Of a DNA stretch of 64,000 nucleotides, positions 1 through 64,000 are shown piece after piece. How positions within the stretch are numbered: position 1 is the stretch's first letter; every line of letters starts with the position of its first letter. The translations under genes and the position numbers were made by a program. Source of the DNA: Patescibacteria group bacterium UBA6220 (lineage in GTDB: Bacteria > Patescibacteriota > Minisyncoccia > Minisyncoccales > Minisyncoccaceae). The notes under the pieces are model-generated. The model saw nothing but the letters and a program-made list of their open reading frames with translations. It searched no databases and was not told the DNA's origin. Location of the stretch: the NCBI GenBank assembly GCA_002421745.1, contig DISC01000006.1, positions 87,610-151,609 of the forward strand, in the 5' to 3' direction.

Positions 1-70
1 ATTTTATTTTTTTAAATTTTATATTATTAACAAAACTAATTACACAAAACTTTTTTTCTTTCTATGCGCA

Positions 71-994
71 TCATATCCAATCTCGAGACTTGAATATAAA
101 ATAAAAAATACATGCCACAAAAAATATCAACAAAACAACAATCGGAAAAGCAAGCGAATTATTTGCCAATGGCAAAGGCACATTCATCCCAAAAACACTA
201 GAAACTATGGTCGGAACCGTAAGAATTACTGTTAAAGAAGTCAATAAACGAATAGTTTTATTAAGGTCATTAGTAAAAATAGCTTGATAAGAATCTCTTA
301 GATTTTTAATACTTTTAACGCTAACCGTACAATTATCCACAGATTGCCTGATAGCAATAATCATATCTTCCAATAAATCATCATCATTACTATACAGATG
401 CACATACCCGCCCTTAGAAATAGCCTCAATTACTGTTTTCATAGGCGTTAGAGCTGAAATATATTGATTTAATATTTCCTCACCTTCAATTAAATTAGTA
501 ATATCCAAACCTTTAATTTTTTTTAATCCTTTTTTTTGATTTAAAACATTGTTTTTTACTCTTTTAATCTCTTTAGTAAAATTTTTAGAAATCAATAATA
601 GAAAATGAATTAAAAACTTACTGCGTTGCGTAGTGGGAAAAGTCATTTTTCCATCAATAATAGATCTGATTGTTTTATTTCTTCCCGGAGAAATGGTTAT
701 TAAATATTTTTTATTTATAATTACTGTTAGTGGCGTAGTATAAATATCTTCTTTGTCTTGCTCTTGAGTATCTCTAATAAACAAAATAACATTTTCATTT
801 TCTCTTTCAATGCGGGGCAACTCGTACAAATCCAGAGTATCTTCAATGTCGGGTATATCCAAATTGGTTATTTCCGCAATAAATTCAATGTCTTTAATTT
901 TGGCATTTTCAATATTAACCCAACACCCATCTCGCAAGGAATCTATTTTTTCCAGCACATCTTCTTTTATGCCTTTGTAAAAAATTTCTACCAT
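71..994 (-). CDS. corA: CorA-family Mg2+/Co2+ transporter
   Basis: 307 aa ORF. GMN signature (VFGMNVPLP) sits between two C-terminal hydrophobic helices, after a long soluble N-terminal domain. Confidence 0.8.
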   Translation of the reverse strand: MVEIFYKGIKEDVLEKIDSLRDGCWVNIENAKIKDIEFIAEITNLDIPDIEDTLDLYELPRIERENENVILFIRDTQEQDKEDIYTTPLTVIINKKYLITISPGRNKTIRSIIDGKMTFPTTQRSKFLIHFLLLISKNFTKEIKRVKNNVLNQKKGLKKIKGLDITNLIEGEEILNQYISALTPMKTVIEAISKGGYVHLYSNDDDLLEDMIIAIRQSVDNCTVSVKSIKNLRDSYQAIFTNDLNKTIRLLTSLTVILTVPTIVSSVFGMNVPLPLANNSLAFPIVVLLIFFVACIFYFIFKSRDWI

Positions 995-1043
995 TTTATT
1001 AAAAAATTTTATTTATTAAAACCATTATATCAATATTTTTACA

Positions 1044-1079
1044 AAATAAAAAGACAGACTCATTGTCTGTCTTTTTTTA
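1044..1079 (-). terminator. Rho-independent terminator (bidirectional hairpin) after the cupin gene
   Basis: 8-bp stem agacagac/gtctgtct (1052-1059 / 1065-1072) with a 5-nt loop, flanked by A-run and T-run. Confidence 0.7.
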
Positions 1080-1087
1080 TTCAAAAA

Positions 1088-1486
1088 CTATTCTGTAGTT
1101 ACACCATCAAATTCTAAATCACCTGCCTCAGCTTCTTCTTTTGTTGCTCTAATAATACCGTCTTTGTGATGAGCTGGCGAATAAATAGTATACAATTTCA
1201 AATCTTCTGTTTCTGAAGTATTAATAACATTATGTTGCGCACCCGATGGAACTATTATTGCAGCCCCATCGCTAATTTCATATTCATTGCCATCAATAAT
1301 ACATTTTCCATTACCTTTCTCAATACGAAGAAACTGATCGTTATCTTCGTGTACCTCCATGCCTATTTCTTCACTTGGTTTCAAACTCATTAATACTAGC
1401 TGACTATGCTTGGAAGTATAAAGAACTTTACGAAAATTATCATTTTCTAAAGTAAGTTTTTCTATATTTGCGTTATATCCTTTCAT
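1088..1486 (-). CDS. Cupin-domain protein
   Basis: 132 aa. Cupin-like pattern: MEVHEDNDQFLRIEKGNG ... VPSGAQHNVIN (His-containing motifs 1 and 2). Confidence 0.65.
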   Translation of the reverse strand: MKGYNANIEKLTLENDNFRKVLYTSKHSQLVLMSLKPSEEIGMEVHEDNDQFLRIEKGNGKCIIDGNEYEISDGAAIIVPSGAQHNVINTSETEDLKLYTIYSPAHHKDGIIRATKEEAEAGDLEFDGVTTE

Positions 1487-1554
1487 ATATTTAATAATTT
1501 TAATTATTATTATACAAATATTATACCATTAATACTATAAAACAAAAACAATAT

Positions 1555-2124
1555 TTATCCCAATAACTCATTTAATAAATCATCAACTCCTATTTTATTT
1601 TTTGCCGAATAAGGAATAATCTTATGAAATCCAATCAATTCTTTTATTTTTTTAAATTGCTCTTCATAATCTGATTTTTTTATTTTATCTATTTTATTAG
1701 CCACCACTACTATATTTTTTCTATAATCCTCCAAACTATATAACATATCTAAATCATCTCTCGTTGGTCCAACGCTAGCGTCGATTATTAAAACTATCCT
1801 CTTTTGTTCGTAATTAGAAACAAAAAAATACCAATTCACCATGGCTCTTAGGCTGTTTTTTAATTTATCTGGAACCTTAGCATAACCATAGCCAGGCAAA
1901 TCAACAAAATATAAAGAATTATTAATTAAAAAAATATTTATCTTTTGCGTGCGACCAGGAAAAGAACTGGTTTTAGCCAAATCATTTTGATTAACTAGAG
2001 AATTAATAACACTAGATTTTCCGGCATTGGAACGACCAATAAAAGCCACTTGCGGAATACCATCTTCAAGTGAACTGTCGCTGCCGAGCACGCCTTTTAT
2101 AAATTGAGCGGATTCTATCTTCAT
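1555..2124 (-). CDS. engB: Ribosome-biogenesis GTPase EngB/YihA
   Basis: G1 GRSNAGKSS, G3 DLPGYG, G4 NKIDK. The 189 aa size is typical. Confidence 0.85.
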   Translation of the reverse strand: MKIESAQFIKGVLGSDSSLEDGIPQVAFIGRSNAGKSSVINSLVNQNDLAKTSSFPGRTQKINIFLINNSLYFVDLPGYGYAKVPDKLKNSLRAMVNWYFFVSNYEQKRIVLIIDASVGPTRDDLDMLYSLEDYRKNIVVVANKIDKIKKSDYEEQFKKIKELIGFHKIIPYSAKNKIGVDDLLNELLG

Positions 2125-2372
2125 ATATCTTTAATATAATAATAACCAAAACTAGATACTTTAACTTATGTACCTGATGACACTTATTTCATCACAAAGA
2201 ATCAAACTATTTCTTTTTATCTTTTTTTGGTTTTTTGGTCTCTTTTCTTTGAGAATTATTTCCTTTTGCCATATTTTTATCTAATTTGAAGACTGCTTAT
2301 ATAAAAAGCATATCATTGTATTTATTTTTAAACAACTAAAAAACCGCCCACTAACCAATGGACGGCTTATTA

Positions 2373-3071
2373 TTATTTTTTAACTGACTTCTTTTTAATA
2401 GCAACTTTCTTACTTGCAGTCTTTTTAAGATTTTTTGGTTTTTCTTTTTTTGCCACTACCGCTGATTTTTTAGGTTTTTCTTTTTTTGTAGTCGCTACTA
2501 TTTTTTTAGGTTTTTCTTTTTTTTCGATTTTTATTTCCTTTCTTTCAATTACAACATCTTTCTTTTCTTCTTTTACAGAGGGATTTAAAATTTTCAAAAT
2601 TCTATCCAATTTAGCATTTAAGGCGTCAAATTGATCTTTGTATTGATCGCTTGTTTTACTGCTTTTGTTTGAAAAATCTCCATTTTTATCAAAACAGTCC
2701 TTACAATAAACAGGTCTATCTTCGGTTGGCCTAAAGGGAAGTTCAAATCTTTTTCCGCAAGTAGCACAAATTGCATCAAACATTTTCTTATCTTGAAATC
2801 TAGGTCTTTGATCTCTTCTTTCTGTTCTATCTGAAACCGATCCGCCACCGCGAGACGTAAAACACTCACTACAATAAACAGGCTTGTCGCTAGTCGGCAA
2901 AAAAGGAACCTGGCATTTTCTACCACAATCACTGCAAATAGCGTCGTGCATTTGCGGCCTTCCCCTATCTCTGTCTCCAAAACGCTTTTTGCCTGAATCC
3001 CTTCTTTTAAAATCACTTTCTCTAGAAGAGTTTCTTTTTTCCTTATTAAAGATATTATCGAAATTTTTCAT
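2373..3071 (-). CDS. CxxC-x17-CxxC domain protein with lysine-rich tail
   Basis: Two copies of the C-x2-C-x17-C-x2-C pattern (CSDCGRKCQVPFLPTSDKPVYCSEC and CATCGKRFELPFRPTEDRPVYCKDC). K-rich C-terminus. An imperfect hairpin plus T-run follows at ~2334-2366. Confidence 0.75.
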   Translation of the reverse strand: MKNFDNIFNKEKRNSSRESDFKRRDSGKKRFGDRDRGRPQMHDAICSDCGRKCQVPFLPTSDKPVYCSECFTSRGGGSVSDRTERRDQRPRFQDKKMFDAICATCGKRFELPFRPTEDRPVYCKDCFDKNGDFSNKSSKTSDQYKDQFDALNAKLDRILKILNPSVKEEKKDVVIERKEIKIEKKEKPKKIVATTKKEKPKKSAVVAKKEKPKNLKKTASKKVAIKKKSVKK

Positions 3072-3174
3072 ATTTTTTGTATATATTAATCTGTGGGAGT
3101 CATTATAGGCTATATATGATTATAAAGCAATTAAAATATCAAAAAATTGAACTTTTACGTTTTAATTTCAAAAT

Positions 3175-3576
3175 CTACTTTTTAATTATTTTCTTTCCTT
3201 TTTGGATTACTTTTGCAGCACTTTTTTCAACATCACGCTTCATAACCTTAGCCGAACCGCTAATTACTTTCCAATGTTTTTTTAAATCTCGTGCTAATAA
3301 TTTTATTTCTTCGCGACCAGCCTTTTTTCCTTTTTCATATTCCATAGCTACAGAATCAATAATTTCAGAATAAACAGGCTCTGTGATTTCTTTGGCCATT
3401 TCCAATTTTTCTACCACATCCCCCTTCATTTTAATAACCCAAGCCTTAGCATGTTTTTGATTTTTCTTTCCTTTTGGCCCAAAGAAAAAATAGGCTGTTG
3501 CAGCCAACCCTGCCAAGCTTGCCCCAAGAACAGCTAATCCTATTGCACTAGATTTATTTTTTGTTGTTGTTTTCAT
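3175..3576 (-). CDS. Small membrane-anchored protein, unknown function
   Basis: 133 aa ORF with an N-terminal hydrophobic helix (AIGLAVLGASLAGLAATAYFFF) followed by a charged helical region. Confidence 0.5.
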   Translation of the reverse strand: MKTTTKNKSSAIGLAVLGASLAGLAATAYFFFGPKGKKNQKHAKAWVIKMKGDVVEKLEMAKEITEPVYSEIIDSVAMEYEKGKKAGREEIKLLARDLKKHWKVISGSAKVMKRDVEKSAAKVIQKGKKIIKK

Positions 3577-3682
3577 TTTTATTAAAATTATTATTTATTA
3601 TTTGATACTATAATTATAGCATTAATTAAAAATAATTACTTGATTTTTAAATAAAAACCAACAAGAAAACAAAATACATATT

Positions 3683-4150
3683 TTAAATAGAGTAAATATA
3701 TAAAAACCTTTCCCACTCCTTAATGCACTTTTCGGTTAAATCAATCACATCAATTAATGTTCCAAACTCTTCGACATCAAGACCAAACCTGTTTTCTTTT
3801 TTGGTAGGATCATAATAATTAACAATAGGCGTCACAATACCAAAAGTTTTATGTTCAATAAAATGATTTTGCGACTCATATTGATTTATTTCTTTATGTT
3901 TTTGTTTATTAGCCATATCTTTGCAAAGAGACAACCAAATACTTTTTGAAATAAAAATATTAATATCTCTCGCTCCGTAACGGCTTTGAATCAACCAATC
4001 GCGCAAATGATAACACTGAATAAAAAAAGAGGTAAAAGCATCTACTGCATTTTTAAAATTATCATCTGTGGCAATAGAAAAACGCTCAAGATCTTCTCTG
4101 AGCCTCTTTATTCTGTCTAATTGTTCTTGATATGGTAATAAATTTTTCAT
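3683..4150 (-). CDS. Hypothetical protein
   Basis: 155 aa ORF in the same orientation as its neighbours. No motif recognised. Confidence 0.45.
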   Translation of the reverse strand: MKNLLPYQEQLDRIKRLREDLERFSIATDDNFKNAVDAFTSFFIQCYHLRDWLIQSRYGARDINIFISKSIWLSLCKDMANKQKHKEINQYESQNHFIEHKTFGIVTPIVNYYDPTKKENRFGLDVEEFGTLIDVIDLTEKCIKEWERFLYIYSI

Positions 4151-4256
4151 AACTTCACAGCCAAATTAACATAAGTCACAAAAAATAACAACAAAAAAAC
4201 ATCTTAATTTAATTAAAAACCGAGATGTTCTTTATTTTTCAACTACAGCTATTTGA

Positions 4257-5591
4257 TTAATTTCTAATACATCTCACGGAATAACCTCTTGCTCGAACAT
4301 CAACACCGGGATTATATCCAATCAAACCAAAAGAAATACTATAAGAACCGGGATTGCTAGTCGAGCTGCTCCAATAACAAGAACTGGTTCCCACAAGAGC
4401 AAGAATAGCGTTGTTATGTTGTCGATAACCACCAGCTGGCATCTTTAAAGAAGAGGCGTAAACAGCATCACGTCCATCCCAATCTCCGGCAGAAATTTCA
4501 GCATTCCACTCTGATATTGTAGGCAAGCGCCATCCAGAAGGACAAGGGGTATTAGTGCCACCATCTCCTTGCCATAAATTGCTGTTCTGAGGAGATCTCC
4601 AATCATAAAAACCGGCACCATTTATAATAAAATTACTATGTCCAGGATCATCGGTACTAGACAAGGTACTAGTTGTTCCACTTGTACGAAGTTGATGATC
4701 ATCGTCCAATCTTCCCCACTGAAACAAGTCACCATAAGCAGCTGTATCATCATAAGCAATAGCAACTTGACTAGCTCCAAGATTACGATCCATCCAACAC
4801 TTACCTGCTGGCGATATTACTGTCCCATAAGTTACACTGCCACTCCTATAAGTAAAATTAACTGTTTCGCCACAAGTAGTATAAACAGCTGTCGCAATAC
4901 TACTATTGGCATAGCCAGACTTAACCGCTAAAGCTTTAACTGTTCCAGCAGAATTTATAACCAATGGCGTCACAGCTTGATTAATTGATGATGTTGTTGG
5001 ATCACTTCCATCAAGAGTATAGTAAATAGCATCCGCCCCGGCCGAAGTAATTGTTACGGTTGTGCTAAGCATAATAATCCCGGCAGATGGACCAAAGGTT
5101 GGAGTTGCTTGAGTACCATAAAGAGTTGCCCAAGTATTTGTAATACTGTCGTATTGATAAACGCTATTATCGCTCAGAACCGCTTCTAAAGTAAAACTCT
5201 CGCCATCTATGTTTGAATATGTGTAAACATAATAATTTCCGTCAGGGTCAACTGGTGGATTTGGTAAATAGATCTGAATATCTTCTTCTAGGGTTGTGCA
5301 AGGATTATCCCCGCCACCGATAGTACAAGCATAGGTTGTATTTGGCGGGACATCCGAACTTCCAGGAAGACCATTGTTTCTAATAGAGTACATTAGAATT
5401 ACTTTTTCTATAGTCGCAGTATCTACCTTTCTTTTTGCATCTTTGGACATATCGATTGTGTCATTCATAGAAACGAAAATAAAGCCAGAGAGTATTCCGA
5501 CAATTGCAACAACAACTAGAAGCTCGATCAGAGTAAAAGCCCGATTAAATGGCATAAATTTCATCGGGTAAACTTTTTTAATATTTTTCAT
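4257..5591 (-). CDS. Type IV pilin-like N-terminus fused to a FISUMP-type C-terminal domain
   Basis: Prepilin methylation motif FTLIELLVVVAIVGILS (alternative start at 5564, MKFMPFNRAF). Mid region AIYYTLDGSDPTTSS is chitobiase/Fn3-associated-like. C-terminal CWMDRNLGA ... GYSVRCI matches the Fibrobacter succinogenes major paralogous domain. Confidence 0.7.
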   Translation of the reverse strand: MKNIKKVYPMKFMPFNRAFTLIELLVVVAIVGILSGFIFVSMNDTIDMSKDAKRKVDTATIEKVILMYSIRNNGLPGSSDVPPNTTYACTIGGGDNPCTTLEEDIQIYLPNPPVDPDGNYYVYTYSNIDGESFTLEAVLSDNSVYQYDSITNTWATLYGTQATPTFGPSAGIIMLSTTVTITSAGADAIYYTLDGSDPTTSSINQAVTPLVINSAGTVKALAVKSGYANSSIATAVYTTCGETVNFTYRSGSVTYGTVISPAGKCWMDRNLGASQVAIAYDDTAAYGDLFQWGRLDDDHQLRTSGTTSTLSSTDDPGHSNFIINGAGFYDWRSPQNSNLWQGDGGTNTPCPSGWRLPTISEWNAEISAGDWDGRDAVYASSLKMPAGGYRQHNNAILALVGTSSCYWSSSTSNPGSYSISFGLIGYNPGVDVRARGYSVRCIRN

Positions 5592-5696
5592 TGTTCTAAT
5601 GTTCCTTAATGTTCTTTTTATTTATTAAAATTATTATACCAAAAAACCAATTCAAAAACAAAGCTTCATCAATTTAAATTTAAAAAAAGAAAAAAA

Positions 5697-5727
5697 GAAT
5701 GTTAAGGTATTCGATACCTTAACATTC
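5697..5727. repeat. Perfect palindrome (14-bp arms, 3-nt loop); likely terminator of the ATPase operon
   Basis: gaatgttaaggtat-tcg-ataccttaacattc. On the minus strand it is followed by tttttttcttttttt. Confidence 0.65.
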
Positions 5728-5782
5728 CTATTTAAAAAAATAATCTGTTAAAAAAGCGTCAAATAAGAATGTTTAGGGGGCA

Positions 5783-5811
5783 AATGTTTAGGTGTCCGAC
5801 ACCTAAACATT
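5783..5811. repeat. Second, related palindrome (13-bp arms, 3-nt loop)
   Basis: aatgtttaggtgt-ccg-acacctaaacatt shares the GAATGTT...AACATTC ends with 5697-5727. An extra half-site gaatgtttagg lies at 5767-5777. Confidence 0.6.
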
Positions 5812-5834
5812 CTGAAAATGCGCCTTTCTTTAGT

Positions 5835-8537
5835 TTATATATTTTTTTGTTGAATTTTACTATAAAGTTTATTTATTTTTCTTCGATAAAAAAATTTACG
5901 AATTTCTTCTACTAAAACAATTGAAAAAGCAATTGGAATAATCATCAACCATTCTGAAAGAGAAAGTGAAGTAACGTGTAAAATCTTTTGTAAAAAAGGA
6001 GTATAAAGTGCAATAAACTGTAAAAATATAACAATCACAGTAGCTCCAACTAAAAACTTATTAGAGAAAGGATTCATTTTAAATATTGATTCGCTTTCTG
6101 ACCTACAATTCCAAGCATTGAACCATTGAAACGCCGCAAGCGTAGTAAGTGATATTGTCCACGCTTTAACAATATCAACTTCAAAATACCCCCTAAAAAG
6201 ATACAAGGTTCCAATAGCCATTGGTAAAGCCATAAACAAAATCCTTTGACTCATAAATCCATCAATAATCCATTTTTTAGGACGCTCAAATTTTCCCTGC
6301 ATTAATCCTTTTTCTTGCGGCTCCATAGCAAGAGCGACATCAAGAAATCCGTCTGTCACAAAATTAAGCCAAATAATTTGTGCCGCAAGAAGAGGCAAGG
6401 GATATCCTAAAACAAGTGCACCAATAATAACTAAAATCTCTCCTATGTTTGTGGAAAAAAGATAAAGAATAATTTTTTTAATTGTTTTATAAATCCCCCT
6501 ACCTTCTTCAGCAGCAGAAACTATACTTGCAAAATTATCATCCAAAAGTATTATATCAGCAGCTTCTTTCGCCACCTCTGTTCCAATTAGTCCCATAGCT
6601 ACGCCCAAATCAGCCCCAACCAATGATGGCGCATCATTTACTCCGTCTCCCGTCATAGCGACAATCTCCCCGCGTTTACGATAAGCTTGGATAATACGCA
6701 ATTTATGATTGGGTGTAACTCTGGCAAAAACCGTAACGTGAGTAAGTTTTTTTTCTAATTCCCTATCTGACATAGAATCAATCTCTCCTCCAGTAAGAAC
6801 ATCGTCTCCTTTGTGCCAAATATCAGCTTCCCTTGCAATTGCCTGAGCCGTCAAACTATGATCTCCAGTAATCATAACCACTTTCATATCTGCCGCCACT
6901 ACCCTTTGTATTGCCTCCTTAACTTCCGGACGAAGAGCATCATTCATACCAAAAAAACCAACAAAAGTAAGCAAAGGCATTTTATTAGAATCAATGGTTT
7001 TTTCAGTATTCGGATTAATAGCATAAGCCACAACTCTAAAACCATTTTGCGCAAAATCATGAAAGGCTGCCTCCAGCTTCTTTTTACTTTCCTTATTCAA
7101 AGCACTGATTTTGTCCTTGAACCAAACATTACTACAAAGTTCAAGTATTTTTTCTGGAGCGCCAATAACAGTAAGAAAATTTTTACCCTCAACAACTCTA
7201 ATCGTAGCATGATATTTTTTTTGATAATCAAAAGGTAATTCAAAAATTTTTGGTGACTCTTGTTTTGTCACGTCATGCCTAAATCCAATTTTTTCTGAAA
7301 AAACCTGTATCGCTGCTTCAGTAGGATCTCCTGCAATTTTCCAAGCATTAGATTCTTCTAAGAAAAAAAGTCTAGCGTCAGCACAAAATTCACCAACTCT
7401 TCCACTAAAAAGAAGTTCCGGATAATTTAAAGGATCGACAACCTTATCATTAAAAATAATTTCACCTTTTGGCTCGTATCCATTGCCTGTAATATCAAAA
7501 GTTTTACCACCAACATATACGCGCTGAATTAACATTTCATTTTTTGTAAGTGTTCCTGTTTTATCTACTGCTATAATTTTTGTTTGCCCTAAAGCCTCAA
7601 TTGATTGCAATCTCTTTACTAAAACGTTACGCTTTGCCATTCTTTGAACCCCAGTAGCTAAAACCAAAGTCATAACTATGGGAAGCCCTTCAGGAATAAT
7701 AGAAACTGAAACAGCCACAGCTAAAGTAAACATTTCTTCAAGAGATTTGCCGGAAACAACACCTAAAAGAATCAACAAAATACTGATAATAATTACCGCC
7801 ACAACAATAAGACGCGAAAAATAACGAATCGTAGTTTTTAAAGGAATTTCAGTATTAATAGAAGTTATTTTTTGAGCAATTTTTCCAATTTCTGTTGTGA
7901 TTCCTGTAGCAACAACAATTGCGACACCATTTCCACTTAGAATATGCGTACCCTTGAATATCATATTCCTTTGATTCGACGCAGATAAATTATCTACCAC
8001 TTTATCGATTTTAATTACAGGATCAGACTCACCCGTAAGACTGGCCTCATCCACTTTAAGCGTGTTAGAAAAAATAATCCTTGCATCAGCTGGAACTTTC
8101 TCTCCCTCTTGCAAAACAATAATATCACCAGGAACTATTTCAACATCTGAAATTACTAATTCTTTTCCGTCTCGCAAAACAGTAGCCGAAGTCTCCGCAA
8201 GTCTTTTTAATGCAAGTAACGCATTTTGAGCTTTGCCTTCTTGAGCTGTTCCAACAACTGCATTAAAAAGAAGTATAGTAAAAATAATCGAAGCATCAAC
8301 AAGCTCTCCCATCGCAAAAACAATGCCCACCGCAATAAAAAGCACATAAATTAAAGGACTCTTAAACTGTCGTAAAAAAATAACAAAAAGACTATCCGTC
8401 TTGCTTTCAGGAAGTTTGTTGGGTCCATATTCTTTAAAACGATTTTTCACTTCTTCTTTTGTTAGGCCATCTGTCCGAGAATGAAGAACATCGATAACAT
8501 CGCTAGTCTTTTTTGTATGCCATAAAATCTGCTGCAT
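5835..8537 (-). CDS. Cation-transporting P-type ATPase (type II, Ca2+/cation-like)
   Basis: 900 aa. Phosphorylation motif DKTGTLT, ITGDH, hinge TGDGVNDAP, N-terminal cation-ATPase-N-like LTKEEVKNRFKEYGPNKL, about 10 TM helices. Confidence 0.9.
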   Translation of the reverse strand: MQQILWHTKKTSDVIDVLHSRTDGLTKEEVKNRFKEYGPNKLPESKTDSLFVIFLRQFKSPLIYVLFIAVGIVFAMGELVDASIIFTILLFNAVVGTAQEGKAQNALLALKRLAETSATVLRDGKELVISDVEIVPGDIIVLQEGEKVPADARIIFSNTLKVDEASLTGESDPVIKIDKVVDNLSASNQRNMIFKGTHILSGNGVAIVVATGITTEIGKIAQKITSINTEIPLKTTIRYFSRLIVVAVIIISILLILLGVVSGKSLEEMFTLAVAVSVSIIPEGLPIVMTLVLATGVQRMAKRNVLVKRLQSIEALGQTKIIAVDKTGTLTKNEMLIQRVYVGGKTFDITGNGYEPKGEIIFNDKVVDPLNYPELLFSGRVGEFCADARLFFLEESNAWKIAGDPTEAAIQVFSEKIGFRHDVTKQESPKIFELPFDYQKKYHATIRVVEGKNFLTVIGAPEKILELCSNVWFKDKISALNKESKKKLEAAFHDFAQNGFRVVAYAINPNTEKTIDSNKMPLLTFVGFFGMNDALRPEVKEAIQRVVAADMKVVMITGDHSLTAQAIAREADIWHKGDDVLTGGEIDSMSDRELEKKLTHVTVFARVTPNHKLRIIQAYRKRGEIVAMTGDGVNDAPSLVGADLGVAMGLIGTEVAKEAADIILLDDNFASIVSAAEEGRGIYKTIKKIILYLFSTNIGEILVIIGALVLGYPLPLLAAQIIWLNFVTDGFLDVALAMEPQEKGLMQGKFERPKKWIIDGFMSQRILFMALPMAIGTLYLFRGYFEVDIVKAWTISLTTLAAFQWFNAWNCRSESESIFKMNPFSNKFLVGATVIVIFLQFIALYTPFLQKILHVTSLSLSEWLMIIPIAFSIVLVEEIRKFFYRRKINKLYSKIQQKNI

Positions 8538-8804
8538 TTAATTTTTAAATAAATTTTTAATCCAATGCCAGTGTAAAATCAGATGCACCACAATAACTCC
8601 GATAAAAATTAAAGAGCAAACTGTGTGAATGTCTGCCCAATTATAACGAGTCAATCCTAAAAATAAATTAACATCTAGCTCTCCTCTTCCCCCTTGAAAA
8701 CCTTGACCTTGAGGTAAAATTTTCCAAAGAATAACTCCGGAAAAAAAAGAAGTTAACATAAATAAAAAACCAAAAATATTAACAATTGTATTTATTTTTT
8801 TCAT
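8538..8804 (-). CDS. Small 2-3 TM membrane protein (DUF4405-like, tentative)
   Basis: 88 aa. Its stop codon abuts the ATPase start (8537/8538). His-rich last helix (HLILHWHW). Confidence 0.45.
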   Translation of the reverse strand: MKKINTIVNIFGFLFMLTSFFSGVILWKILPQGQGFQGGRGELDVNLFLGLTRYNWADIHTVCSLIFIGVIVVHLILHWHWIKNLFKN

Positions 8805-8870
8805 ATATTTTTATTATATCATAAACCAAAAGCCACCTAAAGGTGGTTTCTTTTTTTTATTAAAATTTTA

Positions 8871-9788
8871 CTAATAACAAGCCGGACAAAATGTTTCTTC
8901 CTCGATTAATTGTTCTAATCCTGGAATAGGCTCAAAATCTTCTATCTCCTTGGCTGGAGTAGGAGCAACATACTTAACTTCTTTATTTATGGGAATATCT
9001 TTATTAGATGCAGATATTTGTTTTGCTTTTAATATCCATGCATCAAAAGATGTCCAAACAATATTCTTAGAGCTTAAAGCATTTTGATAAACATTCCACC
9101 ACTCTGTTCTAGTTCCACCAAGATAAGCGTGCGACACAAGAATTAAATTTTCTGAACCTTTTAAAAGACTTCCCTCAACAACTTTTTTGAAATCATTGGC
9201 ATCTGCACCCCTAGCCCAAAGACTATAATCACACAACGACCCAGATCCCATCTCCTCAAATTCTATATTTGAAACCGAAATTATTTTAACATTATATTCT
9301 TTGGGAGCATAAACAATGGCTTTTACTCCTTGAGTACCTCTAGCTAATACATATTCTATTCCTAAAGCATCGGCTGCCTTTAATGTATTTTCATCATAAG
9401 CAAAATATCTACTTCCAAAAACTTTCATTTTTTTACCAGTAATATTATATATCAACTCTTGAGCTTCTTTCATGTATTGATACTGATTTTCGTAAGGCAT
9501 ATCCCAAAAAGGTTCACTATCATATCCTCCAGCTATTTCATATCCTTTATTTGCTAATCTTTTAAAAACATCGGGATATTCATTAAGAACATTATCTTGA
9601 ACTTTTACTAAGGCACCGATATTCCTTTTGTCTAACTCTTTTTCCCAATTTAACACTCCTTCAATTTTTTCAAACTCAATTAACATAATTAACCCATTAG
9701 TAGCTTTTTTTTGATACAAATAAAAACTACCTAAAAAAATACTTATTACTATTATTAAAATTAATAATATTAGGTATTGTTTTTTCAT
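8871..9788 (-). CDS. Membrane-anchored exported protein, unknown function
   Basis: 305 aa with an N-terminal signal/anchor (YLILLILIIVISIFLGSF). No catalytic motif recognised. Confidence 0.5.
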   Translation of the reverse strand: MKKQYLILLILIIVISIFLGSFYLYQKKATNGLIMLIEFEKIEGVLNWEKELDKRNIGALVKVQDNVLNEYPDVFKRLANKGYEIAGGYDSEPFWDMPYENQYQYMKEAQELIYNITGKKMKVFGSRYFAYDENTLKAADALGIEYVLARGTQGVKAIVYAPKEYNVKIISVSNIEFEEMGSGSLCDYSLWARGADANDFKKVVEGSLLKGSENLILVSHAYLGGTRTEWWNVYQNALSSKNIVWTSFDAWILKAKQISASNKDIPINKEVKYVAPTPAKEIEDFEPIPGLEQLIEEETFCPACY

Positions 9789-9791
9789 ATT

Positions 9792-10070
9792 TTATTTATT
9801 AATAATTTTTATAGCTTTACCTTCGACAAGGGCTTCCGCAATTTTTTTCCTTGCTGAAGTTAAAATTCTCTGAAGAGTACTTTGTGAAATATTCATTTTA
9901 ATCGCTGCCTCTTTCTGATCCAATCCTTCATAATCACAGAATCTTAAAACCTCCAACTCATCCATCTCCAAACCAACTTCTTCCAATAGAGACAATGGAA
10001 TTGCCCTAGGTTTAAAATATGTCACACTTGGATTAAAACATATTTTTCTTGGTTTTATTGGTCTCACCAT
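9792..10070 (-). CDS. DUF134/UPF0251 predicted DNA-binding protein
   Basis: N-terminus MVRPIKPRKICFNPSVTYFKPRAIPL plus an HTH-like MNISQSTLQRILTSARKKIAEAL. This matches my recollection of the family. Confidence 0.7.
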   Translation of the reverse strand: MVRPIKPRKICFNPSVTYFKPRAIPLSLLEEVGLEMDELEVLRFCDYEGLDQKEAAIKMNISQSTLQRILTSARKKIAEALVEGKAIKIINK

Positions 10071-10072
10071 AA

Positions 10073-10339
10073 TTACTTATCTTTATTTTGATTAATAACT
10101 TCAACTAATTTAATTTTATCTACTTCGCCACTTAAACGCAAGAATTCAACATCATCTTTATCTAAGAATATAAAGGTTGGCATAGCAGTAATATTATATT
10201 TATCTACAAAATCTTTATTTTGATCAAAATCAAAATATTCAGTTTGAAGCCAGGGATTTTCTGATTCTATTTCTTTCCATCTTGGCCCCATAACTTTACA
10301 ACCCGAACACCAAACTGCTCCAATTTTTAATACTTTCAT
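10073..10339 (-). CDS. Thioredoxin-fold protein
   Basis: 88 aa with redox motif WCSGCKVM and a cis-Pro context (AMPTFIF). Confidence 0.7.
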   Translation of the reverse strand: MKVLKIGAVWCSGCKVMGPRWKEIESENPWLQTEYFDFDQNKDFVDKYNITAMPTFIFLDKDDVEFLRLSGEVDKIKLVEVINQNKDK

Positions 10340-10364
10340 AAAATCTTTATTAATTTTATTATAA

Positions 10365-10398
10365 AATACAAAAACATCCCGTCCTTATGAGACGGGAT
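10365..10398 (-). terminator. Rho-independent terminator after the DUF5320 gene
   Basis: 8-bp stem atcccgtc/gacgggat with a 7-nt loop, followed on the minus strand by gtttttgtatt. Confidence 0.7.
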
Positions 10399-10403
10399 AC
10401 TTT

Positions 10404-10631
10404 TTATTCTTGATTTTCAATTTCAGTAATTCTTTCTTTGACAGCCTTTAATTCTTCTTCCAGCGATACTGCCTCTTCTTTAAGTAAATCTTTTTCTTCT
10501 TTTTTGGTAAAAAATCTTCTACCTCCGAATCCTCTACCAAAACCACGACCCAAACCATTGCAACATGGACCCATTCCTCTTCCTGTTCTAGCCCCCATTC
10601 CCATTGGTCCTGTTTTATCTAAATTAGGCAT
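10404..10631 (-). CDS. DUF5320-like small protein
   Basis: MPNLDKTGPMGMGARTGRGMGPC N-terminus with a coiled-coil tail. Sits in the usual DUF134/thioredoxin neighbourhood. Confidence 0.65.
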   Translation of the reverse strand: MPNLDKTGPMGMGARTGRGMGPCCNGLGRGFGRGFGGRRFFTKKEEKDLLKEEAVSLEEELKAVKERITEIENQE

Positions 10632-10720
10632 ATGTTTATTAATTATTGATTCTTATATAGCGATATGACTAGTATCGCCACCTATTATGAGTATATATTC
10701 ATAACAATATCTTGTCAAGC

Positions 10721-10749
10721 ATACAAAACGACCATCAAAATGATGGTCG
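10721..10749 (-). terminator. Rho-independent terminator after the Q/N-rich protein gene
   Basis: 9-bp stem cgaccatca/tgatggtcg with a 3-nt loop, followed on the minus strand by ttttgtat. Confidence 0.65.
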
Positions 10750-10783
10750 CTACTCCCCTTAAATTTTAAATTTATTTTTTTAC

Positions 10784-11575
10784 TTATCTAGAAAATAATC
10801 TAAATACCCAACCAAACAAACTAAATCCTTTTTGAGAACTCTCCAAGACACTCTCAATTTCCGAATTGGCTTGTTCAAGAAGTTGAGCTTGTTGAGTCAA
10901 AACTTGTTGATCTGCCTGGTCACTAAGTTGCGTTTTAATTTGATTTAATTGTTGAATTTGTTCACGATTTTGTTCCAATATTTTTTCTGCATTACTTATC
11001 TCTGCATAATTAGGGCCAACAAAAAATTTAACAAATTCATTGCGACTCTGTACTTTTTGTAAGCTTTCTTCTATTTTTTCTTGATTTTGAGTTTGAGTTT
11101 GAGCAATAATTTTTATTTCTTGACCAATCCCTGTGTTTCTTTCTGCAACCTGAAGCATTTCTTGGGCTGCATTAGCCACTTGGCTTCTCCTTTGTTGAGC
11201 ATTAATCAAACCAGATTGAGCCTGTGTTTCTTGGTTATTATTTTGAACTTGGGCATTCTCTTGATTCTTTACTTGATTTTGAACTTGAGCATTATTCCCT
11301 GTTCCGTCCTGTAAATTTTGCTGAGTTTGTTGCTGCGATTGTTGTTGAATTTGCGCCCCATTTGTTTCATTTTGATTTGCATTATTTCCAGTTTGAGTTT
11401 GTTCGTTGTTTTCTATTTTTATTTGAATATTTTCTCCTTGATTTACAGTTTGTGTTTGTTGCTGATTTTGAGTTCCACTATTGGCTCCAGCTCCACCATT
11501 TTGAGCTGCATAAGCACTACCAACAAAAACAAATGTTATTAATAATAATCCTATAATTAAATGTTGTTTTTTCAT
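10784..11575 (-). CDS. Secreted Q/N-rich low-complexity protein
   Basis: Signal peptide (LLLITFVFVGSAYA). Long Gln/Asn-rich repeats. C-terminal coiled-coil region. Confidence 0.6.
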   Translation of the reverse strand: MKKQHLIIGLLLITFVFVGSAYAAQNGGAGANSGTQNQQQTQTVNQGENIQIKIENNEQTQTGNNANQNETNGAQIQQQSQQQTQQNLQDGTGNNAQVQNQVKNQENAQVQNNNQETQAQSGLINAQQRRSQVANAAQEMLQVAERNTGIGQEIKIIAQTQTQNQEKIEESLQKVQSRNEFVKFFVGPNYAEISNAEKILEQNREQIQQLNQIKTQLSDQADQQVLTQQAQLLEQANSEIESVLESSQKGFSLFGWVFRLFSR

Positions 11576-11679
11576 ATTTTTTAATAAATTATTTATAATC
11601 TACCTCTTTATACTATTGTACTATAAAAACCATACAAATCAACCAATCATTTACTGTAATTTTATTTTAACAATTTCTA

Positions 11680-12243
11680 TTAATTCATAGGAAACTTAAA
11701 AGTATCTAGCATTTTTTCAAAAATTACCATACAAGATTGATATTTATCCATAGATGCTACCATATCTATTCTATTTGAAGTATTATTAAAATAAATTACT
11801 CCTACGGGAGCAGAATTTTCTACAGGAAACTTGCTAAATTTTATACCCGGCAATTCATCAACAATACAAACCTCTTCTTTATATCCATGCTGTCTATACC
11901 AATCCATCTCAAAATTACTATCAGTGCCATTGGATACAATTAATATATTTAACGAACAATATCCATTATCATCCCATCTATGTCCAATAATTGTTGCTGG
12001 AGGAAATCCAACTTCTTTTTGGAGCATCCATTCTTTTGGATATTTTATTTCAAAATTATGTATTTGATTTGTATAAGTTTCCCAATCTATTGTTTCATTT
12101 TCAATATTGCTTTGAGACAAATTTATTTGATTATTTTCCTTAAAAAACCAATCATGCTGAAAAGCCAAGACTGTGCCAATTAAAATAAGAATTGCAATAA
12201 TTATTACAAAAAACCATCTTCTTTCAAATAAACCTTTCAACAT
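11680..12243 (-). CDS. Membrane-anchored hypothetical protein
   Basis: 187 aa with an N-terminal TM helix (WFFVIIIAILILIGTVLAF). Confidence 0.5.
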   Translation of the reverse strand: MLKGLFERRWFFVIIIAILILIGTVLAFQHDWFFKENNQINLSQSNIENETIDWETYTNQIHNFEIKYPKEWMLQKEVGFPPATIIGHRWDDNGYCSLNILIVSNGTDSNFEMDWYRQHGYKEEVCIVDELPGIKFSKFPVENSAPVGVIYFNNTSNRIDMVASMDKYQSCMVIFEKMLDTFKFPMN

Positions 12244-12266
12244 ATTTTATATATTTCAATTATTAT

Positions 12267-12626
12267 TTATGGACAATGAGATTGTTTGTTTTTTTGAAGC
12301 CAATTTATCAGAAAAAGCACTCCAATAAAAATAGCTGGTCCAGATATAAAAACATACCAAGTCCAATGACGATCCAAGCCAACCATCCAAACATACCAAA
12401 AAGCCATAGCAAAAAAAGCGATTGCTCCCACTAAATCATATTTCCAAGCAGCAATAGTTACTCCAATCAATAAAAATACAGGCAAAAGATGCATAAAAAG
12501 AGCTATCGCAAGCTCCCAACCACTATATTCTCCAAAAACATCTAAAGAAAACAATGAAATAAATAAAACAAAAACTATACTTAAAATTCGCGGCAACCAA
12601 TAAATAATTTTTTTAAAAGTTGACAT
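12267..12626 (-). CDS. 4-TM small membrane protein
   Basis: 119 aa, hydrophobic throughout. Confidence 0.5.
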   Translation of the reverse strand: MSTFKKIIYWLPRILSIVFVLFISLFSLDVFGEYSGWELAIALFMHLLPVFLLIGVTIAAWKYDLVGAIAFFAMAFWYVWMVGLDRHWTWYVFISGPAIFIGVLFLINWLQKNKQSHCP

Positions 12627-12638
12627 AATATTAATTAT

Positions 12639-12827
12639 TTATTTTTCAGTCACAAACTTGATAATAAAATATATTGTCGTTACTGCAAATAATCCCCACC
12701 AAAACCATAAAAGACCTGCCAAATAACTATAAAAATATAAACCCAATAAAATCCCCAAAGAAAGAAGGCAAATTTTTATAAAACCTATCTCCCACCATTG
12801 AAATGTCCATTTTTTAAAAATTTTCAT
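12639..12827 (-). CDS. 2-TM mini membrane protein
   Basis: 62 aa hydrophobic ORF, tightly packed with its neighbours. Confidence 0.4.
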   Translation of the reverse strand: MKIFKKWTFQWWEIGFIKICLLSLGILLGLYFYSYLAGLLWFWWGLFAVTTIYFIIKFVTEK

Positions 12828-12866
12828 ATATTTTTTTTATTATAATAATTATTATTCTAAAAATAA

Positions 12867-13961
12867 TTATGGCTGAAAAATATCTTGTGGCTCAAAACGA
12901 ACCTGTTGAATTTCCGAAAACTGTTTTGCAGTAGCTTCAATTTGAAGCCACAATATCCCGGTCCGACACGACCCACCAATAGTCTTATTATTGGGATCAT
13001 TAAATGTAAGCGTTAAAACTCCGTTATTTTCCGATGCAGCCTCTAATGAAAATCCTTGCAATGGATATTCCGTACTAATACCCTGCGCCATTTCCGCACT
13101 TGTTAAATTTCCAGAAATAAGAAGCTTTATGGTGTCTTGTATAGGTGTATTGGTTATAGGAATTTCGCGATCTACGGACACTAGCCCGTTTTTACTACAA
13201 AGAATATTTCCACTATTATCTTTATCTAAGCTTGCATCATAATAATACAATTTTACTTTTCTTAATTGCTCAGTAGATCTTTGTATTAATATATTTTTTA
13301 CAAATACCATATCATTAATTTTCCACCCAACAATTTGAACTCTGTCTCCCGCTTCTAAGGATGTTTCCAAGCAAGATTTGGAAATCGAATTAATTTGACA
13401 AAGACTTTCTTCGCTAAATTTAAGTTCATTATATAATGCTGGCGAACCTTGTTTTTCATAAACTAAATACCAAATACCTGATTTAAGACCGGGATTATCC
13501 TTCACAAGATTTCCCATTTCAAAAAAATCAGTTTGTTTTTCCGCTGCCTTCAAAGTAACTGGGATTCGAAGCTCTCCATCATTCTGAGGAAGACCCGACG
13601 GATTATCCCTTTGCAAAACAAGTGTTCCTTGTTGATCTTTTGGAATCGAAAAAAACAGAACACTTTCAAATGGAACAAATTTTTCTGTCATCCAATCTTC
13701 CTGAGCTTGAGCATAAGTTTGTTTAATAATATTCCCATTCTCATCAAGCAATTTTATTGGAAATGTGGCCTCAAAAAACCAATAGCCCACAGCCTCTCCA
13801 TTGACAATAAAAGGACTTTGAATTTCTTGATTTAATTGCGGATTTTCAACTTTAATAAGTACAGCTTCAGGTTCCTGATTTACTAATTTTTGACCAAGAA
13901 AACCCAAGGTAAAAATACCGACTATTATCACAAGTACAATAATTAATAATATTTTTTTCAT
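12867..13961 (-). CDS. Exported protein with Gmad2 Ig-like and GerMN-like domains
   Basis: Signal anchor. SPFIVNGEAVGYWFFEATFPIKLLDENGN is Gmad2-like. KVKLYYYD...IKLLISGNLTSAEMAQGISTEYP is GerMN-like. Confidence 0.55.
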   Translation of the reverse strand: MKKILLIIVLVIIVGIFTLGFLGQKLVNQEPEAVLIKVENPQLNQEIQSPFIVNGEAVGYWFFEATFPIKLLDENGNIIKQTYAQAQEDWMTEKFVPFESVLFFSIPKDQQGTLVLQRDNPSGLPQNDGELRIPVTLKAAEKQTDFFEMGNLVKDNPGLKSGIWYLVYEKQGSPALYNELKFSEESLCQINSISKSCLETSLEAGDRVQIVGWKINDMVFVKNILIQRSTEQLRKVKLYYYDASLDKDNSGNILCSKNGLVSVDREIPITNTPIQDTIKLLISGNLTSAEMAQGISTEYPLQGFSLEAASENNGVLTLTFNDPNNKTIGGSCRTGILWLQIEATAKQFSEIQQVRFEPQDIFQP

Positions 13962-13986
13962 ATTTTTATTATATCATAAAATTTAA

Positions 13987-14940
13987 TCAAAAATCACCTA
14001 AAAGAAGATTGTTTTGTTTAATTCCTTGAGTTGTCCATATAAACCTCAATGGATCAACAGACACGCCTCTCATAGTAATAGAAAAATGCAAATGTGGCGC
14101 TATAGAATATCCCGTATTGCCAGATAAACCTATATTATCTCCTAATTTTATAATCTGTCCTTCCCTAACATCAAATCTATTAAGATGCAAATACAAAGAA
14201 TAAACACCCAATCCATGATCCACTATTACGGTGTTTCCATAATTTGTCATACCTCTGACAAAAACAACCTTACCATCATTTACAGCATAAATAGGTGTAT
14301 TTAAGGGAGCCTCTAAATCTACCCCCAAATGTTGTATTTTATAATTTTGCGATTTACGAATATTGCCAAAAGAGCCTACATCTTTAACTTTAAAAACTGG
14401 ATAAACAAAAGGTTTGGTAATATAAGATACTGGTGTAATAACGTTTAAAACTTTAGCTAAGCTTTTATTCTCAATATTAATTATATTATTTATTATATTT
14501 TTACTGGTATATCCTTTTTGAGCTAACTCCTTAGTGACAACCATCTTTGTTTCCAAAAAACTTCTCTTAACTACAGTTATGTTTTTTTCGAAAATTGCTT
14601 TATTGGGAACACTAACAGAAAGCTTGTATTCTCCAGGCGTCTTATTTAAGGGAGCTCCCGTGATTGCAATCCAATCTTTATTGTCTTCGTTTCGAAAAAA
14701 ATGTAATTTCACTGAGCCAAAACTTCCAGTAATTTCATTTACTTCATCTTTTACCACAATCAAAAAAGTATCTGCTTGAGAAATAATTTCAGCAGAAACA
14801 AGTACTCTAGGAGGCAGAGCCGGACTATCAGCTCTTGCAAAACAAGCGGGACAAAAAATAGAACCCGCAATTATACATATTAAAATTAATGAAAATTTAC
14901 GAAACATATGTGTAATTCTCTTAATTTTATCTATTTCCAT
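13987..14940 (-). CDS. M23 family metallopeptidase
   Basis: HLGVDLEAP (HxxxD) and APHLHFSI (HxH) motifs, with an N-terminal signal anchor. Confidence 0.85.
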   Translation of the reverse strand: MEIDKIKRITHMFRKFSLILICIIAGSIFCPACFARADSPALPPRVLVSAEIISQADTFLIVVKDEVNEITGSFGSVKLHFFRNEDNKDWIAITGAPLNKTPGEYKLSVSVPNKAIFEKNITVVKRSFLETKMVVTKELAQKGYTSKNIINNIINIENKSLAKVLNVITPVSYITKPFVYPVFKVKDVGSFGNIRKSQNYKIQHLGVDLEAPLNTPIYAVNDGKVVFVRGMTNYGNTVIVDHGLGVYSLYLHLNRFDVREGQIIKLGDNIGLSGNTGYSIAPHLHFSITMRGVSVDPLRFIWTTQGIKQNNLLLGDF

Positions 14941-14998
14941 TATACCACAAAAAATTACGTTTTTAAGTAATTTTAAGTTTTTGACAATATGTACAATA

Positions 14999-15610
14999 TT
15001 ATTTAAATTTTAAACTTTCGAGCACATTATAAAAAATCTCGCGATATTCCGGCCATTTCTCTGCAGTTGTATTGTCTGAAATTGTAAAATACTTATCTTT
15101 ATTTAAAATCACTACAAGTATAATCTTAAAATTAACATCCTGCATAAATAAATCTGCTTCCAAAACTTTGGCTGACTGACCATCGATCTTTCTTTCAATT
15201 TCAGAAGTAAAAGAAATCGACGGAACAGCGCTTTCCACCTGTCGCTTAACCAAATCAACTATTTCGTTTAATTTGCCTTCATTAATATTATCAAAAGACA
15301 CGGCCATATAACTCTTAAAATGAATTTTTTCAGCGGCACTATTTTTGGGATGAACCTCTTTGGCATTTTGATAAGCCACTAAAGTATTTGGCATTTCTAC
15401 TTGAATCCATCCAGTTGGCGGAATAAAAGTAAAATAATCTCCAACGTATGGATTGCTAGACTTCAAGGAATCAGTCGGTATAAAATTTTTTTCTACTGAT
15501 TGCAAATCCGAATTATTCTGATTTTTTACCAAATTTAAAAAATAAAAAGCCGAAACAATAACAACGACCACAACCATTAATACAGCCAAGAAAATAATTA
15601 TTTTTTTCAT
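14999..15610 (-). CDS. Membrane-anchored hypothetical protein
   Basis: 203 aa with an N-terminal TM helix. Confidence 0.5.
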   Translation of the reverse strand: MKKIIIFLAVLMVVVVVIVSAFYFLNLVKNQNNSDLQSVEKNFIPTDSLKSSNPYVGDYFTFIPPTGWIQVEMPNTLVAYQNAKEVHPKNSAAEKIHFKSYMAVSFDNINEGKLNEIVDLVKRQVESAVPSISFTSEIERKIDGQSAKVLEADLFMQDVNFKIILVVILNKDKYFTISDNTTAEKWPEYREIFYNVLESLKFK

Positions 15611-15725
15611 ATTTTTAAAAATTACAACATCTCAAAAAGAGATGTTGCCGTTAGTTAATTGATTATTAATTATTTGACTATTTTTTATATTTTTATATTT
15701 TTTCATATAAAACAGCTTAAAAATT

Positions 15726-16133
15726 TTATTGTCTGACTCCGCAACGATATTCTCCTAATTCTTTTTTATCAAAAGTATTCAAGCTAAGTAGTACATAAGA
15801 TTCGAGTTCTGCACCTAGCCCCATTGAAGTATATTCTGTTAATTTTGGACAATTATCTTCTGTTACCTTCTCTTTTATGGGATTCCAATATGAAATTGTG
15901 TTATTTTCTACGACTATTGGTTTAGAATAATAATCTGTATAAACTTCTTTTCTACTATTTAAATCATAAATAGAAAGAATTCTGGGATCTGGAGCTGTTC
16001 CAATATCAAGAATTAAAAAATCGCCCTCAAACGCTAAAAAATACATGGGACCAGAACCAACTTCAAAATCATCTTTTTCAACAACATATTTACAAGGAAT
16101 ATTTTGATTTTCCATTGTCTTATATTTTATCAA
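15726..16133 (-). CDS. Hypothetical soluble protein (start uncertain)
   Basis: The ORF-track start is a TTG; the first ATG is at 16115. The frame stays open upstream to the TAA of the preceding gene (see findings). Confidence 0.4.
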   Translation of the reverse strand: MIKYKTMENQNIPCKYVVEKDDFEVGSGPMYFLAFEGDFLILDIGTAPDPRILSIYDLNSRKEVYTDYYSKPIVVENNTISYWNPIKEKVTEDNCPKLTEYTSMGLGAELESYVLLSLNTFDKKELGEYRCGVRQ

Positions 16134-16232
16134 AATATTTGAATCTTTGGTTATAAAAAAATACTTAGAACTATCATGACATTCTGCATTATCTATTATT
16201 TGAATTTGTTGATTTCCAACTAATTGTTGCTC

Positions 16233-16583
16233 TTAATTTTGTAATTGAACCTGATTAGATTGGATTGATTTATTATTTATTAAATAACAACCAACACCCC
16301 CAATAATCAACAACACCAAAACAATTAATACAATTCTTCTACTAGTGTTGTTTTTGCAAGCACGCTTAACAAAAAATATTACTACATCAATAAGTATGAC
16401 CAAAAACGAAAGAAAAATCACAACATTCTTAATAATCTTTATTTCGCAATAATTTCCAATAAAACCATTTCGAAAATATGCCATTGTAAAAAAATCGCAG
16501 TATTCTTTTCCATAAATAGACCAAAAGGAGAATATGATAATAATAGCCAAGAAAACTATTGTTCTTTTTATTATTCCTAGCAT
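16233..16583 (-). CDS. 3-TM mini membrane protein, paralog of 17421-17804
   Basis: Shares KRT(I/V)..., W.IY....C.F, a second loop Cys and a D(V/L)(V/F)I..(V/L)K pattern with the 127-aa ORF. Confidence 0.5.
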   Translation of the reverse strand: MLGIIKRTIVFLAIIIIFSFWSIYGKEYCDFFTMAYFRNGFIGNYCEIKIIKNVVIFLSFLVILIDVVIFFVKRACKNNTSRRIVLIVLVLLIIGGVGCYLINNKSIQSNQVQLQN

Positions 16584-16620
16584 GATTTAATATATTATTT
16601 TAATATTTTTTTATTTTAAT

Positions 16621-17319
16621 TTAATCTATGGCTTCTATTCTCCACATCTCGTCTTCTTTAATCAAGATGGCTCTATTTCTGCCAATATTTGTAAAATAAA
16701 CCTGAACCACTCCATTGATTTCGACTGATTGTTCAATCTTCAAACCTGAAGCAAAGTCTTGTGCTCCTAGTATTGGATCAAAATCAAGGTATCTGTCACC
16801 AAAAATCTCCTCAGCCCTATCAAGAAGATCATTAAAATATTTCCTATAATTATTACTATAAAACGTGCTTTCTGTTATATTATCTAATGAAAAGTTGTCA
16901 TATATTGCGGCAATGTGCTTGCCTAAAGCCATAAATACCACCTGTTCCGGCGAAAACCCTGATCTATTTTCAATATTTTTAAAATGCTCCGTATTTTGCT
17001 GAATGTTAATATTTTTATTTAAAAAAGATTCTTCAAAAAAGAATTCTCCCATTATTAAAGTCTCCTTGTGAGTATTGTCTCTATCTTTTTCTCCTTGATT
17101 CGATATATTTGTATTTATTTTATCTCTTGTACTAGTTGTTAATAAATTTCCGGTGTCAGATGAAAGCGATTTATTATAAACATAGCAAGCTAAAACAATC
17201 ATAGATACACAAGAAAAAACTGCGAATATAACCGCAATTATCCCTAAAATAAATATACTTAATGATGGTATTTTTTTAGGAATAAAACCCAACCAAAAGT
17301 TATCTTTATTTTCTTGCAT
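16621..17319 (-). CDS. Membrane-anchored hypothetical protein
   Basis: 232 aa with one TM helix (LSIFILGIIAVIFAVFSCVSMIVLACYVY). Confidence 0.5.
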   Translation of the reverse strand: MQENKDNFWLGFIPKKIPSLSIFILGIIAVIFAVFSCVSMIVLACYVYNKSLSSDTGNLLTTSTRDKINTNISNQGEKDRDNTHKETLIMGEFFFEESFLNKNINIQQNTEHFKNIENRSGFSPEQVVFMALGKHIAAIYDNFSLDNITESTFYSNNYRKYFNDLLDRAEEIFGDRYLDFDPILGAQDFASGLKIEQSVEINGVVQVYFTNIGRNRAILIKEDEMWRIEAID

Positions 17320-17420
17320 ATTTTTTAATTTCGCTACTTTAAACTATTATACTACAAACAAAAAACCGACGCAAAGGTTGGCCTCGAATCAAAATACCAA
17401 AAAAAATTAAAACCTTTTTA

Positions 17421-17804
17421 TTAAATCCTTCCAATGATATGAAAATATGCTAATAAAAATTTTAAACTATAAAAAATTAACGCTACTCCCAATAGTAAAA
17501 CAAAAATTTTTATTATTTTAACATGATTGTTTTCACTATTTTTAATATAATCAATAGTAAATATTGATATATGTTTAGCAATAAATTTTAATAATCTAAT
17601 AAACAAATCCAAGAAAAGCCATATAATTACTCCAATTTTTAAAAGTACTAAACCGCAACCATTTCCCCTGCCAGTTCCCCCAAAATTACAACTATCATTA
17701 CTATAAATCAACCATAAGCACAATAATATTATAATTATCAAATAAATAACGGTTCTTTTCCACGGACTATTTAAACAGCTTTTAATTATATTTTTTTGTT
17801 CCAT
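17421..17804 (-). CDS. 3-TM mini membrane protein, paralog of 16233-16583
   Basis: Same architecture and conserved Cys pair as 16233-16583. Confidence 0.5.
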   Translation of the reverse strand: MEQKNIIKSCLNSPWKRTVIYLIIIILLCLWLIYSNDSCNFGGTGRGNGCGLVLLKIGVIIWLFLDLFIRLLKFIAKHISIFTIDYIKNSENNHVKIIKIFVLLLGVALIFYSLKFLLAYFHIIGRI

Positions 17805-17841
17805 AATTTTTTATTAATTAAAAAATAGACCCACCTTTTGT

Positions 17842-18879
17842 TTAATTATTTATATTATTAATTTTTTTAATTTTATGATTATCACCCTTGAAAATATTAA
17901 TACTACATATGGGAAGAATAATTAAAATTAAACCGACCAACGCATCTATAATGTTTTTACTAGAATCATCAAATGCCGAAAATAACAAACCGCCCAAGAA
18001 TAGAAAAATTATCAAAACGCTTAATACTATATTAAAAATTGATATAATTCTTTTTATGTTTATATTCTTCGTCTTATTCCAACAAAACAGGCAGACCAAA
18101 TTAATTGTTGGATAAACTAATGGAATTAAATCATAAATATATTGATTTTTATCATGCCATTCTACTTTCGCAAGCATCATAACAGAAAATACTATATTAG
18201 CTATTATAAAAATACTAATTTTAATATTTTTATTTGATCCCTTTACATTTTCATTCTTTTCTATTTTTCTTTTCCTAAAAAACCCTCGTAAGACTTTTCC
18301 AATTATAATTAATAAAATTGCTAATAAAATCCACACTATAAAAATTATTAATATGCCCAATCCTTCTATTGCTGAATTAATAATACAAAAAACAAAAAAT
18401 GCCAAAGCCAAATAAGATAAGCTATTTGAAAAAAAAGACGCCAATAACACGCGACTCCACTTATTTGTTTTAATAAAAAACTTGAATATAATTGACTCTA
18501 TTAAAAAAGTACATATAAAAAATACTATAAAAAGCAGTGGTGCATTTATAATATTAAAATAATTATCTATAAAAAGATCTATTCTCCAATATATTATTAA
18601 AGAAATCAATCCAAGTCCCAAAACTGTGGTTATAAAATTTGCCAGAAAAGATATTTTAAATAATTTTAAAAATTTATCAAATAAAAAAAATTTAAAAATC
18701 GTGGCCTCAAACAAAGATACCACCAATAAAACAATCAATATAACTGGCCAAGCGGCAGGAATTAAAAATAAAAAAATGGGCAAAATAATCATGTTTGCCG
18801 AACAAAAAAACGGAAATAATATTAAGCTAAGTAAAAGTAATGTTAGCTTCCTATAAAAAAGAGTAATTTTTTGATTCAT
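17842..18879 (-). CDS. Polytopic membrane protein, unknown function
   Basis: 345 aa with roughly 9-10 hydrophobic helices. Confidence 0.5.
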   Translation of the reverse strand: MNQKITLFYRKLTLLLLSLILFPFFCSANMIILPIFLFLIPAAWPVILIVLLVVSLFEATIFKFFLFDKFLKLFKISFLANFITTVLGLGLISLIIYWRIDLFIDNYFNIINAPLLFIVFFICTFLIESIIFKFFIKTNKWSRVLLASFFSNSLSYLALAFFVFCIINSAIEGLGILIIFIVWILLAILLIIIGKVLRGFFRKRKIEKNENVKGSNKNIKISIFIIANIVFSVMMLAKVEWHDKNQYIYDLIPLVYPTINLVCLFCWNKTKNINIKRIISIFNIVLSVLIIFLFLGGLLFSAFDDSSKNIIDALVGLILIILPICSINIFKGDNHKIKKINNINN

Positions 18880-19013
18880 ACGTATGATAATAATTTATTG
18901 ACTAAAATAATTATACCAATATTGTTTATTAACGAAAAGGTCAACTATCTATCAACTTTTGAAATATCGATGCTTTTTAATATATCTCTCTGTCGCCTAA
19001 AATAACATAAAAA

Positions 19014-19745
19014 TTATTTAATCTCGGTTCCTCCCCACTCAACAACAGCAAATCCTTTTCTTTCAAATGTTTCTATTTTTTGAGGATCTATGTCTATTTT
19101 AGTATTTAGAGACTTATAAACCGTAAACACTCTTAACACAGAGTCTGGGCTGGGAGTTATTGTTAACTTGGCATTTTCAGTATATTCTTCTTGTGCAAAA
19201 TGAATTAAATTGTATTTATTTTCTTTCATTAATGGATATCAATAAACGATGAATTCATTATATTCTTTTGGAGTTAAGCCCATTTCTGAAAGAGTGCCTT
19301 GGAAAAAACCTTAGTATCCTCACCTCTCACAACAAAACCAGAGGTTAAATCATAATTAATACTATTTGTTTTTCCTTCCCAAAAAATATAACTATATTCT
19401 TTATTGTCTGCTAAATTTATCAAGTGCCCATCAGGATAAGCCACAACTTCCCATCCATCTATTTCTTGATTATAATCAGGATAATCATAAATAATTTTTC
19501 CATTAAATTTCAACTGAACTAAAGTTTTTTGTTTTTCTGTTGGATATAAATATATGACTGGTTTTGAAACAACAGAATAAGAACATCCCGTAGGATAATC
19601 TATCATCACGCTTACAATTCCGAAAGAAAATAACTCTTTAAAATTATATCCCTGACTAAAACCAATAGAATAAGAACATCCAAAAAAAACAAGGATCAAA
19701 AAATAGAAGACACCAATTTGTTTACAATTTTAATAGATTTATTCA
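19014..19745 (-). pseudogene. Decayed lipoprotein gene (two homopolymer frameshifts plus one in-frame TGA)
   Basis: ATG at 19745 gives MNKSIKIVNKLVSSIF, then T6 instead of T7 shifts frame into ...LILVFFGCSYS (lipobox). A second shift occurs in the T-run near 19305. TGA at 19239-19241 lies in ...NEFIVY*YPLMKENKY, linking ORFs 19274-19699 and 19014-19229. Confidence 0.6.
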
Positions 19746-19755
19746 TATTATTTTT

Positions 19756-20874
19756 TTATTTATTAAAAACATATCCTATGTGATTGTTTTTAAAATAAGT
19801 TATTTTTTGATAATTTTCTTTAACGACTGATTTGAATTCCTCATCTTTCTCTCCCTTATCTAAAATAAAATCAAAAATCACTTTGGTGTTTTCTGGTCGA
19901 TGAGAAAATAAAACCAAATTATTACCAGCTTTAAGTGCATTAATTGTCGCTTCGTCTATTTCTATCTTTCTACCAACAAGCAACGGCATATCAGCCATAT
20001 CATCGGTAATCACCAAACCATTAAATCCCAACTGATTAATTAGCGTGTCTTTTATAATCTTAGAAGAAAGACTAGTTATATTATTGTCGATATTTTCATA
20101 AATTGCATGTCCCACCATTACAAAATCCACCCCTACATCTATGCTGCTTTTAAAAATCTCTAAAGATTTTTCAAAATTTTCCTTATTTACTTCTGTGTCT
20201 GGTATTTTTTTATGTGGATCTTCTTCAAAAAAACCCATTCCTGGAAAATGCTTTAAAGTTGCGGATACATTATTTTCTTGAGAAATCCGCACAAAACTAT
20301 TGTTAAAATCCACAAGATCTTGAACTGTTCTGGTAAATATCCTTTCTTTAATAAAAGAGTCGTCATTAAAAGCATAATCCGCTACTGGCGCTAAATTTAC
20401 ATTAATTCCTATATCTGACATCACTTTTACATCTTCTTTTATTATTTCTAAATCAGGACTACTAAACAAGAAAGCATTTTTAAAAGCATTTATTCTTGTG
20501 GCTCCGCCAGGCTCTTCATCAATCATTATAAAAAATTTACGATTAATTGATTCTTGAGCCACTTCTTGTAAATCTCTTATAAGATCTTTTAATTGGGTTC
20601 CATTTTCACAGTTGCGAGCATAAATTATAAGTCCAGACGGTTTAATATATTTAATAATATCTTTTGTTTTTTCATCCAATTTTGTTCCCATAAACCCTAT
20701 TACAAAATTAGAACCAAGCATTTCTTTAAAACTCGCTTCTTCTATCTCTATATTGTTTTGATTAAGATTTGCTTTCTCGTTAGATAAAAAATCATTCGAA
20801 AACAAAAAAGCAAAACTGACTATAGTTAAAATTACTAAAAAAAGCAAAATTTTTACATTCTTCCTTAAAAACAT
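19756..20874 (-). CDS. Glycoside hydrolase family 3 (NagZ-like beta-N-acetylhexosaminidase)
   Basis: KHFPGMG motif, VITDDM, N-terminal membrane anchor. Confidence 0.75.
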   Translation of the reverse strand: MFLRKNVKILLFLVILTIVSFAFLFSNDFLSNEKANLNQNNIEIEEASFKEMLGSNFVIGFMGTKLDEKTKDIIKYIKPSGLIIYARNCENGTQLKDLIRDLQEVAQESINRKFFIMIDEEPGGATRINAFKNAFLFSSPDLEIIKEDVKVMSDIGINVNLAPVADYAFNDDSFIKERIFTRTVQDLVDFNNSFVRISQENNVSATLKHFPGMGFFEEDPHKKIPDTEVNKENFEKSLEIFKSSIDVGVDFVMVGHAIYENIDNNITSLSSKIIKDTLINQLGFNGLVITDDMADMPLLVGRKIEIDEATINALKAGNNLVLFSHRPENTKVIFDFILDKGEKDEEFKSVVKENYQKITYFKNNHIGYVFNK

Positions 20875-20876
20875 TT

Positions 20877-22283
20877 TTATGGCGTTCCTAGATAAGCTCT
20901 ATAATAATCTGAAAAATTTTCTTCAAAACTAGATTCAACATAATTTCCATTTATATCCTGAAGTATAATATTGGACACTTGAATTTTTAAAAACCCATTA
21001 GCTTCTTTATTGGGATTATAAACAATATTAAATGAGGTACTAATCGGAACATTGGTGTTCCATTTGAAACAAAAATATTCACAAGTCGCTATACAATCAT
21101 AATGCTCTTGATCGTGAATTGAATAAAAATCACAATTATCCTCGCAATAATTACAATAATAACAATTTGGAGTATATTCATCTAATTCTGAATTTAACAA
21201 TTTTCCAAAATCATCATAACAAGGACCAAGAGGAAAATTATATAATCGAATTGGTGTTTTGAGTCGATACCAATAAATATCATTTTCTATTTTTTCTAAT
21301 TGCAGGTCTGATTTACCGATTAAGTCTATTAACTTGCCCGGACCACAAGCATAAGCTTTTTCTGGGATTAAAAATTGATCTAAAAAAGATATAATATTTT
21401 TTTCAAAACTAACAGGTGAGGAAGGATTAAGTCTGTAATTATCGCGGATACTAAAAACAACCTCACTGGTTAAGCTTGATATCAAGTTTGGATTATTAAT
21501 TTTTAGACCAATATAAGATATCGAATATTTTGAATTCAAGTCATTGATTTTTAATCCTGCTCCACCATAAGAATGACTTCCTTCTGGAGAAAATATTGTA
21601 TATCTATATTTATTGTAAGAATAGTCACTATAACTTTGGGAATCGTTATATAAAAAGATAAAAGAATCTCCTTTTTCATCCTTTTTAACATCCTGATAAA
21701 AACCGTATTCATTTTCAGAAGAATTATACGTAAGATCAAAAGAAACATTATTTGTTTTTCCAATATTTCCTAAAAAATTAGGCTTAACTGGTTGGCTTAA
21801 GTAAGTAAAATTATTATTTTTTAACTTTATTAAGCTCATCACGCAAGTAGGACATCCATTGTGGGTTCCAACTCCTTGTAAATTTTTATCACAAGAAAAA
21901 ACAGAGTATCCTTCCGGAACAATATAATCATAATTAGTTCCTTCATTTGGACAATAAGCTTCTGTCCAAAATTCAATAAATTCAGGCAAACTATTGTTGA
22001 TTATTTCTGTAGCACTAAAAAACTCCTTAGCCTGATCATCGGTCATTTTTCCTTTATTTTCTCCGCCAACACACTCTTCTTCCCACAGCCTCAAACATTT
22101 ATTCTTTGCTTCACACCAAGTATAACCTGCGGAACCTATACAGCCATGCTCATCTTTGTCCCCGCCAACTATCTGACTATTAGTTTTTATTTTTATATAA
22201 CTAAAACCCCCTACCACAATTAAAACCGCGACCACTAAACCGATTATTAAAATAGGAGCAAGTCCTTTTTGGTTTTGATTCAT
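20877..22283 (-). CDS. Membrane-anchored Cys-rich hypothetical protein
   Basis: Likely start MNQNQKGLAPILIIGLVV at 22283. TM helix followed by a Cys-rich ectodomain. Confidence 0.5.
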   Translation of the reverse strand: MNQNQKGLAPILIIGLVVAVLIVVGGFSYIKIKTNSQIVGGDKDEHGCIGSAGYTWCEAKNKCLRLWEEECVGGENKGKMTDDQAKEFFSATEIINNSLPEFIEFWTEAYCPNEGTNYDYIVPEGYSVFSCDKNLQGVGTHNGCPTCVMSLIKLKNNNFTYLSQPVKPNFLGNIGKTNNVSFDLTYNSSENEYGFYQDVKKDEKGDSFIFLYNDSQSYSDYSYNKYRYTIFSPEGSHSYGGAGLKINDLNSKYSISYIGLKINNPNLISSLTSEVVFSIRDNYRLNPSSPVSFEKNIISFLDQFLIPEKAYACGPGKLIDLIGKSDLQLEKIENDIYWYRLKTPIRLYNFPLGPCYDDFGKLLNSELDEYTPNCYYCNYCEDNCDFYSIHDQEHYDCIATCEYFCFKWNTNVPISTSFNIVYNPNKEANGFLKIQVSNIILQDINGNYVESSFEENFSDYYRAYLGTP

Positions 22284-22324
22284 AAAATTATTACTTATTA
22301 TCTTAATGAAATTATAACAAAACA

Positions 22325-22360
22325 CAAACAAAAAGAAAACCGACCAAAAGTCGGTTTTTT
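22325..22360 (-). terminator. Rho-independent (bidirectional) terminator after the CDF gene
   Basis: Stem aaccgac/gtcggtt with a 5-nt loop and T-runs on both strands. Confidence 0.7.
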
Positions 22361-22401
22361 ATTTAATAGACAATACCAGTTAAAAACTCATTTATAGCAA
22401 T

Positions 22402-23451
22402 CTATTCTCTTTTTAAATTTGTATTACAAGTCGGACACTTTAAATCAGAGCATGGAGCACCCCTTTGGTGGATTGTTTTATAGCCACATTGCTCACAGAC
22501 ACAAAAACCATCTGGTCCTTTGCCAGAAATCTCTTTAGCTTTTTCTTTAAATTTACCTTTTTTTTGCCAACCAAAACCACGACCAAAATCTGGCTGATAA
22601 AAACTTGTCTCTAGTTCGTGGCTGGTGATTTGAATGGCCACGTATTGTAAGTTTTCGATTTCTTCAATAAGTCGATTTCTTAATATATTAGATATTTTAG
22701 ATGCATCTTCAACATTTAAATTGTTTGGCAATTTAATTTCTAAATTAGCCGTAATAATTGACCCCTTTTTCTGAGTTTTCAAATTATTAATTTCAATTTT
22801 CTGTCTTTCAGCGATTGATTTTATTTTTTCTTCTACTTCTTCCCCAGCCGAAACATCCAAAAGAGAACCTATTGCTTCCTTACCAATCACAAACGCTTCT
22901 TTGATAATATATACACCCATTAATACAGCCAAGACCGCATCAGCATAAATCCAGTATTTAGTTAAAAATAATCCAATTAAAATTATTAACGATGTGTAAA
23001 CATCAATTCTCGAATGAACCCCGTCTGAAAGTAAACTAACCGAACTTTCCTTTTTGCCATAATAAATTTTTAATCTGGACATTGTTTCATTAACCAATAC
23101 AGAAAATATCATTACTCCAAACGCCAAATAATTAATTACTATCTCTGCTGGTTCTAAAAAATTATTATAAGCATCATAAATTATTCCAACTCCAGTTACA
23201 AAAATAATTAGCGTAATAATAACCCCTCCCAAAACCTCAAATTTGTAATGCCCATAAGGGTGCTCCTTATCAGCTGGCTTGCCAGAAATTTTAATTCCAA
23301 TAAAGCTAATGGCCGAAGAAAAAATATCAACGAAAGAATCCAAACCAGCCGCTAATATTGCAGCCGAATTAGAAAAAATACCAACAGTTATCTTGCCTAC
23401 GGCCAAAATTATATTAGCTAATATTGAGATGACCGCAACTTTTTCCTTCAT
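22402..23451 (-). CDS. Cation diffusion facilitator (CDF) transporter with C-terminal Zn-ribbon extension
   Basis: Six TM helices. TM2 DSFVDIFSS and TM5 HSRIDVYTS metal-site motifs. Tail CVCEQCGY...CPTCN. Confidence 0.8.
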   Translation of the reverse strand: MKEKVAVISILANIILAVGKITVGIFSNSAAILAAGLDSFVDIFSSAISFIGIKISGKPADKEHPYGHYKFEVLGGVIITLIIFVTGVGIIYDAYNNFLEPAEIVINYLAFGVMIFSVLVNETMSRLKIYYGKKESSVSLLSDGVHSRIDVYTSLIILIGLFLTKYWIYADAVLAVLMGVYIIKEAFVIGKEAIGSLLDVSAGEEVEEKIKSIAERQKIEINNLKTQKKGSIITANLEIKLPNNLNVEDASKISNILRNRLIEEIENLQYVAIQITSHELETSFYQPDFGRGFGWQKKGKFKEKAKEISGKGPDGFCVCEQCGYKTIHQRGAPCSDLKCPTCNTNLKRE

Positions 23452-23487
23452 TTAATTAACATTTATACTTAATTAATAAAAGCCGTT

Positions 23488-23970
23488 TTAATTAGAGGGG
23501 TTTTTAAGAGCAACAATTTCTTTAACATCCGTTAAACGCCATACCATATTTCTATCTTCTTGAATAATAATTTCTAATGGGTCGCTTATCGAATATCCTA
23601 AAGCAGCCAAGACATTGGGAGATAGCTTTCTTTTTTTAATTAAATCAATAAAGTCAGATCGCACCCGTTGCTTCTCGCTGTTATCTTTAATTTCTTCTAG
23701 TGTTCCTTGCAAGTTAATAAACTTATAACTAGAAAAATCACTAGAATAATATTCAATTTCCACTGAAACATGCGGATATTGATGAAAATAATCTATTTTA
23801 CGTCCATAACGAGTTGGTAGAAAATAAAGATATTTTCCATCAAAACTATAAAGAAAAGGAGCAATATAGGGAAAATTATCTCCTCGAAAGGCAATGCGAC
23901 AGATATAATTATCGTTAATTAAACGGTCGTATTCGTCTTTCTCCATACGAGGTATTTTAAAAATATTCAT
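23488..23970 (-). CDS. Pyridoxamine 5'-phosphate oxidase-like (FMN-binding split barrel) protein
   Basis: Pattern ICRIAFRGDNFPYIAPFLYSFDGKYLYF. ATG at 23970 preferred over the upstream start. Confidence 0.5.
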   Translation of the reverse strand: MNIFKIPRMEKDEYDRLINDNYICRIAFRGDNFPYIAPFLYSFDGKYLYFLPTRYGRKIDYFHQYPHVSVEIEYYSSDFSSYKFINLQGTLEEIKDNSEKQRVRSDFIDLIKKRKLSPNVLAALGYSISDPLEIIIQEDRNMVWRLTDVKEIVALKNPSN

Positions 23971-24141
23971 AAATTTATTAAAAAATATTATTAAATTATT
24001 ATACCACAAACAAAAAACCGACAACAGTCGATCTTGAATTTGCTTCTATGGTAAAATTCAAATCAGTAGTCAGTCTCAATACTTTTTATTTTCTGATAAG
24101 TATTAGATTTCTGTAGTTCCTGTAATTTATATATATTTTGC

Positions 24142-24846
24142 TTAATATAGTAAATATTTTAAATAATACAATCCTGTTATCAAAAAAACGCTCGCCATAA
24201 TATACCTCATGATTAGTTCGAGTTTTTGGGTTGCTTTAAAAATATTGCCGATTCTCTGGGCACCAAAAGAGATAAATAAAGAAAAGATAATAACTGGTAG
24301 TCCTGTTCCTAAAGCGAATAATAAAGGCATGACTAAGCCACTAGAAGATTTTATAACCAAGGGAACAAGAGCTCCAAAGAATAAAACTCCACTGTAAGGA
24401 CAGAAAGCTAGAGCAAATAAAACTCCCAACAACAATGAGCCAAAATATCCCTTATTAGATAACCATAATTTAATCTTTTCCAATTTCTCTCCCCCAATTT
24501 TAAAATTAATCTTAAAAATTCCAAACATAAAAAAAGCGATAAAGATAAGTATCGGCCCCAATGCTTTATCTCCCCACCCCTGAAAAAGTCTAGACACATT
24601 GAATTCAGAAAATCCAAAATATATTAAACTTGCTATAATCGTATAGCTTAATCCTCTACCAATAGTATAAAATATTCCATTCAATAACGATCTCTTAATA
24701 TCCCTTATGTCTTTAGAAATATAAGCGACGGCAGTAATGTTTGTTGCCAAGGGACAAGGACTGATAGATGTCAAAATACCCAACAAAAAAGCTGTTAAAA
24801 ATGGGAGTTGATAGATATCAATCAAGTAATTAATAAAATCTATCAT
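24142..24846 (-). CDS. CcdA/DsbD-like thiol:disulfide transmembrane protein
   Basis: Six TM helices with conserved SPCPLA and FCPYSG cysteine motifs. Confidence 0.65.
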   Translation of the reverse strand: MIDFINYLIDIYQLPFLTAFLLGILTSISPCPLATNITAVAYISKDIRDIKRSLLNGIFYTIGRGLSYTIIASLIYFGFSEFNVSRLFQGWGDKALGPILIFIAFFMFGIFKINFKIGGEKLEKIKLWLSNKGYFGSLLLGVLFALAFCPYSGVLFFGALVPLVIKSSSGLVMPLLFALGTGLPVIIFSLFISFGAQRIGNIFKATQKLELIMRYIMASVFLITGLYYLKYLLY

Positions 24847-24849
24847 AAA

Positions 24850-25305
24850 TTAGTTTTTTAAAATATCTGCTATTTTTTCTTTAAAATAAAATTCAAATTC
24901 TTCTTCGTCGCCGACCAATCTCCAAACTTTTAAATCTTGTTCTATATAATCTTTTCCATCCCTTATCGTATTAACAAAAAGAGAAGATCCAGAAGCTTGG
25001 AATTTTTCAGCTAGTTGATAGTTTTCTAATAAATCAATATTTATTTCTCTAAAAACTATCTTTCCCGAATTTAATTCTTCGCTAAAGTTATTATCAATTG
25101 TTTTTTTGGCAAACTTGCCAACATCAATACAAGAAGTACATCTTTGGGTGGCATGAAATAAAAATATCTCTATTTTGTTTGTCTTTGGTAATTCTATAAT
25201 ACTATAATTAGTATTTACTTGCTCTTTCTTTTGTTCATAATCACTAAACAAAAAACCGGCCACAATAACAGCAATGATAGTAATAATTATTATGTATTTT
25301 TTCAT
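24850..25305 (-). CDS. Membrane-anchored thioredoxin-fold protein
   Basis: N-terminal TM helix plus a CTSC (CxxC) motif. Confidence 0.55.
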   Translation of the reverse strand: MKKYIIIITIIAVIVAGFLFSDYEQKKEQVNTNYSIIELPKTNKIEIFLFHATQRCTSCIDVGKFAKKTIDNNFSEELNSGKIVFREINIDLLENYQLAEKFQASGSSLFVNTIRDGKDYIEQDLKVWRLVGDEEEFEFYFKEKIADILKN

Positions 25306-25310
25306 AGTAT

Positions 25311-26270
25311 TTATCTCAAAATTAAATTAAATAAGTATCCAGTAAAGATGATACCCAACCCGACAATTAAAGCATAAACAACAATTAACTTGGTTTTCAT
25401 TACCTTCTTCAGGATTATAAACTCTGGTAAAGATAAAGCGGTAACGGCCATCATAAAAGATAAAGCAGTTCCCATTGCTACTCCTTTTTCGGTTAAAGCT
25501 CCCATCAAAGGAATTATTCCTGCGGCATTAGAATAAAGAGGAATTCCGATTAAAATTGCTAATGGAACAGCAAACCAATTATCGCCGCCTGCATATTTAG
25601 CCAAAAAATCAGCTGGTATGTAGCCATGAATCCAAGCTCCAATACCGATACCTATCAAAACGTATAACCAAACCTTTTTAATTATATCTAAGGTGTAATA
25701 ATTGGCATATCTTATTCTTTCCTTGAAGCTTTTGTCTTTTATTACAATATTAGTATTTGCCTTATTTTTTAAAACAAAATCAGCAAGCAAGTTTTCTATT
25801 TTCAATCTATCAATAATTATTCCTGAAAAAATAGCAATCAACAATCCGCTGATAATATAGATAGCTGCTATTTTGAATCCAAACATACCCAATAATAAAA
25901 CCACAGCTACTTCATTAATCATCGGAGAAGCCACTAAGAAGGAAAAAGTTGCACCCAATGGCACTCCCGCTTCAACAAATCCCAGAAACAATGGCACAGC
26001 CGAACAAGAACAAAATGGAGTAATGATTCCTAATAGCGAAGCTAAAATATTTCCTAGATACTTGTTTTTCTTTGCTAAATATAATCTTACCTTTTCGGGA
26101 GTAAAATAGGTTCTAATAAAAGAAACAATAAAAATTATGACCGTCAAAAGTATCAATATCTTGATTGAATCGTAGATAAAAAAATTAGCTGCCGAATAAA
26201 GCGGAGTTGCAGCATCCAGCTTGGATGTTAATAAGTCAGCGAGTAGCTCTACGGGATAAAATATATCCAT
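25311..26270 (-). CDS. Permease of the COG0701/ArsP-like family
   Basis: Polytopic protein with the TPFCSCSAVPL motif. ATG at 26270. Confidence 0.65.
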   Translation of the reverse strand: MDIFYPVELLADLLTSKLDAATPLYSAANFFIYDSIKILILLTVIIFIVSFIRTYFTPEKVRLYLAKKNKYLGNILASLLGIITPFCSCSAVPLFLGFVEAGVPLGATFSFLVASPMINEVAVVLLLGMFGFKIAAIYIISGLLIAIFSGIIIDRLKIENLLADFVLKNKANTNIVIKDKSFKERIRYANYYTLDIIKKVWLYVLIGIGIGAWIHGYIPADFLAKYAGGDNWFAVPLAILIGIPLYSNAAGIIPLMGALTEKGVAMGTALSFMMAVTALSLPEFIILKKVMKTKLIVVYALIVGLGIIFTGYLFNLILR

Positions 26271-26278
26271 ATATTTAA

Positions 26279-26590
26279 TTAGCAATTACCTCCACAGGAA
26301 CAACCCGAAGATCCTTCTTTCGTGTCGACTATTCCCTTTTGGTAATTTGTTATAGCTTCTTTTATTTCTTCCATACTGGGAATTATTCCAATAATTATTG
26401 GTTTTTTATTGATAGCCAATACCGGAAAAGACATTACCCCCAGATCCATTGCTTTTTGAATATCATCGATATATTCAACCTCGGCATCCAATCCTATTTC
26501 AGTTGCTGCCTTCTTAGTCAAATCAAATAATTTCTTGCAAGAATCACATCCAGAACCAAAAACTTCTATTTTTTCTATTTTATTGTTCAT
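26279..26590 (-). CDS. Small thioredoxin-like redox-active disulfide protein
   Basis: KIEVFGSGCDSCKKL (CxxC) and a Cys-rich tail GCSCGGNC. Confidence 0.7.
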   Translation of the reverse strand: MNNKIEKIEVFGSGCDSCKKLFDLTKKAATEIGLDAEVEYIDDIQKAMDLGVMSFPVLAINKKPIIIGIIPSMEEIKEAITNYQKGIVDTKEGSSGCSCGGNC

Positions 26591-26595
26591 ATTCT

Positions 26596-26889
26596 TTAAT
26601 TAAATTTTATATTTGCTATTCTTTCTCCTTTTTTGGTAAGAGAATAATGCACCCAAAATCCTTTTTTATTATCCTTCACCAATCCTGCATCCTTTAATTT
26701 TTTAAGGTGGTGAGAAACAAGACTTTGCGACAGTCCAATGTTTTCAATAATATTGCAGACACATTGTTCTCCTCCTTTTAAAATACAAAGAATCCGAAGA
26801 CGGTTTTCTTCGGCAATTACTTTTAATAATTCGACGGTTTGCTCCGTTTCCTTGATTAGTTTTCTATTTTTACAACAATTGAGTTTCAT
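26596..26889 (-). CDS. ArsR/SmtB-family transcriptional regulator
   Basis: wHTH with the CVCNI metal/thiol motif and LSQSLVSHHLKKLKDAGLV. The ORF may start upstream at 26931. Confidence 0.8.
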   Translation of the reverse strand: MKLNCCKNRKLIKETEQTVELLKVIAEENRLRILCILKGGEQCVCNIIENIGLSQSLVSHHLKKLKDAGLVKDNKKGFWVHYSLTKKGERIANIKFN

Positions 26890-26933
26890 AGTATATGAAT
26901 ATATATTAATATGCTTTTCTAGCGATGTCAAAC

Positions 26934-26995
26934 AAAAAAACCGACAAAAGTCGGTCTTTAAAATATTTGGCTCGGAGGTGGAACAAACTTGGAAC
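26934..26995. repeat. ~60-bp direct repeat, copy a (terminator hairpin plus TTGGCTCGGAGGTGGAACAAAC)
   Basis: Near-identical to 27533-27593 (1 indel, 2 mismatches by eye). Contains the hairpin accgac-aaaa-gtcggt. Confidence 0.85.
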
Positions 26996-26997
26996 CT

Positions 26998-27510
26998 TTA
27001 TCGCTTTAAACCATAAACATAACTTTCATTTCCATCCTTCCATTTAAAAACACCCGCGTCTTTAAATCCTAATTTTTGATGAAATAACCTAGAAACTTTA
27101 TTCAATGGATTTTTTGATGTTATCGCTTTAAAATTTTTAATTTTTGCGTTGTTAAATAATTCTAAATAAAGGTTCGTTCCTATGTTGTTCATTTGACAAG
27201 ATGGATTTACGGCTACTTGAAATATGTAAATAAATTCTTCATTTAGATAACTATCTATAAGATAAGAACCCAATTCATCTGTCTTATCTATAAATCTACT
27301 AGAATAAGCCATTAAGAATCCTACAATTTTATTTTCCAACTCGTAAACATAACAATAATCATAATTATTTATCATGTTTTCATAAAAAGATTCTGATAAA
27401 TTCTCACTCATCAAAAATCCCCCATCAATATTTTTAATATTTTTAATATGAACCGATTCAATAATCTCTATTATCGTCTTAGCATCTTTTGTGGTTGCTT
27501 TTCTTATCAT
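26998..27510 (-). CDS. GNAT-family N-acetyltransferase
   Basis: Acetyl-CoA motif QVAVNPSCQMNNIGTNLY. ATG at 27510. Confidence 0.75.
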   Translation of the reverse strand: MIRKATTKDAKTIIEIIESVHIKNIKNIDGGFLMSENLSESFYENMINNYDYCYVYELENKIVGFLMAYSSRFIDKTDELGSYLIDSYLNEEFIYIFQVAVNPSCQMNNIGTNLYLELFNNAKIKNFKAITSKNPLNKVSRLFHQKLGFKDAGVFKWKDGNESYVYGLKR

Positions 27511-27532
27511 TGAATAAATAATAACATAAAAC

Positions 27533-27593
27533 AAAAACCGACAAAAGTCGGTCTTTAAAATATTTGGCTCGGGAGGTGGAACAAACCAGGAAC
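27533..27593. repeat. ~60-bp direct repeat, copy b
   Basis: See 26934-26995. The two copies bracket exactly the GNAT gene. Confidence 0.85.
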
Positions 27594-27629
27594 TTTTCTT
27601 TTAGAAAATACTAGCCTATCTAAAGAATA

Positions 27630-27666
27630 AATTAATAAAAATACCGTCCAGCTAGTATGGACGGTA
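27630..27666 (-). terminator. Rho-independent terminator after ORF 27684-27989
   Basis: 9-bp stem taccgtcca/tggacggta with a 7-nt loop and T-runs on both strands. Confidence 0.7.
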
Positions 27667-27683
27667 ATTTATTTTTGAAATGA

Positions 27684-27989
27684 CTATTTCTTCTCAGAAA
27701 GTCCATCCCAGGATCTCCTCAATGCTTCTGTTACAAGAATTTCTGCAGTATGACCTGTTGCCTTTACGGCCCTCTTTGCAGATTCTAAAACTTGAGAACA
27801 ATCTTTTTGTGTGAAGATAGAATATTCACCCCTTGGTAAATGATAAATTTTACCTGTGTCTGCCTTTATCATTCTACTAAACCCCTCGTTTTCCATCGCA
27901 CTATGCAACACCTGAAAATCTGGAGTATATTGACTACTGTGAAGCTCTACCCTAATCGTGTACGCACTCATTTTACTTTTTAAAACCAT
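27684..27989 (-). CDS. Small protein, tentatively GhoS-like (Cas2-like ferredoxin fold)
   Basis: YTIRVELHSSQY...LHSAMENEGFSRMIKADTGKIYHLP resembles my recollection of E. coli GhoS (YVVSFDYPSSYS...LMYDMNFSSIVADEYGIP). Not verified. Confidence 0.3.
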   Translation of the reverse strand: MVLKSKMSAYTIRVELHSSQYTPDFQVLHSAMENEGFSRMIKADTGKIYHLPRGEYSIFTQKDCSQVLESAKRAVKATGHTAEILVTEALRRSWDGLSEKK

Positions 27990-28161
27990 TAGGGTATTAT
28001 TACCTTAATGGGTGTGGCGTGGGCGACCTTTGTTTTACGGACATATTCCCCATAAACAACCACACTTATTATTATTTCTACAAAACGCTAAAGTTCATGA
28101 CCTTTGGCGTTTTTGTATTCAAATATATCCAACCCATTCATTTACAAATACAGTACATGTT

Positions 28162-28428
28162 TTATCCTTTCGTAAAATACCATTCTTTATTACGAGACAC
28201 AATTTTTGTTCCCTTACTAAAGAATCCTTGCCTCACCTTTGTTCTTAGCTGATATCTTAATGAATCTGGGTTAATCTTGGCTTTCGCTGGGTCAAATTTG
28301 ATAATTTTCCCTTTCTCAGTTGAATCATACAATGTTTGTAAAATCTGATTCACCCTACTGGTTCTTTTCATTTTCTTTTGCGGAAGCTTATCCATGACAT
28401 CTAATATGAAATCTTCTATTTTCTCCAT
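28162..28428 (-). CDS. Hypothetical basic protein
   Basis: 88 aa ORF with no recognised motif. Confidence 0.4.
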   Translation of the reverse strand: MEKIEDFILDVMDKLPQKKMKRTSRVNQILQTLYDSTEKGKIIKFDPAKAKINPDSLRYQLRTKVRQGFFSKGTKIVSRNKEWYFTKG

Positions 28429-28893
28429 ATAATTAATAAATTTTAGACATATTATTAAACTTTTCGACCTTTATTGTTTTCACTAATTATACTCTTTTTA
28501 ATATCTTTGTCAACATATTATATCATTTTCAGCTCACTACTTGATAACTTCTATTTTACATGTAATTTACTGTAAAATTTACTTTCTACTATTTTACAAG
28601 ACATACTATATTATTGTTTTACCCAAATCTAATTTACCTATTACAGTCTCACGGACTTACTTTATTTTTCCATTTGGATTATATTATTGGTGCCAGAAAG
28701 GTTGGCACGTATGGAGTGTAAGTCGGAATATAAACCAAAAAAAATCCACATATCTAAAAAGTAGTCTATGGTTTTTTATTTATTTTTGCCAATTAAAATA
28801 ACTCTAGCAACTTCATAGGTATAATTTATGCTGTTTTTTGCATAGAATGTCCTATTTTCTTAATGCGATATTGGATGAATCGACTTTCTGATT

Positions 28894-29037
28894 ATGGCAA
28901 GGTTCAGACGAGAACTAATCGATGAGATTACCGTTTGCTTCTCTAAAAAATACAATATTCAACTCTCTGAAGAAAAGGCCGAAGAATATTTAAAATCTCT
29001 GGCTGATTTGTGTTTGGCTTTTATTGAAAAATAATAA
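28894..29037 (+). CDS. Possible 47-aa ORF (MARFRRELIDEITVCFSKKYNIQLSEEKAEEYLKSLADLCLAFIEK)
   Basis: ATG-to-TAA ORF, too short to appear in the supplied ORF track. Helical-looking sequence that ends just before repeat DR1a. Confidence 0.25.
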
Positions 29038-29064
29038 AATCAACACCAATTAAGTAATAAATTA

Positions 29065-29166
29065 TTTGGCTCCCGTGTACTGTCTAGTGCCCCACATAGG
29101 AAATAACCGTAAGGGTTAGTTGATTTATGTTTTTAGTATATCACACCGGTAATCGGTCGGGTAGCT
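29065..29166. repeat. ~102-bp direct repeat DR1, copy a
   Basis: tttggctcccgtgtac...ggtcgggtagct matches 35016-35117 with about 9 mismatches (~90% by eye). The preceding taagtaataaatt also recurs at 34789-34803. Confidence 0.85.
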
Positions 29167-29198
29167 CTCATTAAAAACGATTCAAAGCTTATTTTTCT

Positions 29199-30059
29199 TC
29201 ACTCAAAAAGGCTTCTTATTTTTTTATCATTTTCAGCATCTGTTTTTATAAAAAGATTATTAAAATCCGAAAGAATAATTGCATCGTAGCATTTTTTATT
29301 TTTTTCATCTTTCCAGATATTAGAAGAAATAATTTCCCAAATCGTTTTATCTATATAATCCCTAACAATATGTGGATAATAAATAAATAGAATATTGAAA
29401 TTATCTATTTCAAATTTTTTATTAGATTCATCGAGTAATATTTTTATTTTATTAAAAAGCCAATCTTCCCAATCACCACTATAATTATTGATTATAAAAA
29501 TTTTGCGATTCGGTTGCACTTGAAAATTATCAAAATAAATAATATCAAATTTATAACAATAAAATTCTGGGCGTTTGTCTTTTTCCTCTTTTTTACCTAA
29601 AGCTTCTTTTATATCTTTATAAAGATCATTCTCTAAGTTTCTATCAAATAAGGGAATCGTTAATTTTCTTTTTTCATTTATTATGCTTTTAGAGCCAATA
29701 TTATATTTTATTAATACTTGGAAATTTAAATTTTTCCATTCCGGGTAATTATTATTTAAATAGCTTCTTAAGTCTTTTTCTATCTTTTCATCTCTAAAAT
29801 CATCTTTGCCAAAACTTTTTATTTCTATGTATAAAGAACCATTATCGTTTACCTTAATATCGGGAGCTTTTCCTCTTAAAATTTCTATGGAATATTTCTT
29901 CTTAAAAAGCTTATTCGCTACTTTTAATTCTACCCAAATTCTATATTTATTATCTTCGCTTCCACTTTCAAATTCTTTTCTCTTTCTTTTAATCCCTTCG
30001 ATTCCTTTTTGATCTAAGTTATTTATAATTTCTTTAGCCTGAATTTCTAAATTTTCCAT
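29199..30059 (-). CDS. Hypothetical protein with a PD-(D/E)xK-like motif
   Basis: APDIKVNDNGSLYIEIKS (D...E-x-K spacing typical of restriction-endonuclease-fold nucleases). Otherwise unrecognised. Confidence 0.4.
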   Translation of the reverse strand: MENLEIQAKEIINNLDQKGIEGIKRKRKEFESGSEDNKYRIWVELKVANKLFKKKYSIEILRGKAPDIKVNDNGSLYIEIKSFGKDDFRDEKIEKDLRSYLNNNYPEWKNLNFQVLIKYNIGSKSIINEKRKLTIPLFDRNLENDLYKDIKEALGKKEEKDKRPEFYCYKFDIIYFDNFQVQPNRKIFIINNYSGDWEDWLFNKIKILLDESNKKFEIDNFNILFIYYPHIVRDYIDKTIWEIISSNIWKDEKNKKCYDAIILSDFNNLFIKTDAENDKKIRSLFE

Positions 30060-30088
30060 TTTTTAATAAAATTACTCATAAATATTTA

Positions 30089-30928
30089 TTAATAAATATT
30101 GTCATTTGCCCAGTCCCCTTTTTCGCATTTTTCCCAATCATAAACACTCTCGTTATTTATCAACCACTCGTGGCTACGCTGAATAACAATCCCACCAAAT
30201 ACTTTTTTATTACCTTGATTAACTAAATATTTTTGTAATGATTCGGCTTTAGCTTTTGTATATGTCTTACCATCACGATCTCCAACGTCTTTAACTTCAA
30301 GTAAACCAAGACGCCCATCTGAAAATTTAACCAAATAGTCAGGATAAAAAGTACTTATGCTTCCTGCATATTCATACTTAATGCCAAAATATTCCTGTTT
30401 ATTTTCACTATTCTTCCACCACCAATTTAATTTTGAACTATTTTTGTTCAACAAATCTTCAAATTCTCTTTCTGGTTTAGATCTGTCGATATTTAAATAG
30501 CATGGTTCGTAAACATATTTTTTAGCTTTTACGGTTTCGTCATCATATTCGTTATAAAATTGCTCTGGCTTAATATCAAAAGTATATCTTTGGTCACTCT
30601 CTTCTATACGCTAATGAACCTCTTTTTCTTTAACAATAACATACTGATCAATCGCTTTATTTAGAATATGCCCAAAATGGACTATATTCTTATTATTTAA
30701 AAACATCTTTTGCGTTAAAAGCGAAGGATCTTTCCAATGCTCAGCACCAAGAACTTTATTAAACCAAAGATAAATAGCTGTTTTAACTACTGGAACAGAA
30801 CGCTTAATATTTTTAAATGGTCCAAGGTTGTCTTTAATGAACTGCTCAAAGAAAACAGCTAAGTCATCAACAGCTACATTTAATTTAGCTAAATTATCGG
30901 CATCAATTTTACCTTCTAATTCATCAAA
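30089..30928 (-). pseudogene. 5'-truncated, nonsense-interrupted nuclease gene (PD-(D/E)xK C-terminal domain)
   Basis: The frame is open from 30928 with no start codon. An in-frame TAG lies at 30611-30613 (...KEKEVH*RIEESDQ...). The C-terminal part carries YPDYLVKFSDGRLGLLEVKD. Confidence 0.6.
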
Positions 30929-32745
30929 CTAACAGACCAGGAATTAACGATATTTTGTGTATTTACAACCCAGTCATCAGAGTTGCTAATACTATTTGCA
31001 CTTTCAGCAATATCGTTAATTAAATTTTTCAAACTATTGTGTGTGAATTTTTTATTCGCCTCACGGACTTGCCTGAGTGTTTTTAATAATTCAACAAATT
31101 GTTTTATTGTCAGTGGTGCAATTTTTTGCTTACTACCTTTATAACCAATGGTGTTGGCAATATAGAAAGTTTCAGCACTGTCAGTATGAATTGTTGGTGC
31201 GATGAAGATGCAATAAGCATTTAAATGTGAGTTTTCAAAATCACGTAAATGTCGCATAACTGGCTGTCCTTCATTAAACCATTGATCACGACCATTCAAC
31301 ATTGTAACTTCGCAGATCATATTAAAGTTATCATAAAAACATTCGATATCGGCCATGCCACCAGGGGCAGTGGATGTTGGTTCGTTATCATCTCCGACTG
31401 GATAATTAGGCTTAATTTCCTTTGCGTCATTAAGAGCATGAAGTCCCATTGTTGAGAGATATTCGAGCATTAAAGCACGGTTTTCAAATTCAAAAATGCC
31501 CTCCAGTTGCTCAATGTACTGAGTAATTGATGAAACTGGTTGAGACTTGATGTGGTTATCTTTTTCTTGTAATTCTTTGCGAGATTCTCGTAAATCATTA
31601 ATATACAACACTAAATCATTTTCAGACATTACTGATATGTCCTTCTCGCTTTCAATCACTAAACCAAGATTGCTCTGTAGTTCAATTACATCTTTATAGA
31701 CATCACTAGCGATTTTCGATAATTTATCCTTTGTTTGCCAAGGCAATATAGGCAAATTGTCGTCAGACATATAGGAAACATATTCGTTTCTATCTGCAAA
31801 ATGCTTTGGTTTATAAAATTCGCTTTCAAATAAAGCTTCGATCTCAGTACTGCGGTTTAACTCCAAATCAATGTAAAAACCATTGCCACGAATACGGATA
31901 AACTTTGTTAGACGAAAATACCTAATTGCATTATCTCCATAATCCTTCAGGTTTGTGAGCAGTTTATTGATTGCAGCCTGTTTGCTTGTGCCTAAAAAGT
32001 TGGCTGCAAATTGTTTACGATAATCATCCCGAATCTTTTTTCGTTCCTGTTTTGTTTTTCCCTTTTGCAAGGCTCGTAATTCAACAATTTGTTTTGCATA
32101 ATTTTCAATATCTGTATACTTAACTAATGATGGAACGAATAATGAAAACTCTCGTTTACTAATTCCAGCTGCATTATTTCCATTCTCGGTTTCAATCCTA
32201 TTGACTTCGTTTATTAACTTAAGGGTTGCAACAAAAGGCACAACATTATAATCACCCTTATCCGTAAAATCATTACTAGCTGGGTTTGGTATCTGCCATT
32301 TTATAAAAGACCTTAGAAATACATCACCAGCGTCTTTTTCGCTAGCTATAAGCTTCTTCCCAAGATCGGTTATTTTAACTATGCCATTATCTATAATTAC
32401 AAATCCAAATTTTGTAAGAGGATTTATAGATTGACGACCACGCATTGCAAAGTCAGTATAGTTCTTTAACCTTATAATTTCATCTATCGTATCGTCATCA
32501 ATCTCACTATCGGTATCATTTATCAATTTTATAATATATGTTGTTAGCCCATTATAAAATTGAGCACTACCGAAACCATATAGACGATTCTTGATTAAAA
32601 GTTTCTGATAATTTTCCTGATTGGCTTTGTCCCAAGTTTTATTTTCAAGGGGTTTTAGGGCAACCAAAAAATCCCTCAGACGCTCTGGGTTTCTAACGGT
32701 TGTTGTAATTGACCATGCTTTCAACATAATTTCAGTATGCCACAA
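30916..32745 (-). CDS. AlwI-family type IIS restriction endonuclease
   Basis: 609 aa. N-terminus WSITTTVRNPERLRDFL, then INPLTKFGFV...ITDLGKKL, FLRSFIKWQIP, DNAIRYFRLT, and catalytic region MADIECFYDNFNMICEVT. These match my recollection of BstNBI/MlyI/PleI/AlwI-type enzymes. Confidence 0.65.
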   Translation of the reverse strand: MWHTEIMLKAWSITTTVRNPERLRDFLVALKPLENKTWDKANQENYQKLLIKNRLYGFGSAQFYNGLTTYIIKLINDTDSEIDDDTIDEIIRLKNYTDFAMRGRQSINPLTKFGFVIIDNGIVKITDLGKKLIASEKDAGDVFLRSFIKWQIPNPASNDFTDKGDYNVVPFVATLKLINEVNRIETENGNNAAGISKREFSLFVPSLVKYTDIENYAKQIVELRALQKGKTKQERKKIRDDYRKQFAANFLGTSKQAAINKLLTNLKDYGDNAIRYFRLTKFIRIRGNGFYIDLELNRSTEIEALFESEFYKPKHFADRNEYVSYMSDDNLPILPWQTKDKLSKIASDVYKDVIELQSNLGLVIESEKDISVMSENDLVLYINDLRESRKELQEKDNHIKSQPVSSITQYIEQLEGIFEFENRALMLEYLSTMGLHALNDAKEIKPNYPVGDDNEPTSTAPGGMADIECFYDNFNMICEVTMLNGRDQWFNEGQPVMRHLRDFENSHLNAYCIFIAPTIHTDSAETFYIANTIGYKGSKQKIAPLTIKQFVELLKTLRQVREANKKFTHNSLKNLINDIAESANSISNSDDWVVNTQNIVNSWSVSLMN

Positions 32746-32748
32746 AAA

Positions 32749-34737
32749 TCAGTAATTTGTAATAAGCACCTCTATTGTACTATTGTTTTTTGCAGTAGAG
32801 TGATAATTTGAATTTTTGTAGTTATAGCTTAATTTATGAACTCTATAACCATTCTTTTTTGCCCAATTCTTCATTATTTCATTAATCTTGCCTTTATGCT
32901 CTAAGACATTTGATAGAGCAAACCTAATCTCTTTCTTATCCAGTCTCGTTAAAAGTGCATATAAGTCCTTTTCATCCTTCTCCGTCCATCCTCCCATTTC
33001 GTTATAACTAGCAAGTCCTAGTAAATATGGTGGATCCAGATATACAAAATCATCATTTTTTAATGACATCTTTTCAACATCACGAAAATCGTAATTTTTG
33101 AATACTATTCTTTTCTCATTTGATATTTGATTGAAAGCTGCAACGTTTTTCCTTGAGCTTCCATTGTAGTCCCGTTTTCCTACTGGTAAATTAAAATCAC
33201 CATTGGAATTAAATCTAATTTGATTATTGAAAGAATATAAAACAAGCACCAACAACAAATCGATTCTTGTTTTTTCTTTATTAAATTCACCACGAAGCTT
33301 TAGGAAAGCACTTTTATTATATTGTCCAAGACCAGATGAACTATCAACATTGTAATGCTCATAGCCCTTTATATAGCTTTGACTTAATCCAAAATCATCT
33401 ATGATATCAATAACTCTTTGATTCAAATCTTCAAAATTATCATCTTGTATTAACTTCAATAAGTTCACTACATATCGATTTTTTTCAATGCAAACTATAT
33501 TTTTTGCTGTAGCATTAATTCCGACATTTGCACCACCAGAAAAAACATCATAAAAAGTTTTTATGTCTTTTGGGAATAGTTTTGCTATTTGTGGTAAAAG
33601 TTTATGTTTTCCACCTGTATAGTTTAGGGGGGATTTCACAAAGCCAACTTGGACAGGGTTATTTTTTGAAGCAATTACAGACTTGTTGCTTTTAGAAACA
33701 ATACTCACCTTACACAGAAATATACGCTCTTTCAGGTCGTCTTTGCTTGATTTTCCAGTAGTAAATTGCTTAAAATTGGTCTCAAAAATCTTCACTTCAC
33801 CTCGCCGTTTTAATGCAGACAAAATTTCATGATCACTGATACGGGATTGCGATCGAGCATTGCCAGCAGTCCCCATATCGTTATAAGAAACAAGGATATA
33901 TTTTGCATTAATGTTGTCTATCAAATCGCCGAATGCAACACCTGCTGATTTCATGTTGTATTTGCTTTTGATATGGGAGCGGTCAATCTTTTTTGCAACA
34001 CCAAAAACCTTTTCTTTTTTCCAAGTAGCGATGTTTTCTAGTAAATGATAAGCATCCGAGTATTGTCTAGAATTATATGGGGGGTCAATATAAACAACGT
34101 CTGCTTTTATTTTTTTTACCAATTCATTAGCGTCATCTTTATAAATTTCAGCAGAATAGCGAGAGTTTGTTATATCAAGGGGGAGTAGGAACAGTTTTTT
34201 ATTTGGAATATCAATTTTTCGATATGCGTCATAATGGCCGACCGTGTTGGCAATTTTATCAAATGCGTAAATCAGAGATGTTAGTAAATAAGATTTTTCT
34301 CTATTGGTAATTATTTTTTCTTCAAATAACTTTTCGATGTCATCCCTTATAATTCCTATCTTTTTAGCATTTTCTGCGTCAAAATAAGTATCTGAAAAGT
34401 TTTTTGAAAAATAATTTTCACCGTATTTTTTTATTTCAATGTCGTTATAGTACCTTAATTGTTCTTTTAACTTTCCTTCCCTGATTGAGTCCTTTCCAAA
34501 AAAAGCTGTATATACATGAGAATTTGAATCTAAAATATCATTTACAATAATCTTTGATCGATTATAAAAATGATTAGCAACAGTGCCAGTTCCAGCAAAA
34601 ATATCTGCAAAAGAATTAAACTCTATATTCTCAGCTTCAAGTATGCTATCTATAAATGATAACAGCTTGGTTTTAGAACCAAGATAGCGTCTTTGAGTTA
34701 TACAGATTTTTTTATTTCCAAAATATGCATCGTTCAT
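32749..34737 (-). CDS. Fused double N6-adenine DNA methyltransferase
   Basis: Two complete MTase halves. First: RRYLGSKTKLL, FADIFAGTGT, YIDPPY. Second: NYTGGKHKLLPQI, FYDVFSGGANVG, YLDPPY. It lies 3 nt upstream of the endonuclease gene. Confidence 0.85.
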   Translation of the reverse strand: MNDAYFGNKKICITQRRYLGSKTKLLSFIDSILEAENIEFNSFADIFAGTGTVANHFYNRSKIIVNDILDSNSHVYTAFFGKDSIREGKLKEQLRYYNDIEIKKYGENYFSKNFSDTYFDAENAKKIGIIRDDIEKLFEEKIITNREKSYLLTSLIYAFDKIANTVGHYDAYRKIDIPNKKLFLLPLDITNSRYSAEIYKDDANELVKKIKADVVYIDPPYNSRQYSDAYHLLENIATWKKEKVFGVAKKIDRSHIKSKYNMKSAGVAFGDLIDNINAKYILVSYNDMGTAGNARSQSRISDHEILSALKRRGEVKIFETNFKQFTTGKSSKDDLKERIFLCKVSIVSKSNKSVIASKNNPVQVGFVKSPLNYTGGKHKLLPQIAKLFPKDIKTFYDVFSGGANVGINATAKNIVCIEKNRYVVNLLKLIQDDNFEDLNQRVIDIIDDFGLSQSYIKGYEHYNVDSSSGLGQYNKSAFLKLRGEFNKEKTRIDLLLVLVLYSFNNQIRFNSNGDFNLPVGKRDYNGSSRKNVAAFNQISNEKRIVFKNYDFRDVEKMSLKNDDFVYLDPPYLLGLASYNEMGGWTEKDEKDLYALLTRLDKKEIRFALSNVLEHKGKINEIMKNWAKKNGYRVHKLSYNYKNSNYHSTAKNNSTIEVLITNY

Positions 34738-34825
34738 ATTTACAGAATAGCATAATTTTGTAATTTATGTAAATTTACTAGAAGGGTTAATAAGTAATAA
34801 ATTCTGGTCGAAATGTATTAACAAA

Positions 34826-34856
34826 AGAGACCGGCCCCTGACGGGAACCGGTCTCT
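34826..34856 (-). terminator. Strong GC hairpin plus TTTGTT; probably the original tRNA-Asn terminator
   Basis: 9-bp stem agagaccgg/ccggtctct. It lies just 3' (minus sense) of the displaced tRNA-Asn 3' fragment. Confidence 0.55.
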
Positions 34857-34894
34857 TAGAATCCCTCACTATTTGACTCCGGTGGTAGGATTCG
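34837..34894 (-). repeat. Displaced copy of the tRNA-Asn 3' end plus 3' flank (direct repeat DR2, distal copy)
   Basis: Aligns to 47488-47546 with about 6 mismatches and 1 indel. Includes tgactccggtggtaggattcg versus tggctccggtggtaggattcg in the tRNA. Confidence 0.75.
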
Positions 34895-34951
34895 CCTCCA
34901 TCTGCTGGTGCAGATGAAAACCTCCGCCCCTCATCGGGGATGCGGCCCGCG
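34895..34951. other. 57-nt GC-rich structured insert inside the displaced tRNA T-loop
   Basis: Flanked by duplicated ATTCG (34890-34894 and 34952-34956). Hairpins catctgc-tggt-gcagatg and ccgc..ccc-tcatc-ggg..gcgg. Far more GC-rich than the surroundings. Confidence 0.5.
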
Positions 34952-34971
34952 ATTCGAATCCTACTTCTTTC

Positions 34972-35009
34972 ACAGAAACAAAACAAAAGACACCCACTTT
35001 GAGGTGTCT
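34972..35009 (-). terminator. Rho-independent terminator (minus strand)
   Basis: Stem agacacc/ggtgtct followed on the minus strand by ttttgttttgttt. It lies directly 3' (minus sense) of DR1b. Confidence 0.6.
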
Positions 35010-35015
35010 ATTCGT

Positions 35016-35117
35016 TTTGGCTCCCGTGTACGGTCTGGTGCCCCACATAGGCAATAACCGTAAGGGTTAATTGAGTTATGTTTCTAGTATACCACACAGG
35101 TAACCGGTCGGGTAGCT
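35016..35117. repeat. ~102-bp direct repeat DR1, copy b
   Basis: See 29065-29166. Confidence 0.85.
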
Positions 35118-35219
35118 TTAAGAAAAATGAGACAAATTAGACACCATAAAAAGGAAATGTCTCGTGTCTCAAAATAATAAGAATGAGGAAAAACATATAC
35201 ACATAAAGCAAAAAGTTAA

Positions 35220-35921
35220 TTAATCTATAATTAATTCTTCCTTTTCAATATCTTTCTTTAATAGATTTATCCCCTTCCAGGCTATTGGATGACATCTTTT
35301 TATATGATCTTTTTCTTTGCAAAAGCAAGGCGTATGCCCCTTAATGTACGACTTTCTCTGTAATGCATTTTTAATGTACGGCCAAACAGTCTTATCGTGC
35401 TTTAATTTTGCTATACACTCCCCAGCTTTCTTGCTGTTATAAAATTTAGCGTAAGACTCTAGAATACCCACAATGCCATGCGCATATTCATCCCACGGCC
35501 ATGCGTTTTTGAGAGAAAAAAATTCTTGCCCATATAGAAAAGGAATAACTAGTCGTTGGAAAAAATCTACAAACTTAAATCCTGGTTTTAGAAACTCTTC
35601 CTCCTCAAGGGGATTACAAAGACACGCCGTTTTGTCGGATTGATTAATATGGCGATCGGGTATTGTATCTATGTTTTTCACGCAAAGCGCCGGAAGTTCC
35701 GAAAATGACTTATCGATTCTTTCCTTTATAATAATTTCGAATCTGCCATTTAGTATCGTGCCTCCAATTGTATTACTCGTTCCGCCTTCAATAATCAAAA
35801 ATTCGTTAGTCTTATCATTATAGGCGGCTGTAAATTCTAAAGTTCCGGAAACTACACCGTGGTCTTCTTTCAGTCCCGGATACTTTTGAGCCAACCATTC
35901 TTTATCCTGATTAGTCAACAT
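35220..35921 (-). CDS. Cys-rich protein with SEC-C-type zinc motif and a possible UBC/E2-like core
   Basis: ATG at 35921, 1 nt after the MBL gene stop. C-terminal CFCKEKDHIKRCH fits C-x-C-x8-C-H (SEC-C pattern). ELPALCVKNIDTIPDRHINQSDKTACLC resembles the E2 signature P..P.v.f....HPN....G.iCL. Confidence 0.55.
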   Translation of the reverse strand: MLTNQDKEWLAQKYPGLKEDHGVVSGTLEFTAAYNDKTNEFLIIEGGTSNTIGGTILNGRFEIIIKERIDKSFSELPALCVKNIDTIPDRHINQSDKTACLCNPLEEEEFLKPGFKFVDFFQRLVIPFLYGQEFFSLKNAWPWDEYAHGIVGILESYAKFYNSKKAGECIAKLKHDKTVWPYIKNALQRKSYIKGHTPCFCKEKDHIKRCHPIAWKGINLLKKDIEKEELIID

Positions 35922-35922
35922 A

Positions 35923-36960
35923 CTACAATGAACACCAAGGCGATTTGGGAGAAAAAGGCTTCGGCGAAGAGAACCCCTCATTTCTCAGAGATGACGTCTT
36001 AGCTGATTTATCATCCTTATCACCATTATAAATCTTTAAACTGCCACCGGCGTCGATATCGACAATAATGCTTTTTTCATCTTCTCCTAAATGGTAGGTA
36101 TTTTCTTTGCTGACGTAATCTTCATATAGCTCCAACGCCTCATCATCCGGATGGTCATGTGGGCTATCTTCTTGCTTTGGAGCGCTTATTATCAAATAAT
36201 CTGGCTTTATATTATCCATGTGATCGAGATAAACATCGTCGTCTTCCTTTTCTTTATCCTTGAAGAAAGAAACTGATCCATGGTGGGACGCGCTCAAAAC
36301 ATCGCTCTTCAAATCATCTTTATAATAATCAGTTATGTGCTCCTTCCATGCTGCTTTGTCAGAATCTCCAGTTAGAAGTATGCTTTTGTCTTTATAGATA
36401 AATTTAATAACTCCGCATTGTTCGTGTATTCTTTTAGCTCTTTGGTCGGGTGTTTCGTCATCTATCTCTTCACAGACATATTTCGCTGGCGACAATACTT
36501 GAAAATCAATATCGCCGATTTTTCTATCGGTCTTAGATTTCTCCTCTTTGTCAGTATGTAGAACATTCTTATCATTACTGCCTCTCAAATAAAAAACATT
36601 AGAATCGCCGACTTTCTTAATAACCTCATTCAATTCCTTAAATGCGTCCTCATGCTCTTTTCCTGGTGTGTGTCCAGAATGCCAAACCTCACTAATACAA
36701 TCTTTGATTTCCTTGACCCCGGCAATGTGGTCTTTGTGGGGGTGGGTATTAACAAAAATAATGTCGTCTCTATCTATTTCTTTGAAAATCAAAGGAATAT
36801 CCTCGATCAATTCGTCATCTTTCTTATAGTTAGAATCGACTAGTAAATACCTGTGTGAATCTCCATCGGGAACAATCATCAAGGTAGACTCACCCTGACC
36901 AACATACAAGAATATTGTCCTGAAAATTCCCTTATCTGGGAAGAATATATCTTTTTCCAT
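35923..36960 (-). CDS. Stand-alone ComEC-like metallo-beta-lactamase-fold hydrolase
   Basis: VGQGESTLMIVP, THPHKDHIAG (HxHxDH) and SASHHGS motifs, as in the ComEC C-terminal MBL domain. Confidence 0.75.
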   Translation of the reverse strand: MEKDIFFPDKGIFRTIFLYVGQGESTLMIVPDGDSHRYLLVDSNYKKDDELIEDIPLIFKEIDRDDIIFVNTHPHKDHIAGVKEIKDCISEVWHSGHTPGKEHEDAFKELNEVIKKVGDSNVFYLRGSNDKNVLHTDKEEKSKTDRKIGDIDFQVLSPAKYVCEEIDDETPDQRAKRIHEQCGVIKFIYKDKSILLTGDSDKAAWKEHITDYYKDDLKSDVLSASHHGSVSFFKDKEKEDDDVYLDHMDNIKPDYLIISAPKQEDSPHDHPDDEALELYEDYVSKENTYHLGEDEKSIIVDIDAGGSLKIYNGDKDDKSAKTSSLRNEGFSSPKPFSPKSPWCSL

Positions 36961-36961
36961 A

Positions 36962-37555
36962 TTATTTGTTAGTTATGTTTAATAAAAAAGTCTGCAAAGT
37001 TTTACCTCTCGAATAATTGTAAAACCTTTTTGATCTATTATAAAAAAGCCAAGTTAAGATAACGGATAAAATAAACAATGAAAGGTAACTAAAAGAAAAC
37101 CAATGAATAATACTGAGAATTAACATGGAAATAGAATTTAATCCGAACACTATCATCCACCCCCTATACAGACTGTAGTAAGCGTTGAAAGACTGAACCT
37201 GACCGGTAATGTCTTTCGCAGAAGAAGACATATAACACAGAGAGTAAACTTCTCCCCAGGTCTGTTTTGTCACATTAAAATAAGCACTAGCTCTCTCGAG
37301 AATCTCTTTTTCCGAATCGGAAAAATTAACTTTATTCTCTTTTACAAAAATATTTGAAATAGCTTGCAAAACATGACCAAATAAGTAGGCAACGATAACC
37401 CACAATAAAGAATTATCTAGATTGAAAAAGGGAATTATGTAAATTACTCCGAATAAATAGAAGCTTAAAGATAAAACCATTAAACCAACGCTTCCAACCA
37501 TTAGATATCCTATCTGGTCATAAATATTAAATTTTGAAAAAATTGTATTATCCAT
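36962..37555 (-). CDS. 4-TM membrane protein (2 TM + ~70 aa loop + 2 TM)
   Basis: 197 aa with hydrophobic pairs at both ends. Only 1-2 nt gaps to the flanking genes. Confidence 0.55.
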   Translation of the reverse strand: MDNTIFSKFNIYDQIGYLMVGSVGLMVLSLSFYLFGVIYIIPFFNLDNSLLWVIVAYLFGHVLQAISNIFVKENKVNFSDSEKEILERASAYFNVTKQTWGEVYSLCYMSSSAKDITGQVQSFNAYYSLYRGWMIVFGLNSISMLILSIIHWFSFSYLSLFILSVILTWLFYNRSKRFYNYSRGKTLQTFLLNITNK

Positions 37556-37557
37556 AA

Positions 37558-37797
37558 TTAGTATTTTGTATCTTTAACTGATTTTGGATCATTGCCAGGT
37601 TTAACAGTGTCACTATCTCTAATCGGACCATCGGGCCTATGAATTCTTACCTCTCCGCCACCGCTATTAGCAGACATTTCTTTTGCTGCTTTTTCTGCTT
37701 CCGCTTGGGTATTATAATACCCAGCAACGCGCTCTGCCCCCTCCTTCTTTGCGAACCAATCGCCTTCTTTATTTTTCATAACGTGATAATTTGCCAT
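37558..37797 (-). CDS. DUF2188-like small protein
   Basis: MANYHVMKNKEGDWFAKKEGAERVAGYYNTQAEAEKAAKEM pattern. Confidence 0.6.
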   Translation of the reverse strand: MANYHVMKNKEGDWFAKKEGAERVAGYYNTQAEAEKAAKEMSANSGGGEVRIHRPDGPIRDSDTVKPGNDPKSVKDTKY

Positions 37798-37803
37798 ATG
37801 TTT

Positions 37804-38433
37804 TTACTTTAATTTATTTTTAATAATATCTTTGACTATTCCACAAAATATTACCTCATCTTGCCCCATTAAATAAATGGGCTTGTGGATTGGATTCGAG
37901 GAGCTTGGATCTAAATAATAAAGCCCCTCGCTTGTCCGCCTAAAATACTTAACGGTCGCTTCGCTGCCAATTAGAACTACGGCCTTTTCTCCGATATTAG
38001 GCATGGAATTCTGTTTTTTAATTAATAGTAAATCTGAATCATTTATGCCGGCTTTATCCATGCTATCTCCTCTAGCTCTCAAAAAGAAATAGTCCTGCGT
38101 ACCACCAGTTAAATTACCGGCCATATACGGTATATATCCCTGAATATCTTCAACCGCTATATTAGGACTTCCGCAAGCAACCTCCCCAATTAAGGGAATA
38201 CTAAATATCTTCCTAGCAACATCTTTGAAAAATGCTGATAACTTCAATCCTGCTCCTTTTTCTTGTGAAAGGTACCCTTTCTTTTTTAAGGCATTAACAT
38301 GGACCTGGATAGAGCTGGTGGTCTTATATCCCAAACGTTCCCTGACTTCCTCATAAGTTGGTATTTTGCTCGTTTTAGCGTATATATCCTTAATAACGTT
38401 CAAAACTTCCTTTTGTTTACTTGTAATATCCAT
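37804..38433 (-). CDS. LexA/CI-like S24 autopeptidase repressor
   Basis: N-terminal wHTH. Linker IPLIGEVACGSP. Catalytic RGDSM Ser and downstream Lys (EATVKYF). 209 aa. Confidence 0.8.
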   Translation of the reverse strand: MDITSKQKEVLNVIKDIYAKTSKIPTYEEVRERLGYKTTSSIQVHVNALKKKGYLSQEKGAGLKLSAFFKDVARKIFSIPLIGEVACGSPNIAVEDIQGYIPYMAGNLTGGTQDYFFLRARGDSMDKAGINDSDLLLIKKQNSMPNIGEKAVVLIGSEATVKYFRRTSEGLYYLDPSSSNPIHKPIYLMGQDEVIFCGIVKDIIKNKLK

Positions 38434-38472
38434 GGTTTTTTGATATGATATGTATAATCTTTACTTTATTAG

Positions 38473-38501
38473 AGTATACACGAAAACTTATTATCCGTCA
38501 A
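38473..38501 (-). promoter_or_regulatory. Sigma-70-type promoter for the repressor operon
   Basis: Minus-strand TTGACG (38501-38496), exact 17-nt spacer, TATACT (38478-38473). Palindrome TACTTTATTAGAGTA (38462-38476) overlaps the -10. A plus-strand TATAAT lies at 38453-38458. Confidence 0.55.
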
Positions 38502-38519
38502 GCCCTAAATTGACTTCAT

Positions 38520-39344
38520 ATGAAAAAGACGAGAACAATCTACGATTCGGACTATTATAGAATGCAGCTTTTAATCCAAAGCCATGATTTTGTGAATAGA
38601 ACAGAAAAGATGATGAATAATTTTAAAAAAATTGGATATCCCCTGCCACGAGGAGGTTTTAATACTTATAAGGAGTATCTGGATTGGAACGAAAAATACT
38701 TTTTAAAAAGGCAAGAAATTGCAAATAGTAAAGAATTAAGTGATAAAATTGAAAAAATAAAAAATGGCGAAGAGACGGTGGGCCCAGAAAAGTATTACCA
38801 AATAGAAGCATTGAGGAAAAAACACATTCCGCCACTAATCGAAGAATATATTAGCGACATTTTAAATAATGCCGGCATCAATAGAAAAAGTAAAAAATAC
38901 GAATCTTATCAAAGGTTTTTAATATTTAATATATTTTTAAATAAGGAGAAATTTAGCAACCCTCCTTTGATTATTAAGAGGATTAGAAACAAAGATACTG
39001 ATACGCTGGACCTCTTTATTCAAATACTCCCATATACCAGGAAAGAAGATATAGTTAATGCATGGCCATTTATCAAGCAACACCAAAAATTACTGTCTGA
39101 ATATAAAGAAAGAATTAAAGAATATAAAAAATTCCAAAGAGATCTAGACATTTATAACATCTATCAGAAGTTTAAAAACGAGCCCCGGATAGCCTTACAA
39201 AATTCGGCAGACAACAGGATAGATAGCAGGACATGGAATAAAATAAAGGATAAATACGGAGATTTAAGCTGGGAGAATATAAGAAAAATCGTTAGCAATA
39301 TAGAAAACCTCATAAAAAATGTGACTGATAGAGAGTCTTACTAA
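38520..39344 (+). CDS. Hypothetical protein (first gene of the divergent phage-like operon)
   Basis: 274 aa ORF with no recognised motif. Confidence 0.5.
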   Translation: MKKTRTIYDSDYYRMQLLIQSHDFVNRTEKMMNNFKKIGYPLPRGGFNTYKEYLDWNEKYFLKRQEIANSKELSDKIEKIKNGEETVGPEKYYQIEALRKKHIPPLIEEYISDILNNAGINRKSKKYESYQRFLIFNIFLNKEKFSNPPLIIKRIRNKDTDTLDLFIQILPYTRKEDIVNAWPFIKQHQKLLSEYKERIKEYKKFQRDLDIYNIYQKFKNEPRIALQNSADNRIDSRTWNKIKDKYGDLSWENIRKIVSNIENLIKNVTDRESY

Positions 39345-39413
39345 AATACGCGAAGATATTTTAAAGGCATTATAAACTGTAAATATAATAATTACAGTTT
39401 TTATTTTAATAAC

Positions 39414-40748
39414 ATGAAACAAAATATAAAAATAGTAAAAGTTTCTATTGATAAGCTTCGCGCGTCTTCATATAATCCTCGCAGGCTTACCACAGAGCAA
39501 GAAAAACATCTAACTGAAAGCATTGTTCGCTTCGGATTGGTAGACCCAATTATAGTCAATAAACATCCAGGCCGAGAATTTATTGTGATCGGAGGGCATA
39601 TGCGCCTAAGAATAGCTAAAAAGCTCGGCTACAAGGAAGCCCCTGTCGTTTTCCTAGATTTAATAGAAAGCAAAGAGCGAGAACTAAATATCAGATTAAA
39701 TTCTAATTTGGGAGAGTTTGATTTTAATCTTCTTAAGAATTTTGGAGAAGAATTTTTAGCTGATATTGGTTTCTCAAGCGAATCACTTGATCAGATATTT
39801 GAAATAGAAAACACACCAGAGGAATTTAATCTTGAAAAAGAATTAAAGAAGCTTGATATCAAAAATATAGAAGTCAGAAAAGGAGACGTTTATCAGCTTG
39901 GCGACTCAAAATTAAAATGTGGCGATTCAACTATCGAAGAAGATATCATAGATTTAATGGGTGGCGAGAAAGCAAATATGTGTTTTACTGATCCGCCTTA
40001 TATATTAGATTATCTCCACGGCAAGAGCAGGAATGGCAAAGCAACCGAAGGATTCGGTTTAAAGAAAAATAGAAAATATCTTGAAACTGACTTTATTCCA
40101 GATAATTTCTCTGATTTATGGATGGCAAATATTGCCAAAGTGCAAAAGCCTGATTTCTCTATTATTATATTCGAACATCCTAAAAATCTTCGAACCATAT
40201 GGAATGCTCTTGAAAAACATTGGAGATATAGAAATACCATAACATGGCATGTTCCTAATAGAGTTCAAGGATTTTCAGCTAAGTATAAATTTTTTAATAA
40301 GGCGGATATAGCGCTGGTCGGAAGCTCTGGCAACATAAAATTAAACATAGCCCCAGAACCAAACGAATTATTCCAGAATGAATACGAAAATGCAATTTAT
40401 GCCACATCCGGCAAGCCACATTGGGAAGGTTACGAAAAAGGGAAGAAGATGTGCCCTACCGATTTTATAGAGCATATCGCTGCTGATGAAAAATCTTCGG
40501 GGCAAGGCATTATTTTCGGAACAAAACCCCTCGAGCTTCTTATCCCTTATATCAAAGTACTAACTAAGCGAAATGACTTAATCATTGAGCCATTTGGCGG
40601 ATCGGGGTCGACACTAATAGCGGCCACTAAAATGAAGCGCCGTTGTTACATTATGGAGAAATCGCCAGTCTACGCTGAAGTCATCATGAAGCGATGGGAG
40701 AAATTAACAGGATTAAATAGAAAAAAGCATGAAAAACGACAAAAATAA
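39414..40748 (+). CDS. ParB-like nuclease domain fused to an N6/N4 DNA methyltransferase
   Basis: N-terminus NPRRLT...IIVNK...VIGGHMRLRIAKKLG (ParB/Srx). MTase motif IV FTDPPY and motif I EPFGGSGST. Confidence 0.8.
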   Translation: MKQNIKIVKVSIDKLRASSYNPRRLTTEQEKHLTESIVRFGLVDPIIVNKHPGREFIVIGGHMRLRIAKKLGYKEAPVVFLDLIESKERELNIRLNSNLGEFDFNLLKNFGEEFLADIGFSSESLDQIFEIENTPEEFNLEKELKKLDIKNIEVRKGDVYQLGDSKLKCGDSTIEEDIIDLMGGEKANMCFTDPPYILDYLHGKSRNGKATEGFGLKKNRKYLETDFIPDNFSDLWMANIAKVQKPDFSIIIFEHPKNLRTIWNALEKHWRYRNTITWHVPNRVQGFSAKYKFFNKADIALVGSSGNIKLNIAPEPNELFQNEYENAIYATSGKPHWEGYEKGKKMCPTDFIEHIAADEKSSGQGIIFGTKPLELLIPYIKVLTKRNDLIIEPFGGSGSTLIAATKMKRRCYIMEKSPVYAEVIMKRWEKLTGLNRKKHEKRQK

Positions 40749-41148
40749 ACAATCTCTTTTAAATCAATTAAAGGAAACTCCGATTATTAATTTTGCTTGC
40801 AAGAAAACAGGAATCGGGCGAGCAACATATTACCATTGGCGCGAAGATAAAGAATTCGCAAAAATTGCCGATGAAGCAATAATAGAAGGAGAAGCTTTTA
40901 TTACTGACATGAGCGAATCTCAATTAATTTCTATGATTCGCGATCGTAACTTTCAAGCCATTCAGCTCTGGCTTAGACATCATCATGCTAAATATAGCCA
41001 AAAGATAGAAATAACGGCTAACGTTTCTCAACAAGATGAATTAACCCCAGAACAAGAATCAGTAGTTCGAGAAGCTCTACGCCTAGCATCATTAATTCCT
41101 AGCGATAAAACAGACGATAATGACCCAAACAAACTACCAACAAATTAG
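40729..41148 (+). CDS. Terminase small-subunit-like HTH protein
   Basis: HTH ACKKTGIGRATYYHWRED. Overlaps both the upstream methylase gene and the downstream TerL gene. Confidence 0.5.
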   Translation: MKNDKNKQSLLNQLKETPIINFACKKTGIGRATYYHWREDKEFAKIADEAIIEGEAFITDMSESQLISMIRDRNFQAIQLWLRHHHAKYSQKIEITANVSQQDELTPEQESVVREALRLASLIPSDKTDDNDPNKLPTN

Positions 41149-42589
41149 TAAAGGATACGATTGCAATCACCTGCCGAAAGAATTAGTCGATCGGATGATC
41201 AAAGATCGCAAAGTTAGGGTTGCCGTTTGCAAGCAAAGCTTCTTCATATTTTTTCATTTCTATTTCGCACATTATGTAACCTATGAAACAGCTTCGTTCC
41301 ATCGCGAGATATTTCATCTTATAGAAAACAATAATGAAAATCTTTTTGTAATTGCTTTTCGAGGATCGGGAAAATCAACAATTCTTACAACCGCCTACCC
41401 TATCTGGGCAATACTAGGCAATCAGCAAAAAAAGTTTGTGCTTATTCTTTGTCAGACACGAAGCCAAGCAAAGCAACACATGATGAACTTAAGGCGAGAA
41501 CTTGAAGATAACGAACTTCTTAAAGATGACCTTGGGCCCTTTCAAGAGGAAAACGATGAGTGGGGATCTTCATCTCTTGTTTTTTCAAAATTAAACGTAC
41601 GTATTACCACCGCTTCTACAGAACAAAGTATTAGGGGGTTAAGGCATAATCAATACCGTCCAGACCTCATAATTGGCGACGATGTTGAGGACATTGCCTC
41701 CACCAAAACAAAAGATAGTAGGCAGAAAACGTACCAATGGCTTACAGGAGAAGTGATTCCTGCTGGGGATAAAAATACCAGACTTACTATAGTCGGAAAC
41801 CTTCTCCATGAAGACTCTCTTCTTATGCATTTAAAACAAGATGTAAATGATGGCAAAATCAATGGCTTGTTTAAGGCATATCCACTACTTGATGAAACTG
41901 GCGCAATTGCGTGGCCTGGAAAATATCCAACAGAAAACGATATCGAGAATGAGAAGAAAAGAGCTGGAAATGAAATTGCGTGGCAAAGAGAATATCTCCT
42001 TAGAATTGTTTCAGATGCGGGAAGAGTTGTCCATCCGGAATGGATTCATTATTATGACCCTGAAAAAGATATACCCAGCGACGAATATTTTTCAGAAACC
42101 TACATTGGCGTTGATTTAGCCATATCAGAAAAAGATAGCGCAGATCGCACCGCTATGGTTGTAATTAAAATTTATCAGACAGGAGACAAATGTATCGCCT
42201 ATGTTTTACCTTTCCCCTTTAACAAAAATGTAGGTTTTCCAGATCAAGTAAGGCAAATTAAAAATCTAATAAAAACTTACCGATACTCTAAAATATTTGT
42301 CGAAAAGGTCGCCTATCAAGAGTCAATTATCCAGCACTGCCAAAGCTTAGGAATCGAAGTTGAAGGAATTCCTCCGCGCGGAGAGAAGCGCGAGAGGATT
42401 GCACTCACTACTGCAGCGATAAAAGCTGGAATCATTAGGTTTCCCCGAAAAGGAGCCGAAGAACTTATTACTCAGCTTACTGATTTCGGCGTGGAAAGAT
42501 ACGATGATCTCGCGGACGCTTTTTCTCTTGTAGTAAACCAATTTATCATATATTCCAATGAGCCCACCCCTAGCGCTGAATGGCTCTAA
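41120..42589 (+). CDS. Phage terminase large subunit
   Basis: Walker A AFRGSGKST, Walker B-like LIIGDDVED, and a C-terminal RNase-H-like nuclease half (IGVDLA...DDLADAF). Confidence 0.75.
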   Translation: MTQTNYQQISKGYDCNHLPKELVDRMIKDRKVRVAVCKQSFFIFFHFYFAHYVTYETASFHREIFHLIENNNENLFVIAFRGSGKSTILTTAYPIWAILGNQQKKFVLILCQTRSQAKQHMMNLRRELEDNELLKDDLGPFQEENDEWGSSSLVFSKLNVRITTASTEQSIRGLRHNQYRPDLIIGDDVEDIASTKTKDSRQKTYQWLTGEVIPAGDKNTRLTIVGNLLHEDSLLMHLKQDVNDGKINGLFKAYPLLDETGAIAWPGKYPTENDIENEKKRAGNEIAWQREYLLRIVSDAGRVVHPEWIHYYDPEKDIPSDEYFSETYIGVDLAISEKDSADRTAMVVIKIYQTGDKCIAYVLPFPFNKNVGFPDQVRQIKNLIKTYRYSKIFVEKVAYQESIIQHCQSLGIEVEGIPPRGEKRERIALTTAAIKAGIIRFPRKGAEELITQLTDFGVERYDDLADAFSLVVNQFIIYSNEPTPSAEWL

Positions 42590-42594
42590 CTTTA

Positions 42595-44046
42595 TTACTG
42601 ACGCGTAAGAGTAATATTAACTACTGGTTGTGTATTATTAGCTCCTGGAGTGTCCGTGACAACCTCTACCCCATCTGCCCCTATATATCTTGCGTAATTA
42701 TTCGTAAGCTGGAAAGTTATTCCCTCAGCAGGAATATTATTAGGGCTTCCGAAATCAAGCTCTACGGTTTGCAATCTGCTACTATATGCATCGACTTTTC
42801 CGCCAATATCTTTGGTTATTGTATTGTTGTTTGCATTTTTAATGATGGATGAGGCGTTTGGTGAAATTGTAAATCTTGCCTCTTCTGGCTCAATATCATT
42901 CTCGAGTGCGGAAACTTTAAATCTTACTAGCATGGCTTGGCCATCGCTACTTACTTTTTGTTCTATAGAAGAAGGCCCGTCCACAGAAATCATTAAAATA
43001 CCTGGAGTTTTAATGTATACTGATTTTTCTGTTTGTACGCCATTCGCAATGCATTTTAACTTAAATGTAATTGGCGAGCTAATAACGACGTCCTTATTTC
43101 CGTCGGAGGCGACGACTTGGTCATTCGCTGTGCATTGTAATGCTTCTCCAGTTGCAACTGTAGCCGTCCAAGCTAATTTTACAGTGCTGTTAGGCTTTAC
43201 TATAAAAGAATCTACCTCATTACCGTTAGTTTTAATAGAGATTGCTGGAATTGCGGATACAACTTTCACAGCGGTTGTTTTACTCATCGAAGATCCGTCG
43301 GTTGATCCGCATATAAGAGTATATGAATAATCTCCCGCTTTCGTATATTGAAGCTTTTCTGATCCGTTTGCATTTTTAACTCCACTCCAATTTCCTGAGG
43401 CTACGCAGTTTGTAATATTTTGCGAATGCCATGATAGGTTTGCATACGTAGGACCGTTAAGTACTACTGTTGGCACTTGGTCGAAATAAAGACTGGCAGA
43501 GGAGGTAGCACTTGTTGCTGGTGTATCCACTGTTTCAGAAGTTGAGGATTGGGTTGTTTGCTGTGGCTGTTGAGTATTTTGAGTTTGCTGTTGGATTACT
43601 GACTGTGATTGCTGGCTATTTTGTTTTTGGCTGTTTAATAGTTTTTGTAATAAAGCTATTAAATTTTCCCTAGAAATATCACCGGTTGTCGATGATGTTG
43701 TAGCTATCGGAGTAGTTGTTCCAGTTTCGGTAGTAGCCTGTTGATTAGAAGATTGTAGATTTTTAGCTAAAATATCGTTAACTTTTTGCCTTGAAAGACT
43801 TCCAAAGTAGCCTGTTGATGGCAAGCTATTTGCAGTTTGAAACTTTTTAACAGCTGACAATGTAAGAGAATAATAATTACCAGTAGCTTCTCCAGTTAAA
43901 TATCCCTGATCAATTAGGAATTCTTGTAATTCCTTAACCTGTGAATCGTTTTGTAAACCATAGGAAAGATTTTTATCTATAGAGGCACTTACAAACATAA
44001 TGGGTGCAAGCAAGAATAACGATAAGATAATATTTATTTTTTTCAT
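42595..44046 (-). CDS. Secreted peptidoglycan-binding-domain protein with Q-rich linker and Ig-like repeats
   Basis: Signal peptide from the ATG at 44046 (MKKINIILSLFLLAPIMFVSA). PG_binding_1-like VKELQEFLIDQGYL...AVKKFQ. Confidence 0.65.
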   Translation of the reverse strand: MKKINIILSLFLLAPIMFVSASIDKNLSYGLQNDSQVKELQEFLIDQGYLTGEATGNYYSLTLSAVKKFQTANSLPSTGYFGSLSRQKVNDILAKNLQSSNQQATTETGTTTPIATTSSTTGDISRENLIALLQKLLNSQKQNSQQSQSVIQQQTQNTQQPQQTTQSSTSETVDTPATSATSSASLYFDQVPTVVLNGPTYANLSWHSQNITNCVASGNWSGVKNANGSEKLQYTKAGDYSYTLICGSTDGSSMSKTTAVKVVSAIPAISIKTNGNEVDSFIVKPNSTVKLAWTATVATGEALQCTANDQVVASDGNKDVVISSPITFKLKCIANGVQTEKSVYIKTPGILMISVDGPSSIEQKVSSDGQAMLVRFKVSALENDIEPEEARFTISPNASSIIKNANNNTITKDIGGKVDAYSSRLQTVELDFGSPNNIPAEGITFQLTNNYARYIGADGVEVVTDTPGANNTQPVVNITLTRQ

Positions 44047-44388
44047 ATTTTTAAAATAGTTAATAAATTGACAGATTATGTCGACAAATAATCCTTCCTG
44101 TGGCGTTTTATATACAAAAAGCCCACCACAGGTAGTGACCGAAGCCACTCATACCGGTTTCCCGATATGGCGATCAAGCGACCCCATGATGGGTTCTTTA
44201 TTCTTGATCGACTTTTGACCATGCCCTTGAAATTCAAAGGTTTAGGCCTGCTATTAAATTGTGATTACATAATAGCTCAAAAGCTAAAAATTGTGTAGTC
44301 TTTCAGTCTCCAGTTTGTCTACATCTAGGGTCTGGACTTCCTTGCCATATTGCGACATCTGTATAGGTAAGAGAATAAAAGACAAAAT

Positions 44389-45663
44389 ATGACAGACACA
44401 AAGTACTGCCTTTATGCAAGGAAATCAACAGAATCAGATGAAACCCAGGCTCTTTCCATCGATTCTCAAATCAAGGAAATGCTAGAATTGGCGAAAAGAG
44501 ACAACCTTAATGTAATCGAAATAAAACAAGAAAAGCACTCGGCCAAAGAAGTAGGCCAAAGGCCGGTTTTTAATGAGGTCATCAAAGAGATAAGAGAGGA
44601 AAAGTTTAATGGAATTTTAACATGGGCGCCAGATAGAATAGCCAGAAATGCTGGAGACTTGGGAACGGTCGTAGATATGATGGACAACGGAAAGCTGAAA
44701 GAAATACGAACCTACGGACAATCTTTCGGCAATTCCCCTAACGATAAGTTCCTATTAATGATCCTCGGATCCCAAGCCAAGCTGGAAAATGACAATAAGT
44801 CGGTAAACGTCAAAAGAGGCATGAAAGCCAAGTGTGCCATGGGATGGCGTCCTGGAATGGCACCTCTGGGGTATTTAACGAACAGAGAGGGCATTAAGGG
44901 CCAAAGAAAGATATTTATAGACACGGTCAGGTCTCCCATAATCAAGCAAATGTTCGAAAAAACGGCTTTCGAGAAATACAGCGGAAGGAAGCTGTATAAT
45001 TGGCTGATATCAATCAATTTCGCAACCAGAACCGGAAAGAGAGTGACATTAAGTTCAGTGTACACCATATTGAAGAACAGCTTCTATTATGGAAAGTTCG
45101 AATACCCTGTCGGAAGCGGATCGTGGTATGACGGCCTGCATGAACCGATAATTACCAAAGATTTATTCGATAAAGTCCAAGAGCAAATAACAAGCCAGAA
45201 TGCCAGATGCGAAGACAAGGAATTCGCCTTCACTAGATTGATGAAATGCGGATTATGCGGATCAGGAATAACCGGAGAAGAGAAGCATAGAAAGCTCAAG
45301 AATGGGTCATTCAATGTACACGTCTATTATGGGTGCACCAGATACAACGACACCTATTGCAAGTGCGGATACATAAGAGAGGAGGATTTGATTGAGCAGC
45401 TTTCCGGAATGATGGACGAGCTCATCATGGACGGATCGGAGGTAAAGCAAAAAATAGAATGTGAAATTAAAAGATACAAGAAATTCAGGTACGGCGTCCT
45501 AGGACTGAAAGAATCTAATGAAAAAATAGAAGAAACTCTGGATCACAAAAAGTACGCTCGATATATCCTATCGCAAGGAACAATCGAAGAAAAAAGGGAG
45601 TTGATATCCTTCCTTAAGGGAAAGATATTTATAGCAAACGGGAAAGTCTCTATTGGCGATTGA
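44389..45663 (+). CDS. Large serine recombinase
   Basis: N-terminal resolvase catalytic region YARKSTESDETQALSIDSQ and DRIARN. Recombinase domain. Zn-ribbon CGLCGSG...YYGC. Confidence 0.85.
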   Translation: MTDTKYCLYARKSTESDETQALSIDSQIKEMLELAKRDNLNVIEIKQEKHSAKEVGQRPVFNEVIKEIREEKFNGILTWAPDRIARNAGDLGTVVDMMDNGKLKEIRTYGQSFGNSPNDKFLLMILGSQAKLENDNKSVNVKRGMKAKCAMGWRPGMAPLGYLTNREGIKGQRKIFIDTVRSPIIKQMFEKTAFEKYSGRKLYNWLISINFATRTGKRVTLSSVYTILKNSFYYGKFEYPVGSGSWYDGLHEPIITKDLFDKVQEQITSQNARCEDKEFAFTRLMKCGLCGSGITGEEKHRKLKNGSFNVHVYYGCTRYNDTYCKCGYIREEDLIEQLSGMMDELIMDGSEVKQKIECEIKRYKKFRYGVLGLKESNEKIEETLDHKKYARYILSQGTIEEKRELISFLKGKIFIANGKVSIGD

Positions 45664-45664
45664 A

Positions 45665-47272
45665 TTATAAGTCTATATGTTCTATCGGAGTTGCGGTGTA
45701 CCCAACGACTTCGTCCGCTTCTGCAAAACTTTTAGATCCAGTAGCGATAACCCCAACAACCTCATTTTTGTTATTAAGCAACGGACTCCCACTCATCCCT
45801 CCTGTAAAAGGCTTATCTAATACAATTCTGGGAAGATAAAATCTTTCTTTGAAAGAAACTACTTTTGTTTCATAGAAAAAAGGTTCTTTGTTCGAATACA
45901 ATAAAGGAAATCCTATACCCAACAAAGAATCTCTTTTATTTACTTGATTATTGCTTTTTTTAAATTCCGGGAATCTAATACCTTCTTCAAATTGTAGAAT
46001 AGCTAAATCAATGCCAAATCTATTCCTTAAAAGATGGAGAGGGTATTTTTTACTAGGATTTTTTGGTCTATATGCAATAATTTTACCACCAATTCCAATA
46101 ACATGAGAACATGTTATCATTCCATATCCCTCCAATAAAAACCCCGTTCCCTGTTCCCAATCATTTACCTCTATAATCCAAATATATTCTTCTAAGGTTT
46201 TATTTTCATTAAGCTCAAGTTCGGGGAAACCATTTTTTGCTATGCTATTATATTTATTAATTAATTTCTTATAAATATTGTCTCTACTTCCTCTTACCAT
46301 TCTTACGAAATTAATTTTTCCTAATATTACCTGCTCAAAATTCCCGTCCGTTTTGTATGGACTTTTATCTTTATTTTTTCTACATAAAAAATACTCTGAT
46401 TTAGATTTTTCGATCCCATAATGCTCCCAATTATATAACATAACTCTAATCTCTCTAATATAATCCCTTTTGATGTTCGGAAATTTATTAGTAGTTAGTC
46501 CAGTAACTTCTTGTCTCGCTGAAGGAAACGACATCCTCGTCTTTGCTCTATTGATCGAAAACCAATTAGAAGCAATAATTGCTTCTAAGTCTTTTCCCAG
46601 AATAATACTTGATCTCTCTACGGTGGCAATATTTTTAGGAAAATTACCGTTCCAGCTAGAAAAAGTTATATCATCAGCATATCGCGTGTAAAGAATGTTA
46701 TTTTTGTTAGCTAGTTTTTGCATTTGTCCATCCAATCTAGAACAAATCAAGTTAGAAATAATTGGAGATGTCGGCGCTCCTTGAGGTAACTCATTGTTTA
46801 GCGTACAAATTTGTGCTAAAACTGCTGCAACTTTTTTAGGCAAACTAAATGGCTCAGAAGTGAAAAGTCCCATAACTCTAGGAAAAGTTATCGATGGAAA
46901 AAAATTTTCTAAATCAAAATTAAGAACAACCTTTTTACCACAATGAACAGCGGCATTTGTCACAATGCTTTTATCCTTACAAAATCCATGTACCGACGGT
47001 CTTAATCTGGATCCATAAACTAAACTTAAAACCACTGATAATTTTTGCTGTATAATTTTTAAAGAAGTAATTGGGGTGCGTATAGTCCTGGTACCTCCTG
47101 ATTTCTTTTTTATTTCAAAAGATTTATAATTTAATTCTATCTTTTTACCATAAATCAAATAAAGCAAAGTCTTTTTATTAACATCTAGTAGCTCACAAAA
47201 AGCATCAATATTATTGAGTTTTAAAAATTTATCCAATAATTGACTAGCGTTAAATTTTAATTCTTTATCCAT
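45665..47272 (-). CDS. Retron-type reverse transcriptase fused to a C-terminal trypsin-like serine protease
   Basis: KKSGGTRTIRTP, NAAVH, LNFDLENFFPSI, LPQGAPTSPIISN, YADD, NRAKT, VTGLTT. Then protease His (TCSHVIG), Asp (DLAIL) and Ser (GGMSGSPLLN). ATG at 47272 with an AAGGA RBS is preferred over the TTG at 47314. Confidence 0.8.
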   Translation of the reverse strand: MDKELKFNASQLLDKFLKLNNIDAFCELLDVNKKTLLYLIYGKKIELNYKSFEIKKKSGGTRTIRTPITSLKIIQQKLSVVLSLVYGSRLRPSVHGFCKDKSIVTNAAVHCGKKVVLNFDLENFFPSITFPRVMGLFTSEPFSLPKKVAAVLAQICTLNNELPQGAPTSPIISNLICSRLDGQMQKLANKNNILYTRYADDITFSSWNGNFPKNIATVERSSIILGKDLEAIIASNWFSINRAKTRMSFPSARQEVTGLTTNKFPNIKRDYIREIRVMLYNWEHYGIEKSKSEYFLCRKNKDKSPYKTDGNFEQVILGKINFVRMVRGSRDNIYKKLINKYNSIAKNGFPELELNENKTLEEYIWIIEVNDWEQGTGFLLEGYGMITCSHVIGIGGKIIAYRPKNPSKKYPLHLLRNRFGIDLAILQFEEGIRFPEFKKSNNQVNKRDSLLGIGFPLLYSNKEPFFYETKVVSFKERFYLPRIVLDKPFTGGMSGSPLLNNKNEVVGVIATGSKSFAEADEVVGYTATPIEHIDL

Positions 47273-47282
47273 ATTTTCCTTA

Positions 47283-47423
47283 AAAAGAGAGCCCGCAGAG
47301 TTCTCCCTTTGCAAAAGCGGTCATACTATTACAACACGGTAATAACATGAAGGGGCACTAAAGTAAACCGTTTACTATTCTATTGCGAAACACAATAGCA
47401 ATCAAATCGCAGAGCTCTCTTTT
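47283..47423 (-). ncRNA. Candidate retron msr/msd non-coding RNA
   Basis: 10-bp inverted repeat AAAAGAGAGC (47423-47414, minus sense) / GCTCTCTTTT (47292-47283) encloses about 120 nt with three hairpins (47380-47398, 47363-47375, 47327-47344). It lies immediately upstream of the RT start. Confidence 0.4.
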
Positions 47424-47487
47424 AAAAGAAAATTTGTCTTTATACTACCCCTAAAAATATAATAAATCAAACTAAACAAAACCGCCT

Positions 47488-47546
47488 ACCTGACGGTAAC
47501 CGGTCTCTCAGAACCCCTCACTGGTTGGCTCCGGTGGTAGGATTCG
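47488..47546 (-). repeat. Direct repeat DR2, proximal copy (tRNA-Asn 3' end plus 38-nt flank)
   Basis: Aligns with 34837-34894. Confidence 0.75.
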
Positions 47547-47600
47547 AACCTACAACCTAATGCTTAACAGGCATCCGCGCTACCATTGCGCCACACCGGA
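47526..47600 (-). tRNA. tRNA-Asn (anticodon GTT), CCA encoded
   Basis: Manual cloverleaf fold: acceptor TCCGGTG/CACCGGA; D stem GCGC/GCGC; anticodon stem GATGC/GCATT with loop CTGTTAA; T arm GTAGG-TTCGAAT-CCTAC; discriminator G then CCA. 75 nt. Confidence 0.9.
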
Positions 47601-47845
47601 ATATGTTGTTTTAAAAATTGTCGCCCTCTATACGTTTTAAGTTGTTTTTCTCTAATCAGCGCCTCTTTTCGATCCCTAACGTCTTCTTTATGTACCAACT
47701 CCCAAGCACCATCAAATCGAGCAGTATAACCACCTTTGAATTCTTTGCTGTTATGAAGCATTAATCTTTTGTCTATATCGCTCGTTTGACCAATATAGAT
47801 CTTATTATTTTTACGATTATAAATTGCGTAAACATAGTAATTCAT
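47564..47845 (-). CDS. GIY-YIG nuclease-family small protein
   Basis: YYVYAIYNRKNNKIYIGQTSDIDKRLMLHN with a downstream R...E core. Its last 12 codons and stop codon overlap the 5' half of tRNA-Asn. Confidence 0.7.
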   Translation of the reverse strand: MNYYVYAIYNRKNNKIYIGQTSDIDKRLMLHNSKEFKGGYTARFDGAWELVHKEDVRDRKEALIREKQLKTYRGRQFLKQHIPVWRNGSADAC

Positions 47846-48025
47846 AAAGCACCGCATACCTTCACTGATTAATAAAGCGCCACTCCGCCAGCTGGCGGAG
47901 GAATATAAAATTTAAAGAACACGATAACAATATTATACACAAAATATAACTTTTTTCAACCTCTTTAAATTTAACCTATTTCACACATTAAAAGCCAGCA
48001 TTTAGATGGCTTTTAATACAGCAGT

Positions 48026-49333
48026 CTAATAACCTTCGAGTTTTTTGACGTCTACGTGTTGACGAATTTTTTCAATAGCTTTGGCTTCAATCTGCCTAAT
48101 TCTTTCTCTCGTAACTCCAAACTCTTGTCCCACTTCTTCTAAGGTATGGCTTACTCCATCTTCAAGGCCAAACCTCATAGACAATATTTTTTGTTCTCTT
48201 TCGCTTAAGTCTGTAAATATTTCGTCCAAATGTTCGCGCAAAAGTTTTCTGCCAGCTTGAGCAGCTGGTGATTCAATTTTTTCATCTTTAATAAATTCTC
48301 CCAAGACACTATCTTTTTCATCTTCACCTACTGGTGTTTCTAAAGATACAGCTTTTTGAGAAATCTTTTCCAAATGTCTAATTTTTTCCACTTCTAATCC
48401 CATTTCTGCTGCTACCTCTTCTGACAAAGGCTCTCTGTCTAAGTCTTGCAACAAGCGTCTTTTGGCTTGAGTGTATTTGGTTAAAGTTTCGATCATATGC
48501 ACAGGAATTCTAATTGTTCTAGCTTGATCAGCCAAAGCACGCGTAATAGTCTGTCTAATCCACCAAGTAGCATAAGTAGAAAACTTATATCCTTTGCGCC
48601 AGTCAAATTTTTCTACAGCTCGAAATAATCCCAAATTACCCTCTTGAATCAGATCCAACAAAGTTAAATTTGGTGAACGCCCAATATATTTTTTTGCAAT
48701 AGAAACCACAAGCCTTAAATTGGCTTCAGCTAATTTTCTTTTAGCATCCATATCCCCTAATTCTATTCTCTTGGCTAATTCTTTTTCTTCTCTAGCAGTA
48801 ATAGGATGAATTTTTCCAATTTCACGCAAATAAGATTGAACCGAATCAATCTTGCCAGTACTGGCTCTTTTTCTGCCTTTTTTCTTTACTTCTTTTACTC
48901 CTGTTTCCAAATAACCCTTGGAATCTTTTAGTTCTATTCCTGATTGCTCAAACTTTGCAAACATATCCTCCAGTTCAGTAATATTTTCTTCAATATTAGG
49001 GAAATATGACAAAATCTCCGAAAAAGTAACAAAACCACGTGATTTTCCTTTTTTAATAATATTCTCAAGTTTTTCTGGAGTAATCACAATCACTACCTTC
49101 TTGGGTTTAGAAGATTTTTTTATTTTTGATTTTGATTTAGAGACTTTTGATTTGAGCGGCTTTTTGGAAACAATTTTCTTTTTAGGTTTTGCAACAGCTT
49201 TTTTCTTTGCTGGTTTTTTGACAACAACCTTTTTTTTGGGTTTTGCAACAGCTTTTTTCTTTGCTGGTTTTTTGACTAGTTTCTTTATCGAAGCTTTAGC
49301 TTTTTTTGTAGGCTTTTTAATTTTGGGCTTCAT
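48026..49333 (-). CDS. rpoD: Primary sigma factor (sigma-70/RpoD) with lysine-rich N-terminal extension
   Basis: Region 2 [34 protein letters not shown]. Region 4.2 [24 protein letters not shown]-terminal [15 protein letters not shown] repeats. Confidence 0.9.
49185..49276. repeat. Tandem duplication (54-nt period) inside the rpoD 5' region
   Basis: A 38-nt identical core ggttttgcaacagcttttttctttgctggttttttgac occurs at 49185-49222 and 49239-49276. It encodes [15 protein letters not shown] twice. Confidence 0.85.
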
Positions 49334-51101
49334 TTTGTTTTTTTGTTTTTGTTAGATTATTAAATTCCTCGAGAAGCAAGTTTAACGACTCAAAGTCGCC
49401 TTTGGCTTCACAAGCTTTTATTTTAAGGGTTAAGTCTGTACGAGCTTTTTTATTAATTAGATTATCCCTTGCGGCTACGCATTTTTCAAGCTCTTGTCCT
49501 AAATCTTCTACTTCAGAACTTATTTCCGATTTTAAAATCAAATAATTAATATAATTAACTACGTCCGTATTATCCTTAAAAATTTCTAAAAGAGCTTCAT
49601 TTGTAATTTGAGGATTTTCTTTAATCTTCAACAATATCTCCTTAGTTGGAGAAGCAAAATTATTTATTTTTTCTACTTCAGGAATTGCAGCTTGAGTTCT
49701 ATCTTTAAGGGCAAATAAAATTGTTTGTTCTTCTAACATTTCCTGTTTTGTTTTTTTTATTTTTTTAACAGGTTTTTCCAAATCTACCATACCAGCTACA
49801 GTAGCAACTTCTTCTTTTATCTTTTTCATTTCTGTTCGCAAATCTTCTTCGGTCGCCAATATCATATTTCCCAATTTTTCCAACCAATAAGATTGCTCTA
49901 CTGCATTACTTATCTTTTTTAAAACTGGCAACAAATCAGCTATTATTTTTTTCCTATCTTCGATTGAATTAACATCTCTATCCTTAAAAGCTACATCAAA
50001 ATAAAATTCATTAATCGGCTTAGCGTTTTCTATCATTTGCTTCCATTTTTCCTCACCTTCCAAAAGAATTATATCTGCGGGATCCTTTTCGGCAGACATA
50101 GGAATAACCTTGATGTTAAATTCCATTTTTTGAGCCAAAACAATGCCTTTTTCTGTAGCCTTATTCCCTGCTGCATCCATATCAAAGGCTAAAACCAAGT
50201 TAGGTGAATACCTTTTTATAATACTTAAATGATACGGAGTCAAGGCTGTCCCAGAAACAGCCACACAATTTTTAAAGCCAGCCTGATGCGACATAATACA
50301 ATCTACGTTTCCCTCTACAAGAATACAAAAATCATTTTTCCTAATTTCCAACTTAGCTTTATCAATACCAAAAAGCGCTCGGCTTTTGTCATACAACAAA
50401 GTTGCCGGTGTATTTAGATATTTTGCATCTTCAGTGTCTGGTTTTCCAAAAATTCTACCAGTAAAACCAATTACTTCCCCATTAAACCCGACAATCGGAA
50501 ACATAATGCGACTACGAAAACGATCAAAAAATTTATTCCCTTCTTTGGCAATCGCCAAACCTGCTTTTGCAATATCATCACGCTGATAACCTTTACCAAC
50601 TAACAAATCTGATAATTTTGACCACGCTTCGGGTGCATATCCCAATCTCCATTCTTTGATGGTTTCAATTTTTAATCCTCTCTTAATTAAATAATCTATA
50701 GCTTCTTTACCTTTGGCGCTTTTTTCTAAATAAGCCTCAAAAAAACGCGCACCCAATTCACAAAGATGTAGCATTAATTGCCTTTCAGTTTTATTTTTTT
50801 CCCAATCTGCACTACGAGCTTTTAATTCTACTCCAGCCTTGGCGGCTAAAATTCTCAATGCGTCTGGAAATTCAATATTTTCTATTTTCATCACGAACTT
50901 AAAAATATCCCCGCCTTCTCCGCAACCACCAAAACAATGCCAAATTTGTCTAGAAGGAGAAACAAAAAACGAAGGACTTTTTTCTGAATGAAAAGGACAG
51001 CAGGCACGATAATTAATGCCTGCTTTTTCCAGCTTAATATAGCTGCCAATAACATCCACAATATTAAGTCGTGATTTTATTTCTTCTATTTCCGAACTCA
51101 T
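49317..51101 (-). CDS. dnaG: DNA primase
   Basis: Zn-finger [16 protein letters not shown]...[25 protein letters not shown] and DMDAAG. ATG at 51101. The 3' end overlaps the rpoD start by 17 nt. Confidence 0.9.
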
Positions 51102-51140
51102 TTTTTTTAATTTGACTAAATGCTTAGTCAAATATTATTT

Positions 51141-52445
51141 TTATTTTTGTGGATCCCATTCTCCCAAAACAGCGTTAATTGAAATCTGATTTCCATTTCT
51201 CAAGACTAATAAATTAATGGTTTGACCAGAACTGTAGTTTGAAATAATTTGAGAAAGCGTATTCTTTTTTTCTATTTTTTTACCATCAACCTCCAAAACT
51301 ATATCATCTTCTTTTAATCCAGCTTTAGAAGCTGGCGAACCAGGAGTAATAGCTGGTTGATTTTTGGTAGCATCACCAATAATAAGAACACCATATGTAA
51401 CTGATAAATTCTTTTCTTTAGCCACAGCTTCATTTATGGCAACATAACGTATTCCTAAAAAGGGATACGATATCTTACCCGTAGTTTCCACTTGTTTGAT
51501 ATCTCTAATAGCCTTATCAATAGAAATAGCAAAACCAACACTCTGTCCACTCTCAGCAATAGCTGTATTAATAGCAACAACCTCACCGCTTAAATTTAAC
51601 AACGGCCCACCAGAATTACCTGGATTAATGGCTGCATCTGTTTGAATAATATCTTCTAAGGTTTCTGCTGTTCCTTGATTATCAGAAGCTGTAATTGTTC
51701 GTCCCAATCCAGAAATTACACCTACAGAAACTGTATTGGGAAATTGACCCAAAGCATTACCGATTGCAATTGCAGTTTGACCAATTTGAATTGAACTAGC
51801 GCTTCCTAATTTTAATGATTTAAATTTGTCTGTTGTGTTTTGAACTTTTAAGATGGCTATATCTTGTACTGGATCTTTGGCTAAAACTTTAACCTCATAT
51901 TCTTTGCCATCATTGGTTATTATTGTATATTCAGCGGTACTATCAGAAACAACGTGCTTGTTGGTTAAAACTAGACCATCATCTGAAACAATAAAACCAC
52001 TTCCAGCTCCAACTTCTTGTTTTTCAGTGCCGGTTTGTACTCGTTGCGGAATGGGATTAAAAAACCCAAACGGATCAAAATAATCCCCTGAATCAGGCAC
52101 CATAGTTTTATATACAGGCACATCTTTTGTAATAATTACAGAGACCACAGAAGGAGAAGCATCTCTTACAACCTTAATTACTTTTTCCTCTTGTGTAGTT
52201 TGCGCCACATAAGGCTGAGCGGTTTGCTCGCTTTGAGGCAAAAGATTAGTCACTGGCAACAAACTATCTACTTTATCTTCAATTTTTTCAAAAGAACTAT
52301 TGGAACCAAGATAAACTCCGATTGCCAAACCAATAGCCAAAATTAAAATCAAAACAAACGGTTGTTTTATCTTTTTACTTTGTGTATTGCTTTCTGATGT
52401 ATTTGATTGTTTTAAATTAAATTCGGGTAATTGATACATAGACAT
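51141..52445 (-). CDS. HtrA/DegP-family serine protease with PDZ domain
   Basis: TNKHVV (His), DIAILKV (Asp), GNSGGPLLN (Ser). C-terminal PDZ-like region. N-terminal TM helix. Confidence 0.85.
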   Translation of the reverse strand: MSMYQLPEFNLKQSNTSESNTQSKKIKQPFVLILILAIGLAIGVYLGSNSSFEKIEDKVDSLLPVTNLLPQSEQTAQPYVAQTTQEEKVIKVVRDASPSVVSVIITKDVPVYKTMVPDSGDYFDPFGFFNPIPQRVQTGTEKQEVGAGSGFIVSDDGLVLTNKHVVSDSTAEYTIITNDGKEYEVKVLAKDPVQDIAILKVQNTTDKFKSLKLGSASSIQIGQTAIAIGNALGQFPNTVSVGVISGLGRTITASDNQGTAETLEDIIQTDAAINPGNSGGPLLNLSGEVVAINTAIAESGQSVGFAISIDKAIRDIKQVETTGKISYPFLGIRYVAINEAVAKEKNLSVTYGVLIIGDATKNQPAITPGSPASKAGLKEDDIVLEVDGKKIEKKNTLSQIISNYSSGQTINLLVLRNGNQISINAVLGEWDPQK

Positions 52446-52459
52446 ATTGCATTAATAAA

Positions 52460-53185
52460 TTAACACTTGTTATTTTTATCATCATCATAATGATTAAATT
52501 TGTATTCAAAAACTCTACCGCTCCGAACTGGCCCCTTAAAAAGCATATGCACTCCGCATATTAAATATTTTAATCCAGTTCTAAAATATCCGTCTTTATC
52601 AAATCTTCGAGTAGGCATAAAAATTGGAACATTTTTTATAATACCAAATCTTCCCATTTCTGCAGCTTGCTGTACAAAATACATATCTTCAGCCAATTTA
52701 ATACTACTATCAAATCCTCCAATTTTATCAAAAATATTTTTTCTAACCATAATACCCATAGCCCCCATAGGAAATTTTCTTTTCAAGATTGTTTGTGGGC
52801 GATTATACAATAAATCAATAGAAAAACGATTTAATTTGATGTTACCTTTAATCGGATATAAGTGATAAGAAGCTATATCAAGATTTCGAGTTTCAAAATC
52901 AGCGATTGATTGAATTAAAAAATTTGGAGGCAATCTTATATCTCCATCCAAAAACAAAATAATATCACCTTTAGCAATTTTCGCTCCTTTATTTCTGCCT
53001 TCAGCCGGAGTTCCCCCATCGGTTATTCGACAACCATATTTTTTCGCAACTTCCCTAGTTTTATCTTTTCCCGGTTTGTCCGCAATAATAATTTCTATTT
53101 CAATATTTTTTTCTTTAGTCAATGCATCCAAGAGTCCTGGTAAATTTTTTTCTTCGTTATAAGTAGGTATAATTACGCTTAACAT
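52460..53185 (-). CDS. Family 2 glycosyltransferase
   Basis: LSVIIPTYNEE and the DGD (FLDGDIRL) motif. Confidence 0.8.
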   Translation of the reverse strand: MLSVIIPTYNEEKNLPGLLDALTKEKNIEIEIIIADKPGKDKTREVAKKYGCRITDGGTPAEGRNKGAKIAKGDIILFLDGDIRLPPNFLIQSIADFETRNLDIASYHLYPIKGNIKLNRFSIDLLYNRPQTILKRKFPMGAMGIMVRKNIFDKIGGFDSSIKLAEDMYFVQQAAEMGRFGIIKNVPIFMPTRRFDKDGYFRTGLKYLICGVHMLFKGPVRSGRVFEYKFNHYDDDKNNKC

Positions 53186-53194
53186 ATTTTTATT

Positions 53195-54202
53195 TTATTC
53201 TGCAAATAATTTTTTAATTTCTTGCCAATATTCTGGATGATTTTGTTTTTCTTTCATCCAATACCACCATTCTCCTCCCCAAAGATAATATGTATCAATT
53301 CCAGTATCTTTGGCAAATTGTATGTTTTTCTTTAATTGATCCAAGCTCATTGTTTTTTGCTGTTCTTCGATGGGTGCAAGCATCACAGAAGCCTGACACC
53401 ATGGTTCAGCTTGCAGCTCTACTCCAATCGCCTTTTTACCATAAAGCATATTTATTACTTGTGCGCGCCTATAATAAAACATTGGTGTATACCATGGACT
53501 ATACGAAACATATTGTTTTAAAGTTTCCTGCCAAACCATTCTATAGGTAGTAAAACCAACCATGTCTCCTCCCATATTAGAAGCCCTAGTCCAGGTAGAC
53601 ATCTCTCCACTATCAGTAATAATAATGGGATGCTTATTTTGATCAATTTGCTTAACTAATAATATTTCTTGCTTTAAAAAGTTTTCGTCCGACCAAGGAC
53701 AAGAACCAAAAGCCAAAAATGGCTCATTTTCTACCTGCCAAGCCAAAATTGCCGACGAGTCTTTGTATCTATTAATTACAGCTGTCAGATATTTTAAAAT
53801 CTGTTCTTGTTGTTGTTTTTTATTTAAATTTATTGCCCACTGAGGAATATGACATTCTGGCCAACGCGGAGTTTTCATTCCTATAGCTAAAACAATTTTA
53901 GCGTTATTTTTTTGCGCTTCACTCATCTGCCAATCTAAATCACTAAAATCATATTTATCTTTTTCTGTTTCTAATAAGTCCCAATGAACTGCTATTTTAA
54001 TATTCTTTATATTTAAATCTTGCAACAAAGCTAAATAAGCCTCTTTTGGATCAATTTCCAAAAAGATGGCTTGTTTTTGTGAAAAATTCACACCCCAATT
54101 AATTTTTTCAGCTTTTTTGGGCGTACCAACAAAAAACCAAATAAATACTACTAATAAAAGGATACTTAGCACCAAAAAAACATATCTAACTATTGTTTGC
54201 AT
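53195..54202 (-). CDS. Clan GH-A glycoside hydrolase-like protein (membrane anchored)
   Basis: TM anchor and the catalytic acid/base context WQVENEPF. Confidence 0.55.
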   Translation of the reverse strand: MQTIVRYVFLVLSILLLVVFIWFFVGTPKKAEKINWGVNFSQKQAIFLEIDPKEAYLALLQDLNIKNIKIAVHWDLLETEKDKYDFSDLDWQMSEAQKNNAKIVLAIGMKTPRWPECHIPQWAINLNKKQQQEQILKYLTAVINRYKDSSAILAWQVENEPFLAFGSCPWSDENFLKQEILLVKQIDQNKHPIIITDSGEMSTWTRASNMGGDMVGFTTYRMVWQETLKQYVSYSPWYTPMFYYRRAQVINMLYGKKAIGVELQAEPWCQASVMLAPIEEQQKTMSLDQLKKNIQFAKDTGIDTYYLWGGEWWYWMKEKQNHPEYWQEIKKLFAE

Positions 54203-54267
54203 GGCTCTATTATAACCAAAAAAACCCTATTTAGCAATTACAATAAAGTGAATAAAACATACATTAA

Positions 54268-55176
54268 CTAATAAAACAAAATAGCCAAACCAAAGCCAAT
54301 AACAAGAATTGCTAAGATTTTTTGAATTATTGTGCCTTTAGAAATATCTTCTTTTAATATTTTTGGAATACATACTGTACAAGCAATACTAAAAACAAAA
54401 AGGAAAACATATTGAACTCCTCGCAAAGCATTAATAATTGCCAAATAAGCAATAGGCGCTAAAGCAATTGCAAGGCTTTGTAAAACAGTAGCAATCCCCC
54501 CTACGCCCTGAAACAGCACAAACAAAACTCCGACATTAGTAGCTGTTTTTTTTGTATTTTTAAAAACATCTTTGTAAAAATTTCTATTAAGCAATAAACA
54601 TAAAGCAAAAACAAAACTAGCCACTCTAATCCAAATAAATCCTTGCCAAAAAGGCATATCCAAATAAACAAATTTTGAAAAAACAAAATCAAGAGAAAAT
54701 AAAACTGCGGTAACTAAAGATATGGTTAGGCTTTCTTTTGTAAAAAGATCTCCTTTTCTATTTAAACTAATTAACACAGTTCCCACCAGCAAAAGAGAAA
54801 AAGCTGATAGCTCTCTTATGCCTAAAACTTGCGATCCCCAAAAAAGACACGTTAAAGCAAAAATAAAAATAGGTTGAGTTGCTCCAATTGCAGGTATTAC
54901 TCGAGACACGTCAAACTTTTCCAAAGCACTAAACATTCCATATAAACCAAAAATATAAATAACAGCATCCAATATAATCCAAGCTATAGTTGTTCCGGTT
55001 GGCATACCAAATTCTACGAATGGAATCGCAAATATGGCCATAACATTAAAAATTCCAACAAAAAAAGTAAAAGCCCTAGGCCTTGGAGATTGACCTAAAA
55101 TAATTTTATCTCCCAAAGATGCCAAAGCAAAAGCAAAATAACCTAAAATCGCAACAATAAGCCAAGTATATTCCAT
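54268..55176 (-). CDS. DMT/EamA-like 10-TM transporter
   Basis: 302 aa with about 10 TM helices in two similar halves. Confidence 0.5.
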   Translation of the reverse strand: MEYTWLIVAILGYFAFALASLGDKIILGQSPRPRAFTFFVGIFNVMAIFAIPFVEFGMPTGTTIAWIILDAVIYIFGLYGMFSALEKFDVSRVIPAIGATQPIFIFALTCLFWGSQVLGIRELSAFSLLLVGTVLISLNRKGDLFTKESLTISLVTAVLFSLDFVFSKFVYLDMPFWQGFIWIRVASFVFALCLLLNRNFYKDVFKNTKKTATNVGVLFVLFQGVGGIATVLQSLAIALAPIAYLAIINALRGVQYVFLFVFSIACTVCIPKILKEDISKGTIIQKILAILVIGFGLAILFY

Positions 55177-56486
55177 TATTCTGAAATTATTTTTTTAATA
55201 TTTAAAACTCCCAATTGTTTTCCTTCAACAAAACCCTCCATTGCCATTTCAGCAAAATGACCTTCACGCAACCAATCAAAAACCCATTCATAACCAAAGT
55301 TTGTATCTTTTTGTTCTGCACCAAATCCCGACTTTAGTAACCACTCTTTATTAAAATCTTCTTGTGATCCAATTGTTGGGGCGATAATCATCGGTATTCC
55401 TAAAGCAGTATAAAAAGACAATTCCGAGGGCTTGCTCCATAAAATATCGGACTTACTAATAGAATCATTAAATTTATCAAAATATTCTTCAAAATTATCC
55501 GCATAAATAATCTCTACATTTTTAAACTTTTCCATTCCTAATTTTTTTGCTTCTTCCTCAAAATAACGCTTAATATGTATTTTGGTTCCAGCAACTAAAA
55601 CTATCTTCATCTGTCGCGAAGCTATTTTTTCTTTAAATTCACACAACAATCTTGCTCCAATTTCTTTTTGTGCTCCAGCTCCCCCAACAGCAAAAATTAT
55701 CGTAAAAGGATGATCCGAAGCAGATAACAATCCTCCCAGTTCTTGTTTTATTAAGTGGGTATAATTTTTTTCATAATTTCTTTGCGGATCAAGATTAGAC
55801 AATCTATTCCTCATATCATATTTTAAAATATTCCTTGTTTCTCCCCCAATGCATTGCATGGGCAATGGATAACCAGTTAAAAAAATATTCTTTTCTGAAA
55901 CACCATACAGCTTTAATCTTTCCAAAGTTCTCATATTTGGTACTAAATATTTTATTTTGGTTTTATGTGGCATTAATGGAGCCCAGCTACGACTAATATC
56001 CGCATCACAAACTACACAATAAATATCTCCAGGATATCTAAAATACTCAGCCATAAAAGCTGGGATAAAAAAAGTGGAAATAATCGGCTTGGCTGGTTCT
56101 CCCGATTTTGGCCAAAGCTTGTTAATTAAATGCCTACCCCAATTATTAGCAATTAGATTATAAGTATTTTTTTCTACAAAATTACTTTTAGATAAATCTC
56201 GTCTAGGATAAAATTGACCAATTTTTTGAACCTTATCATAAAGATTAAAAGCCCAATTGCCTATCAAAGGCACTCTTTTAAATCTAGAAATAAATTCATA
56301 AAACGTTCTGGAGTTTTCCCAGAGCAATCTATCTTTTTGAGGAATTCCTTCATAATCATTAGCATTAATTATTTTTCCATCAACCGCCAATTCTCTTAAA
56401 GCATACGCGGTTCGCTGATGACCATACCCCATATTAATTGAGATAACCCACGCTTTTTGTTCCATGATAATTTTATTATAATCCAT
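55176..56486 (-). CDS. GT-B-fold glycosyltransferase-like protein (MGDG synthase/MurG-like, tentative)
   Basis: FAVGGAGAQKE and GIPMIIAPTIGSQE patterns. The stop overlaps the next gene's start. Confidence 0.4.
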   Translation of the reverse strand: MDYNKIIMEQKAWVISINMGYGHQRTAYALRELAVDGKIINANDYEGIPQKDRLLWENSRTFYEFISRFKRVPLIGNWAFNLYDKVQKIGQFYPRRDLSKSNFVEKNTYNLIANNWGRHLINKLWPKSGEPAKPIISTFFIPAFMAEYFRYPGDIYCVVCDADISRSWAPLMPHKTKIKYLVPNMRTLERLKLYGVSEKNIFLTGYPLPMQCIGGETRNILKYDMRNRLSNLDPQRNYEKNYTHLIKQELGGLLSASDHPFTIIFAVGGAGAQKEIGARLLCEFKEKIASRQMKIVLVAGTKIHIKRYFEEEAKKLGMEKFKNVEIIYADNFEEYFDKFNDSISKSDILWSKPSELSFYTALGIPMIIAPTIGSQEDFNKEWLLKSGFGAEQKDTNFGYEWVFDWLREGHFAEMAMEGFVEGKQLGVLNIKKIISE

Positions 56487-56517
56487 TAAACAAAAAAAAC
56501 CAAATCATTTTAATAAA

Positions 56518-58047
56518 TTATTGGCGCAAAAAATCAAAATCTTTTTTCTTATTAATTTTTATCAATAAAAACAATATCAACAAATAAAAAATCCCGACCA
56601 CAATGAAGCTAATTTTTAGATTAATTGTGGCATAAGGTATTTGCGCTGACCAATCAATAATAAATATTAAATATTTTAAAAGCAACGAACAAAAGAAAGA
56701 GACAAGCCAACCTAAAAATGGCAAAAACAAACCAATCAAAGGAAAGATTAATCCTAAAGCCATTAAAGCCGGTAAAATTGGTATAACCAATAGATTAGCC
56801 GCTAAAGATATTACTGAAAAATATCCAAAATTAAAAATTAAGATTGGCAAAGTTAAAATTTGCGCACAAACAGTGGCAACTAAAGCTTCTCGTACTACAT
56901 TTAGCCTATCTTTAAAAATTTTATCATTAATCCAATAATTTAGAGCTGGACTTAAAAAAATCAACCCAACAACCGCTAAAAAAGATAGCTGAAAACCCAG
57001 ATCAAATTTTAAAACCAAAGGATTTTGCAGCAATATTAATCCGCCAGCTAAAACTAATGTTCGCTCATTAATGGCAGCTCTATCAAATATTTGTGCGAAC
57101 AATATCAAACATCCCATAATTCCAGAGCGCACCGCTGAAGCTGCCCCACCAGACAAAACAACATAAATAATTATTAAAATAACAGCAGCCAAAGCAGCTG
57201 ATTTTTTCCAAAAACCAAGCAATAAAAATATCTCCAAAGCAAAAAAGCTAAACAATACAATATGTGATCCGGAAATAGCAATTGCATGACTTAGACCACT
57301 CAAAGATAAATTTTTTTTAAGACTATCTGACATAACCCCATTGTCTCCCAAAATCATAGCCTGCACTATTGCTTCTTCTTTTGGTGGTAAATTATTTTGC
57401 ATTTGTTGACGCAATTTATCTTTAAAAAATAATATTTTTGAATAAATTGTTTGCCATAAGCTTAATCCCTTGCTGTTATCCATTAAAATTATTTTTGGAT
57501 ATACCATTGTGGTTGCTATGCCATCTTTAGCCAAATACCCTTGATAATCAAACCCATCAAGTTGTTTGGGCGTAGAACTTTTACCTGTCACGAATACATA
57601 ATCTCCGTATTGATAATTAGCATAATTATCTGTATAAACAATTATCTTTCCGATTTCTTTATTTTCAATGACTTCTCTTGATTCTAAAATTAATTTTTCA
57701 ACCATAATTATTAATTTTAAATTTTTGTATCCAGATTGCGGCTCTTTAATAATCCTGCCCTGAATTTCAATATTTTGTCCATCGCTAAAAACCAAGACAT
57801 TGTTCTTAATATTTAAAAAATTTGCTTCAAAAAAATATATTCCAAAAGCTGCAAAAATCAAACAAAATCCTATCAAAGTTATTATTAAATTTTTCCAAAA
57901 AACACCAATCAAAATTAATCCAATTATTATTAACAATAAGATTAGTGAAATAGAAATATCTGAAAAAGTTATAAAAAAAGAGGCGATAAAAATTCCTCCA
58001 ATAAACGACAAACATACTATTAAAAATATATCCGATTTCCCCATCAC
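56518..58047 (-). CDS. comEC: ComEC/Rec2 competence channel protein lacking the C-terminal MBL domain
   Basis: Polytopic with LSGLSHAIAISGSHIV (competence domain). At 509 aa there is no HxHxDH region. Confidence 0.7.
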   Translation of the reverse strand: MMGKSDIFLIVCLSFIGGIFIASFFITFSDISISLILLLIIIGLILIGVFWKNLIITLIGFCLIFAAFGIYFFEANFLNIKNNVLVFSDGQNIEIQGRIIKEPQSGYKNLKLIIMVEKLILESREVIENKEIGKIIVYTDNYANYQYGDYVFVTGKSSTPKQLDGFDYQGYLAKDGIATTMVYPKIILMDNSKGLSLWQTIYSKILFFKDKLRQQMQNNLPPKEEAIVQAMILGDNGVMSDSLKKNLSLSGLSHAIAISGSHIVLFSFFALEIFLLLGFWKKSAALAAVILIIIYVVLSGGAASAVRSGIMGCLILFAQIFDRAAINERTLVLAGGLILLQNPLVLKFDLGFQLSFLAVVGLIFLSPALNYWINDKIFKDRLNVVREALVATVCAQILTLPILIFNFGYFSVISLAANLLVIPILPALMALGLIFPLIGLFLPFLGWLVSFFCSLLLKYLIFIIDWSAQIPYATINLKISFIVVGIFYLLILFLLIKINKKKDFDFLRQ

Positions 58048-58673
58048 AAGAATTTTTTTCTTTTGGCAAACATTTTAATAAAAACTAATCCAGCAATAAA
58101 ACCACCCAAATGAGCAGAATAAGCCACCATTTCCATATTTTCAGAACTAAGAGACAAAAATTGATACAAAAACCAAATAATAATAAAGACAAATACCGGA
58201 ATTGAGGCTAGAGTCCAAAAAAATATTATCGGAATAATAGATTTTATTTTATTTCCTGGAAATAAAATAAAATACCCTCCCAAAATTCCAGAGATCGCTC
58301 CAGAAGCTCCAATCACTAAACTATTAGAATGACCAATAAAAGCATACGCAATTGAAGCAATAATTCCACAAAAAATATAAAATAGAAAAAAACGCATATG
58401 CCCTATTTTTGCTTCCAAGTTATCGCCAAACACCCATAAAAAAAGCATATTACCTAACAAGTGCCATAAATTAGCATGCAAAAACATAGCAGTAAAAATA
58501 GTAAAAAATCTTCCGTCAAAAAGATTAATTGGATAAAAACCAAACACACTAGCATAGCTATCTATATTTTGAAAAGTATAAAAAAATACTATGATATTAA
58601 ACAAAACCAAACCAGCCGTTACGAACGGAATTCTACCTTTTCTTCTCTTGTTTTCGTCATACAAAGGAAACAT
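58044..58673 (-). CDS. Rhomboid-family intramembrane serine protease
   Basis: HANLWHLLGN, GASGAISG (catalytic Ser) and AHLGG (catalytic His). Confidence 0.85.
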   Translation of the reverse strand: MFPLYDENKRRKGRIPFVTAGLVLFNIIVFFYTFQNIDSYASVFGFYPINLFDGRFFTIFTAMFLHANLWHLLGNMLFLWVFGDNLEAKIGHMRFFLFYIFCGIIASIAYAFIGHSNSLVIGASGAISGILGGYFILFPGNKIKSIIPIIFFWTLASIPVFVFIIIWFLYQFLSLSSENMEMVAYSAHLGGFIAGLVFIKMFAKRKKFL

Positions 58674-58683
58674 TGCTTTTTGA

Positions 58684-59397
58684 TTAACGTATTTTAAATA
58701 TTTTAAATAATGGAGCTATTTCTTTTTCAACTTGTGATAAAAAATCATCTGGATAGTTAGGATTAATTTTATTTAGCGCCAAATCAATAGTTTCTTTTTC
58801 GTTTCTAAATTGCTGTAAAAAATATTTTTCAGCCGGAGTAATATCGTTAGCCATTTCTATGATATCCTCTTTAGAATGCAAACCTGGCACAATCGTTGAT
58901 CTAAATTCGTAATCAATTCCAGAGTTCTTGATTAAATCAATTGAATCTTTTATTTTTTTTATCGAAAGACTTACTCCATTAACTTGACTATACTTATCTT
59001 CTCTTAAAGGAGCTTTGATATCCATAGCAATATAATCAACTAATTTTTCATTGATTATTTTTTTTAACATTTCTGGATTACTTCCATTAGTATCCAACTT
59101 TACCGCAAAGCCTAATTCTTTTATTTTTTTCAAAAATTTTGGTAATTCGGGATTAATGGTTGGCTCTCCCCCACAAACAACACATCCATCGATTAAGCCC
59201 TTTCTTTTTTTTAAAAAAGAAAAAAATTGTTCTTCGTTTATTTGCGGATGATTTTTGATAAATTCTGGCAAAACTAATTCTTGAGAATAACAAAAAGGAC
59301 ATCTAAAATTACACCCAGACAAAAAAACCGTACAAGCCACCTTTGCCGGATAATCTACTAAAGTAACTTTTTGTAAACCGCCAATTATAATTGCCAT
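58684..59397 (-). CDS. nrdG: Anaerobic ribonucleotide reductase activating protein (radical SAM)
   Basis: CNFRCPFC (CxxxCxxC) near the N-terminus. Next to nrdD. Confidence 0.85.
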   Translation of the reverse strand: MAIIIGGLQKVTLVDYPAKVACTVFLSGCNFRCPFCYSQELVLPEFIKNHPQINEEQFFSFLKKRKGLIDGCVVCGGEPTINPELPKFLKKIKELGFAVKLDTNGSNPEMLKKIINEKLVDYIAMDIKAPLREDKYSQVNGVSLSIKKIKDSIDLIKNSGIDYEFRSTIVPGLHSKEDIIEMANDITPAEKYFLQQFRNEKETIDLALNKINPNYPDDFLSQVEKEIAPLFKIFKIR

Positions 59398-59474
59398 ATA
59401 TTAGATAAAAAGTCCCGCTTTCGCGATTCGCTTAAGCGGGTACCGGCGAAAGAATTGCTTCCGCATAAATCTTT

Positions 59475-59759
59475 TTATATATCTTTAATATCGAAATCTT
59501 TTCTATTCTTAAACTCTTCTTGCTTACCCTCATTCCACTGAGAGACAGGCCTTAAATAGCCAACTACTCGAGAATAAACCTCTGTATTCTGATAATTTTT
59601 TAAGCTTTTATCTTTTTCATAACACTCGTTACATTTAAAAATAGATGTATCTTCTCCTCCAGGCAAATCGTATTTCAATAATTGACCATTCACTATTTCA
59701 TTAAGCTCATTAATTTTTATTTCGCAGCCACAATCGTGGCAAAAAAATTTTGGATTCAT
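59475..59759 (-). CDS. Stand-alone NrdD C-terminal-like mini-protein (Zn ribbon plus glycyl-radical motif)
   Basis: CHDCG...CNEC, then EVYSRVVGYLRPVSQWNEGKQEEFKNRKDF. This is almost identical to the NrdD C-terminus EVYSRVVGYLRPVSQWNEGKQQEFKERKEF. Confidence 0.7.
   Translation of the reverse strand: MNPKFFCHDCGCEIKINELNEIVNGQLLKYDLPGGEDTSIFKCNECYEKDKSLKNYQNTEVYSRVVGYLRPVSQWNEGKQEEFKNRKDFDIKDI
59509..59582. repeat. 74-nt near-identical duplicate of the nrdD 3' end (copy in the mini-gene)
   Basis: Matches 59828-59901. A 52-nt core differs at one position. Confidence 0.85.
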
Positions 59760-59772
59760 ATTTTTATTAAAA

Positions 59773-61902
59773 CTAATTTTTAGGTGTTTTAGCTAAAGCT
59801 GCTTTAATTTTAAATTCTTTTCTTTCTTTAAACTCTTGTTGTTTGCCTTCATTCCACTGAGAGACAGGTCTTAAATAGCCAACTACTCGAGAATAAACCT
59901 CACAAGGCTGTTCAATGGTACATTTAGGACAAGTAAAGTGTTTACCAGCAATATAACCATGAGTCGGACAAATTGAAAAAGTTGGAGTTAAGGTAATATA
60001 TGGTAAACGATTATTTTCAAAAACTTTTTTAACTAAACTTTTAACGGTTTCGATATCTGAGATTTCTTCACCAACAAAAATATGTTCTACCGTACCTCCT
60101 GTATATTTACACTGTAAATCATCTTGCAGTTTTACCTCCTCAAAAATATCATCTGTATAATTTACCGGCAATTGAGTTGAGTTAGTATAATAAGGTATTT
60201 TTTTTGTTCCTGAAGTAATAATTTCTGGATAAAGCTTGCGATCTTTTTGTGCCAAACGATAAGAAGTTGATTCTGCTGGCGTAGCTTCTAGATTATATAA
60301 ACTACCTGTCTCTTTTTGATATGCAACCAATCTTTCTCTCATAAAATCCATTAATTCTAAAGCTAGCGTTCTTCCTTTTTTAGATCCAATATCTTCTCCG
60401 ATAAAATTAAGCAAAGCCTCGTTCATTCCAGATAAACCAATTGTAGAAAAATGATTGGCAAAATATTGACCTTTAGATTTTTTAACACTCTCCAAATAAT
60501 ACCTTGAATAAGGATACAATCCTTTGGCAGTAAAATCTTCAATGGTTTTTCTTTTTATTTCCAAACTTTCTTTAGCTATATCCATAATCTTGGTTAATCT
60601 TTCTAAGAATTCTTTTTTGGTTTTAGATAAATAACCAATTCTCGGCAAATTGATTGTTACCACGCCGATACTACCAGTTAAAGATCCAGAACCAAACAAA
60701 GCACCACCACCACGATTACTTAATTCATTTAAGTCGAGTCTCAAGCGACAACACATTGAACGAGCGTCTTCGGGTTTCATTTCCGAATTTATATAATTAG
60801 CAAAATAATTAATACCATATTTAGCCGAAGCTTCAAATAATGGATCCAGAGCTGGGTCTTCCCAAGGAAAATCTTTGGTAATATTAATAGTTGGAATTGG
60901 GAAAGAAAATGGTCTACCACTTCTATCTCCTTTAATCATACCTGTATAAAAAGCCTTAACCAACATTTTCATTTCTTCTGCGAATTCACCATAATTTTCT
61001 TTTTGTGGAACACCACCAATAATAACGGGCTGATTAGCAAAAACCGCTGATGGTTTTAAGTCTAATGTAATATTGGTAAATGGGCATTGAAATCCAACCC
61101 TGGTAGGCACAGACATATTGTATAAAAATTCTTGAATAGCCTGTTCAACTTGAGCATAACTTAAGTTGTCGTATCGAATAAAAGGAGCTAACAATGTATC
61201 AAAATTGGAAAAAGCCACAGCTCCGGCTGCTTCACCCTGCAAAGTATACATAAAATTAACAATTTGACCCAAAGCTGATCTAAAATGCTTTGGAGCCGAA
61301 GATTCAACCTTACCCATCACCCCCCCAAAACCTCTCATTAATAAGTCATACAAATCCCAGCCTACACAATAACAAGCCAAAGTATCCAAATTGTGCAAAT
61401 GAATATCTCCAGATTGATTGGCTTCTCTAACTTCTTTGGGGTAAACCTTATTTAACCAATATTTTTTTACAATATAACTAACTCCATAGTGATTTAAACC
61501 TTGAAGTGAAAAAGTCATGTTGGAGTTTTCTTGCACCTCCCAATCCATTTTATCCAAATAATCATCAACTCTATCTACGGCTTCTTCGCTGATTGCATTA
61601 GCTTCTCTGATTTTTCTTCTTTGTTCACGATAAAGAATAAACGCTTTGGCTGGATCAACCTCACCTTCTAAAATTAAAACCTCTTCAATGATATCCTGTA
61701 TTTGTTCCACGTTCGGAACTTCTCCTTGTCTAAATCTTCTTCCCAAAATATCAATCACTTTTTCAGAAATCATTTTGGTTTTCTCTCCATTACCAGCCTT
61801 GGTGGCAGTAATAGCCTTAAAAACAGCATTAAGAATCTTATCGGGATTAAATTCAACGATATCATTGTTTCTCTTTTTAACTTTTAGAATTTTATTGGTC
61901 AT
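59773..61902 (-). CDS. nrdD: Class III anaerobic ribonucleoside-triphosphate reductase
   Basis: N-terminal ATP-cone, active-site SMCCRL, C-terminal Zn site (CPTHG...CPKC) and glycyl-radical motif SRVVGY. Confidence 0.9.
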   Translation of the reverse strand: MTNKILKVKKRNNDIVEFNPDKILNAVFKAITATKAGNGEKTKMISEKVIDILGRRFRQGEVPNVEQIQDIIEEVLILEGEVDPAKAFILYREQRRKIREANAISEEAVDRVDDYLDKMDWEVQENSNMTFSLQGLNHYGVSYIVKKYWLNKVYPKEVREANQSGDIHLHNLDTLACYCVGWDLYDLLMRGFGGVMGKVESSAPKHFRSALGQIVNFMYTLQGEAAGAVAFSNFDTLLAPFIRYDNLSYAQVEQAIQEFLYNMSVPTRVGFQCPFTNITLDLKPSAVFANQPVIIGGVPQKENYGEFAEEMKMLVKAFYTGMIKGDRSGRPFSFPIPTINITKDFPWEDPALDPLFEASAKYGINYFANYINSEMKPEDARSMCCRLRLDLNELSNRGGGALFGSGSLTGSIGVVTINLPRIGYLSKTKKEFLERLTKIMDIAKESLEIKRKTIEDFTAKGLYPYSRYYLESVKKSKGQYFANHFSTIGLSGMNEALLNFIGEDIGSKKGRTLALELMDFMRERLVAYQKETGSLYNLEATPAESTSYRLAQKDRKLYPEIITSGTKKIPYYTNSTQLPVNYTDDIFEEVKLQDDLQCKYTGGTVEHIFVGEEISDIETVKSLVKKVFENNRLPYITLTPTFSICPTHGYIAGKHFTCPKCTIEQPCEVYSRVVGYLRPVSQWNEGKQQEFKERKEFKIKAALAKTPKN
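59828..59901. repeat. 74-nt repeat, copy in the nrdD 3' end
   Basis: See 59509-59582. Confidence 0.85.
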
Positions 61903-61985
61903 AGTATTATCATTCTAATCCTCGTGGACCTTGTCTATTGACGTAATCAAGGAAGATATTAACCGGATGAATTATTTATTTTTTT

Positions 61986-62921
61986 TTATTTATCGTTACT
62001 GGTGGCTATAATTGTAATTCGAATCTCGTCTTTTTTGAGTGTTTGATCAAAGCAAGCACCAAAAACTATCTTAGCCGCCGGAGAAACTTTTTTCCTAATA
62101 GTCTCGGCTATTTTTTTAACTTCGGATAAATACAAATTATTGGTTCCGGAAGAAACATTAAACAGTATACCATTTGTTTTTTCCAAAGAAAAATTATTAA
62201 TTGAAGAATAGATTGCCTTGTCTATGGCTTTTAAAATTCTATCCTTTCCTTCGGCTCGGCCGATTCCAAAATATGCCGTACCACCATTTTTTAAAACTTC
62301 TTTTATGTCTGCAAAATCTACGTTCAGAATACCAGGATTTAAAATTACATTACTAATGCTCTCTACCGCCTCTTTGAGCAATTCGTCACACTTTTCAAAA
62401 GCCTGATCGATTGATGACTTTGGCGGAACCAAATCAATCAGCTTATCATTTGGAATTATTACAATAGTGTCTATATGTTTTTGAATTTCCTCCAAGCTAT
62501 TTAAAGCAATTTTTTTTCTTTTTCTTCCTTCAAAAGAAAACGGCAAAGTAATAACTCCTATAGTCAATATTCCGTTCTTTTTTGCCAGTTCGGCAATTAC
62601 CGGCATAGCTCCTGATCCAGTCCCACCTCCCAGTCCAGCTGTTAAAAAAATAATATCCGAACCTTTTATTACTTCTTCCAATTCTTTGGCGCTTTCTTTG
62701 GCGGAAATAGTTCCTATTTCCGGATTCATTCCCGCGCCCAATCCCTTTGTAATTTTTTCTCCTATTCTTAATTTAAAATGAGCATTTTTTCTTTTTAAAT
62801 CCTGCGCATCCGTATTAACGCTAATCAGCTCAACGTTTTTAATTTCCGCTTGCGATAACCGAGAAATCGTATTACAGCCCGCTCCTCCTATGCCAATAAC
62901 TTTTATTTTTGTTAAATTCAT
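61986..62921 (-). CDS. ftsZ: Cell division GTPase FtsZ
   Basis: GIGGAGCN and the tubulin signature GGGTGSGA. Confidence 0.9.
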   Translation of the reverse strand: MNLTKIKVIGIGGAGCNTISRLSQAEIKNVELISVNTDAQDLKRKNAHFKLRIGEKITKGLGAGMNPEIGTISAKESAKELEEVIKGSDIIFLTAGLGGGTGSGAMPVIAELAKKNGILTIGVITLPFSFEGRKRKKIALNSLEEIQKHIDTIVIIPNDKLIDLVPPKSSIDQAFEKCDELLKEAVESISNVILNPGILNVDFADIKEVLKNGGTAYFGIGRAEGKDRILKAIDKAIYSSINNFSLEKTNGILFNVSSGTNNLYLSEVKKIAETIRKKVSPAAKIVFGACFDQTLKKDEIRITIIATSNDK

Positions 62922-62924
62922 TTT

Positions 62925-64000
62925 TTATGGCATTAGATTTTTAATAAAATTCCCGATCTTTCCAAACAATTTTCCAGACAAGCCATCTTCACCCCCTTTA
63001 CCATTTTCCAAACCATCTTCGTCAAAATCATCTATGACTAATCCACAAACCGTAGCAAAACACGGATCTTTTATTTGCTCATTAAAACCCTTGGGATATC
63101 CAACTCGACAAGGCAAATTAAATTCTTTTTTAGCCAAATCTATCATTCCTGGCATTTTTGATCCGCCACCAGTTAAAACCACTCCACCCGGCAACATTCC
63201 ATGTCTTGAAACTTTTTTAATTTCTGCCGCTACCAATTCATATATTTCACCTACCCTTGCATCAATTATTTTTCTTAAATCTTTTTCGCTAAAAGTAAGT
63301 GTATTTTTTTTATCTTTTTTTGTTTTAACTTTATTTAATCTTGATTTTTTTGAATCATCAATCAATTCTATAATTTTATTTTCAGAAATATCCTCTGGTT
63401 CTTTTTCATTGTCAAACAAAGAAATATCCATTTCTATTCTCTTATTTGATTGACTCCCAGGCAAAGAACACGCTCCGTGCTCTTTTTTGATTTTTTCGGC
63501 TATTTCTATTTCTGTTTTAAAGCCAATGGCAATATCATTGGTAATATTAGCCGAACCTACTGGAAAAACAGCTAAATCCAACAACTTACCCTCTTCAAAA
63601 ATAATAACACTCGTAGTAGAAGCTCCAATATTAACCATTACTACTCCCAATTCGCGCTGTTCCGGTGTTAAAACCGAACGAGCATCAGCGATAGGAGAAG
63701 GAACAATATTTTCAACATCCAATTCCACACCAGCCCCGATTCCAGCCTCTAAAATATTATCTAAGTCTGAAGAAAAAGCAGATAACAAAAAGGCTTCCAA
63801 TTCGAGACGAGTCCCGTGCAATCCCAATGGATCTTTTATTTCTTTTTCTCCATCCAAAATCCATTCTTTGGGAAAAATATCCAAAATATCTTTATTGGTT
63901 GCTTGCAAATTTACAGCTTTGGTATTTTGAAAAATCCTATCTTTATCTTCTTGAGAAACTTTTTGATCGGCTCGTCCCACCAAAATCAAACCTCGACTGG
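62925..64000 (-). CDS. ftsA: Cell division protein FtsA (N-terminus beyond the window edge)
   Basis: Actin-fold ATPase motifs (VVLTGGGSKMPG). The frame is still open at position 64000. Lies directly upstream of ftsZ. Confidence 0.8.
   Translation of the reverse strand, partial: SRGLILVGRADQKVSQEDKDRIFQNTKAVNLQATNKDILDIFPKEWILDGEKEIKDPLGLHGTRLELEAFLLSAFSSDLDNILEAGIGAGVELDVENIVPSPIADARSVLTPEQRELGVVMVNIGASTTSVIIFEEGKLLDLAVFPVGSANITNDIAIGFKTEIEIAEKIKKEHGACSLPGSQSNKRIEMDISLFDNEKEPEDISENKIIELIDDSKKSRLNKVKTKKDKKNTLTFSEKDLRKIIDARVGEIYELVAAEIKKVSRHGMLPGGVVLTGGGSKMPGMIDLAKKEFNLPCRVGYPKGFNEQIKDPCFATVCGLVIDDFDEDGLENGKGGEDGLSGKLFGKIGNFIKNLMP

Follow-up and report, generated by a model that had tools for sequence, protein, structure and literature searches.

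The window analysed here, a stretch of 64,000 nucleotides, carries an intact tRNA-Asn gene beside a region whose foreign character, proposed in a first-pass annotation, is borne out on each count. Between 35 and 46 kb the G+C content amounts to 0.33-0.40, compared with about 0.30 in flanking DNA, the plus-strand gene blocks of the window are confined to the island in this region, and phage-type genes encode TerS, TerL, a ParB-methylase and a LexA/CI-like repressor. The features are collected in Table 1, where element A denotes the segment adjoining the tRNA and element B a second segment beyond it. The repressor is of the S24 type and shares its operon with genes for DUF2188, a 197-aa unknown protein, a metallo-beta-lactamase-like (MBL) protein and an E2-like protein. 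Searches with Pfam and PHROGs brought up no gene for a portal, capsid or tail protein in element A. TerL lies alongside TerS, which is unusual for a phage satellite. The cargo of element A comprises the E2/MBL operon, the peptidoglycan-binding protein, whose gene has a LOOT RNA motif immediately upstream and divergent from the recombinase gene, and a type XI retron, which combines the expected fusion of reverse transcriptase (RT) and protease with an upstream candidate ncRNA between inverted repeats (47270-47292 and 47414-47436, 87% complementary). The retron occupies a slot between the recombinase gene and the tRNA that is filled by other cargo in three relatives (G024, G010 and G021), in which the ParB-methylase, TerS and TerL genes are found again.

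The large serine recombinase (LSR) has a Resolvase catalytic domain (PF00239, E 4e-20, residues 8-152) with Recombinase (PF07508, 4e-16, residues 181-268) and Zn_ribbon_recom (PF13408, 6e-9, residues 281-338) domains C-terminal to it. The serine of its YARKS motif aligns with that of YLRRS in SPbeta SprA, the closest solved relative (9dxh, E 3e-12), in an alignment reaching residue 380, and the ORF is full length, matching homologues up to residue 422 of 424. That this is the sole recombinase of the region, as first reported, was upheld by domain searches and by a six-frame search of the genome's assembly (658 kb in 7 contigs, 82% complete), in which its Resolvase domain was the only one; Phage_integrase (PF00589) was detected neither in the island ORFs nor in the six-frame search. 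An Xer-like tyrosine recombinase is present once per genome in 39 of the 40 relatives searched, with very few others. The LSR is 95% identical to its copy in G024, RpoD being 82% identical. As that copy belongs to another genus, recent transfer is implied, and on sequence comparison the LSR has moved between genera.

Table 1. Features of the two proposed elements and of the native DNA around them
Feature	Position	Strand	Source
tRNA-Asn(GTT), intact	47526-47600	-	ARAGORN; Rfam tRNA, 74 bits
Putative attL core of element A, GGAGCCA, last 7 nt of tRNA	47526-47532	-	junction comparisons
Proposed element A, LSR-bearing, 12.5 kb, at tRNA-Asn 3' end	35018-47525		
P' (element-side) arm of element A, with terminator hairpin now serving the tRNA	47474-47525	-	conservation, fold
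Candidate retron ncRNA (msr/msd) between inverted repeats, upstream of RT	47270-47436	-	
Retron type XI RT fused to trypsin-like protease	45665-47314	-	PADLOC RT-Protease_XI, E 2.7e-174; Pfam RVT_1 + Trypsin_2
LSR, 424 aa, proposed integrase of A, convergent with tRNA	44389-45663	+	Pfam
LOOT RNA motif	44134-44248	-	Rfam RF03000, 77.3 bits vs gathering score 46.4
Element backbone and one more cargo gene	38520-44148	.	Pfam, PHROGs
Peptidoglycan-binding protein (cargo)	42595-44148	-	
TerL	41120-42589	+	
TerS-like	40729-41148	+	
ParB-N6 methylase	39414-40748	+	
Unknown ORF	38520-39344	+	
Repressor-led operon	35220-38433	-	Pfam; PADLOC E2, 1e-28
Terminal module of element A	35018-35170	-	recurrence in relatives; fold
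Putative attR core of element A, GGAGCCA	35018-35024	-	
Native tRNA-Asn terminator, now 3' of element A module	34988-35009	-	terminator scan; fold -16.4 kcal/mol
Genus-specific pseudo-T-arm unit (GTAGGATTCGAA, two hairpins, GGCGAATCCTACCACCGGAGTCA)	34874-34960	-	
Proposed element B, restriction-modification system, 5.8 kb, at pseudo-tRNA end	29067-34873		
P' arm of element B, trailer part of distal repeat	34818-34873	-	
Perfect terminator within P' arm of B	34825-34857	-	terminator scan
Cargo of element B	29199-34737	-	Pfam, PADLOC
Fused double DNA methyltransferase (B)	32749-34737	-	
AlwI-type nicking/restriction endonuclease (B)	30916-32745	-	
Two unknown ORFs (B)	30089-30454, 29199-30059	-	
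Second terminal-module copy, far end of B, ending ACGGGAGCCA	29067-29168	-	

At the near end of element A the tRNA passes into a trailer and terminator supplied by the element, the P' arm. Conservation of this arm, at 85-96%, is limited to genomes that share the LSR type (G024, G010, G021 and L081), and in all other relatives similarity to the window ends at the tRNA end. The far end is formed by a terminal module with a palindrome (GAGACACGAGACA at 35158-35170 and TGTCTAATTTGTCTC at 35129-35143), an extended -10-like box (TGTGGTATACT) and a hairpin-forming stretch of ~65 nt that ends in ACGGGAGCCA. This end mimics the tRNA end ACCGGAGCCA, GGAGCCA alone being common to both, and the crossover, placeable no more finely than within these 7 nt, would lie there. 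The same module terminates LSR elements in G024, G010, G021 and G001, and it was not found in the same-genus genomes searched (G002-G005). It folds at -19.2 kcal/mol (z -2.2), with z-scores from +0.4 to -5.8 across module copies, and it may be transcribed as an RNA.

The boundary of element A is drawn from species-level relatives rather than from an isogenic empty-site genome, and nearly all of the compared genomes are metagenome-assembled. For another LSR type, the empty site in G013 reads CACCGGAGCCA followed directly by TATGAAAAAG, and the same site in G019 is filled by a 9.67-kb LSR element with junctions CACCGGAGCCA to GTTAGG and GATGGGGAGCCA to TATGAAAC, which gives a core of 7 nt. For the LSR type of the window, the module that closes an inserted array in G010 ends in ACGGGAGCCA and adjoins ATATGAAAAAGTATCGAGAGACCGG, the family's usual tRNA trailer, found 3' of tRNA-Asn in G013, G015, G022 and G007. 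G022 carries a 1.1-kb module-terminated insert at the site where G016 passes from the tRNA into ACGATTTTTTTATCGAG. Filled and empty sites together place insertion exactly at the tRNA end, in favour of the second of two options that the first-pass annotation had offered for a serine recombinase beside tRNA repeats, namely that its att site lies within the tRNA.

The association extends well beyond this locus. In 9 of 24 family genomes, LSR homologues (26-95% identity) are encoded 0.8-7 kb downstream of rpoD and tRNA-Asn. In a wider set of 80 LSR loci, a convergent downstream tRNA was present at 40 of the 52 that had at least 3 kb downstream, any upstream tRNA occurred at only 4 of 65, and the downstream tRNAs were on the minus strand in 56 cases versus 5 on the plus. 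At least 8 tRNA identities are represented, and LSR homologues in IMG/VR follow the same pattern. Module ends vary with the target tRNA: GGAGCCA for Asn, CAGCCG for Gln (L140), CTGC for Trp (contig 7 of the same genome), CCGCCA plus trailer for Ser (10 loci) and GTACCA for Lys (L088), although the longest common substring between module end and tRNA discriminates weakly, at 5-7 nt for cognate against about 4-5 nt for non-cognate pairs. At the level of sequence, the junction positions and the family-wide link between LSR and tRNA genes are established.

The repeat that first drew attention to the locus is real: 34837-34894 and 47489-47546 form an ungapped alignment with 52 of 58 positions identical (BLAST E about 1e-13), over the last 21 nt of tRNA-Asn and 37 nt of trailer. 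Since the genome has no further copy, the repeat is not a dispersed element, a possibility raised at the outset. It had been read as both ends of one island, with the distal copy as the original tRNA end displaced by integration. A foreign insertion at the tRNA stands, but the repeats do not bound it. In G002 and G004, same-genus genomes that are free of the island, tRNA-Asn, terminator and pseudo-T-arm unit are directly consecutive; in the window a terminator colinear with theirs, and then the unit, come after the module instead of after the tRNA. G001, which lacks element B, runs from module to terminator to pseudo units to host gene. The 144 nt of native DNA at 34874-35017 follow the end of element A and therefore fall inside the island as first drawn. 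The tRNA-like part of the distal copy belongs to the pseudo-T-arm unit, which occurs once each in G000, G002 and G004, twice in G001 and, among the genera searched, nowhere else, and whose consensus fold shows compensatory changes in 12 of 31 pairs. Its 3' end copies the last 21 nt of the tRNA in the window and 14-18 nt in the island-free same-genus genomes. The empty site predicted earlier, with tRNA-Asn running straight into 34836 and below, was found in no relative compared. Of the two terminators, the distal one is perfect as described, but the tRNA-proximal one is hardly degraded, still folding at -19.3 kcal/mol (z -2.5) versus -24.6 (z -3.5).

The distal copy takes its trailer part from elsewhere. 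These 37 nt match only the P' arm found 3' of tRNA-Asn in genomes with this LSR type, and we therefore assign it to a second element, B. The P' arms of A and B are identical at 32 of 37 trailer positions, and the arm of B is unlike the sequence 3' of the pseudo unit in G001, G002 and G004. The genes of element B encode a type IIS restriction-modification system but no recombinase; in the tRNA-Asn loci of relatives its endonuclease has zero matches and its methyltransferase a single weak one (26%). The module copy at its far end is 91% identical to that of A, close enough that the pair could in principle mislead an assembler, and has lost its hairpin (fold z-score +0.4). With no recombinase and a decayed hairpin, element B may be a fossil.

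We consider it probable that the locus holds two neighbouring insertions of one serine-integrase element family, spanning 29.07-47.53 kb with the native 144 nt between them. For the serine integrase of this family, the likely target is formed by the final few bases of the tRNA-Asn gene, and the 3' end of the pseudo-T-arm unit probably served as a second target, now occupied by element B. The repeat would then mark two adjacent insertions of one mobile-island family rather than a single island, as the comparisons give good reason to think, and its arms are best equated with the tRNA end plus the P' arm of A on one side and the pseudo-tRNA end plus the P' arm of B on the other. In the proposed mechanism the LSR, the putative catalyst, would pair attP with attB. 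The attP would consist of module end plus P' arm, an imperfect inverted repeat (CAGACCGTACACGG-GAGCCAA-CCAGTGAGGGGTTCTG), and attB of the tRNA 3' end plus its trailer; strand exchange at a dinucleotide within GGAGCCA would leave the tRNA intact. Element A would have inserted exactly at the tRNA-Asn 3' end, and element B, whose P' arm and terminal module are of the same kind, at the pseudo-tRNA end.

It is possible, if rather unlikely, that this architecture is right and both elements are nevertheless fossils, left by ancestral integration or acquired with flanking DNA, the LSR being intact but idle. The absence of virion genes, the missing recombinase and decayed module of B, and a decayed LSR element at tRNA-Trp on contig 7 would all suit such a history, as would the search for a free attP junction, which gave none in the viral and metagenome contigs covered, the single match being due to chance. 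On the other side stand the full-length ORF with its catalytic serine kept, its near identity to the copy in another genus, and the intact junction arms and module of A, from which we infer that the LSR and its element may still be active. A single 12.6-kb island, with the LSR recombining across the whole 58-nt identity, is improbable. The repeat is genuine, and in the tRNA-Gln (L140) and tRNA-Ser clades 12-65 nt are alike after the tRNA and after the module, so long imperfect flanking repeats do occur in this LSR family; however, the module ends at 35018 and is followed by native terminator and pseudo unit as in the island-free genomes, it terminates elements in four other genomes, a second copy at 29067 closes the restriction-modification segment, and cores from filled and empty pairs measure only 7 nt. 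Least credible, and very improbable, is the other option first offered, that a tyrosine integrase made the repeats in the classical way and was later lost or replaced, leaving the LSR as a passenger: long tRNA-end repeats are the usual signature of tyrosine integrases (PMC11476347) and the genome is only 82% complete, but searches of island and assembly detected no Phage_integrase domain, the relatives have little beyond a single Xer-like copy per genome, phage-type tyrosine integrases being almost absent, native terminator and pseudo-T-arm sit within the supposed island, and the trailer of the repeat is an arm peculiar to LSR elements.

In its Resolvase, Recombinase and zinc-ribbon layout and its catalytic serine, the LSR resembles SPbeta SprA, Listeria A118/LI, phiC31 and Bxb1, and as in phage and ICE large serine integrases its gene lies near one element end and the junction core is short. 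Characterised large serine integrases use protein-coding or intergenic sites (PMC10654092), whereas the target here would be the 3'-terminal nucleotides of a tRNA gene. The enzyme is also small at 424 aa, the bacterial half-site is tRNA sequence, a conserved module carries the element half-site at its end, and a variable cargo slot separates integrase gene and att site.

The locus shares with tyrosine-integrase islands and prophages, P4-like and others, integration at a tRNA 3' end, element-supplied sequence after the tRNA, arrays at one tRNA and defence-related cargo. The enzyme family is unrelated, however, attP and attB are identical over about 7 nt where those systems have tens of nt within the tRNA, and the crossover would fall at the CCA end instead of the anticodon loop or T-loop. 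Unlike a classical tRNA island, the locus shows no tyrosine integrase by the att site, and the true far end of the island is at 35018-35024. In SCCmec, the Ccr LSR, with two subunits, inserts at the 3' end of a conserved protein-coding housekeeping gene, rlmH, with short direct repeats, and tandem composite arrays include units without a recombinase. Insertion at a gene's 3' end, short direct repeats, tandem array and recombinase-less unit are thus common to both, whereas SCCmec involves neither a tRNA nor a terminal module.

The gene content of the window and of G024 fits that of phage satellites, helper-phage-dependent elements of about 10-20 kb with integrase, repressor and packaging genes and no virion genes. 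Prochlorococcus tycheposons carry site-specific integrases, some are terS-carrying and satellite-like, full and partial tRNA genes are drawn at their ends, and 27 of 937 have an LSR in place of a tyrosine recombinase (bioRxiv 10.1101/2020.12.28.424599). They belong to another phylum and, on those figures, LSRs are a minority there and the rule here. A tRNA-end target of the type normally credited to tyrosine integrases would here be used by a serine integrase.

The large serine recombinase (LSR) of the window lies in an element at the very end of tRNA-Asn (element A) and, judged from related loci, this element type ends in a conserved terminal module, not in the 58-nt repeat that the first-pass annotation had taken as the island's border. 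The repeat is real, with 52 of 58 bases identical, although the two copies align without the indel that had been described. Its tRNA-side copy comprises the last 21 nt of the tRNA and 37 nt of trailer, and with only two copies in the whole assembly (658 kb in 7 contigs, 82% complete) it is not a dispersed element. The LSR was borne out as the only recombinase, since a six-frame search of the assembly returned one resolvase domain and no tyrosine-recombinase domain, in agreement with the island's ORFs. The phage-type genes (TerS, TerL and a LexA/CI-like repressor) were likewise found, and the foreign character is matched by a G+C content of 0.33-0.40 over 35-46 kb versus ~0.30 outside. The terminator beside the tRNA had been called degraded, but it still folds well (-19.3 kcal/mol, versus -24.6 kcal/mol for the distal one).

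Features of the tRNA-Asn locus and related loci
Feature	Location	Strand	Details
tRNA-Asn(GTT)	47526-47600	-	ARAGORN; sole tRNA in the window
58-nt repeat, tRNA side	47489-47546
58-nt repeat, distal	34837-34894
Element A	35018-47525		at tRNA-Asn 3′ end
P′ arm of A (putative)	47474-47525
LSR	44389-45663	+	424 aa
Type XI retron region	45665-47436	-	reverse transcriptase-protease fusion (trypsin-like), PADLOC E 2.7e-174; candidate non-coding RNA between inverted repeats
LOOT RNA motif	44134-44248	-	Rfam, 77 bits
Genes downstream of repressor	35220-37797	-	DUF2188; 197-aa ORF; metallo-beta-lactamase-like; E2-like (PADLOC E2, 1e-28)
Terminal module	35018-35170 and 29067-29168		no further match in genome
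Terminator-spacer-unit block	35017-34874
Pseudo-T-arm unit	34874-34960; G001, L161 9357-9540		closing stem reuses tRNA-Asn T-arm sequence
Element B (predicted)	29067-34873		descending: fused methyltransferase; AlwI-type endonuclease; two ORFs without assignment; second module, ending ACGGGAGCCA at 29067
GIY-YIG ORF	47564-47857	-	97 aa
Intron in tRNA-Asn	G002, L053 1532-1766		group I (Rfam RF00028, 89 bits)
Module copies in a row	G010, L159 10500-15100		three
LOOT-homologous stretch	G011, L059 959-1114
Decayed locus, own contig 7	L164 3476-18300		tRNA-Trp first
Adjacent tRNA-Ser genes	IMG/VR contig, L171 15923-16304		two
Module/tRNA end, Asn	window		ACGGGAGCCA; ACCGGAGCCA
Module/tRNA end, Gln	L140		CACAGCCG; CGCAGCCG
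Module/tRNA end, Trp	own contig 7, beside LSR fragment		GTCTGCCA; CCCTGCA
Module/tRNA end, Ser	ten Uhrbacteria-type loci		ACACCGCCA + trailer; CTCCGCCA + trailer
Module/tRNA end, Lys	L088		GTGTACCA; GCGTACCA

The terminal module is about 150 nt long and consists of a palindrome (GAGACA..TGTCTCATTTGTCTC), a TGTGGTATACT box and a hairpin-forming stretch ending in ACGGGAGCCA. It stands at the far end of LSR elements in three relatives (G024, G010 and G021) and was not found in the same-genus genomes G002-G005, three of them 97-98% complete, and it is therefore element DNA and not a host gene. The module that closes the array in G010 reads ACGGGAGCCA/ATATGAAAAAGTATCGAGAGACCGG (slash, junction), and ATATGAAAAAGTATCGAGAGACCGG is the trailer found directly after tRNA-Asn in G013, G015, G022 and G007. 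At the position where G016, of the same genus, reads tRNA/ACGATTTTTTTATCGAG, G022 has a 1.1-kb insert that ends in a module. Downstream of the LSR element in G010 the module occurs in successive copies, suggesting that at least three units are stacked at a single tRNA.

The lower border follows from gene order within the genus. After tRNA-Asn, G002 and G004 have a terminator hairpin, a spacer of ~20 nt and then a unit that we call the pseudo-T-arm. The same block follows the module in the window, not the tRNA, and the order in G001 is module, terminator, pseudo units and the host P-type ATPase gene. By this shared order element A stops at the module, the 144 nt below it being native. These native nucleotides fall inside the island as first drawn (34837-47600), which argues against the repeats as its borders. 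Nor does the distal copy appear to be a displaced tRNA end, as its 21-mer belongs to the pseudo-T-arm unit, which is present in the island-free G002 and G004; the empty site then predicted, tRNA-Asn followed by restriction-modification genes, was seen in no relative. The unit itself (GTAGGATTCGAA..two hairpins..GGCGAA(T/C)TCCTACCACC) is genus-specific, with a 3′ end that copies the last 14-18 nt of tRNA-Asn in G002 and G004. There is one copy per genome, except for a tandem pair in G001, and in all three genomes that have the tRNA on the same contig the unit sits at the tRNA-Asn locus. Its consensus fold shows compensatory changes in 12 of 31 pairs, and it may be either what is left of an earlier integration or an RNA with a function. 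No Rfam family matches either this unit or the terminal module.

How then did the 58-nt repeat arise? Conservation of the 52 nt that follow the tRNA is confined to genomes with the window's LSR type; in all other relatives similarity stops at the tRNA end. We read these 52 nt as the element-side (P′) arm of A. The sequence after the window's pseudo-T-arm (AATAGTGAGGGATTCTAAGAGACCGG..) agrees with this arm at 32 of 37 positions and is unlike what lies 3′ of the unit in G001, G002 and G004. It would open a second element (B), mobile or not, which lacks a recombinase and sits at the pseudo-tRNA end. Each repeat arm would thus be composed of a tRNA-type 21-mer, the bacterial half-site, and a P′ arm. 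In sequence this arm is also similar to the trailer that is usual for the tRNA in this family (GAGAGACCGGTTACCGTCA versus GAGAGACCGATTACGGTCA), and the element apparently brings along its own diverged version of the trailer, including a terminator for the tRNA.

Forty relatives were searched (G001-G040), the compared genomes being nearly all metagenome-assembled. In the window and in those relatives whose loci were fetched, rpoD lies directly upstream of tRNA-Asn. Of 24 family genomes, 9 carry an LSR homologue that is convergent with the tRNA and lies 0.8-7 kb downstream of rpoD. The window type (86-95% identity) is found in G024, G010 and G021 and distant types (26-40% identity) in G019, G008, G011, G006, G012 and G016. 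A homologue search gave no LSR match in the same-genus G001 and G003-G005, and in G002 matches only elsewhere in the genome, none at tRNA-Asn. LSR homologues in public genomes assign the window to the Patescibacteria, order Minisyncoccales, the closest copies belonging to a Minisyncoccales MAG and to ‘Ca. Microsyncoccus archaeolyticus’. The LSR of G024, a different genus, is 95% identical to that of the window as against only 82% for RpoD, and the element has therefore moved between genera.

The window's tRNA-Asn has no intron; that of eight relatives (G002, G013, G011, G019, G021, G015, G007 and G016) is interrupted after position 34 by ~230-270 nt of inserted sequence, a group I intron in G002. 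The window's GIY-YIG ORF overlaps the 5′ half of tRNA-Asn by 37 nt and is kept in G003 and G009 at 72% identity.

Filled and empty sites place the junction at the extreme end of the tRNA. The empty site of G013 reads ..CCTACCACCGGAGCCA/TATGAAAAAGTATCGAGAG, and G019, of the same genus, carries a 9.67-kb LSR element at precisely this position, with junctions ..CACCGGAGCCA/GTTAGGACAG and ..ACGATGGGGAGCCA/TATGAAAC and a common core of 7 nt, which looks like the footprint of a serine integrase and not of a tyrosine integrase. When module end and P′ arm are joined, the reconstructed attP reads CAGACCGTACACGG-GAGCCAA-CCAGTGAGGGGTTCTG, its outer blocks an imperfect inverted repeat as read from the sequence and its centre within the GCC of the tRNA discriminator and CCA. 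Excision of element A would leave the circle junction ..ACGGGAGCCA/ACCAGTGAGGGG. The island-free genomes end their tRNA-Asn in GGAGCAA (G002) and GGAGCAT (G004), with CCA not encoded, and every tRNA-Asn with an LSR element behind it encodes GGAGCCA. The pattern is compatible with a crossover at GC or ahead of it, both this position and any current activity being predictions. No free attP junction (pattern ACGGGAGCCAANNAGTGAGGG) was present in the viral contigs; the sole metagenome match to the pattern was an unrelated chance match. A search of element A for an internal, inverted spare attP likewise found none.

The puzzle of tRNA-end repeats beside a serine recombinase had raised the idea of a lost or replaced integrase. 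Tyrosine recombinases do occur in 39 of the 40 relatives, nearly always exactly one, extra copies being rare, and this single protein (~320 aa, conserved) is Xer-like in appearance; the window's own assembly shows none, probably because it is incomplete. With one Xer-like copy per relative and few extras, loss or replacement of an integrase is therefore unlikely. The window's protein has the defining domains of a large serine recombinase, and LSRs are the probable integrases in this lineage.

The association of LSRs with tRNA genes extends across the phylum. We collected 80 loci with LSR homologues of 54-95% identity and oriented them with the LSR on the plus strand. Among loci with 3 kb or more of downstream sequence, 40 of 52 have a minus-strand tRNA within 10 kb on that side, and among those with 3 kb or more upstream, only 4 of 65 have any tRNA there; downstream tRNAs number 56 on the minus versus 5 on the plus strand. 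The nearest tRNA is mostly Gln or Ser, followed by Glu, Asn and Trp; Lys, Arg, Ala, Gly and Asp occur once each, and the shortest LSR-tRNA gaps are 84-95 nt. LSR homologues in IMG/VR have this layout too. Wherever palindrome and module are recognisable, the module end tracks the end of the target tRNA. The longest common substring between the two (5-7 nt for cognate, ~4-5 nt for non-cognate pairs) discriminates weakly because the cores are so short. Most of the 80 loci have no long tRNA-end repeat upstream of the LSR (at least 14 of 20 matches), a level that shuffled queries reached in 3-32% of trials; the scarcity fits short cores but proves little. Contig 7 of the window's own genome holds a second, decayed locus of like design, with an N-terminal LSR fragment (74% identity over 47 aa) 3.4 kb downstream of tRNA-Trp and palindrome-plus-module units at ~14.7 and ~18.2 kb whose ends resemble the tRNA-Trp end. 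On an IMG/VR contig with an LSR homologue, one of two adjacent tRNA-Ser genes shows an unusual anticodon, ACT, and is perhaps a degenerate copy or one that came from an element.

Between the repeats lie a LexA/CI-like repressor operon, genes for a ParB-methylase, TerS, TerL, a peptidoglycan-binding protein and the LSR, and a type XI retron, which occupies the cargo slot between LSR and tRNA. The G024 copy retains repressor, ParB-methylase, TerS, TerL and LSR. Its equivalent cargo slots hold a type IIG restriction-modification enzyme, a superinfection-immunity protein and a far-end protease, and its retron slot a 664-aa protein without assignment. Portal, capsid and tail genes were absent from every copy examined. 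The elements resemble defence islands of a satellite-like or gutted-prophage kind, with a putative dependence on a helper phage. Downstream of the repressor, the genes from DUF2188 to that for the E2-like protein may be an undescribed defence-type system. The LOOT RNA motif lies between the LSR and peptidoglycan-binding genes, and a homologous stretch is found near a different LSR type in G011.

The module is conserved, bears a promoter-like box, forms a hairpin in most copies and varies at its end with the tRNA. We considered that it might be transcribed to a small RNA that imitates the target tRNA's acceptor end at its own 3′ end and aids the element's biology, and we think this very improbable. 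Such an RNA, its 3′ end changing with the target (Asn, Gln, Trp, Ser, Lys), might choose or protect the target site or control direction, beyond the module's part as the protein-binding half of attP. RNAalifold gave no consensus fold for the module, a hand-drawn structure had 78.5% of cells paired with covariation no better than shuffles, and single-sequence folds were mixed (z +0.4 to -5.8); an RNA role is therefore not claimed. A promoter scan did not flag the TGTGGTATACT box, and the -35 is weak.

Tyrosine integrases usually use tRNA genes and serine integrases, which work without host factors, short coding or intergenic sites. Against this rule, a whole Patescibacteria-wide clade of serine integrases appears to target the last few bases of tRNA genes, and tyrosine integrases are almost missing from these very small genomes. 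Island finders that rely on long tRNA-end repeats will misplace borders, as happened here. Stacked in arrays, with retrons, restriction-modification systems and further defence-like cargo occupying fixed slots, the elements probably provide these bacteria with a main route for exchanging defence genes. For engineering, a natural set of LSRs retargeted among many tRNA ends, with matching attP, offers a ready series for studies of site choice. Our literature search turned up no publication on LSRs of Patescibacteria that target tRNA genes. Attachment sites (attB) in tRNA genes belong mainly to tyrosine integrases (PMC11476347), and in mycobacteria it is tyrosine integrases whose attB sites overlap tRNA genes (PMC10654092). 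Unlike classical tRNA islands, the element described here has no tyrosine integrase and no repeat marking a displaced tRNA end. Its nearest precedent is the tycheposons, of which 27 of 937 elements carry an LSR (bioRxiv 10.1101/2020.12.28.424599).

Follow-up and report, generated by a model that had tools for sequence, protein, structure and literature searches.

What kind of module is the repressor-led operon of five minus-strand genes that lies on a phage-derived element of Patescibacteria group bacterium UBA6220? The original prediction for this stretch of 64,000 nucleotides (hereafter the window) took it for a prophage-borne cargo expressed in the lysogen, as in the rexAB paradigm, and recognised no named defence system in it. 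Our analyses place it differently. The operon is conserved, and its proteins point to a relative of the already named 6A-MBL system, with a mechanism that we infer from related systems. With a probability of roughly 0.6, we consider it an anti-mobile-element (anti-phage) module that damage induces: a short form of 6A-MBL with an E2 only, this lone E2 being paired, via a C-terminal tail, with the MBL. The operon and its borders comprise the following features.

38497..38514, no strand assigned: second candidate operator, a GTCAA-N8-TTGAC dyad
38473..38501, minus strand: promoter-like site, TTGACG-17-TATACT
38451..38480, no strand assigned: candidate operator, a 10-nt inverted repeat (TGTATAATCT / AGAGTATACA, 10 nt apart) that includes the GTATAC palindrome
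37804..38433, minus strand: LexA-like repressor, predicted to be self-cleaving, with winged HTH and S24 peptidase (Pfam LexA_DNA_bind 9e-12, Peptidase_S24 2e-20)
37558..37797, minus strand: small DUF2188 protein, defence-associated (Pfam DUF2188 8e-21; PADLOC candidate PDC-S16 2e-19)
36962..37555, minus strand: 4-TM protein with a conserved loop of ~60 aa between TM2 and TM3 (hydropathy, AF2 model)
35923..36960, minus strand: stand-alone ComEC-type MBL hydrolase, predicted nuclease (tail ...PFSPKSPWCSL)
35923..35970, minus strand: segment coding for the MBL tail F-S-P-K-S-P-W-C-S-L, a predicted E2 recognition or ligation element
35220..35921, minus strand: E2-only ubiquitin-conjugating-enzyme-like protein with a C-terminal CxC-x8-CH zinc motif (PADLOC E2 models)
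35172..36025, minus strand: tail-plus-E2 cassette (DNA comparison with locus L025)
34988..35009, minus strand: first terminator-like hairpin 3' of the operon
34825..34857, minus strand: second terminator-like hairpin, stronger, with 14 pairs

All five open reading frames were found where they had been predicted, running from 38433 down to 35220 in the order LexA-like S24 repressor, DUF2188 protein, 4-TM protein, ComEC-type MBL and Cys/Zn E2 protein. The gaps between them are 6, 2, 1 and 1 nt, which implies co-transcription, and the identical five-gene arrangement was found again on independent assemblies. Homologue alignments place the start of the E2 gene at 35921 and not at the overlapping 35981, and back the 197-aa start of the TM gene. 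The near-consensus promoter claimed upstream is present and is the best in the region (10/12 match), but 14 promoter-like sites were found there against a shuffle expectation of 14.1, so that the site by itself is not beyond chance. The palindrome described over its -10 element holds, as both GTATAC and the 10-nt dyad (arms at 38451-60 and 38471-80) overlap it. The second dyad, read from the sequence, overlaps the -35 element and adjoins the divergent gene start. Neither candidate operator is conserved across the related loci compared. Repeats of the TGTCAA/TTGACA type also stand upstream of S24 genes in loci L007, L022 and L025, a faint hint at the second operator.

The Pfam matches for LexA_DNA_bind, Peptidase_S24 and DUF2188 bear out the original naming of the first two genes. 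The repressor scores 111.3 bits against TIGR00498 (lexA; cutoff 110.95), and its VAC-G, GDSM (Ser) and TVK (Lys) motifs align with VAA-G, GMSM and TVK of E. coli LexA, which form the self-cleavage site and the catalytic dyad there. A repressor with a Cys-Gly site and a Ser/Lys dyad is predicted to be autorepressing and inducible by damage or RecA, and the rexAB analogy, with its lysogenic expression of the cargo, therefore does not fit. Judged by these motifs, the repressor would bind the dyads that overlap its promoter, holding the operon low until RecA-ssDNA or phage-induced damage led to Cys-Gly self-cleavage by the Ser/Lys dyad and to derepression. The DUF2188 gene comes after the S24 gene in loci L001, L012 and L017, and its product may be an accessory protein travelling with the regulator. 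Both features recall CapH/CapP and CapW, in which a repressor destroyed on DNA damage leads the defence operon, as is predicted here; damage-responsive regulation by CapH/CapP has been shown for CBASS and 6a systems, and DUF2188, like 6a, has been tied to operons under CapH/CapP-type control (10.1101/2022.04.27.489752). The window regulator, in contrast, is a single LexA/S24 protein and not a pair of HTH protein and M78 peptidase.

By fold and active site, the MBL is a catalytic ComEC-type enzyme, for which a nuclease role is predicted. It matches ComEC in the PDB at 2e-8, and the HxHxDH and HHGS motifs noticed originally are invariant across the MBL family, together with D199 and other residues (metal ligands among them). 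An MBL of this subtype (HxHxDH...HHGS), combined with a membrane protein, is also the arrangement of ComEC itself; the window differs in having separate polypeptides and a mobile, defence-linked context, and a Pfam search of the operon gave no Competence or DUF4131 membrane domain. The ComEC_Rec2 model TIGR00361 (cutoff 190) reaches 35 bits, with the match confined to the MBL part. Public records label close relatives of the MBL "competence protein ComEC".

Among 80 unique MBLs sampled, E2-E1-JAB comes next in 59 and a lone E2 in 10 (window included), and the window MBL shares 46-59% identity with most of the other members sampled, those linked to E2-E1-JAB among them. The pairing of MBL with E2-E1-JAB is row 6a of Iyer, Burroughs & Aravind (2006), so the combination that had seemed unrecognised already has a name: 6A-MBL, listed as an experimentally confirmed anti-phage defence system with validated proteins from P. 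aeruginosa. Its NCBIfam models (NF058523, 6A-MBL_cap2_3; NF058524, 6A-MBL_enzyme) match the window MBL and proteins of locus L030 below their cutoffs; ThiF and Prok-JAB are present in loci L030 and L121. The 46 bits of the window MBL against 6A-MBL_enzyme (cutoff 220) place it in a sister clade and not in the equivalog. This distance from the validated P. aeruginosa proteins counts against the preferred reading.

The most constant partner of the MBL is the 4-TM protein, a conserved companion of ComEC-type MBLs whose family profile matches 63 of the 93 MBL loci and which also occurs at ComEC-type MBL loci without E2. Its four predicted segments are seen in hydropathy (23-41, 49-67, 132-150 and 154-172) as well as in the AF2 model (pLDDT 90), as originally called. 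It has at least 145 homologues, with Y12, D13, H61, N68, C107, D115 and R131 as invariant polar residues; a Pfam search gave no Competence match. Low-score fold matches to MotA/ExbB/PomA stator proteins recur and are not significant (E>=0.4).

From its sequence, the last gene encodes an E2 of the families already modelled as CBASS E2: the PADLOC CBASS E2 models match it down to 1.3e-28 with near full-length coverage. The HxN...Cys100 motif of this 233-aa protein is invariant, as are H91, C100, C199, C201 and H211, and C210 is conserved in >=90%. Its AF2 model (pLDDT 89), consisting of a helix, a four-strand meander, the Cys loop and further helices, puts Cys100 in the loop that follows the final strand of a UBC-like topology; C101 of SmE2 has been described in a comparable loop position (PMC12948482). 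A sequence search of the PDB gave no match, and the best Foldseek match of the model in the PDB, UFC1 (E=0.75, probability 0.66), was not significant. The original SEC-C/E2-like label stands as regards the E2, and the CxC-x8-CH motif (C199-x-C201-x8-C210-H211) is SEC-C-like in pattern, but Pfam SEC-C gave nothing at E<=0.1; a Runella homologue carries the RefSeq name "SEC-C domain-containing protein". Pfam, PADLOC and NCBIfam gave no ThiF (E1) or JAB match in the operon.

The pairing of MBL and E2 is reflected in the MBL C-terminus, which ends in KPMG with an E2-E1-JAB partner (58/59 loci, against 0/10 E2-only loci; p=3e-11) and in RPY or PW with a lone E2. The E2 subfamily of the window sits after the window-type MBL, after a ThsB-like TIR (16 loci, four of which adjoin a SIR2-SLOG ThsA) or after a CD-NTase (8 loci); CD-NTases with SAVED or patatin effectors precede it in L007, L010, L015, L020, L022 and L024. 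A tail of the form F.P..PW (motif [FILY].P..[PQ][WH]) is found in 24/24 upstream partners of this subfamily and in 1/598 other ORFs (p=2e-42). Compared with locus L025, the window DNA is 85% identical over 37556-36026 and 86% over 35171-35100, with no DNA similarity between these flanks, where tail and E2 lie. This indicates that tail and E2 were swapped as a single cassette between otherwise 85% identical loci.

With 6A-MBL the operon shares the specialised ComEC-type MBL family, the TM partner (up- or downstream in many loci), an MBL tail that co-varies with the ubiquitin-like partner, and a mobile, defence-island setting in which DNA-damage-type regulators lead some loci. It differs in its partner, a stand-alone E2 of 233 aa with a zinc motif and without E1 (ThiF) or JAB; in its tail, which ends PW(CSL) and not ..D.KPMG; in scores far below the NCBIfam equivalog cutoffs; and in its regulator, since LexA-like repressors are typical of E2-only loci (S24 genes in 9/10) and rare with E2-E1-JAB (2/59; p=9e-9). 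E2-CBASS (SmE2/SmCdnG, PMC12948482) likewise has a lone E2, matched by the same PADLOC models, but the window has no CD-NTase, the upstream partner of its E2 being a hydrolase (MBL), and Pfam and PADLOC gave no cyclic-nucleotide-sensing effector (SAVED, patatin or others) in the operon. The window E2 is also longer than SmE2, for which 18 kD is stated, and carries the CxC-x8-CH motif, and the terminal glycine reported for CdnG is lacking from the window tail. SmE2 trims the CdnG C-terminus and binds it covalently without an E1, and the characterised E2-CBASS partners end in a conserved Gly (PMC12948482); as window-type tails end in Pro-Trp or Pro-Tyr, the ligation chemistry may differ or not occur. 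Thoeris with Cap2/Cap3 (10.64898/2025.12.03.692087) also joins a ubiquitin-like ancillary module to another immune enzyme via a C-terminal tail. The reported examples, however, use Cap2 (E1-E2) and Cap3 with glycine tails, whereas here a lone E2 goes with PW tails, and the enzyme is an MBL and not a TIR.

A signalling layout is the strongest competitor, although we regard it as rather unlikely: the MBL would be a sensor or signal-generating enzyme under the E2, and the 4-TM protein the effector, killing the infected cell by disrupting its membrane. Parallel gene orders speak for it (LexA-(DUF2188)-small TM-TIR-E2 and LexA-HNH/SAVED-CD-NTase-E2, beside LexA-DUF2188-4TM-MBL-E2 in the window), as do invariant polar residues exceeding the needs of a passive anchor and the recurrent stator fold matches, even if the latter are not significant. 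In the CBASS and Thoeris relatives, moreover, the tail-bearer makes the signal, while the effector is encoded upstream of it. This counts against the preferred reading, as by this order the killing could fall to the 4-TM protein rather than to the MBL. Against such a layout, 6A-MBL is modelled as two genes, MBL and E2-E1-JAB alone, which leaves the MBL as a possible output, and the TM protein pairs with ComEC-type MBLs that lack an E2, resembling a TM-plus-nuclease effector pair. No immune second messenger is known to be made by an MBL-fold enzyme.

The host element is phage-derived. The operon is divergent from a phage-like operon, as originally described, with a ParB-methyltransferase, a TerS-like gene and TerL (phrog_38, 2e-79); an integrase and an endolysin-like gene also belong to the element, and a retron-type RT, an AlwI restriction-modification pair and phage-derived genes flank the operon. 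"Prophage-borne" is nevertheless too strong, since the window contains no virion genes (capsid, portal, tail), in contrast to an intact prophage such as that of lambda cI-rexAB, and the E2 is encoded by none of 50,697 phage genomes. The same genomes hold only distant MBLs (about 25% identical), and in IMG/VR the MBL was found on 1 of 2.9 million contigs. Relatives in L001, L018, L022, L024 and L028 are flanked by the same backbone (ParB-methyltransferase, serine recombinase), and plasmids, conjugative ones among them, as well as chromosomes lacking this backbone carry the system too. TM protein, MBL and E2-type protein are syntenic across phyla, in a patchy distribution. The idea of a defence-type cargo thus survives as a conserved mobile multi-gene module that is not a chance juxtaposition, but without the rexAB-type expression.

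It is improbable that the operon is instead a maintenance or exclusion module of this element, serving superinfection exclusion or addiction and co-expressed with the master repressor in a rexAB-like manner. The position of the repressor opposite the TerS/TerL/ParB-methyltransferase operon, the shared backbone at the loci just listed and the gaps of 1-6 nt would suit such a role; the lack of virion genes in the window and of the E2 in phage genomes, the plasmids and chromosomes that carry the system without the backbone, and an S24 self-cleaving repressor, which predicts induction and not steady lysogenic expression, argue against it. A housekeeping SOS or competence function, with TM protein and MBL nuclease as a split ComEC-like device for DNA uptake or processing under the cell's own LexA, is very improbable, because the TIGR00498 score just at its cutoff and an MBL of ComEC type, with relatives recorded as such, are set against a patchy cross-phylum distribution, cassette swapping, the constant linkage to E2 or E2-E1-JAB, restriction-modification or retron neighbours, the lack of Pfam Competence/DUF4131 and the low ComEC_Rec2 score.

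In the damage-inducible, E2-only form of 6A-MBL that we prefer, the E2 (His91-x-Asn, Cys100) would recognise the MBL tail F-S-P-K-S-P-W, trim it and link the MBL C-terminus covalently to itself or to other targets, and would thereby determine how active the MBL is, with no need for E1 or JAB peptidase. This step is proposed because of the homology to SmE2-SmCdnG in E2-CBASS, the co-variation of tail and E2, and their swap as a cassette. As the effector, the ComEC-type binuclear-metal MBL would be a nuclease, of presumed substrate, acting with the 4-TM protein, which may anchor or gate it at the membrane or may itself be a second, membrane-damaging effector.

More tentatively, tail and E2 may constitute a portable, E1-independent conjugation module with non-glycine Pro-Trp/Pro-Tyr tails, plugged onto three unrelated immune enzymes, namely CD-NTases, ThsB-type TIRs and ComEC-type MBLs. 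In the window, a damage signal of the LexA type would then lead this module to activate a nuclease associated with the membrane, a "split ComEC" directed at DNA entering the cell. If true, neither the ubiquitin-like chemistry nor the effector logic would so far have a described counterpart in any defence system.

From our sequence comparisons, we conclude that the five-gene operon (38433 down to 35220) is a variant within the known 6A-MBL category of anti-phage systems, and not an undescribed category. The pairing of a ComEC-type MBL with an E2-E1-JAB protein is operon type 6a of Iyer et al. (2006), which NCBIfam carries as the anti-phage 6A-MBL system, and the operon is its E2-only variant; the original prediction of a combination matching no named system is therefore not upheld. 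Whereas 6A-MBL combines an E2-E1-JAB partner with an MBL ending in a tail of the KPMG type, the window encodes a lone E2 and a PW tail. One review and one 2025 preprint count 6A-MBL as a confirmed defence system, and a figure of Lau et al. presents a 6a operon under CapH/CapP, consisting of a hypothetical protein, a metallohydrolase and E2-E1-JAB. The proteins of comparison locus L030 scored 160 bits with 6A-MBL_cap2_3 and 56 bits with 6A-MBL_enzyme, both under the cutoffs. The literature searched contained no account of the 6A-MBL mechanism and no description of an E2-only system with an MBL or of the common PW tail; the main 2024 6A-MBL paper was outside its scope.

The operon and its promoter-like site comprise the following features.
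38501-38473, minus strand, promoter-like site TTGACG-17-TATACT, the top-scoring such site
37804-38433, minus strand, LexA-like repressor gene, 209 aa
37558-37797, minus strand, DUF2188 gene, 79 aa
36962-37555, minus strand, 4TM (TM) gene, 197 aa
35923-36960, minus strand, MBL gene, 345 aa
35220-35921, minus strand, Cys-rich (E2) gene, 233 aa

The open reading frames agree with the predicted set of five tightly packed genes, with intergenic gaps of 6, 2, 1 and 1 nt in operon order, and the identical gene set was found again on independent assemblies. Homologue alignments support the start of the E2 gene at 35921 and the 197-aa version of the TM gene. The proposed promoter is present, its -10 overlapped by a GTATAC palindrome plus a 10-nt dyad and its -35 by a GTCAA-N8-TTGAC dyad read from the sequence, but such sites are not in excess (14 observed, 14.1 expected in shuffled sequence), so the site alone does not exceed chance. 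No convincing operator common to the S24-headed loci was found. The non-coding stretch 3' of the E2 gene, the last of the operon (34738-35219, 480 nt), holds two strong minus-strand terminator hairpins, and an Rfam search of 34650-35300 gave no credible match. Over its first 70 nt, counted from the E2 stop, this stretch has 86% identity with locus L025, despite differing E2 genes.

The proteins largely conform to their predicted identities. The LexA-like repressor contains LexA_DNA_bind and Peptidase_S24 domains and scores at the cutoff of TIGR00498, and its VAC-G, GDSM and TVK motifs align to the cleavage site and Ser/Lys dyad of E. coli LexA. The DUF2188 protein matches PADLOC candidate PDC-S16, and DUF2188 has been associated with defence operons controlled by DNA-damage regulators (10.1101/2022.04.27.489752). 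The 4TM protein has the four expected hydrophobic segments, with a conserved loop of ~60 residues between TM2 and TM3. A Foldseek search with its AF2 model (pLDDT 90) gave no significant structural neighbour; MotA, ExbB and PomA recurred as weak matches and were not relied on. A relationship with Csx27/tm_4 was rejected, the PADLOC matches being weak (E 7e-4 and 0.03) and judged compositional. The MBL is of the ComEC type, as predicted: HxHxDH, D199 and HHGS are all invariant, PDB ComEC chains match at 2e-8, and the match to TIGR00361 is confined to the MBL part. Its binuclear site is complete and resembles that of the ComEC nuclease.

The last protein was likewise correctly called E2-like. 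It matches the PADLOC E2 models for CBASS over nearly its full length (1.3e-28), with an invariant His91-x-Asn...Cys100, and its C-terminal C199xC201...C210-H211 is invariant or nearly so. The AF2 model (pLDDT 89) consists of one helix, a four-strand meander, a Cys-bearing loop and then helices, and the same layout has been reported for SmE2, the lone E2 of a characterised E2-CBASS, in which C101 is the catalytic Cys (PMC12948482). Searching PDB sequences with a profile of the E2 gave no match, and Foldseek of the model against PDB returned nothing significant (best E2 match UFC1, E=0.75; a few E2/UEV entries ranked low). The family comprises 1,707 representatives at 50% clustering (E≤1e-3); a search for E2-partner fusions (Rosetta stone) found the best 150 of these to be almost all stand-alone proteins of ~230-260 aa.

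The neighbourhood is conserved, as the prediction required. Scanning metagenomes with the MBL alignment yielded 216 relatives, and 80 of these were retained; with loci from exact protein look-up added, the resulting set contained 80 unique MBLs. The MBL is followed by an E2-E1-JAB protein of ~780 aa in 59 loci and by a stand-alone E2 in 10 (the window, L025, L028, L039-L043, L049 and L107), and the TM-protein profile matches 63 of 93 loci, where the TM gene mostly sits immediately 5' of the MBL gene or next after the E2. The two forms differ in their tails (p=3e-11): KPMG in 58 of 59 E2-E1-JAB loci, versus RPY in eight, PW in two and KPMG in none of the E2-only loci, the classes of L040 (SRPYFPNAN) and L025 being assigned by eye. 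They also differ in the presence of an S24 repressor (2/59 versus 9/10, p=9e-9); where at least 2.5 kb upstream was visible, it occurred in 6/7 E2-only and 1/31 E2-E1-JAB loci.

The TM family also occurs at a more distant 6a locus (L121) and beside ComEC-type MBLs without E2. In L118 (3256-8095) the order is GmrSD, methyltransferase, two MBLs, TM and a ResIII helicase-nuclease, and in L123 (5001-6501) HinfI restriction-modification, TM and a 299-aa MBL. These two loci suggest that TM-plus-MBL effector pairs form a wider family. In some E2-only loci (L028, 5534-5989; L041) the position upstream of the MBL is occupied by a 151-aa LTD (lamin-tail-domain) protein and not by the TM protein, and MBL matches on haloarchaeal plasmids include LTD-annotated proteins. 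A second, different MBL (~350-380 aa, weak Avs1a MBL match) is inserted upstream in L025 (4280-5392), L052, L065, L072, L090 and L114, in both the E2-only and the E2-E1-JAB form.

An E2-anchored genome scan yielded 24 loci in Patescibacteria, Acidobacteriota, Bacteroidota and one gammaproteobacterium, all with an enzyme gene immediately upstream of the E2. This enzyme is a ThsB-like TIR in 16 loci (Pfam ThsB_TIR, 1.5e-26), four of which also encode a SIR2-SLOG ThsA, and a putative CD-NTase in the other eight, preceded in six by a SAVED or patatin effector; the CD-NTase loci are E2-CBASS. The tail [FILY].P..[PQ][WH] ends all 24 partners, while among the 598 remaining ORFs of these loci only 1 has it (p=2e-42). 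Typically it reads GF.P[KR][SA]PW[CS], and the window MBL ends in ..PFSPKSPWCSL. Since TIR, CD-NTase and window MBL share this tail, one E2 subfamily is attached to three unrelated enzymes. In Acidobacteriota, E2-TIR modules (L002, L006, L008, L009 and L016) have an IrrE/ImmA M78 peptidase and a small gene upstream, a CapP/CapH-like arrangement that replaces the LexA-like repressor; two damage-sensing regulators therefore serve the same E2 module.

Comparison with L025 indicates that tail and E2 were exchanged together. DNA identity is 85% across the TM gene and MBL body (window 37556-36026) and 86% just past the E2 stop (35171-35100), whereas the intervening MBL tail and E2 gene have no DNA similarity; L025 has an RPY tail and an E2 of a different subfamily (E=3e-19 to the window E2).

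In the sole characterised E2-only system, SmE2 binds the C-terminal motif of CdnG, cuts off the residues past a conserved Gly and is then covalently joined, with no E1 involved, to the C-terminus of CdnG; its authors regard the E2 as a protease mimicking a ubiquitination cascade (PMC12948482). Because of the homology and the co-variation of tail and E2, we infer that the window E2 may treat the MBL tail likewise and so set MBL activity. The MBL is taken as the putative effector, acting with the constant TM partner. Gene-order parallels with other loci suggest a less likely alternative, in which the MBL is the upstream enzyme under regulation and the TM protein acts as effector. The LexA-type repressor predicts induction of the operon by damage, analogous to the control of CBASS and 6a operons by CapH/CapP (10.1101/2022.04.27.489752; Lau et al.).

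The operon is located inside a phage-derived integrated element in the order tRNA-Asn, retron-type RT-protease, serine integrase, endolysin-like protein, TerL (phrog_38, 2e-79), TerS-like, ParB-methyltransferase, operon and AlwI restriction-modification pair, with these features.
47526-47600, tRNA-Asn
45665-47314, minus strand, retron-type RT and trypsin-like protease fusion, 549 aa (Pfam RVT_1 and Trypsin_2)
44134-44248, minus strand, LOOT RNA motif RF03000 (77 bits; gathering score 46)
42595-44148, minus strand, PG_binding_1/endolysin-like ORF
39414-40748, ParB-N6/N4 methyltransferase fusion
30916-34737, minus strand, AlwI-type IIS restriction endonuclease, with a fused double D12 adenine methyltransferase, immediately 3' of the operon

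The prophage-borne setting originally predicted is stated too strongly: the integrated element is phage-derived, but the window yielded no virion genes and the E2 is absent from sequenced phages. In phages, MBL matches have an identity of only ~25%, and the MBL is present on one IMG/VR contig. The operon is divergent from phage-like genes, as predicted: the ParB-methyltransferase fusion is divergent from the S24 repressor with a serine recombinase near, as in L001, L018, L022, L024 and L028. This backbone recurs with differing defence cargo and is therefore a shared mobile backbone with an exchangeable cargo slot. The RT-protease fusion, between serine integrase and tRNA-Asn, scores 373 bits with Retron_TIR_antiphage and 340 bits with retron Ec67, both under the NCBIfam cutoffs. 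The LOOT motif is positioned like a leader element at the 5' end of the endolysin-like ORF, with a 15-nt overlap at the listed GTG start. The relatives L025, L123 and a Runella plasmid are flanked by MvaI/BcnI or HinfI restriction-modification pairs.

Both forms are found on plasmids. Runella slithyformis DSM 19594 pRUNSL03 (L125, NC_015694.1 33700-36151) encodes an MBL ending in ..NAKPWQRG, an E2-only protein annotated "SEC-C domain-containing protein" and a TM protein, followed by two more MBLs and a serine protease. A Paenibacillus polymyxa plasmid encodes an MBL (..KPMGGQ), E2-E1-JAB and a TM protein. As a cultured, complete example, pRUNSL03 makes experiments feasible; the window comes from a Patescibacterium (Paceibacterota) that is uncultured.

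The E2-only form strips 6A-MBL to MBL, E2 and TM partner and offers simpler reconstitution, and the 4-TM protein conserved alongside ComEC-type MBLs has no name so far as a component of these systems. The cassette swap and the occurrence of the F.P..PW tail in three enzyme families give a direct, testable prediction of the E2 recognition target, and the non-glycine tails make one ask by what route an E2 can act on an aromatic C-terminus when no E1 takes part. These findings suggest that a lone E2 in bacteria is a plug-in regulator for immune enzymes in general, and not peculiar to CBASS.

Follow-up and report, generated by a model that had tools for sequence, protein, structure and literature searches.

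The window analysed here, a stretch of 64,000 nucleotides, comes from a MAG of Candidatus Paceibacterota (CPR) with a tiny, reduced genome. It contains a gene that encodes a reverse transcriptase (RT) fused to a serine protease, which is immediately preceded on the same strand by an msr-msd-type ncRNA and, further upstream, by a tRNA-Asn gene, and is followed by a convergent gene for a large serine recombinase (Table 1). The stop codons of the RT-protease and recombinase genes are 1 bp apart. The statement in the initial annotation that no separate effector gene is present is accurate for ORFs of at least 50 aa, none of which was found between the RT gene and either the recombinase gene or the tRNA gene. 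An alternative TTG start at 47314, which would extend the protein to 549 aa, was rejected; it overlaps the ncRNA and is not supported by homologues.

Table 1. Features of the retron locus and of the surrounding integrated element (positions in the window)
Feature	Position	Strand	Remarks
RT-protease fusion gene, type XI retron protein	45665-47272	minus	535 aa, ATG start
RT palm/fingers domain, aa 54-259	46496-47113	minus	Pfam RVT_1, Foldseek
NAAVH	46943-46957	minus	within RT domain
YADD	46670-46681	minus	within RT domain
VTG	46490-46507	minus	within RT domain
Trypsin_2 / HtrA-like serine protease domain, aa 375-508	45749-46150	minus	Pfam, E 1e-14
Triad codons	H390 46103-46105, D422 46007-46009, S494 45791-45793	minus	invariant in 40 homologues
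msr-msd-type ncRNA, 167 nt	47270-47436	minus	directly upstream of RT gene; fold, covariation
a1 arm of a1/a2 helix	47408-47434	minus	covariation
a2 arm of a1/a2 helix	47272-47297	minus	holds Shine-Dalgarno AAGGA, ends on A of ATG
msr hairpin P1, CUAUUGUG-UUU-CGCAAUAG	47380-47398	minus	covariation
Hypervariable msd region, long hairpin	47298-47361	minus	presumed template, ~60-70 nt msDNA
Weak promoter-like site TTGATT-17-TAGTAT	47442-47470	minus	just upstream of a1, read from sequence
tRNA-Asn (GTT), integration target	47526-47600	minus	ARAGORN; Rfam tRNA model, 74 bits
Direct repeat, tRNA side: last 21 nt of tRNA-Asn + 37 nt	47489-47546		element boundary
Distal direct repeat	34837-34894		other element boundary; perfect terminator hairpin follows
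Large serine recombinase	44389-45663	plus	Pfam Resolvase + Recombinase + Zn_ribbon_recom

The Pfam search identifies RVT_1 (E 5e-22) and Trypsin_2 domains in the protein, and the PADLOC model RT-Protease_XI matches it end to end (579 bits, aa 14-522). All the RT and protease motifs that had been listed from the sequence are present in this ORF, namely KKSGG (aa 56-60), NAAVH (106-110), FFPSI (124-128), LPQGAPTSP (162-170), YADD (198-201), NRAKT (241-245) and VTGLTT (256-261) in the RT part, and TCSHVIG (387-393), DLAIL (422-426) and GGMSGSPLL (491-499) in the protease part. In an alignment of 40 sequences of the family, the RT residues D200 and D201 (YADD), N106 and H110 (NAxxH), and T257 and G258 (VTG) are invariant, and so are H390, D422 and S494, in line with the ordered His/Asp/Ser triad of the Trypsin_2 type described previously. 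An identical protein is encoded in six independent assemblies. The comparison with a 92%-identical copy at another locus, L167, gives dN/dS of 0.057 in both domains; strong purifying selection acts on both the RT and the protease.

The assignment of the RT to the retron type, which had been proposed from motifs, is upheld by profile and structure comparisons. A PADLOC search started with the RT part alone gives the highest score to type XI (447 bits), followed by type XII (415 bits) and type I-C (374 bits); the 25 best PADLOC matches are all retron RT models, and UG, Abi and DRT models are absent among these 25. A phmmer search of the PDB sequences identifies retron Eco2 as the best match (E 3e-54); group II intron RTs are detected only at about 1e-9. 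Similarly, in a Foldseek search with the AlphaFold (AF2) model of the fusion protein (pLDDT 89.3), the top matches of the N-terminal part are Eco2 structures (9lm3/9i2f, E 4e-29), aligned over about 360 columns at 35% identity, and the Ec86 and Eco7 RT structures are also matched. The scores with the NCBIfam profiles group_II_RT_mat (TIGR04416; 62 bits) and Drt2 (36 bits) are far below the respective cut-offs of 300 and 390. An Rfam search around the gene detects no group II intron RNA, and no template/variable repeat pair typical of a DGR was found: apart from the 58-nt boundary repeat, the element contains no direct repeat of more than 24 nt. Besides YADD, the protein contains both regions specific to retron RTs, X (NAxxH) and Y (VTG). 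Thus, as judged by profile scores, the RT groups with the retron RTs of clade 8. Models of other fused retrons cover only a part of the protein: alignments of the type I-C models are confined to the RT part (not beyond aa 24-364), with no C-terminal Toprim match; NCBIfam retron_Ec67_fus scores 340 bits against the cut-off of 450; and Retron_TIR_antiphage scores 373 bits against the cut-off of 600 over aa 23-347 only, with no TIR domain found by Pfam.

The C-terminal part, for which structure prediction had been suggested as a check, is modelled confidently as a chymotrypsin fold. In the Foldseek search, this part matches DegS, DegP, MucD and HtrA1 (E of about 1e-9, rmsd 3-4 A), on which the model superposes, and the PDB sequence search with the fusion protein also returns proteases of the HtrA/DegS/DegP/MucD family. 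As in these proteins (MEROPS S1C), the C-terminal 190 aa form a double-barrel chymotrypsin fold with an ordered His-Asp-Ser triad; unlike in them, the domain is fused to an RT. Neither a signal peptide nor a PDZ domain was found in the Pfam scan or in the AF2 model, and the protease is presumably cytoplasmic.

The third retron component, the msr-msd ncRNA, was absent from the initial annotation and is the strongest added evidence for a complete retron. Given that a search of the 44-49 kb region with Rfam 15 (E-values up to 10) gave no retron or msr match, this RNA was defined de novo. The region is spanned by a 23-nt inverted repeat and folds with an MFE of -52 kcal/mol (z = -4.56), and the DNA similarity to loci encoding 57-60%-identical RTs starts at its 5' edge, that is, at a1. 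The a1/a2 helix consists of 26 pairs. In covariance-model alignments, which are fitted to the structure so that the pairing counts are inflated, this helix is paired in 91.8% of cases among 9 close relatives and in 90.5% among 30 independent ones; the corresponding values for P1 are 100% and 93.8%. In the set of 30, compensatory changes occur at every a1/a2 pair and 8 of the 8 P1 pairs covary. Overall, 90.9% of the cells are paired in the 9 sequences, compared with 43-54% in slid controls; the slid controls for the 30 sequences give 35-49%. A MAFFT alignment of 6 sequences, which is not structure-fitted, also contains 12 pairs with compensatory changes. The six closest sequences also suggested another msr hairpin, P2, and, within the msd, the small helix 4. 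These two are paired in only 58% and 69% of cases, respectively, in the 30 independent sequences and, being unsupported there, were left out of the RNA model.

The covariance model places the ncRNA immediately upstream of the RT gene in about 40 related loci, and of the 35 matches outside the seed, 34 occupy this position on the same strand; many of the more distantly related type XI loci show no upstream match to the model. The msd varies among the relatives in both sequence and length (64-86 nt), with each variant folding into hairpins between conserved flanks; the msd hairpin is the presumed template for reverse transcription. Two guanosines located where the a1/a2 helix ends on its inner side, G47410 and G47408, are the candidates for the branching residue, a choice that follows the retron architecture known from Eco2, where the corresponding residue is rG15 (PMC12405507). 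The promoter-like site upstream of a1 matches the consensus in 8 of 12 positions, one match below the threshold of the promoter scan, and can only be considered a putative promoter. The covariance model also has matches just in front of RT genes without the protease; therefore, the core formed by a1/a2 and P1 seems to be common to the fusion and to neighbouring protease-less RTs.

Two direct repeats of 58 nt, 90% identical and 12,652 nt apart from start to start, delimit a 12.65-kb element, with the retron located just inside it. The position at the edge of an island, between an integrase and tRNA-Asn, that had been noted from the sequence is confirmed by these repeats. The same element is present at L167 in a different flank, with the similarity between the two loci starting at 47558. 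This phage-like element includes a terminase, and no capsid or portal gene is recognisable in it. The 1-bp gap between the stop codons raised the question of whether the element had inserted into the 3' end of the RT gene; this interpretation was discarded because, according to the repeats, the retron lies within the element, and it is also contradicted by the match to the class model, which extends nearly to the C-terminus of the protein.

A survey of 70 RT-protease loci reveals the same layout, with a convergent serine recombinase, in 5, including one from a Saccharibacteria genome. Apart from the recombinase, no conserved neighbour gene was found within 2.5 kb on either side of the fusion gene in these 70 loci. 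Given that the remaining 65 loci have no such recombinase nearby and that the contexts are varied, with the close relative L169 located among restriction-modification genes and others in further contexts, the family is not tied to a single element. Fusions of this type are encoded in other CPR genomes as well, namely in Paceibacterota, Parcubacteria and Saccharibacteria. Thus, of the earlier remark that the class lacks a characterised mechanism and is not known from CPR-like genomes, the second part does not stand. The first part does: the searched literature contains no published mechanism for type XI retrons, including the target of the protease and the way it is held inactive, and no defence, toxicity or protease-substrate experiments on any of them were found there.

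The statement that RT-protease fusions are a listed class of retron effectors proved correct; type XI was defined as an RT of clade 8 fused to a trypsin-like protease (PMC7736814). The protein from the window matches the class HMM (PADLOC PDLC02959/02960) over the full length, with no separate effector gene, and differs from type XI in nothing essential. What sets it apart from the surveyed members is the CPR host and its presence as cargo of an element integrated at tRNA-Asn. The type XI retrons included in an experimental census, Mestre-1122 from Sphingomonas, Mestre-1143 from Nitrospira and Mestre-1163 from Ruminococcus (10.1101/2024.01.25.577267), belong to the same class, as compared by description, and come from Proteobacteria, Nitrospirae and Firmicutes, respectively, rather than from CPR. 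In that study, type XI ncRNAs were validated for RT-DNA production, the assays addressing RT-DNA production and genome editing as opposed to defence or protease function (10.1101/2024.01.25.577267). By contrast, two computational surveys could not identify an ncRNA for the canonical, protease-fused type XI (PMC7736814; 10.64898/2026.05.14.725207); here, it is clearly recognisable, in the relatives as well. The RTs of type XII and neighbouring groups of clade 8 are closely related to the RT from the window, as reflected in the score of the type XII models, but where the protein from the window keeps the canonical fused protease, these systems have either a TIR domain or WYL or DnaB_C genes as separate accessories.

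Eco2 (Ec67; type I-C1, RT-Toprim; PDB 9lm3, 9i2f, 9s1f) is the closest solved structure to the fusion protein. It also belongs to clade 8, combines the RT and the effector in one polypeptide and, according to the published description, shares the plan of the ncRNA, in which an a1/a2 helix is combined with a single short msr stem-loop and one long hairpin in the msd, of 67 nt in Eco2 and about 64 nt here. The effector domains differ: that of Eco2 is a Toprim RNase, whereas the protein from the window has an HtrA-like serine protease. For Eco2, a trimeric msDNA cage, the trigger DenB and the cleavage of tRNA have been demonstrated (PMC12916289, PMC12405507); for the RT-protease, the corresponding cage, trigger and cleavage steps can be proposed only by analogy.

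Taken together, these observations make it probable that the locus is a complete canonical type XI retron, in which one transcript comprises the ncRNA and the clade 8 RT fused to an HtrA-like protease that would be released in an Eco2-like manner. The mechanism is predicted from established retron biology, especially that of Eco2. The single transcript would carry the msr-msd ncRNA followed by the coding sequence of the RT-protease polypeptide. The RT would bind the msr hairpin, prime synthesis from the 2'-OH of one of the two candidate guanosines at the inner end of a1/a2, and copy the msd hairpin into a branched msDNA of about 60-70 nt. The scaffold of msDNA and RNA might then keep the fused protease inactive, possibly within an oligomer, until a phage factor degrades, modifies or binds the msDNA. 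The protease set free on infection would cleave host or phage proteins and so abort the infection, and the retron, as cargo, could shield both the element and the host cell from other phages.

This interpretation is compatible with a less probable one, in which the main beneficiary of the retron is the mobile element and not the host. The retron could then be an addiction or stabilisation module, with the loss of the element stopping the supply of msDNA and thus releasing the protease, or else a weapon against competing phages or satellites of the same host. The location within the direct repeats beside the recombinase, the joint transfer with the recombinase into different flanks exemplified by L167, and the 5 loci with the shared layout, Saccharibacteria included, are compatible with such a role, as is the description of retrons as tripartite toxin/antitoxin systems (10.1101/2020.06.22.160168). 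However, a role of this kind does not readily account for the 65 of the 70 loci that lack the recombinase or for the close relatives found next to restriction-modification genes or in other contexts.

A somewhat less likely alternative is that the protease is not itself the toxin but switches on a latent pro-effector encoded elsewhere, as in nuclease-protease pairs and the proteolytically activated death effectors of other defence systems. Trypsin-like proteases that activate pro-toxins have been reported as widespread in defence (PMC12799240, PMC12642450), and the protease domain alone matches the PADLOC model named LmuA (E 5.5e-11). Nevertheless, the 70 loci share no neighbour that could be such a partner, no ORF separates the RT gene from its neighbours in the window, and PADLOC treats RT-Protease_XI as a single gene.

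It is highly unlikely that the gene is a decaying or inactive remnant of horizontal acquisition in a reduced genome. The incompleteness of the element as a phage would be in keeping with decay, but the ORF is intact, the catalytic residues are all conserved, the low dN/dS applies to both domains, the same protein recurs in the six assemblies, and the ncRNAs of L167 and of the window differ by paired changes in the a1/a2 helix. Even less credible is the chance fusion of a protease to an RT of a group II intron, DGR, Abi/UG/DRT or other lineage: the generic RT motifs are common to all lineages and Pfam reports only RVT_1, but the PADLOC and NCBIfam scores, the lack of intron RNA and of template/variable repeats, the invariant NAxxH and VTG, and the retron-type a1/a2 ncRNA all point to a retron.

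Returning to the type XI assignment, the retron from the window is an ordinary member of a known, mechanistically unstudied class. Because type XI is established and its RT-DNA production has already been reported, it represents a new member rather than a new class, and the discovery is incremental given that standard defence-finder profiles classify this retron and that other CPR genomes carry the fusion. A broader interpretation, in which an ncRNA missed by the two surveys, an Eco2-like oligomer of the protease restrained by msDNA, and the carriage by recombinase-driven elements of CPR bacteria all hold jointly, is tentative and rather unlikely to be correct in every part. In this interpretation, the RNA family, which combines a long a1/a2 helix with one conserved msr hairpin and a hypervariable msd hairpin, would also accompany neighbouring clade 8 RTs, and the carriers would be a family of tRNA-targeting, serine-recombinase-driven phage-like elements of CPR bacteria. 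If it were true, the locus would be a compact, tractable defence or addiction module from an uncultured lineage with reduced genomes.

The locus is a clean, compact example of its class, in which about 1.8 kb accommodate the promoter-like site, the 167-nt ncRNA and a single ORF. The structure of the RNA is well supported, the protein model is confident, and the locus could be synthesised directly. The defence and mobile-element biology of Paceibacterota is known almost solely through metagenomes, and the locus described here documents the carriage of a retron on a small integrative element in these bacteria.

The initial annotation described the ORF as a retron-type RT fused to a trypsin-like protease, with no separate effector ORF beside it. 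This reading holds: every motif it listed is found at the expected place, and an ORF scan detects no ORF of at least 50 aa between the gene and either neighbour, the recombinase or tRNA-Asn. Pfam searches identify RVT_1 (aa 54-259, E 5e-22) and Trypsin_2 (aa 375-508, E 1e-14); in a 40-sequence family alignment, D200/D201 (YADD), N106/H110 (NAxxH), T257/G258 (VTG) and the protease triad H390/D422/S494 are invariant. The ATG coincides with the start of this alignment; an alternative TTG start 42 nt upstream gives the 549-aa form used in some public annotations, and this extension would cross the ncRNA. Comparison with the 92%-identical copy at the related locus L167 shows that both domains are under strong purifying selection (dN/dS: RT 0.057, protease 0.056).

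Features of the locus and its surroundings (window coordinates)
Feature	Position	Strand	Remarks
RT-protease ORF	45665-47272	minus	ATG start, 535 aa
tRNA-Asn(GTT)	47526-47600	minus	Neighbour, same strand as RT-protease gene
Large serine recombinase	44389-45663		Neighbour, convergent on RT-protease gene
a1 arm	47408-47434		ncRNA part
P1 hairpin	47380-47398		ncRNA part
Variable msd region	47298-47361		ncRNA part
a2 arm	47272-47297		Holds Shine-Dalgarno sequence, ends at start codon
Direct repeat, tRNA copy	47489-47546		58 nt
Direct repeat, distal copy	34837-34894		58 nt
LOOT RNA (Rfam RF03000)	44134-44248	minus	Between peptidoglycan-binding gene and serine recombinase
Two distal-edge ORFs	35220-36960	minus	Overlapping ends
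Restriction-modification pair	30916-34737	minus	Directly outside distal repeat
97-aa ORF	47564-47857	minus	GIY-YIG-like by eye
GGTTCCAAGTTYGTTCCACCTCCGAGCCA repeat, three copies	~26931-26999, 27517-27597, 8797-8853		Intergenic, followed by terminator hairpin

The PADLOC RT-Protease_XI models match the protein end to end (aa 14-522) with 579 and 577 bits, and all 25 of its best PADLOC matches are retron RT models. Standard defence-system profiles can already classify the locus. Searched without the protease, the RT part keeps type XI as its top match (447 bits), followed by type XII (415) and type I-C (374), and the type XI models again come top for the protease part alone. NCBIfam models of the TIR- and Ec67-fusion retrons align with the RT part only, below their cut-offs; those of the group II maturase (62 bits, cut-off 300) and Drt2 (36 bits, cut-off 390) fall far below theirs. 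Among relatives of solved structure, retron Eco2/Ec67, an RT-Toprim fusion, is the best sequence match (E 3e-54), followed by Ec86, Kva2, Ec78 and Ec83, whereas group II intron RTs reach only ~1e-9. AlphaFold2, given the 40-sequence alignment, produces a confident model (mean pLDDT 89.3, pTM 0.74, no segment below 50). In a Foldseek search of the PDB, its N-terminal ~360 residues match Eco2 (E 4e-29, 35% identity), then Ec86 and Eco7/Ec78; the C-terminal ~190-200 residues match MucD, DegS, DegP, DegQ, HtrA1 and Rv3671c (E ~1e-9, rmsd 3-4 A). The refuting conditions that the initial annotation named for RT affiliation and protease fold were thus checked, and both outcomes favour its reading of a retron RT joined to a chymotrypsin-type protease.

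A third retron component, an msr-msd ncRNA absent from the initial annotation, is found between the tRNA and the start codon. This region holds a 23-nt inverted repeat (87% complementary, arms 121 nt apart), and the 171-nt stretch folds with z = -4.56, a long helix at its ends enclosing small hairpins and one long hairpin. DNA similarity to three related loci, L168, L171 and L172, whose RTs share only 57-60% protein identity with that of the window, starts at 47423-47427, in the 5' arm of this helix. When six loci are aligned with plain MAFFT, the 5' half is highly conserved, the middle is hypervariable in sequence and length, and the 3' end is conserved, a pattern that would be expected of msr, msd and a2. 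From this alignment, which was made without fitting to a structure, RNAalifold derives 42 pairs, and compensatory double changes occur in 12 of these. A covariance model built from the aligned sequences and iterated once matches L021 (Parcubacteria), L088 (Paceibacterota) and L087 at E 1e-24 to 1e-28, and ~30 further loci with weaker scores; 34 of the 35 non-seed plus-strand matches lie directly upstream of an RT gene on the same strand. Among the downstream RTs, several have no protease, and the a1/a2-plus-P1 core thus appears common to neighbouring clade-8 RTs. The structure is supported by pairing counts, which are inflated because alignments derived from the model follow its structure: 90.9% of cells are paired among nine close sequences, with 23 pairs showing double changes (43-54% and 4-9 pairs in slid controls), and among 30 independent sequences 90.5% for a1/a2 and 93.8% for P1 (35-49% in slid controls), with compensatory changes in all 34 a1/a2 and P1 pairs. 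The unfitted RNAalifold result and the positional specificity are independent of such fitting. The second small hairpin (58% paired in the 30-sequence set) and an inner msd helix (69%) are unsupported and are not claimed; the msd region measures 64-86 nt across nine relatives, with hairpins predicted in each. Rfam contains no family matching this ncRNA. Its plan matches the published description of the Eco2 RNA, in which an a1/a2 helix and a branching rG15 are combined with a single msr stem-loop and an msd hairpin of 67 nt (PMC12405507). All those defining features of type XI that could be tested are present at the locus.

The retron was placed by the initial annotation at an island edge, and direct repeats, 90% identical, indeed bracket it, so that it sits inside the element. 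The repeat comprises the last 21 nt of tRNA-Asn and 37 nt more; the 12.65 kb between the copies has a G+C content of 0.33-0.40, compared with ~0.30. The element encodes, in order, a 253-aa ORF containing several Cys/His residues, a 345-aa protein that weakly matches phage-tail PHROGs, a LexA-like S24 repressor, a ParB-methylase, small and large terminase subunits, a peptidoglycan-binding protein, LOOT RNA, the serine recombinase and the retron. The lack of any recognised capsid or portal gene makes the element a degraded prophage or a satellite-like island. In L167 the same retron and recombinase are present with 88% DNA identity; the similarity ends at 47558 and the flank beyond differs, which supports mobility of the element.

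Several further features were observed in and around the element. At its distal edge, the 345-aa ORF has an HPHKDH motif (PHROG matches at E 6e-10) and the 253-aa ORF is without annotation. Long tRNA-derived direct repeats are the usual footprint of tyrosine integrases; despite the repeat, the element's sole recombinase is of the large serine type. The post-tRNA motif AGTGnGnnGTTCTGnnGACCG, which L168 shares, may belong to the attachment site. The GGTTCCAAGTTYGTTCCACCTCCGAGCCA repeat also occurs in L167 (1091-1156, 1720-1756), where it marks the exact start of the retron-bearing element at the place of tRNA-Asn in the window. The LOOT RNA (77 bits, gathering score 46) recurs within a few kb of the RT-protease in L168 (10380-10495) and L172 (2292-2411), with 78 and 90 bits, which suggests that it belongs to mobile elements of this kind. 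Outside, the 97-aa ORF (YVYAIY...IYIGQT) extends ~37 nt into the tRNA-Asn gene, ending in its 5' half, so that its annotated 3' end overlaps the tRNA gene. The restriction-modification pair, an AlwI-family endonuclease (298 bits) and a 662-aa D12-class adenine methyltransferase, adjoins the element, making the tRNA-Asn neighbourhood a small defence cluster.

The flanking RpoD and DnaG are recorded by NCBI under a Candidatus Paceibacterota MAG, so the CPR attribution of the host is right; the fusion itself is not special to this genome, given that other CPR genomes have it (Paceibacterota P0071/L088, Parcubacteria L021 with 52% identity, and Saccharibacteria L061). The RT-protease fusion is widespread: both domains are present in all of the best 120 database clusters, with hosts including Acidobacteriota, Planctomycetota, Nitrospira, Pseudomonas and Clostridia. 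A human faecal 'Bacteriophage sp.' contig (MT838275.1, 6131 nt) encodes an RT-protease cut by the contig end (79% query coverage, 34% identity); database sequences deposited as phages thus include type XI-like fusions as well.

Type XI was defined by Mestre et al. 2020 as a fusion of a clade-8 RT with a trypsin-like protease, with no recognisable ncRNA (PMC7736814). Several type XI retrons were tested by Khan et al. 2024, who list clade 8, type XI among their validated ncRNAs (10.1101/2024.01.25.577267); a 2026 preprint offers computational ncRNA models for protease-less type XI-like lineages only (10.64898/2026.05.14.725207). A literature search found no papers on type XI defence, triggers or substrates. 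Computed at the present locus are an architecture with intact catalytic sites, purifying selection, a conserved structured ncRNA, a single gene and carriage by a mobile element. By analogy with retron biology and Eco2 (PMC12916289), the RT would start at a priming guanosine where the a1/a2 helix ends on its inner side and make an msDNA of ~60-70 nt, the protease would be restrained in an msDNA-dependent way, and a phage factor would release it, so that proteolysis would abort infection. The restraint may differ from that in Eco2. The module may also serve chiefly to stabilise the element or to defend it. The only recurrent neighbour family within 2.5 kb of 70 full-length RT-protease loci is the serine recombinase (5 loci, one in a Saccharibacteria genome). 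L168 shares the window's layout of tRNA (here Arg), ncRNA, RT-protease and convergent recombinase. The survey of neighbours (up to 2.5 kb, 70 loci) reveals no conserved hidden effector; the protease may activate a distant pro-toxin. To the type XI retrons, the present analysis adds an ncRNA with covariation support and exact element boundaries.
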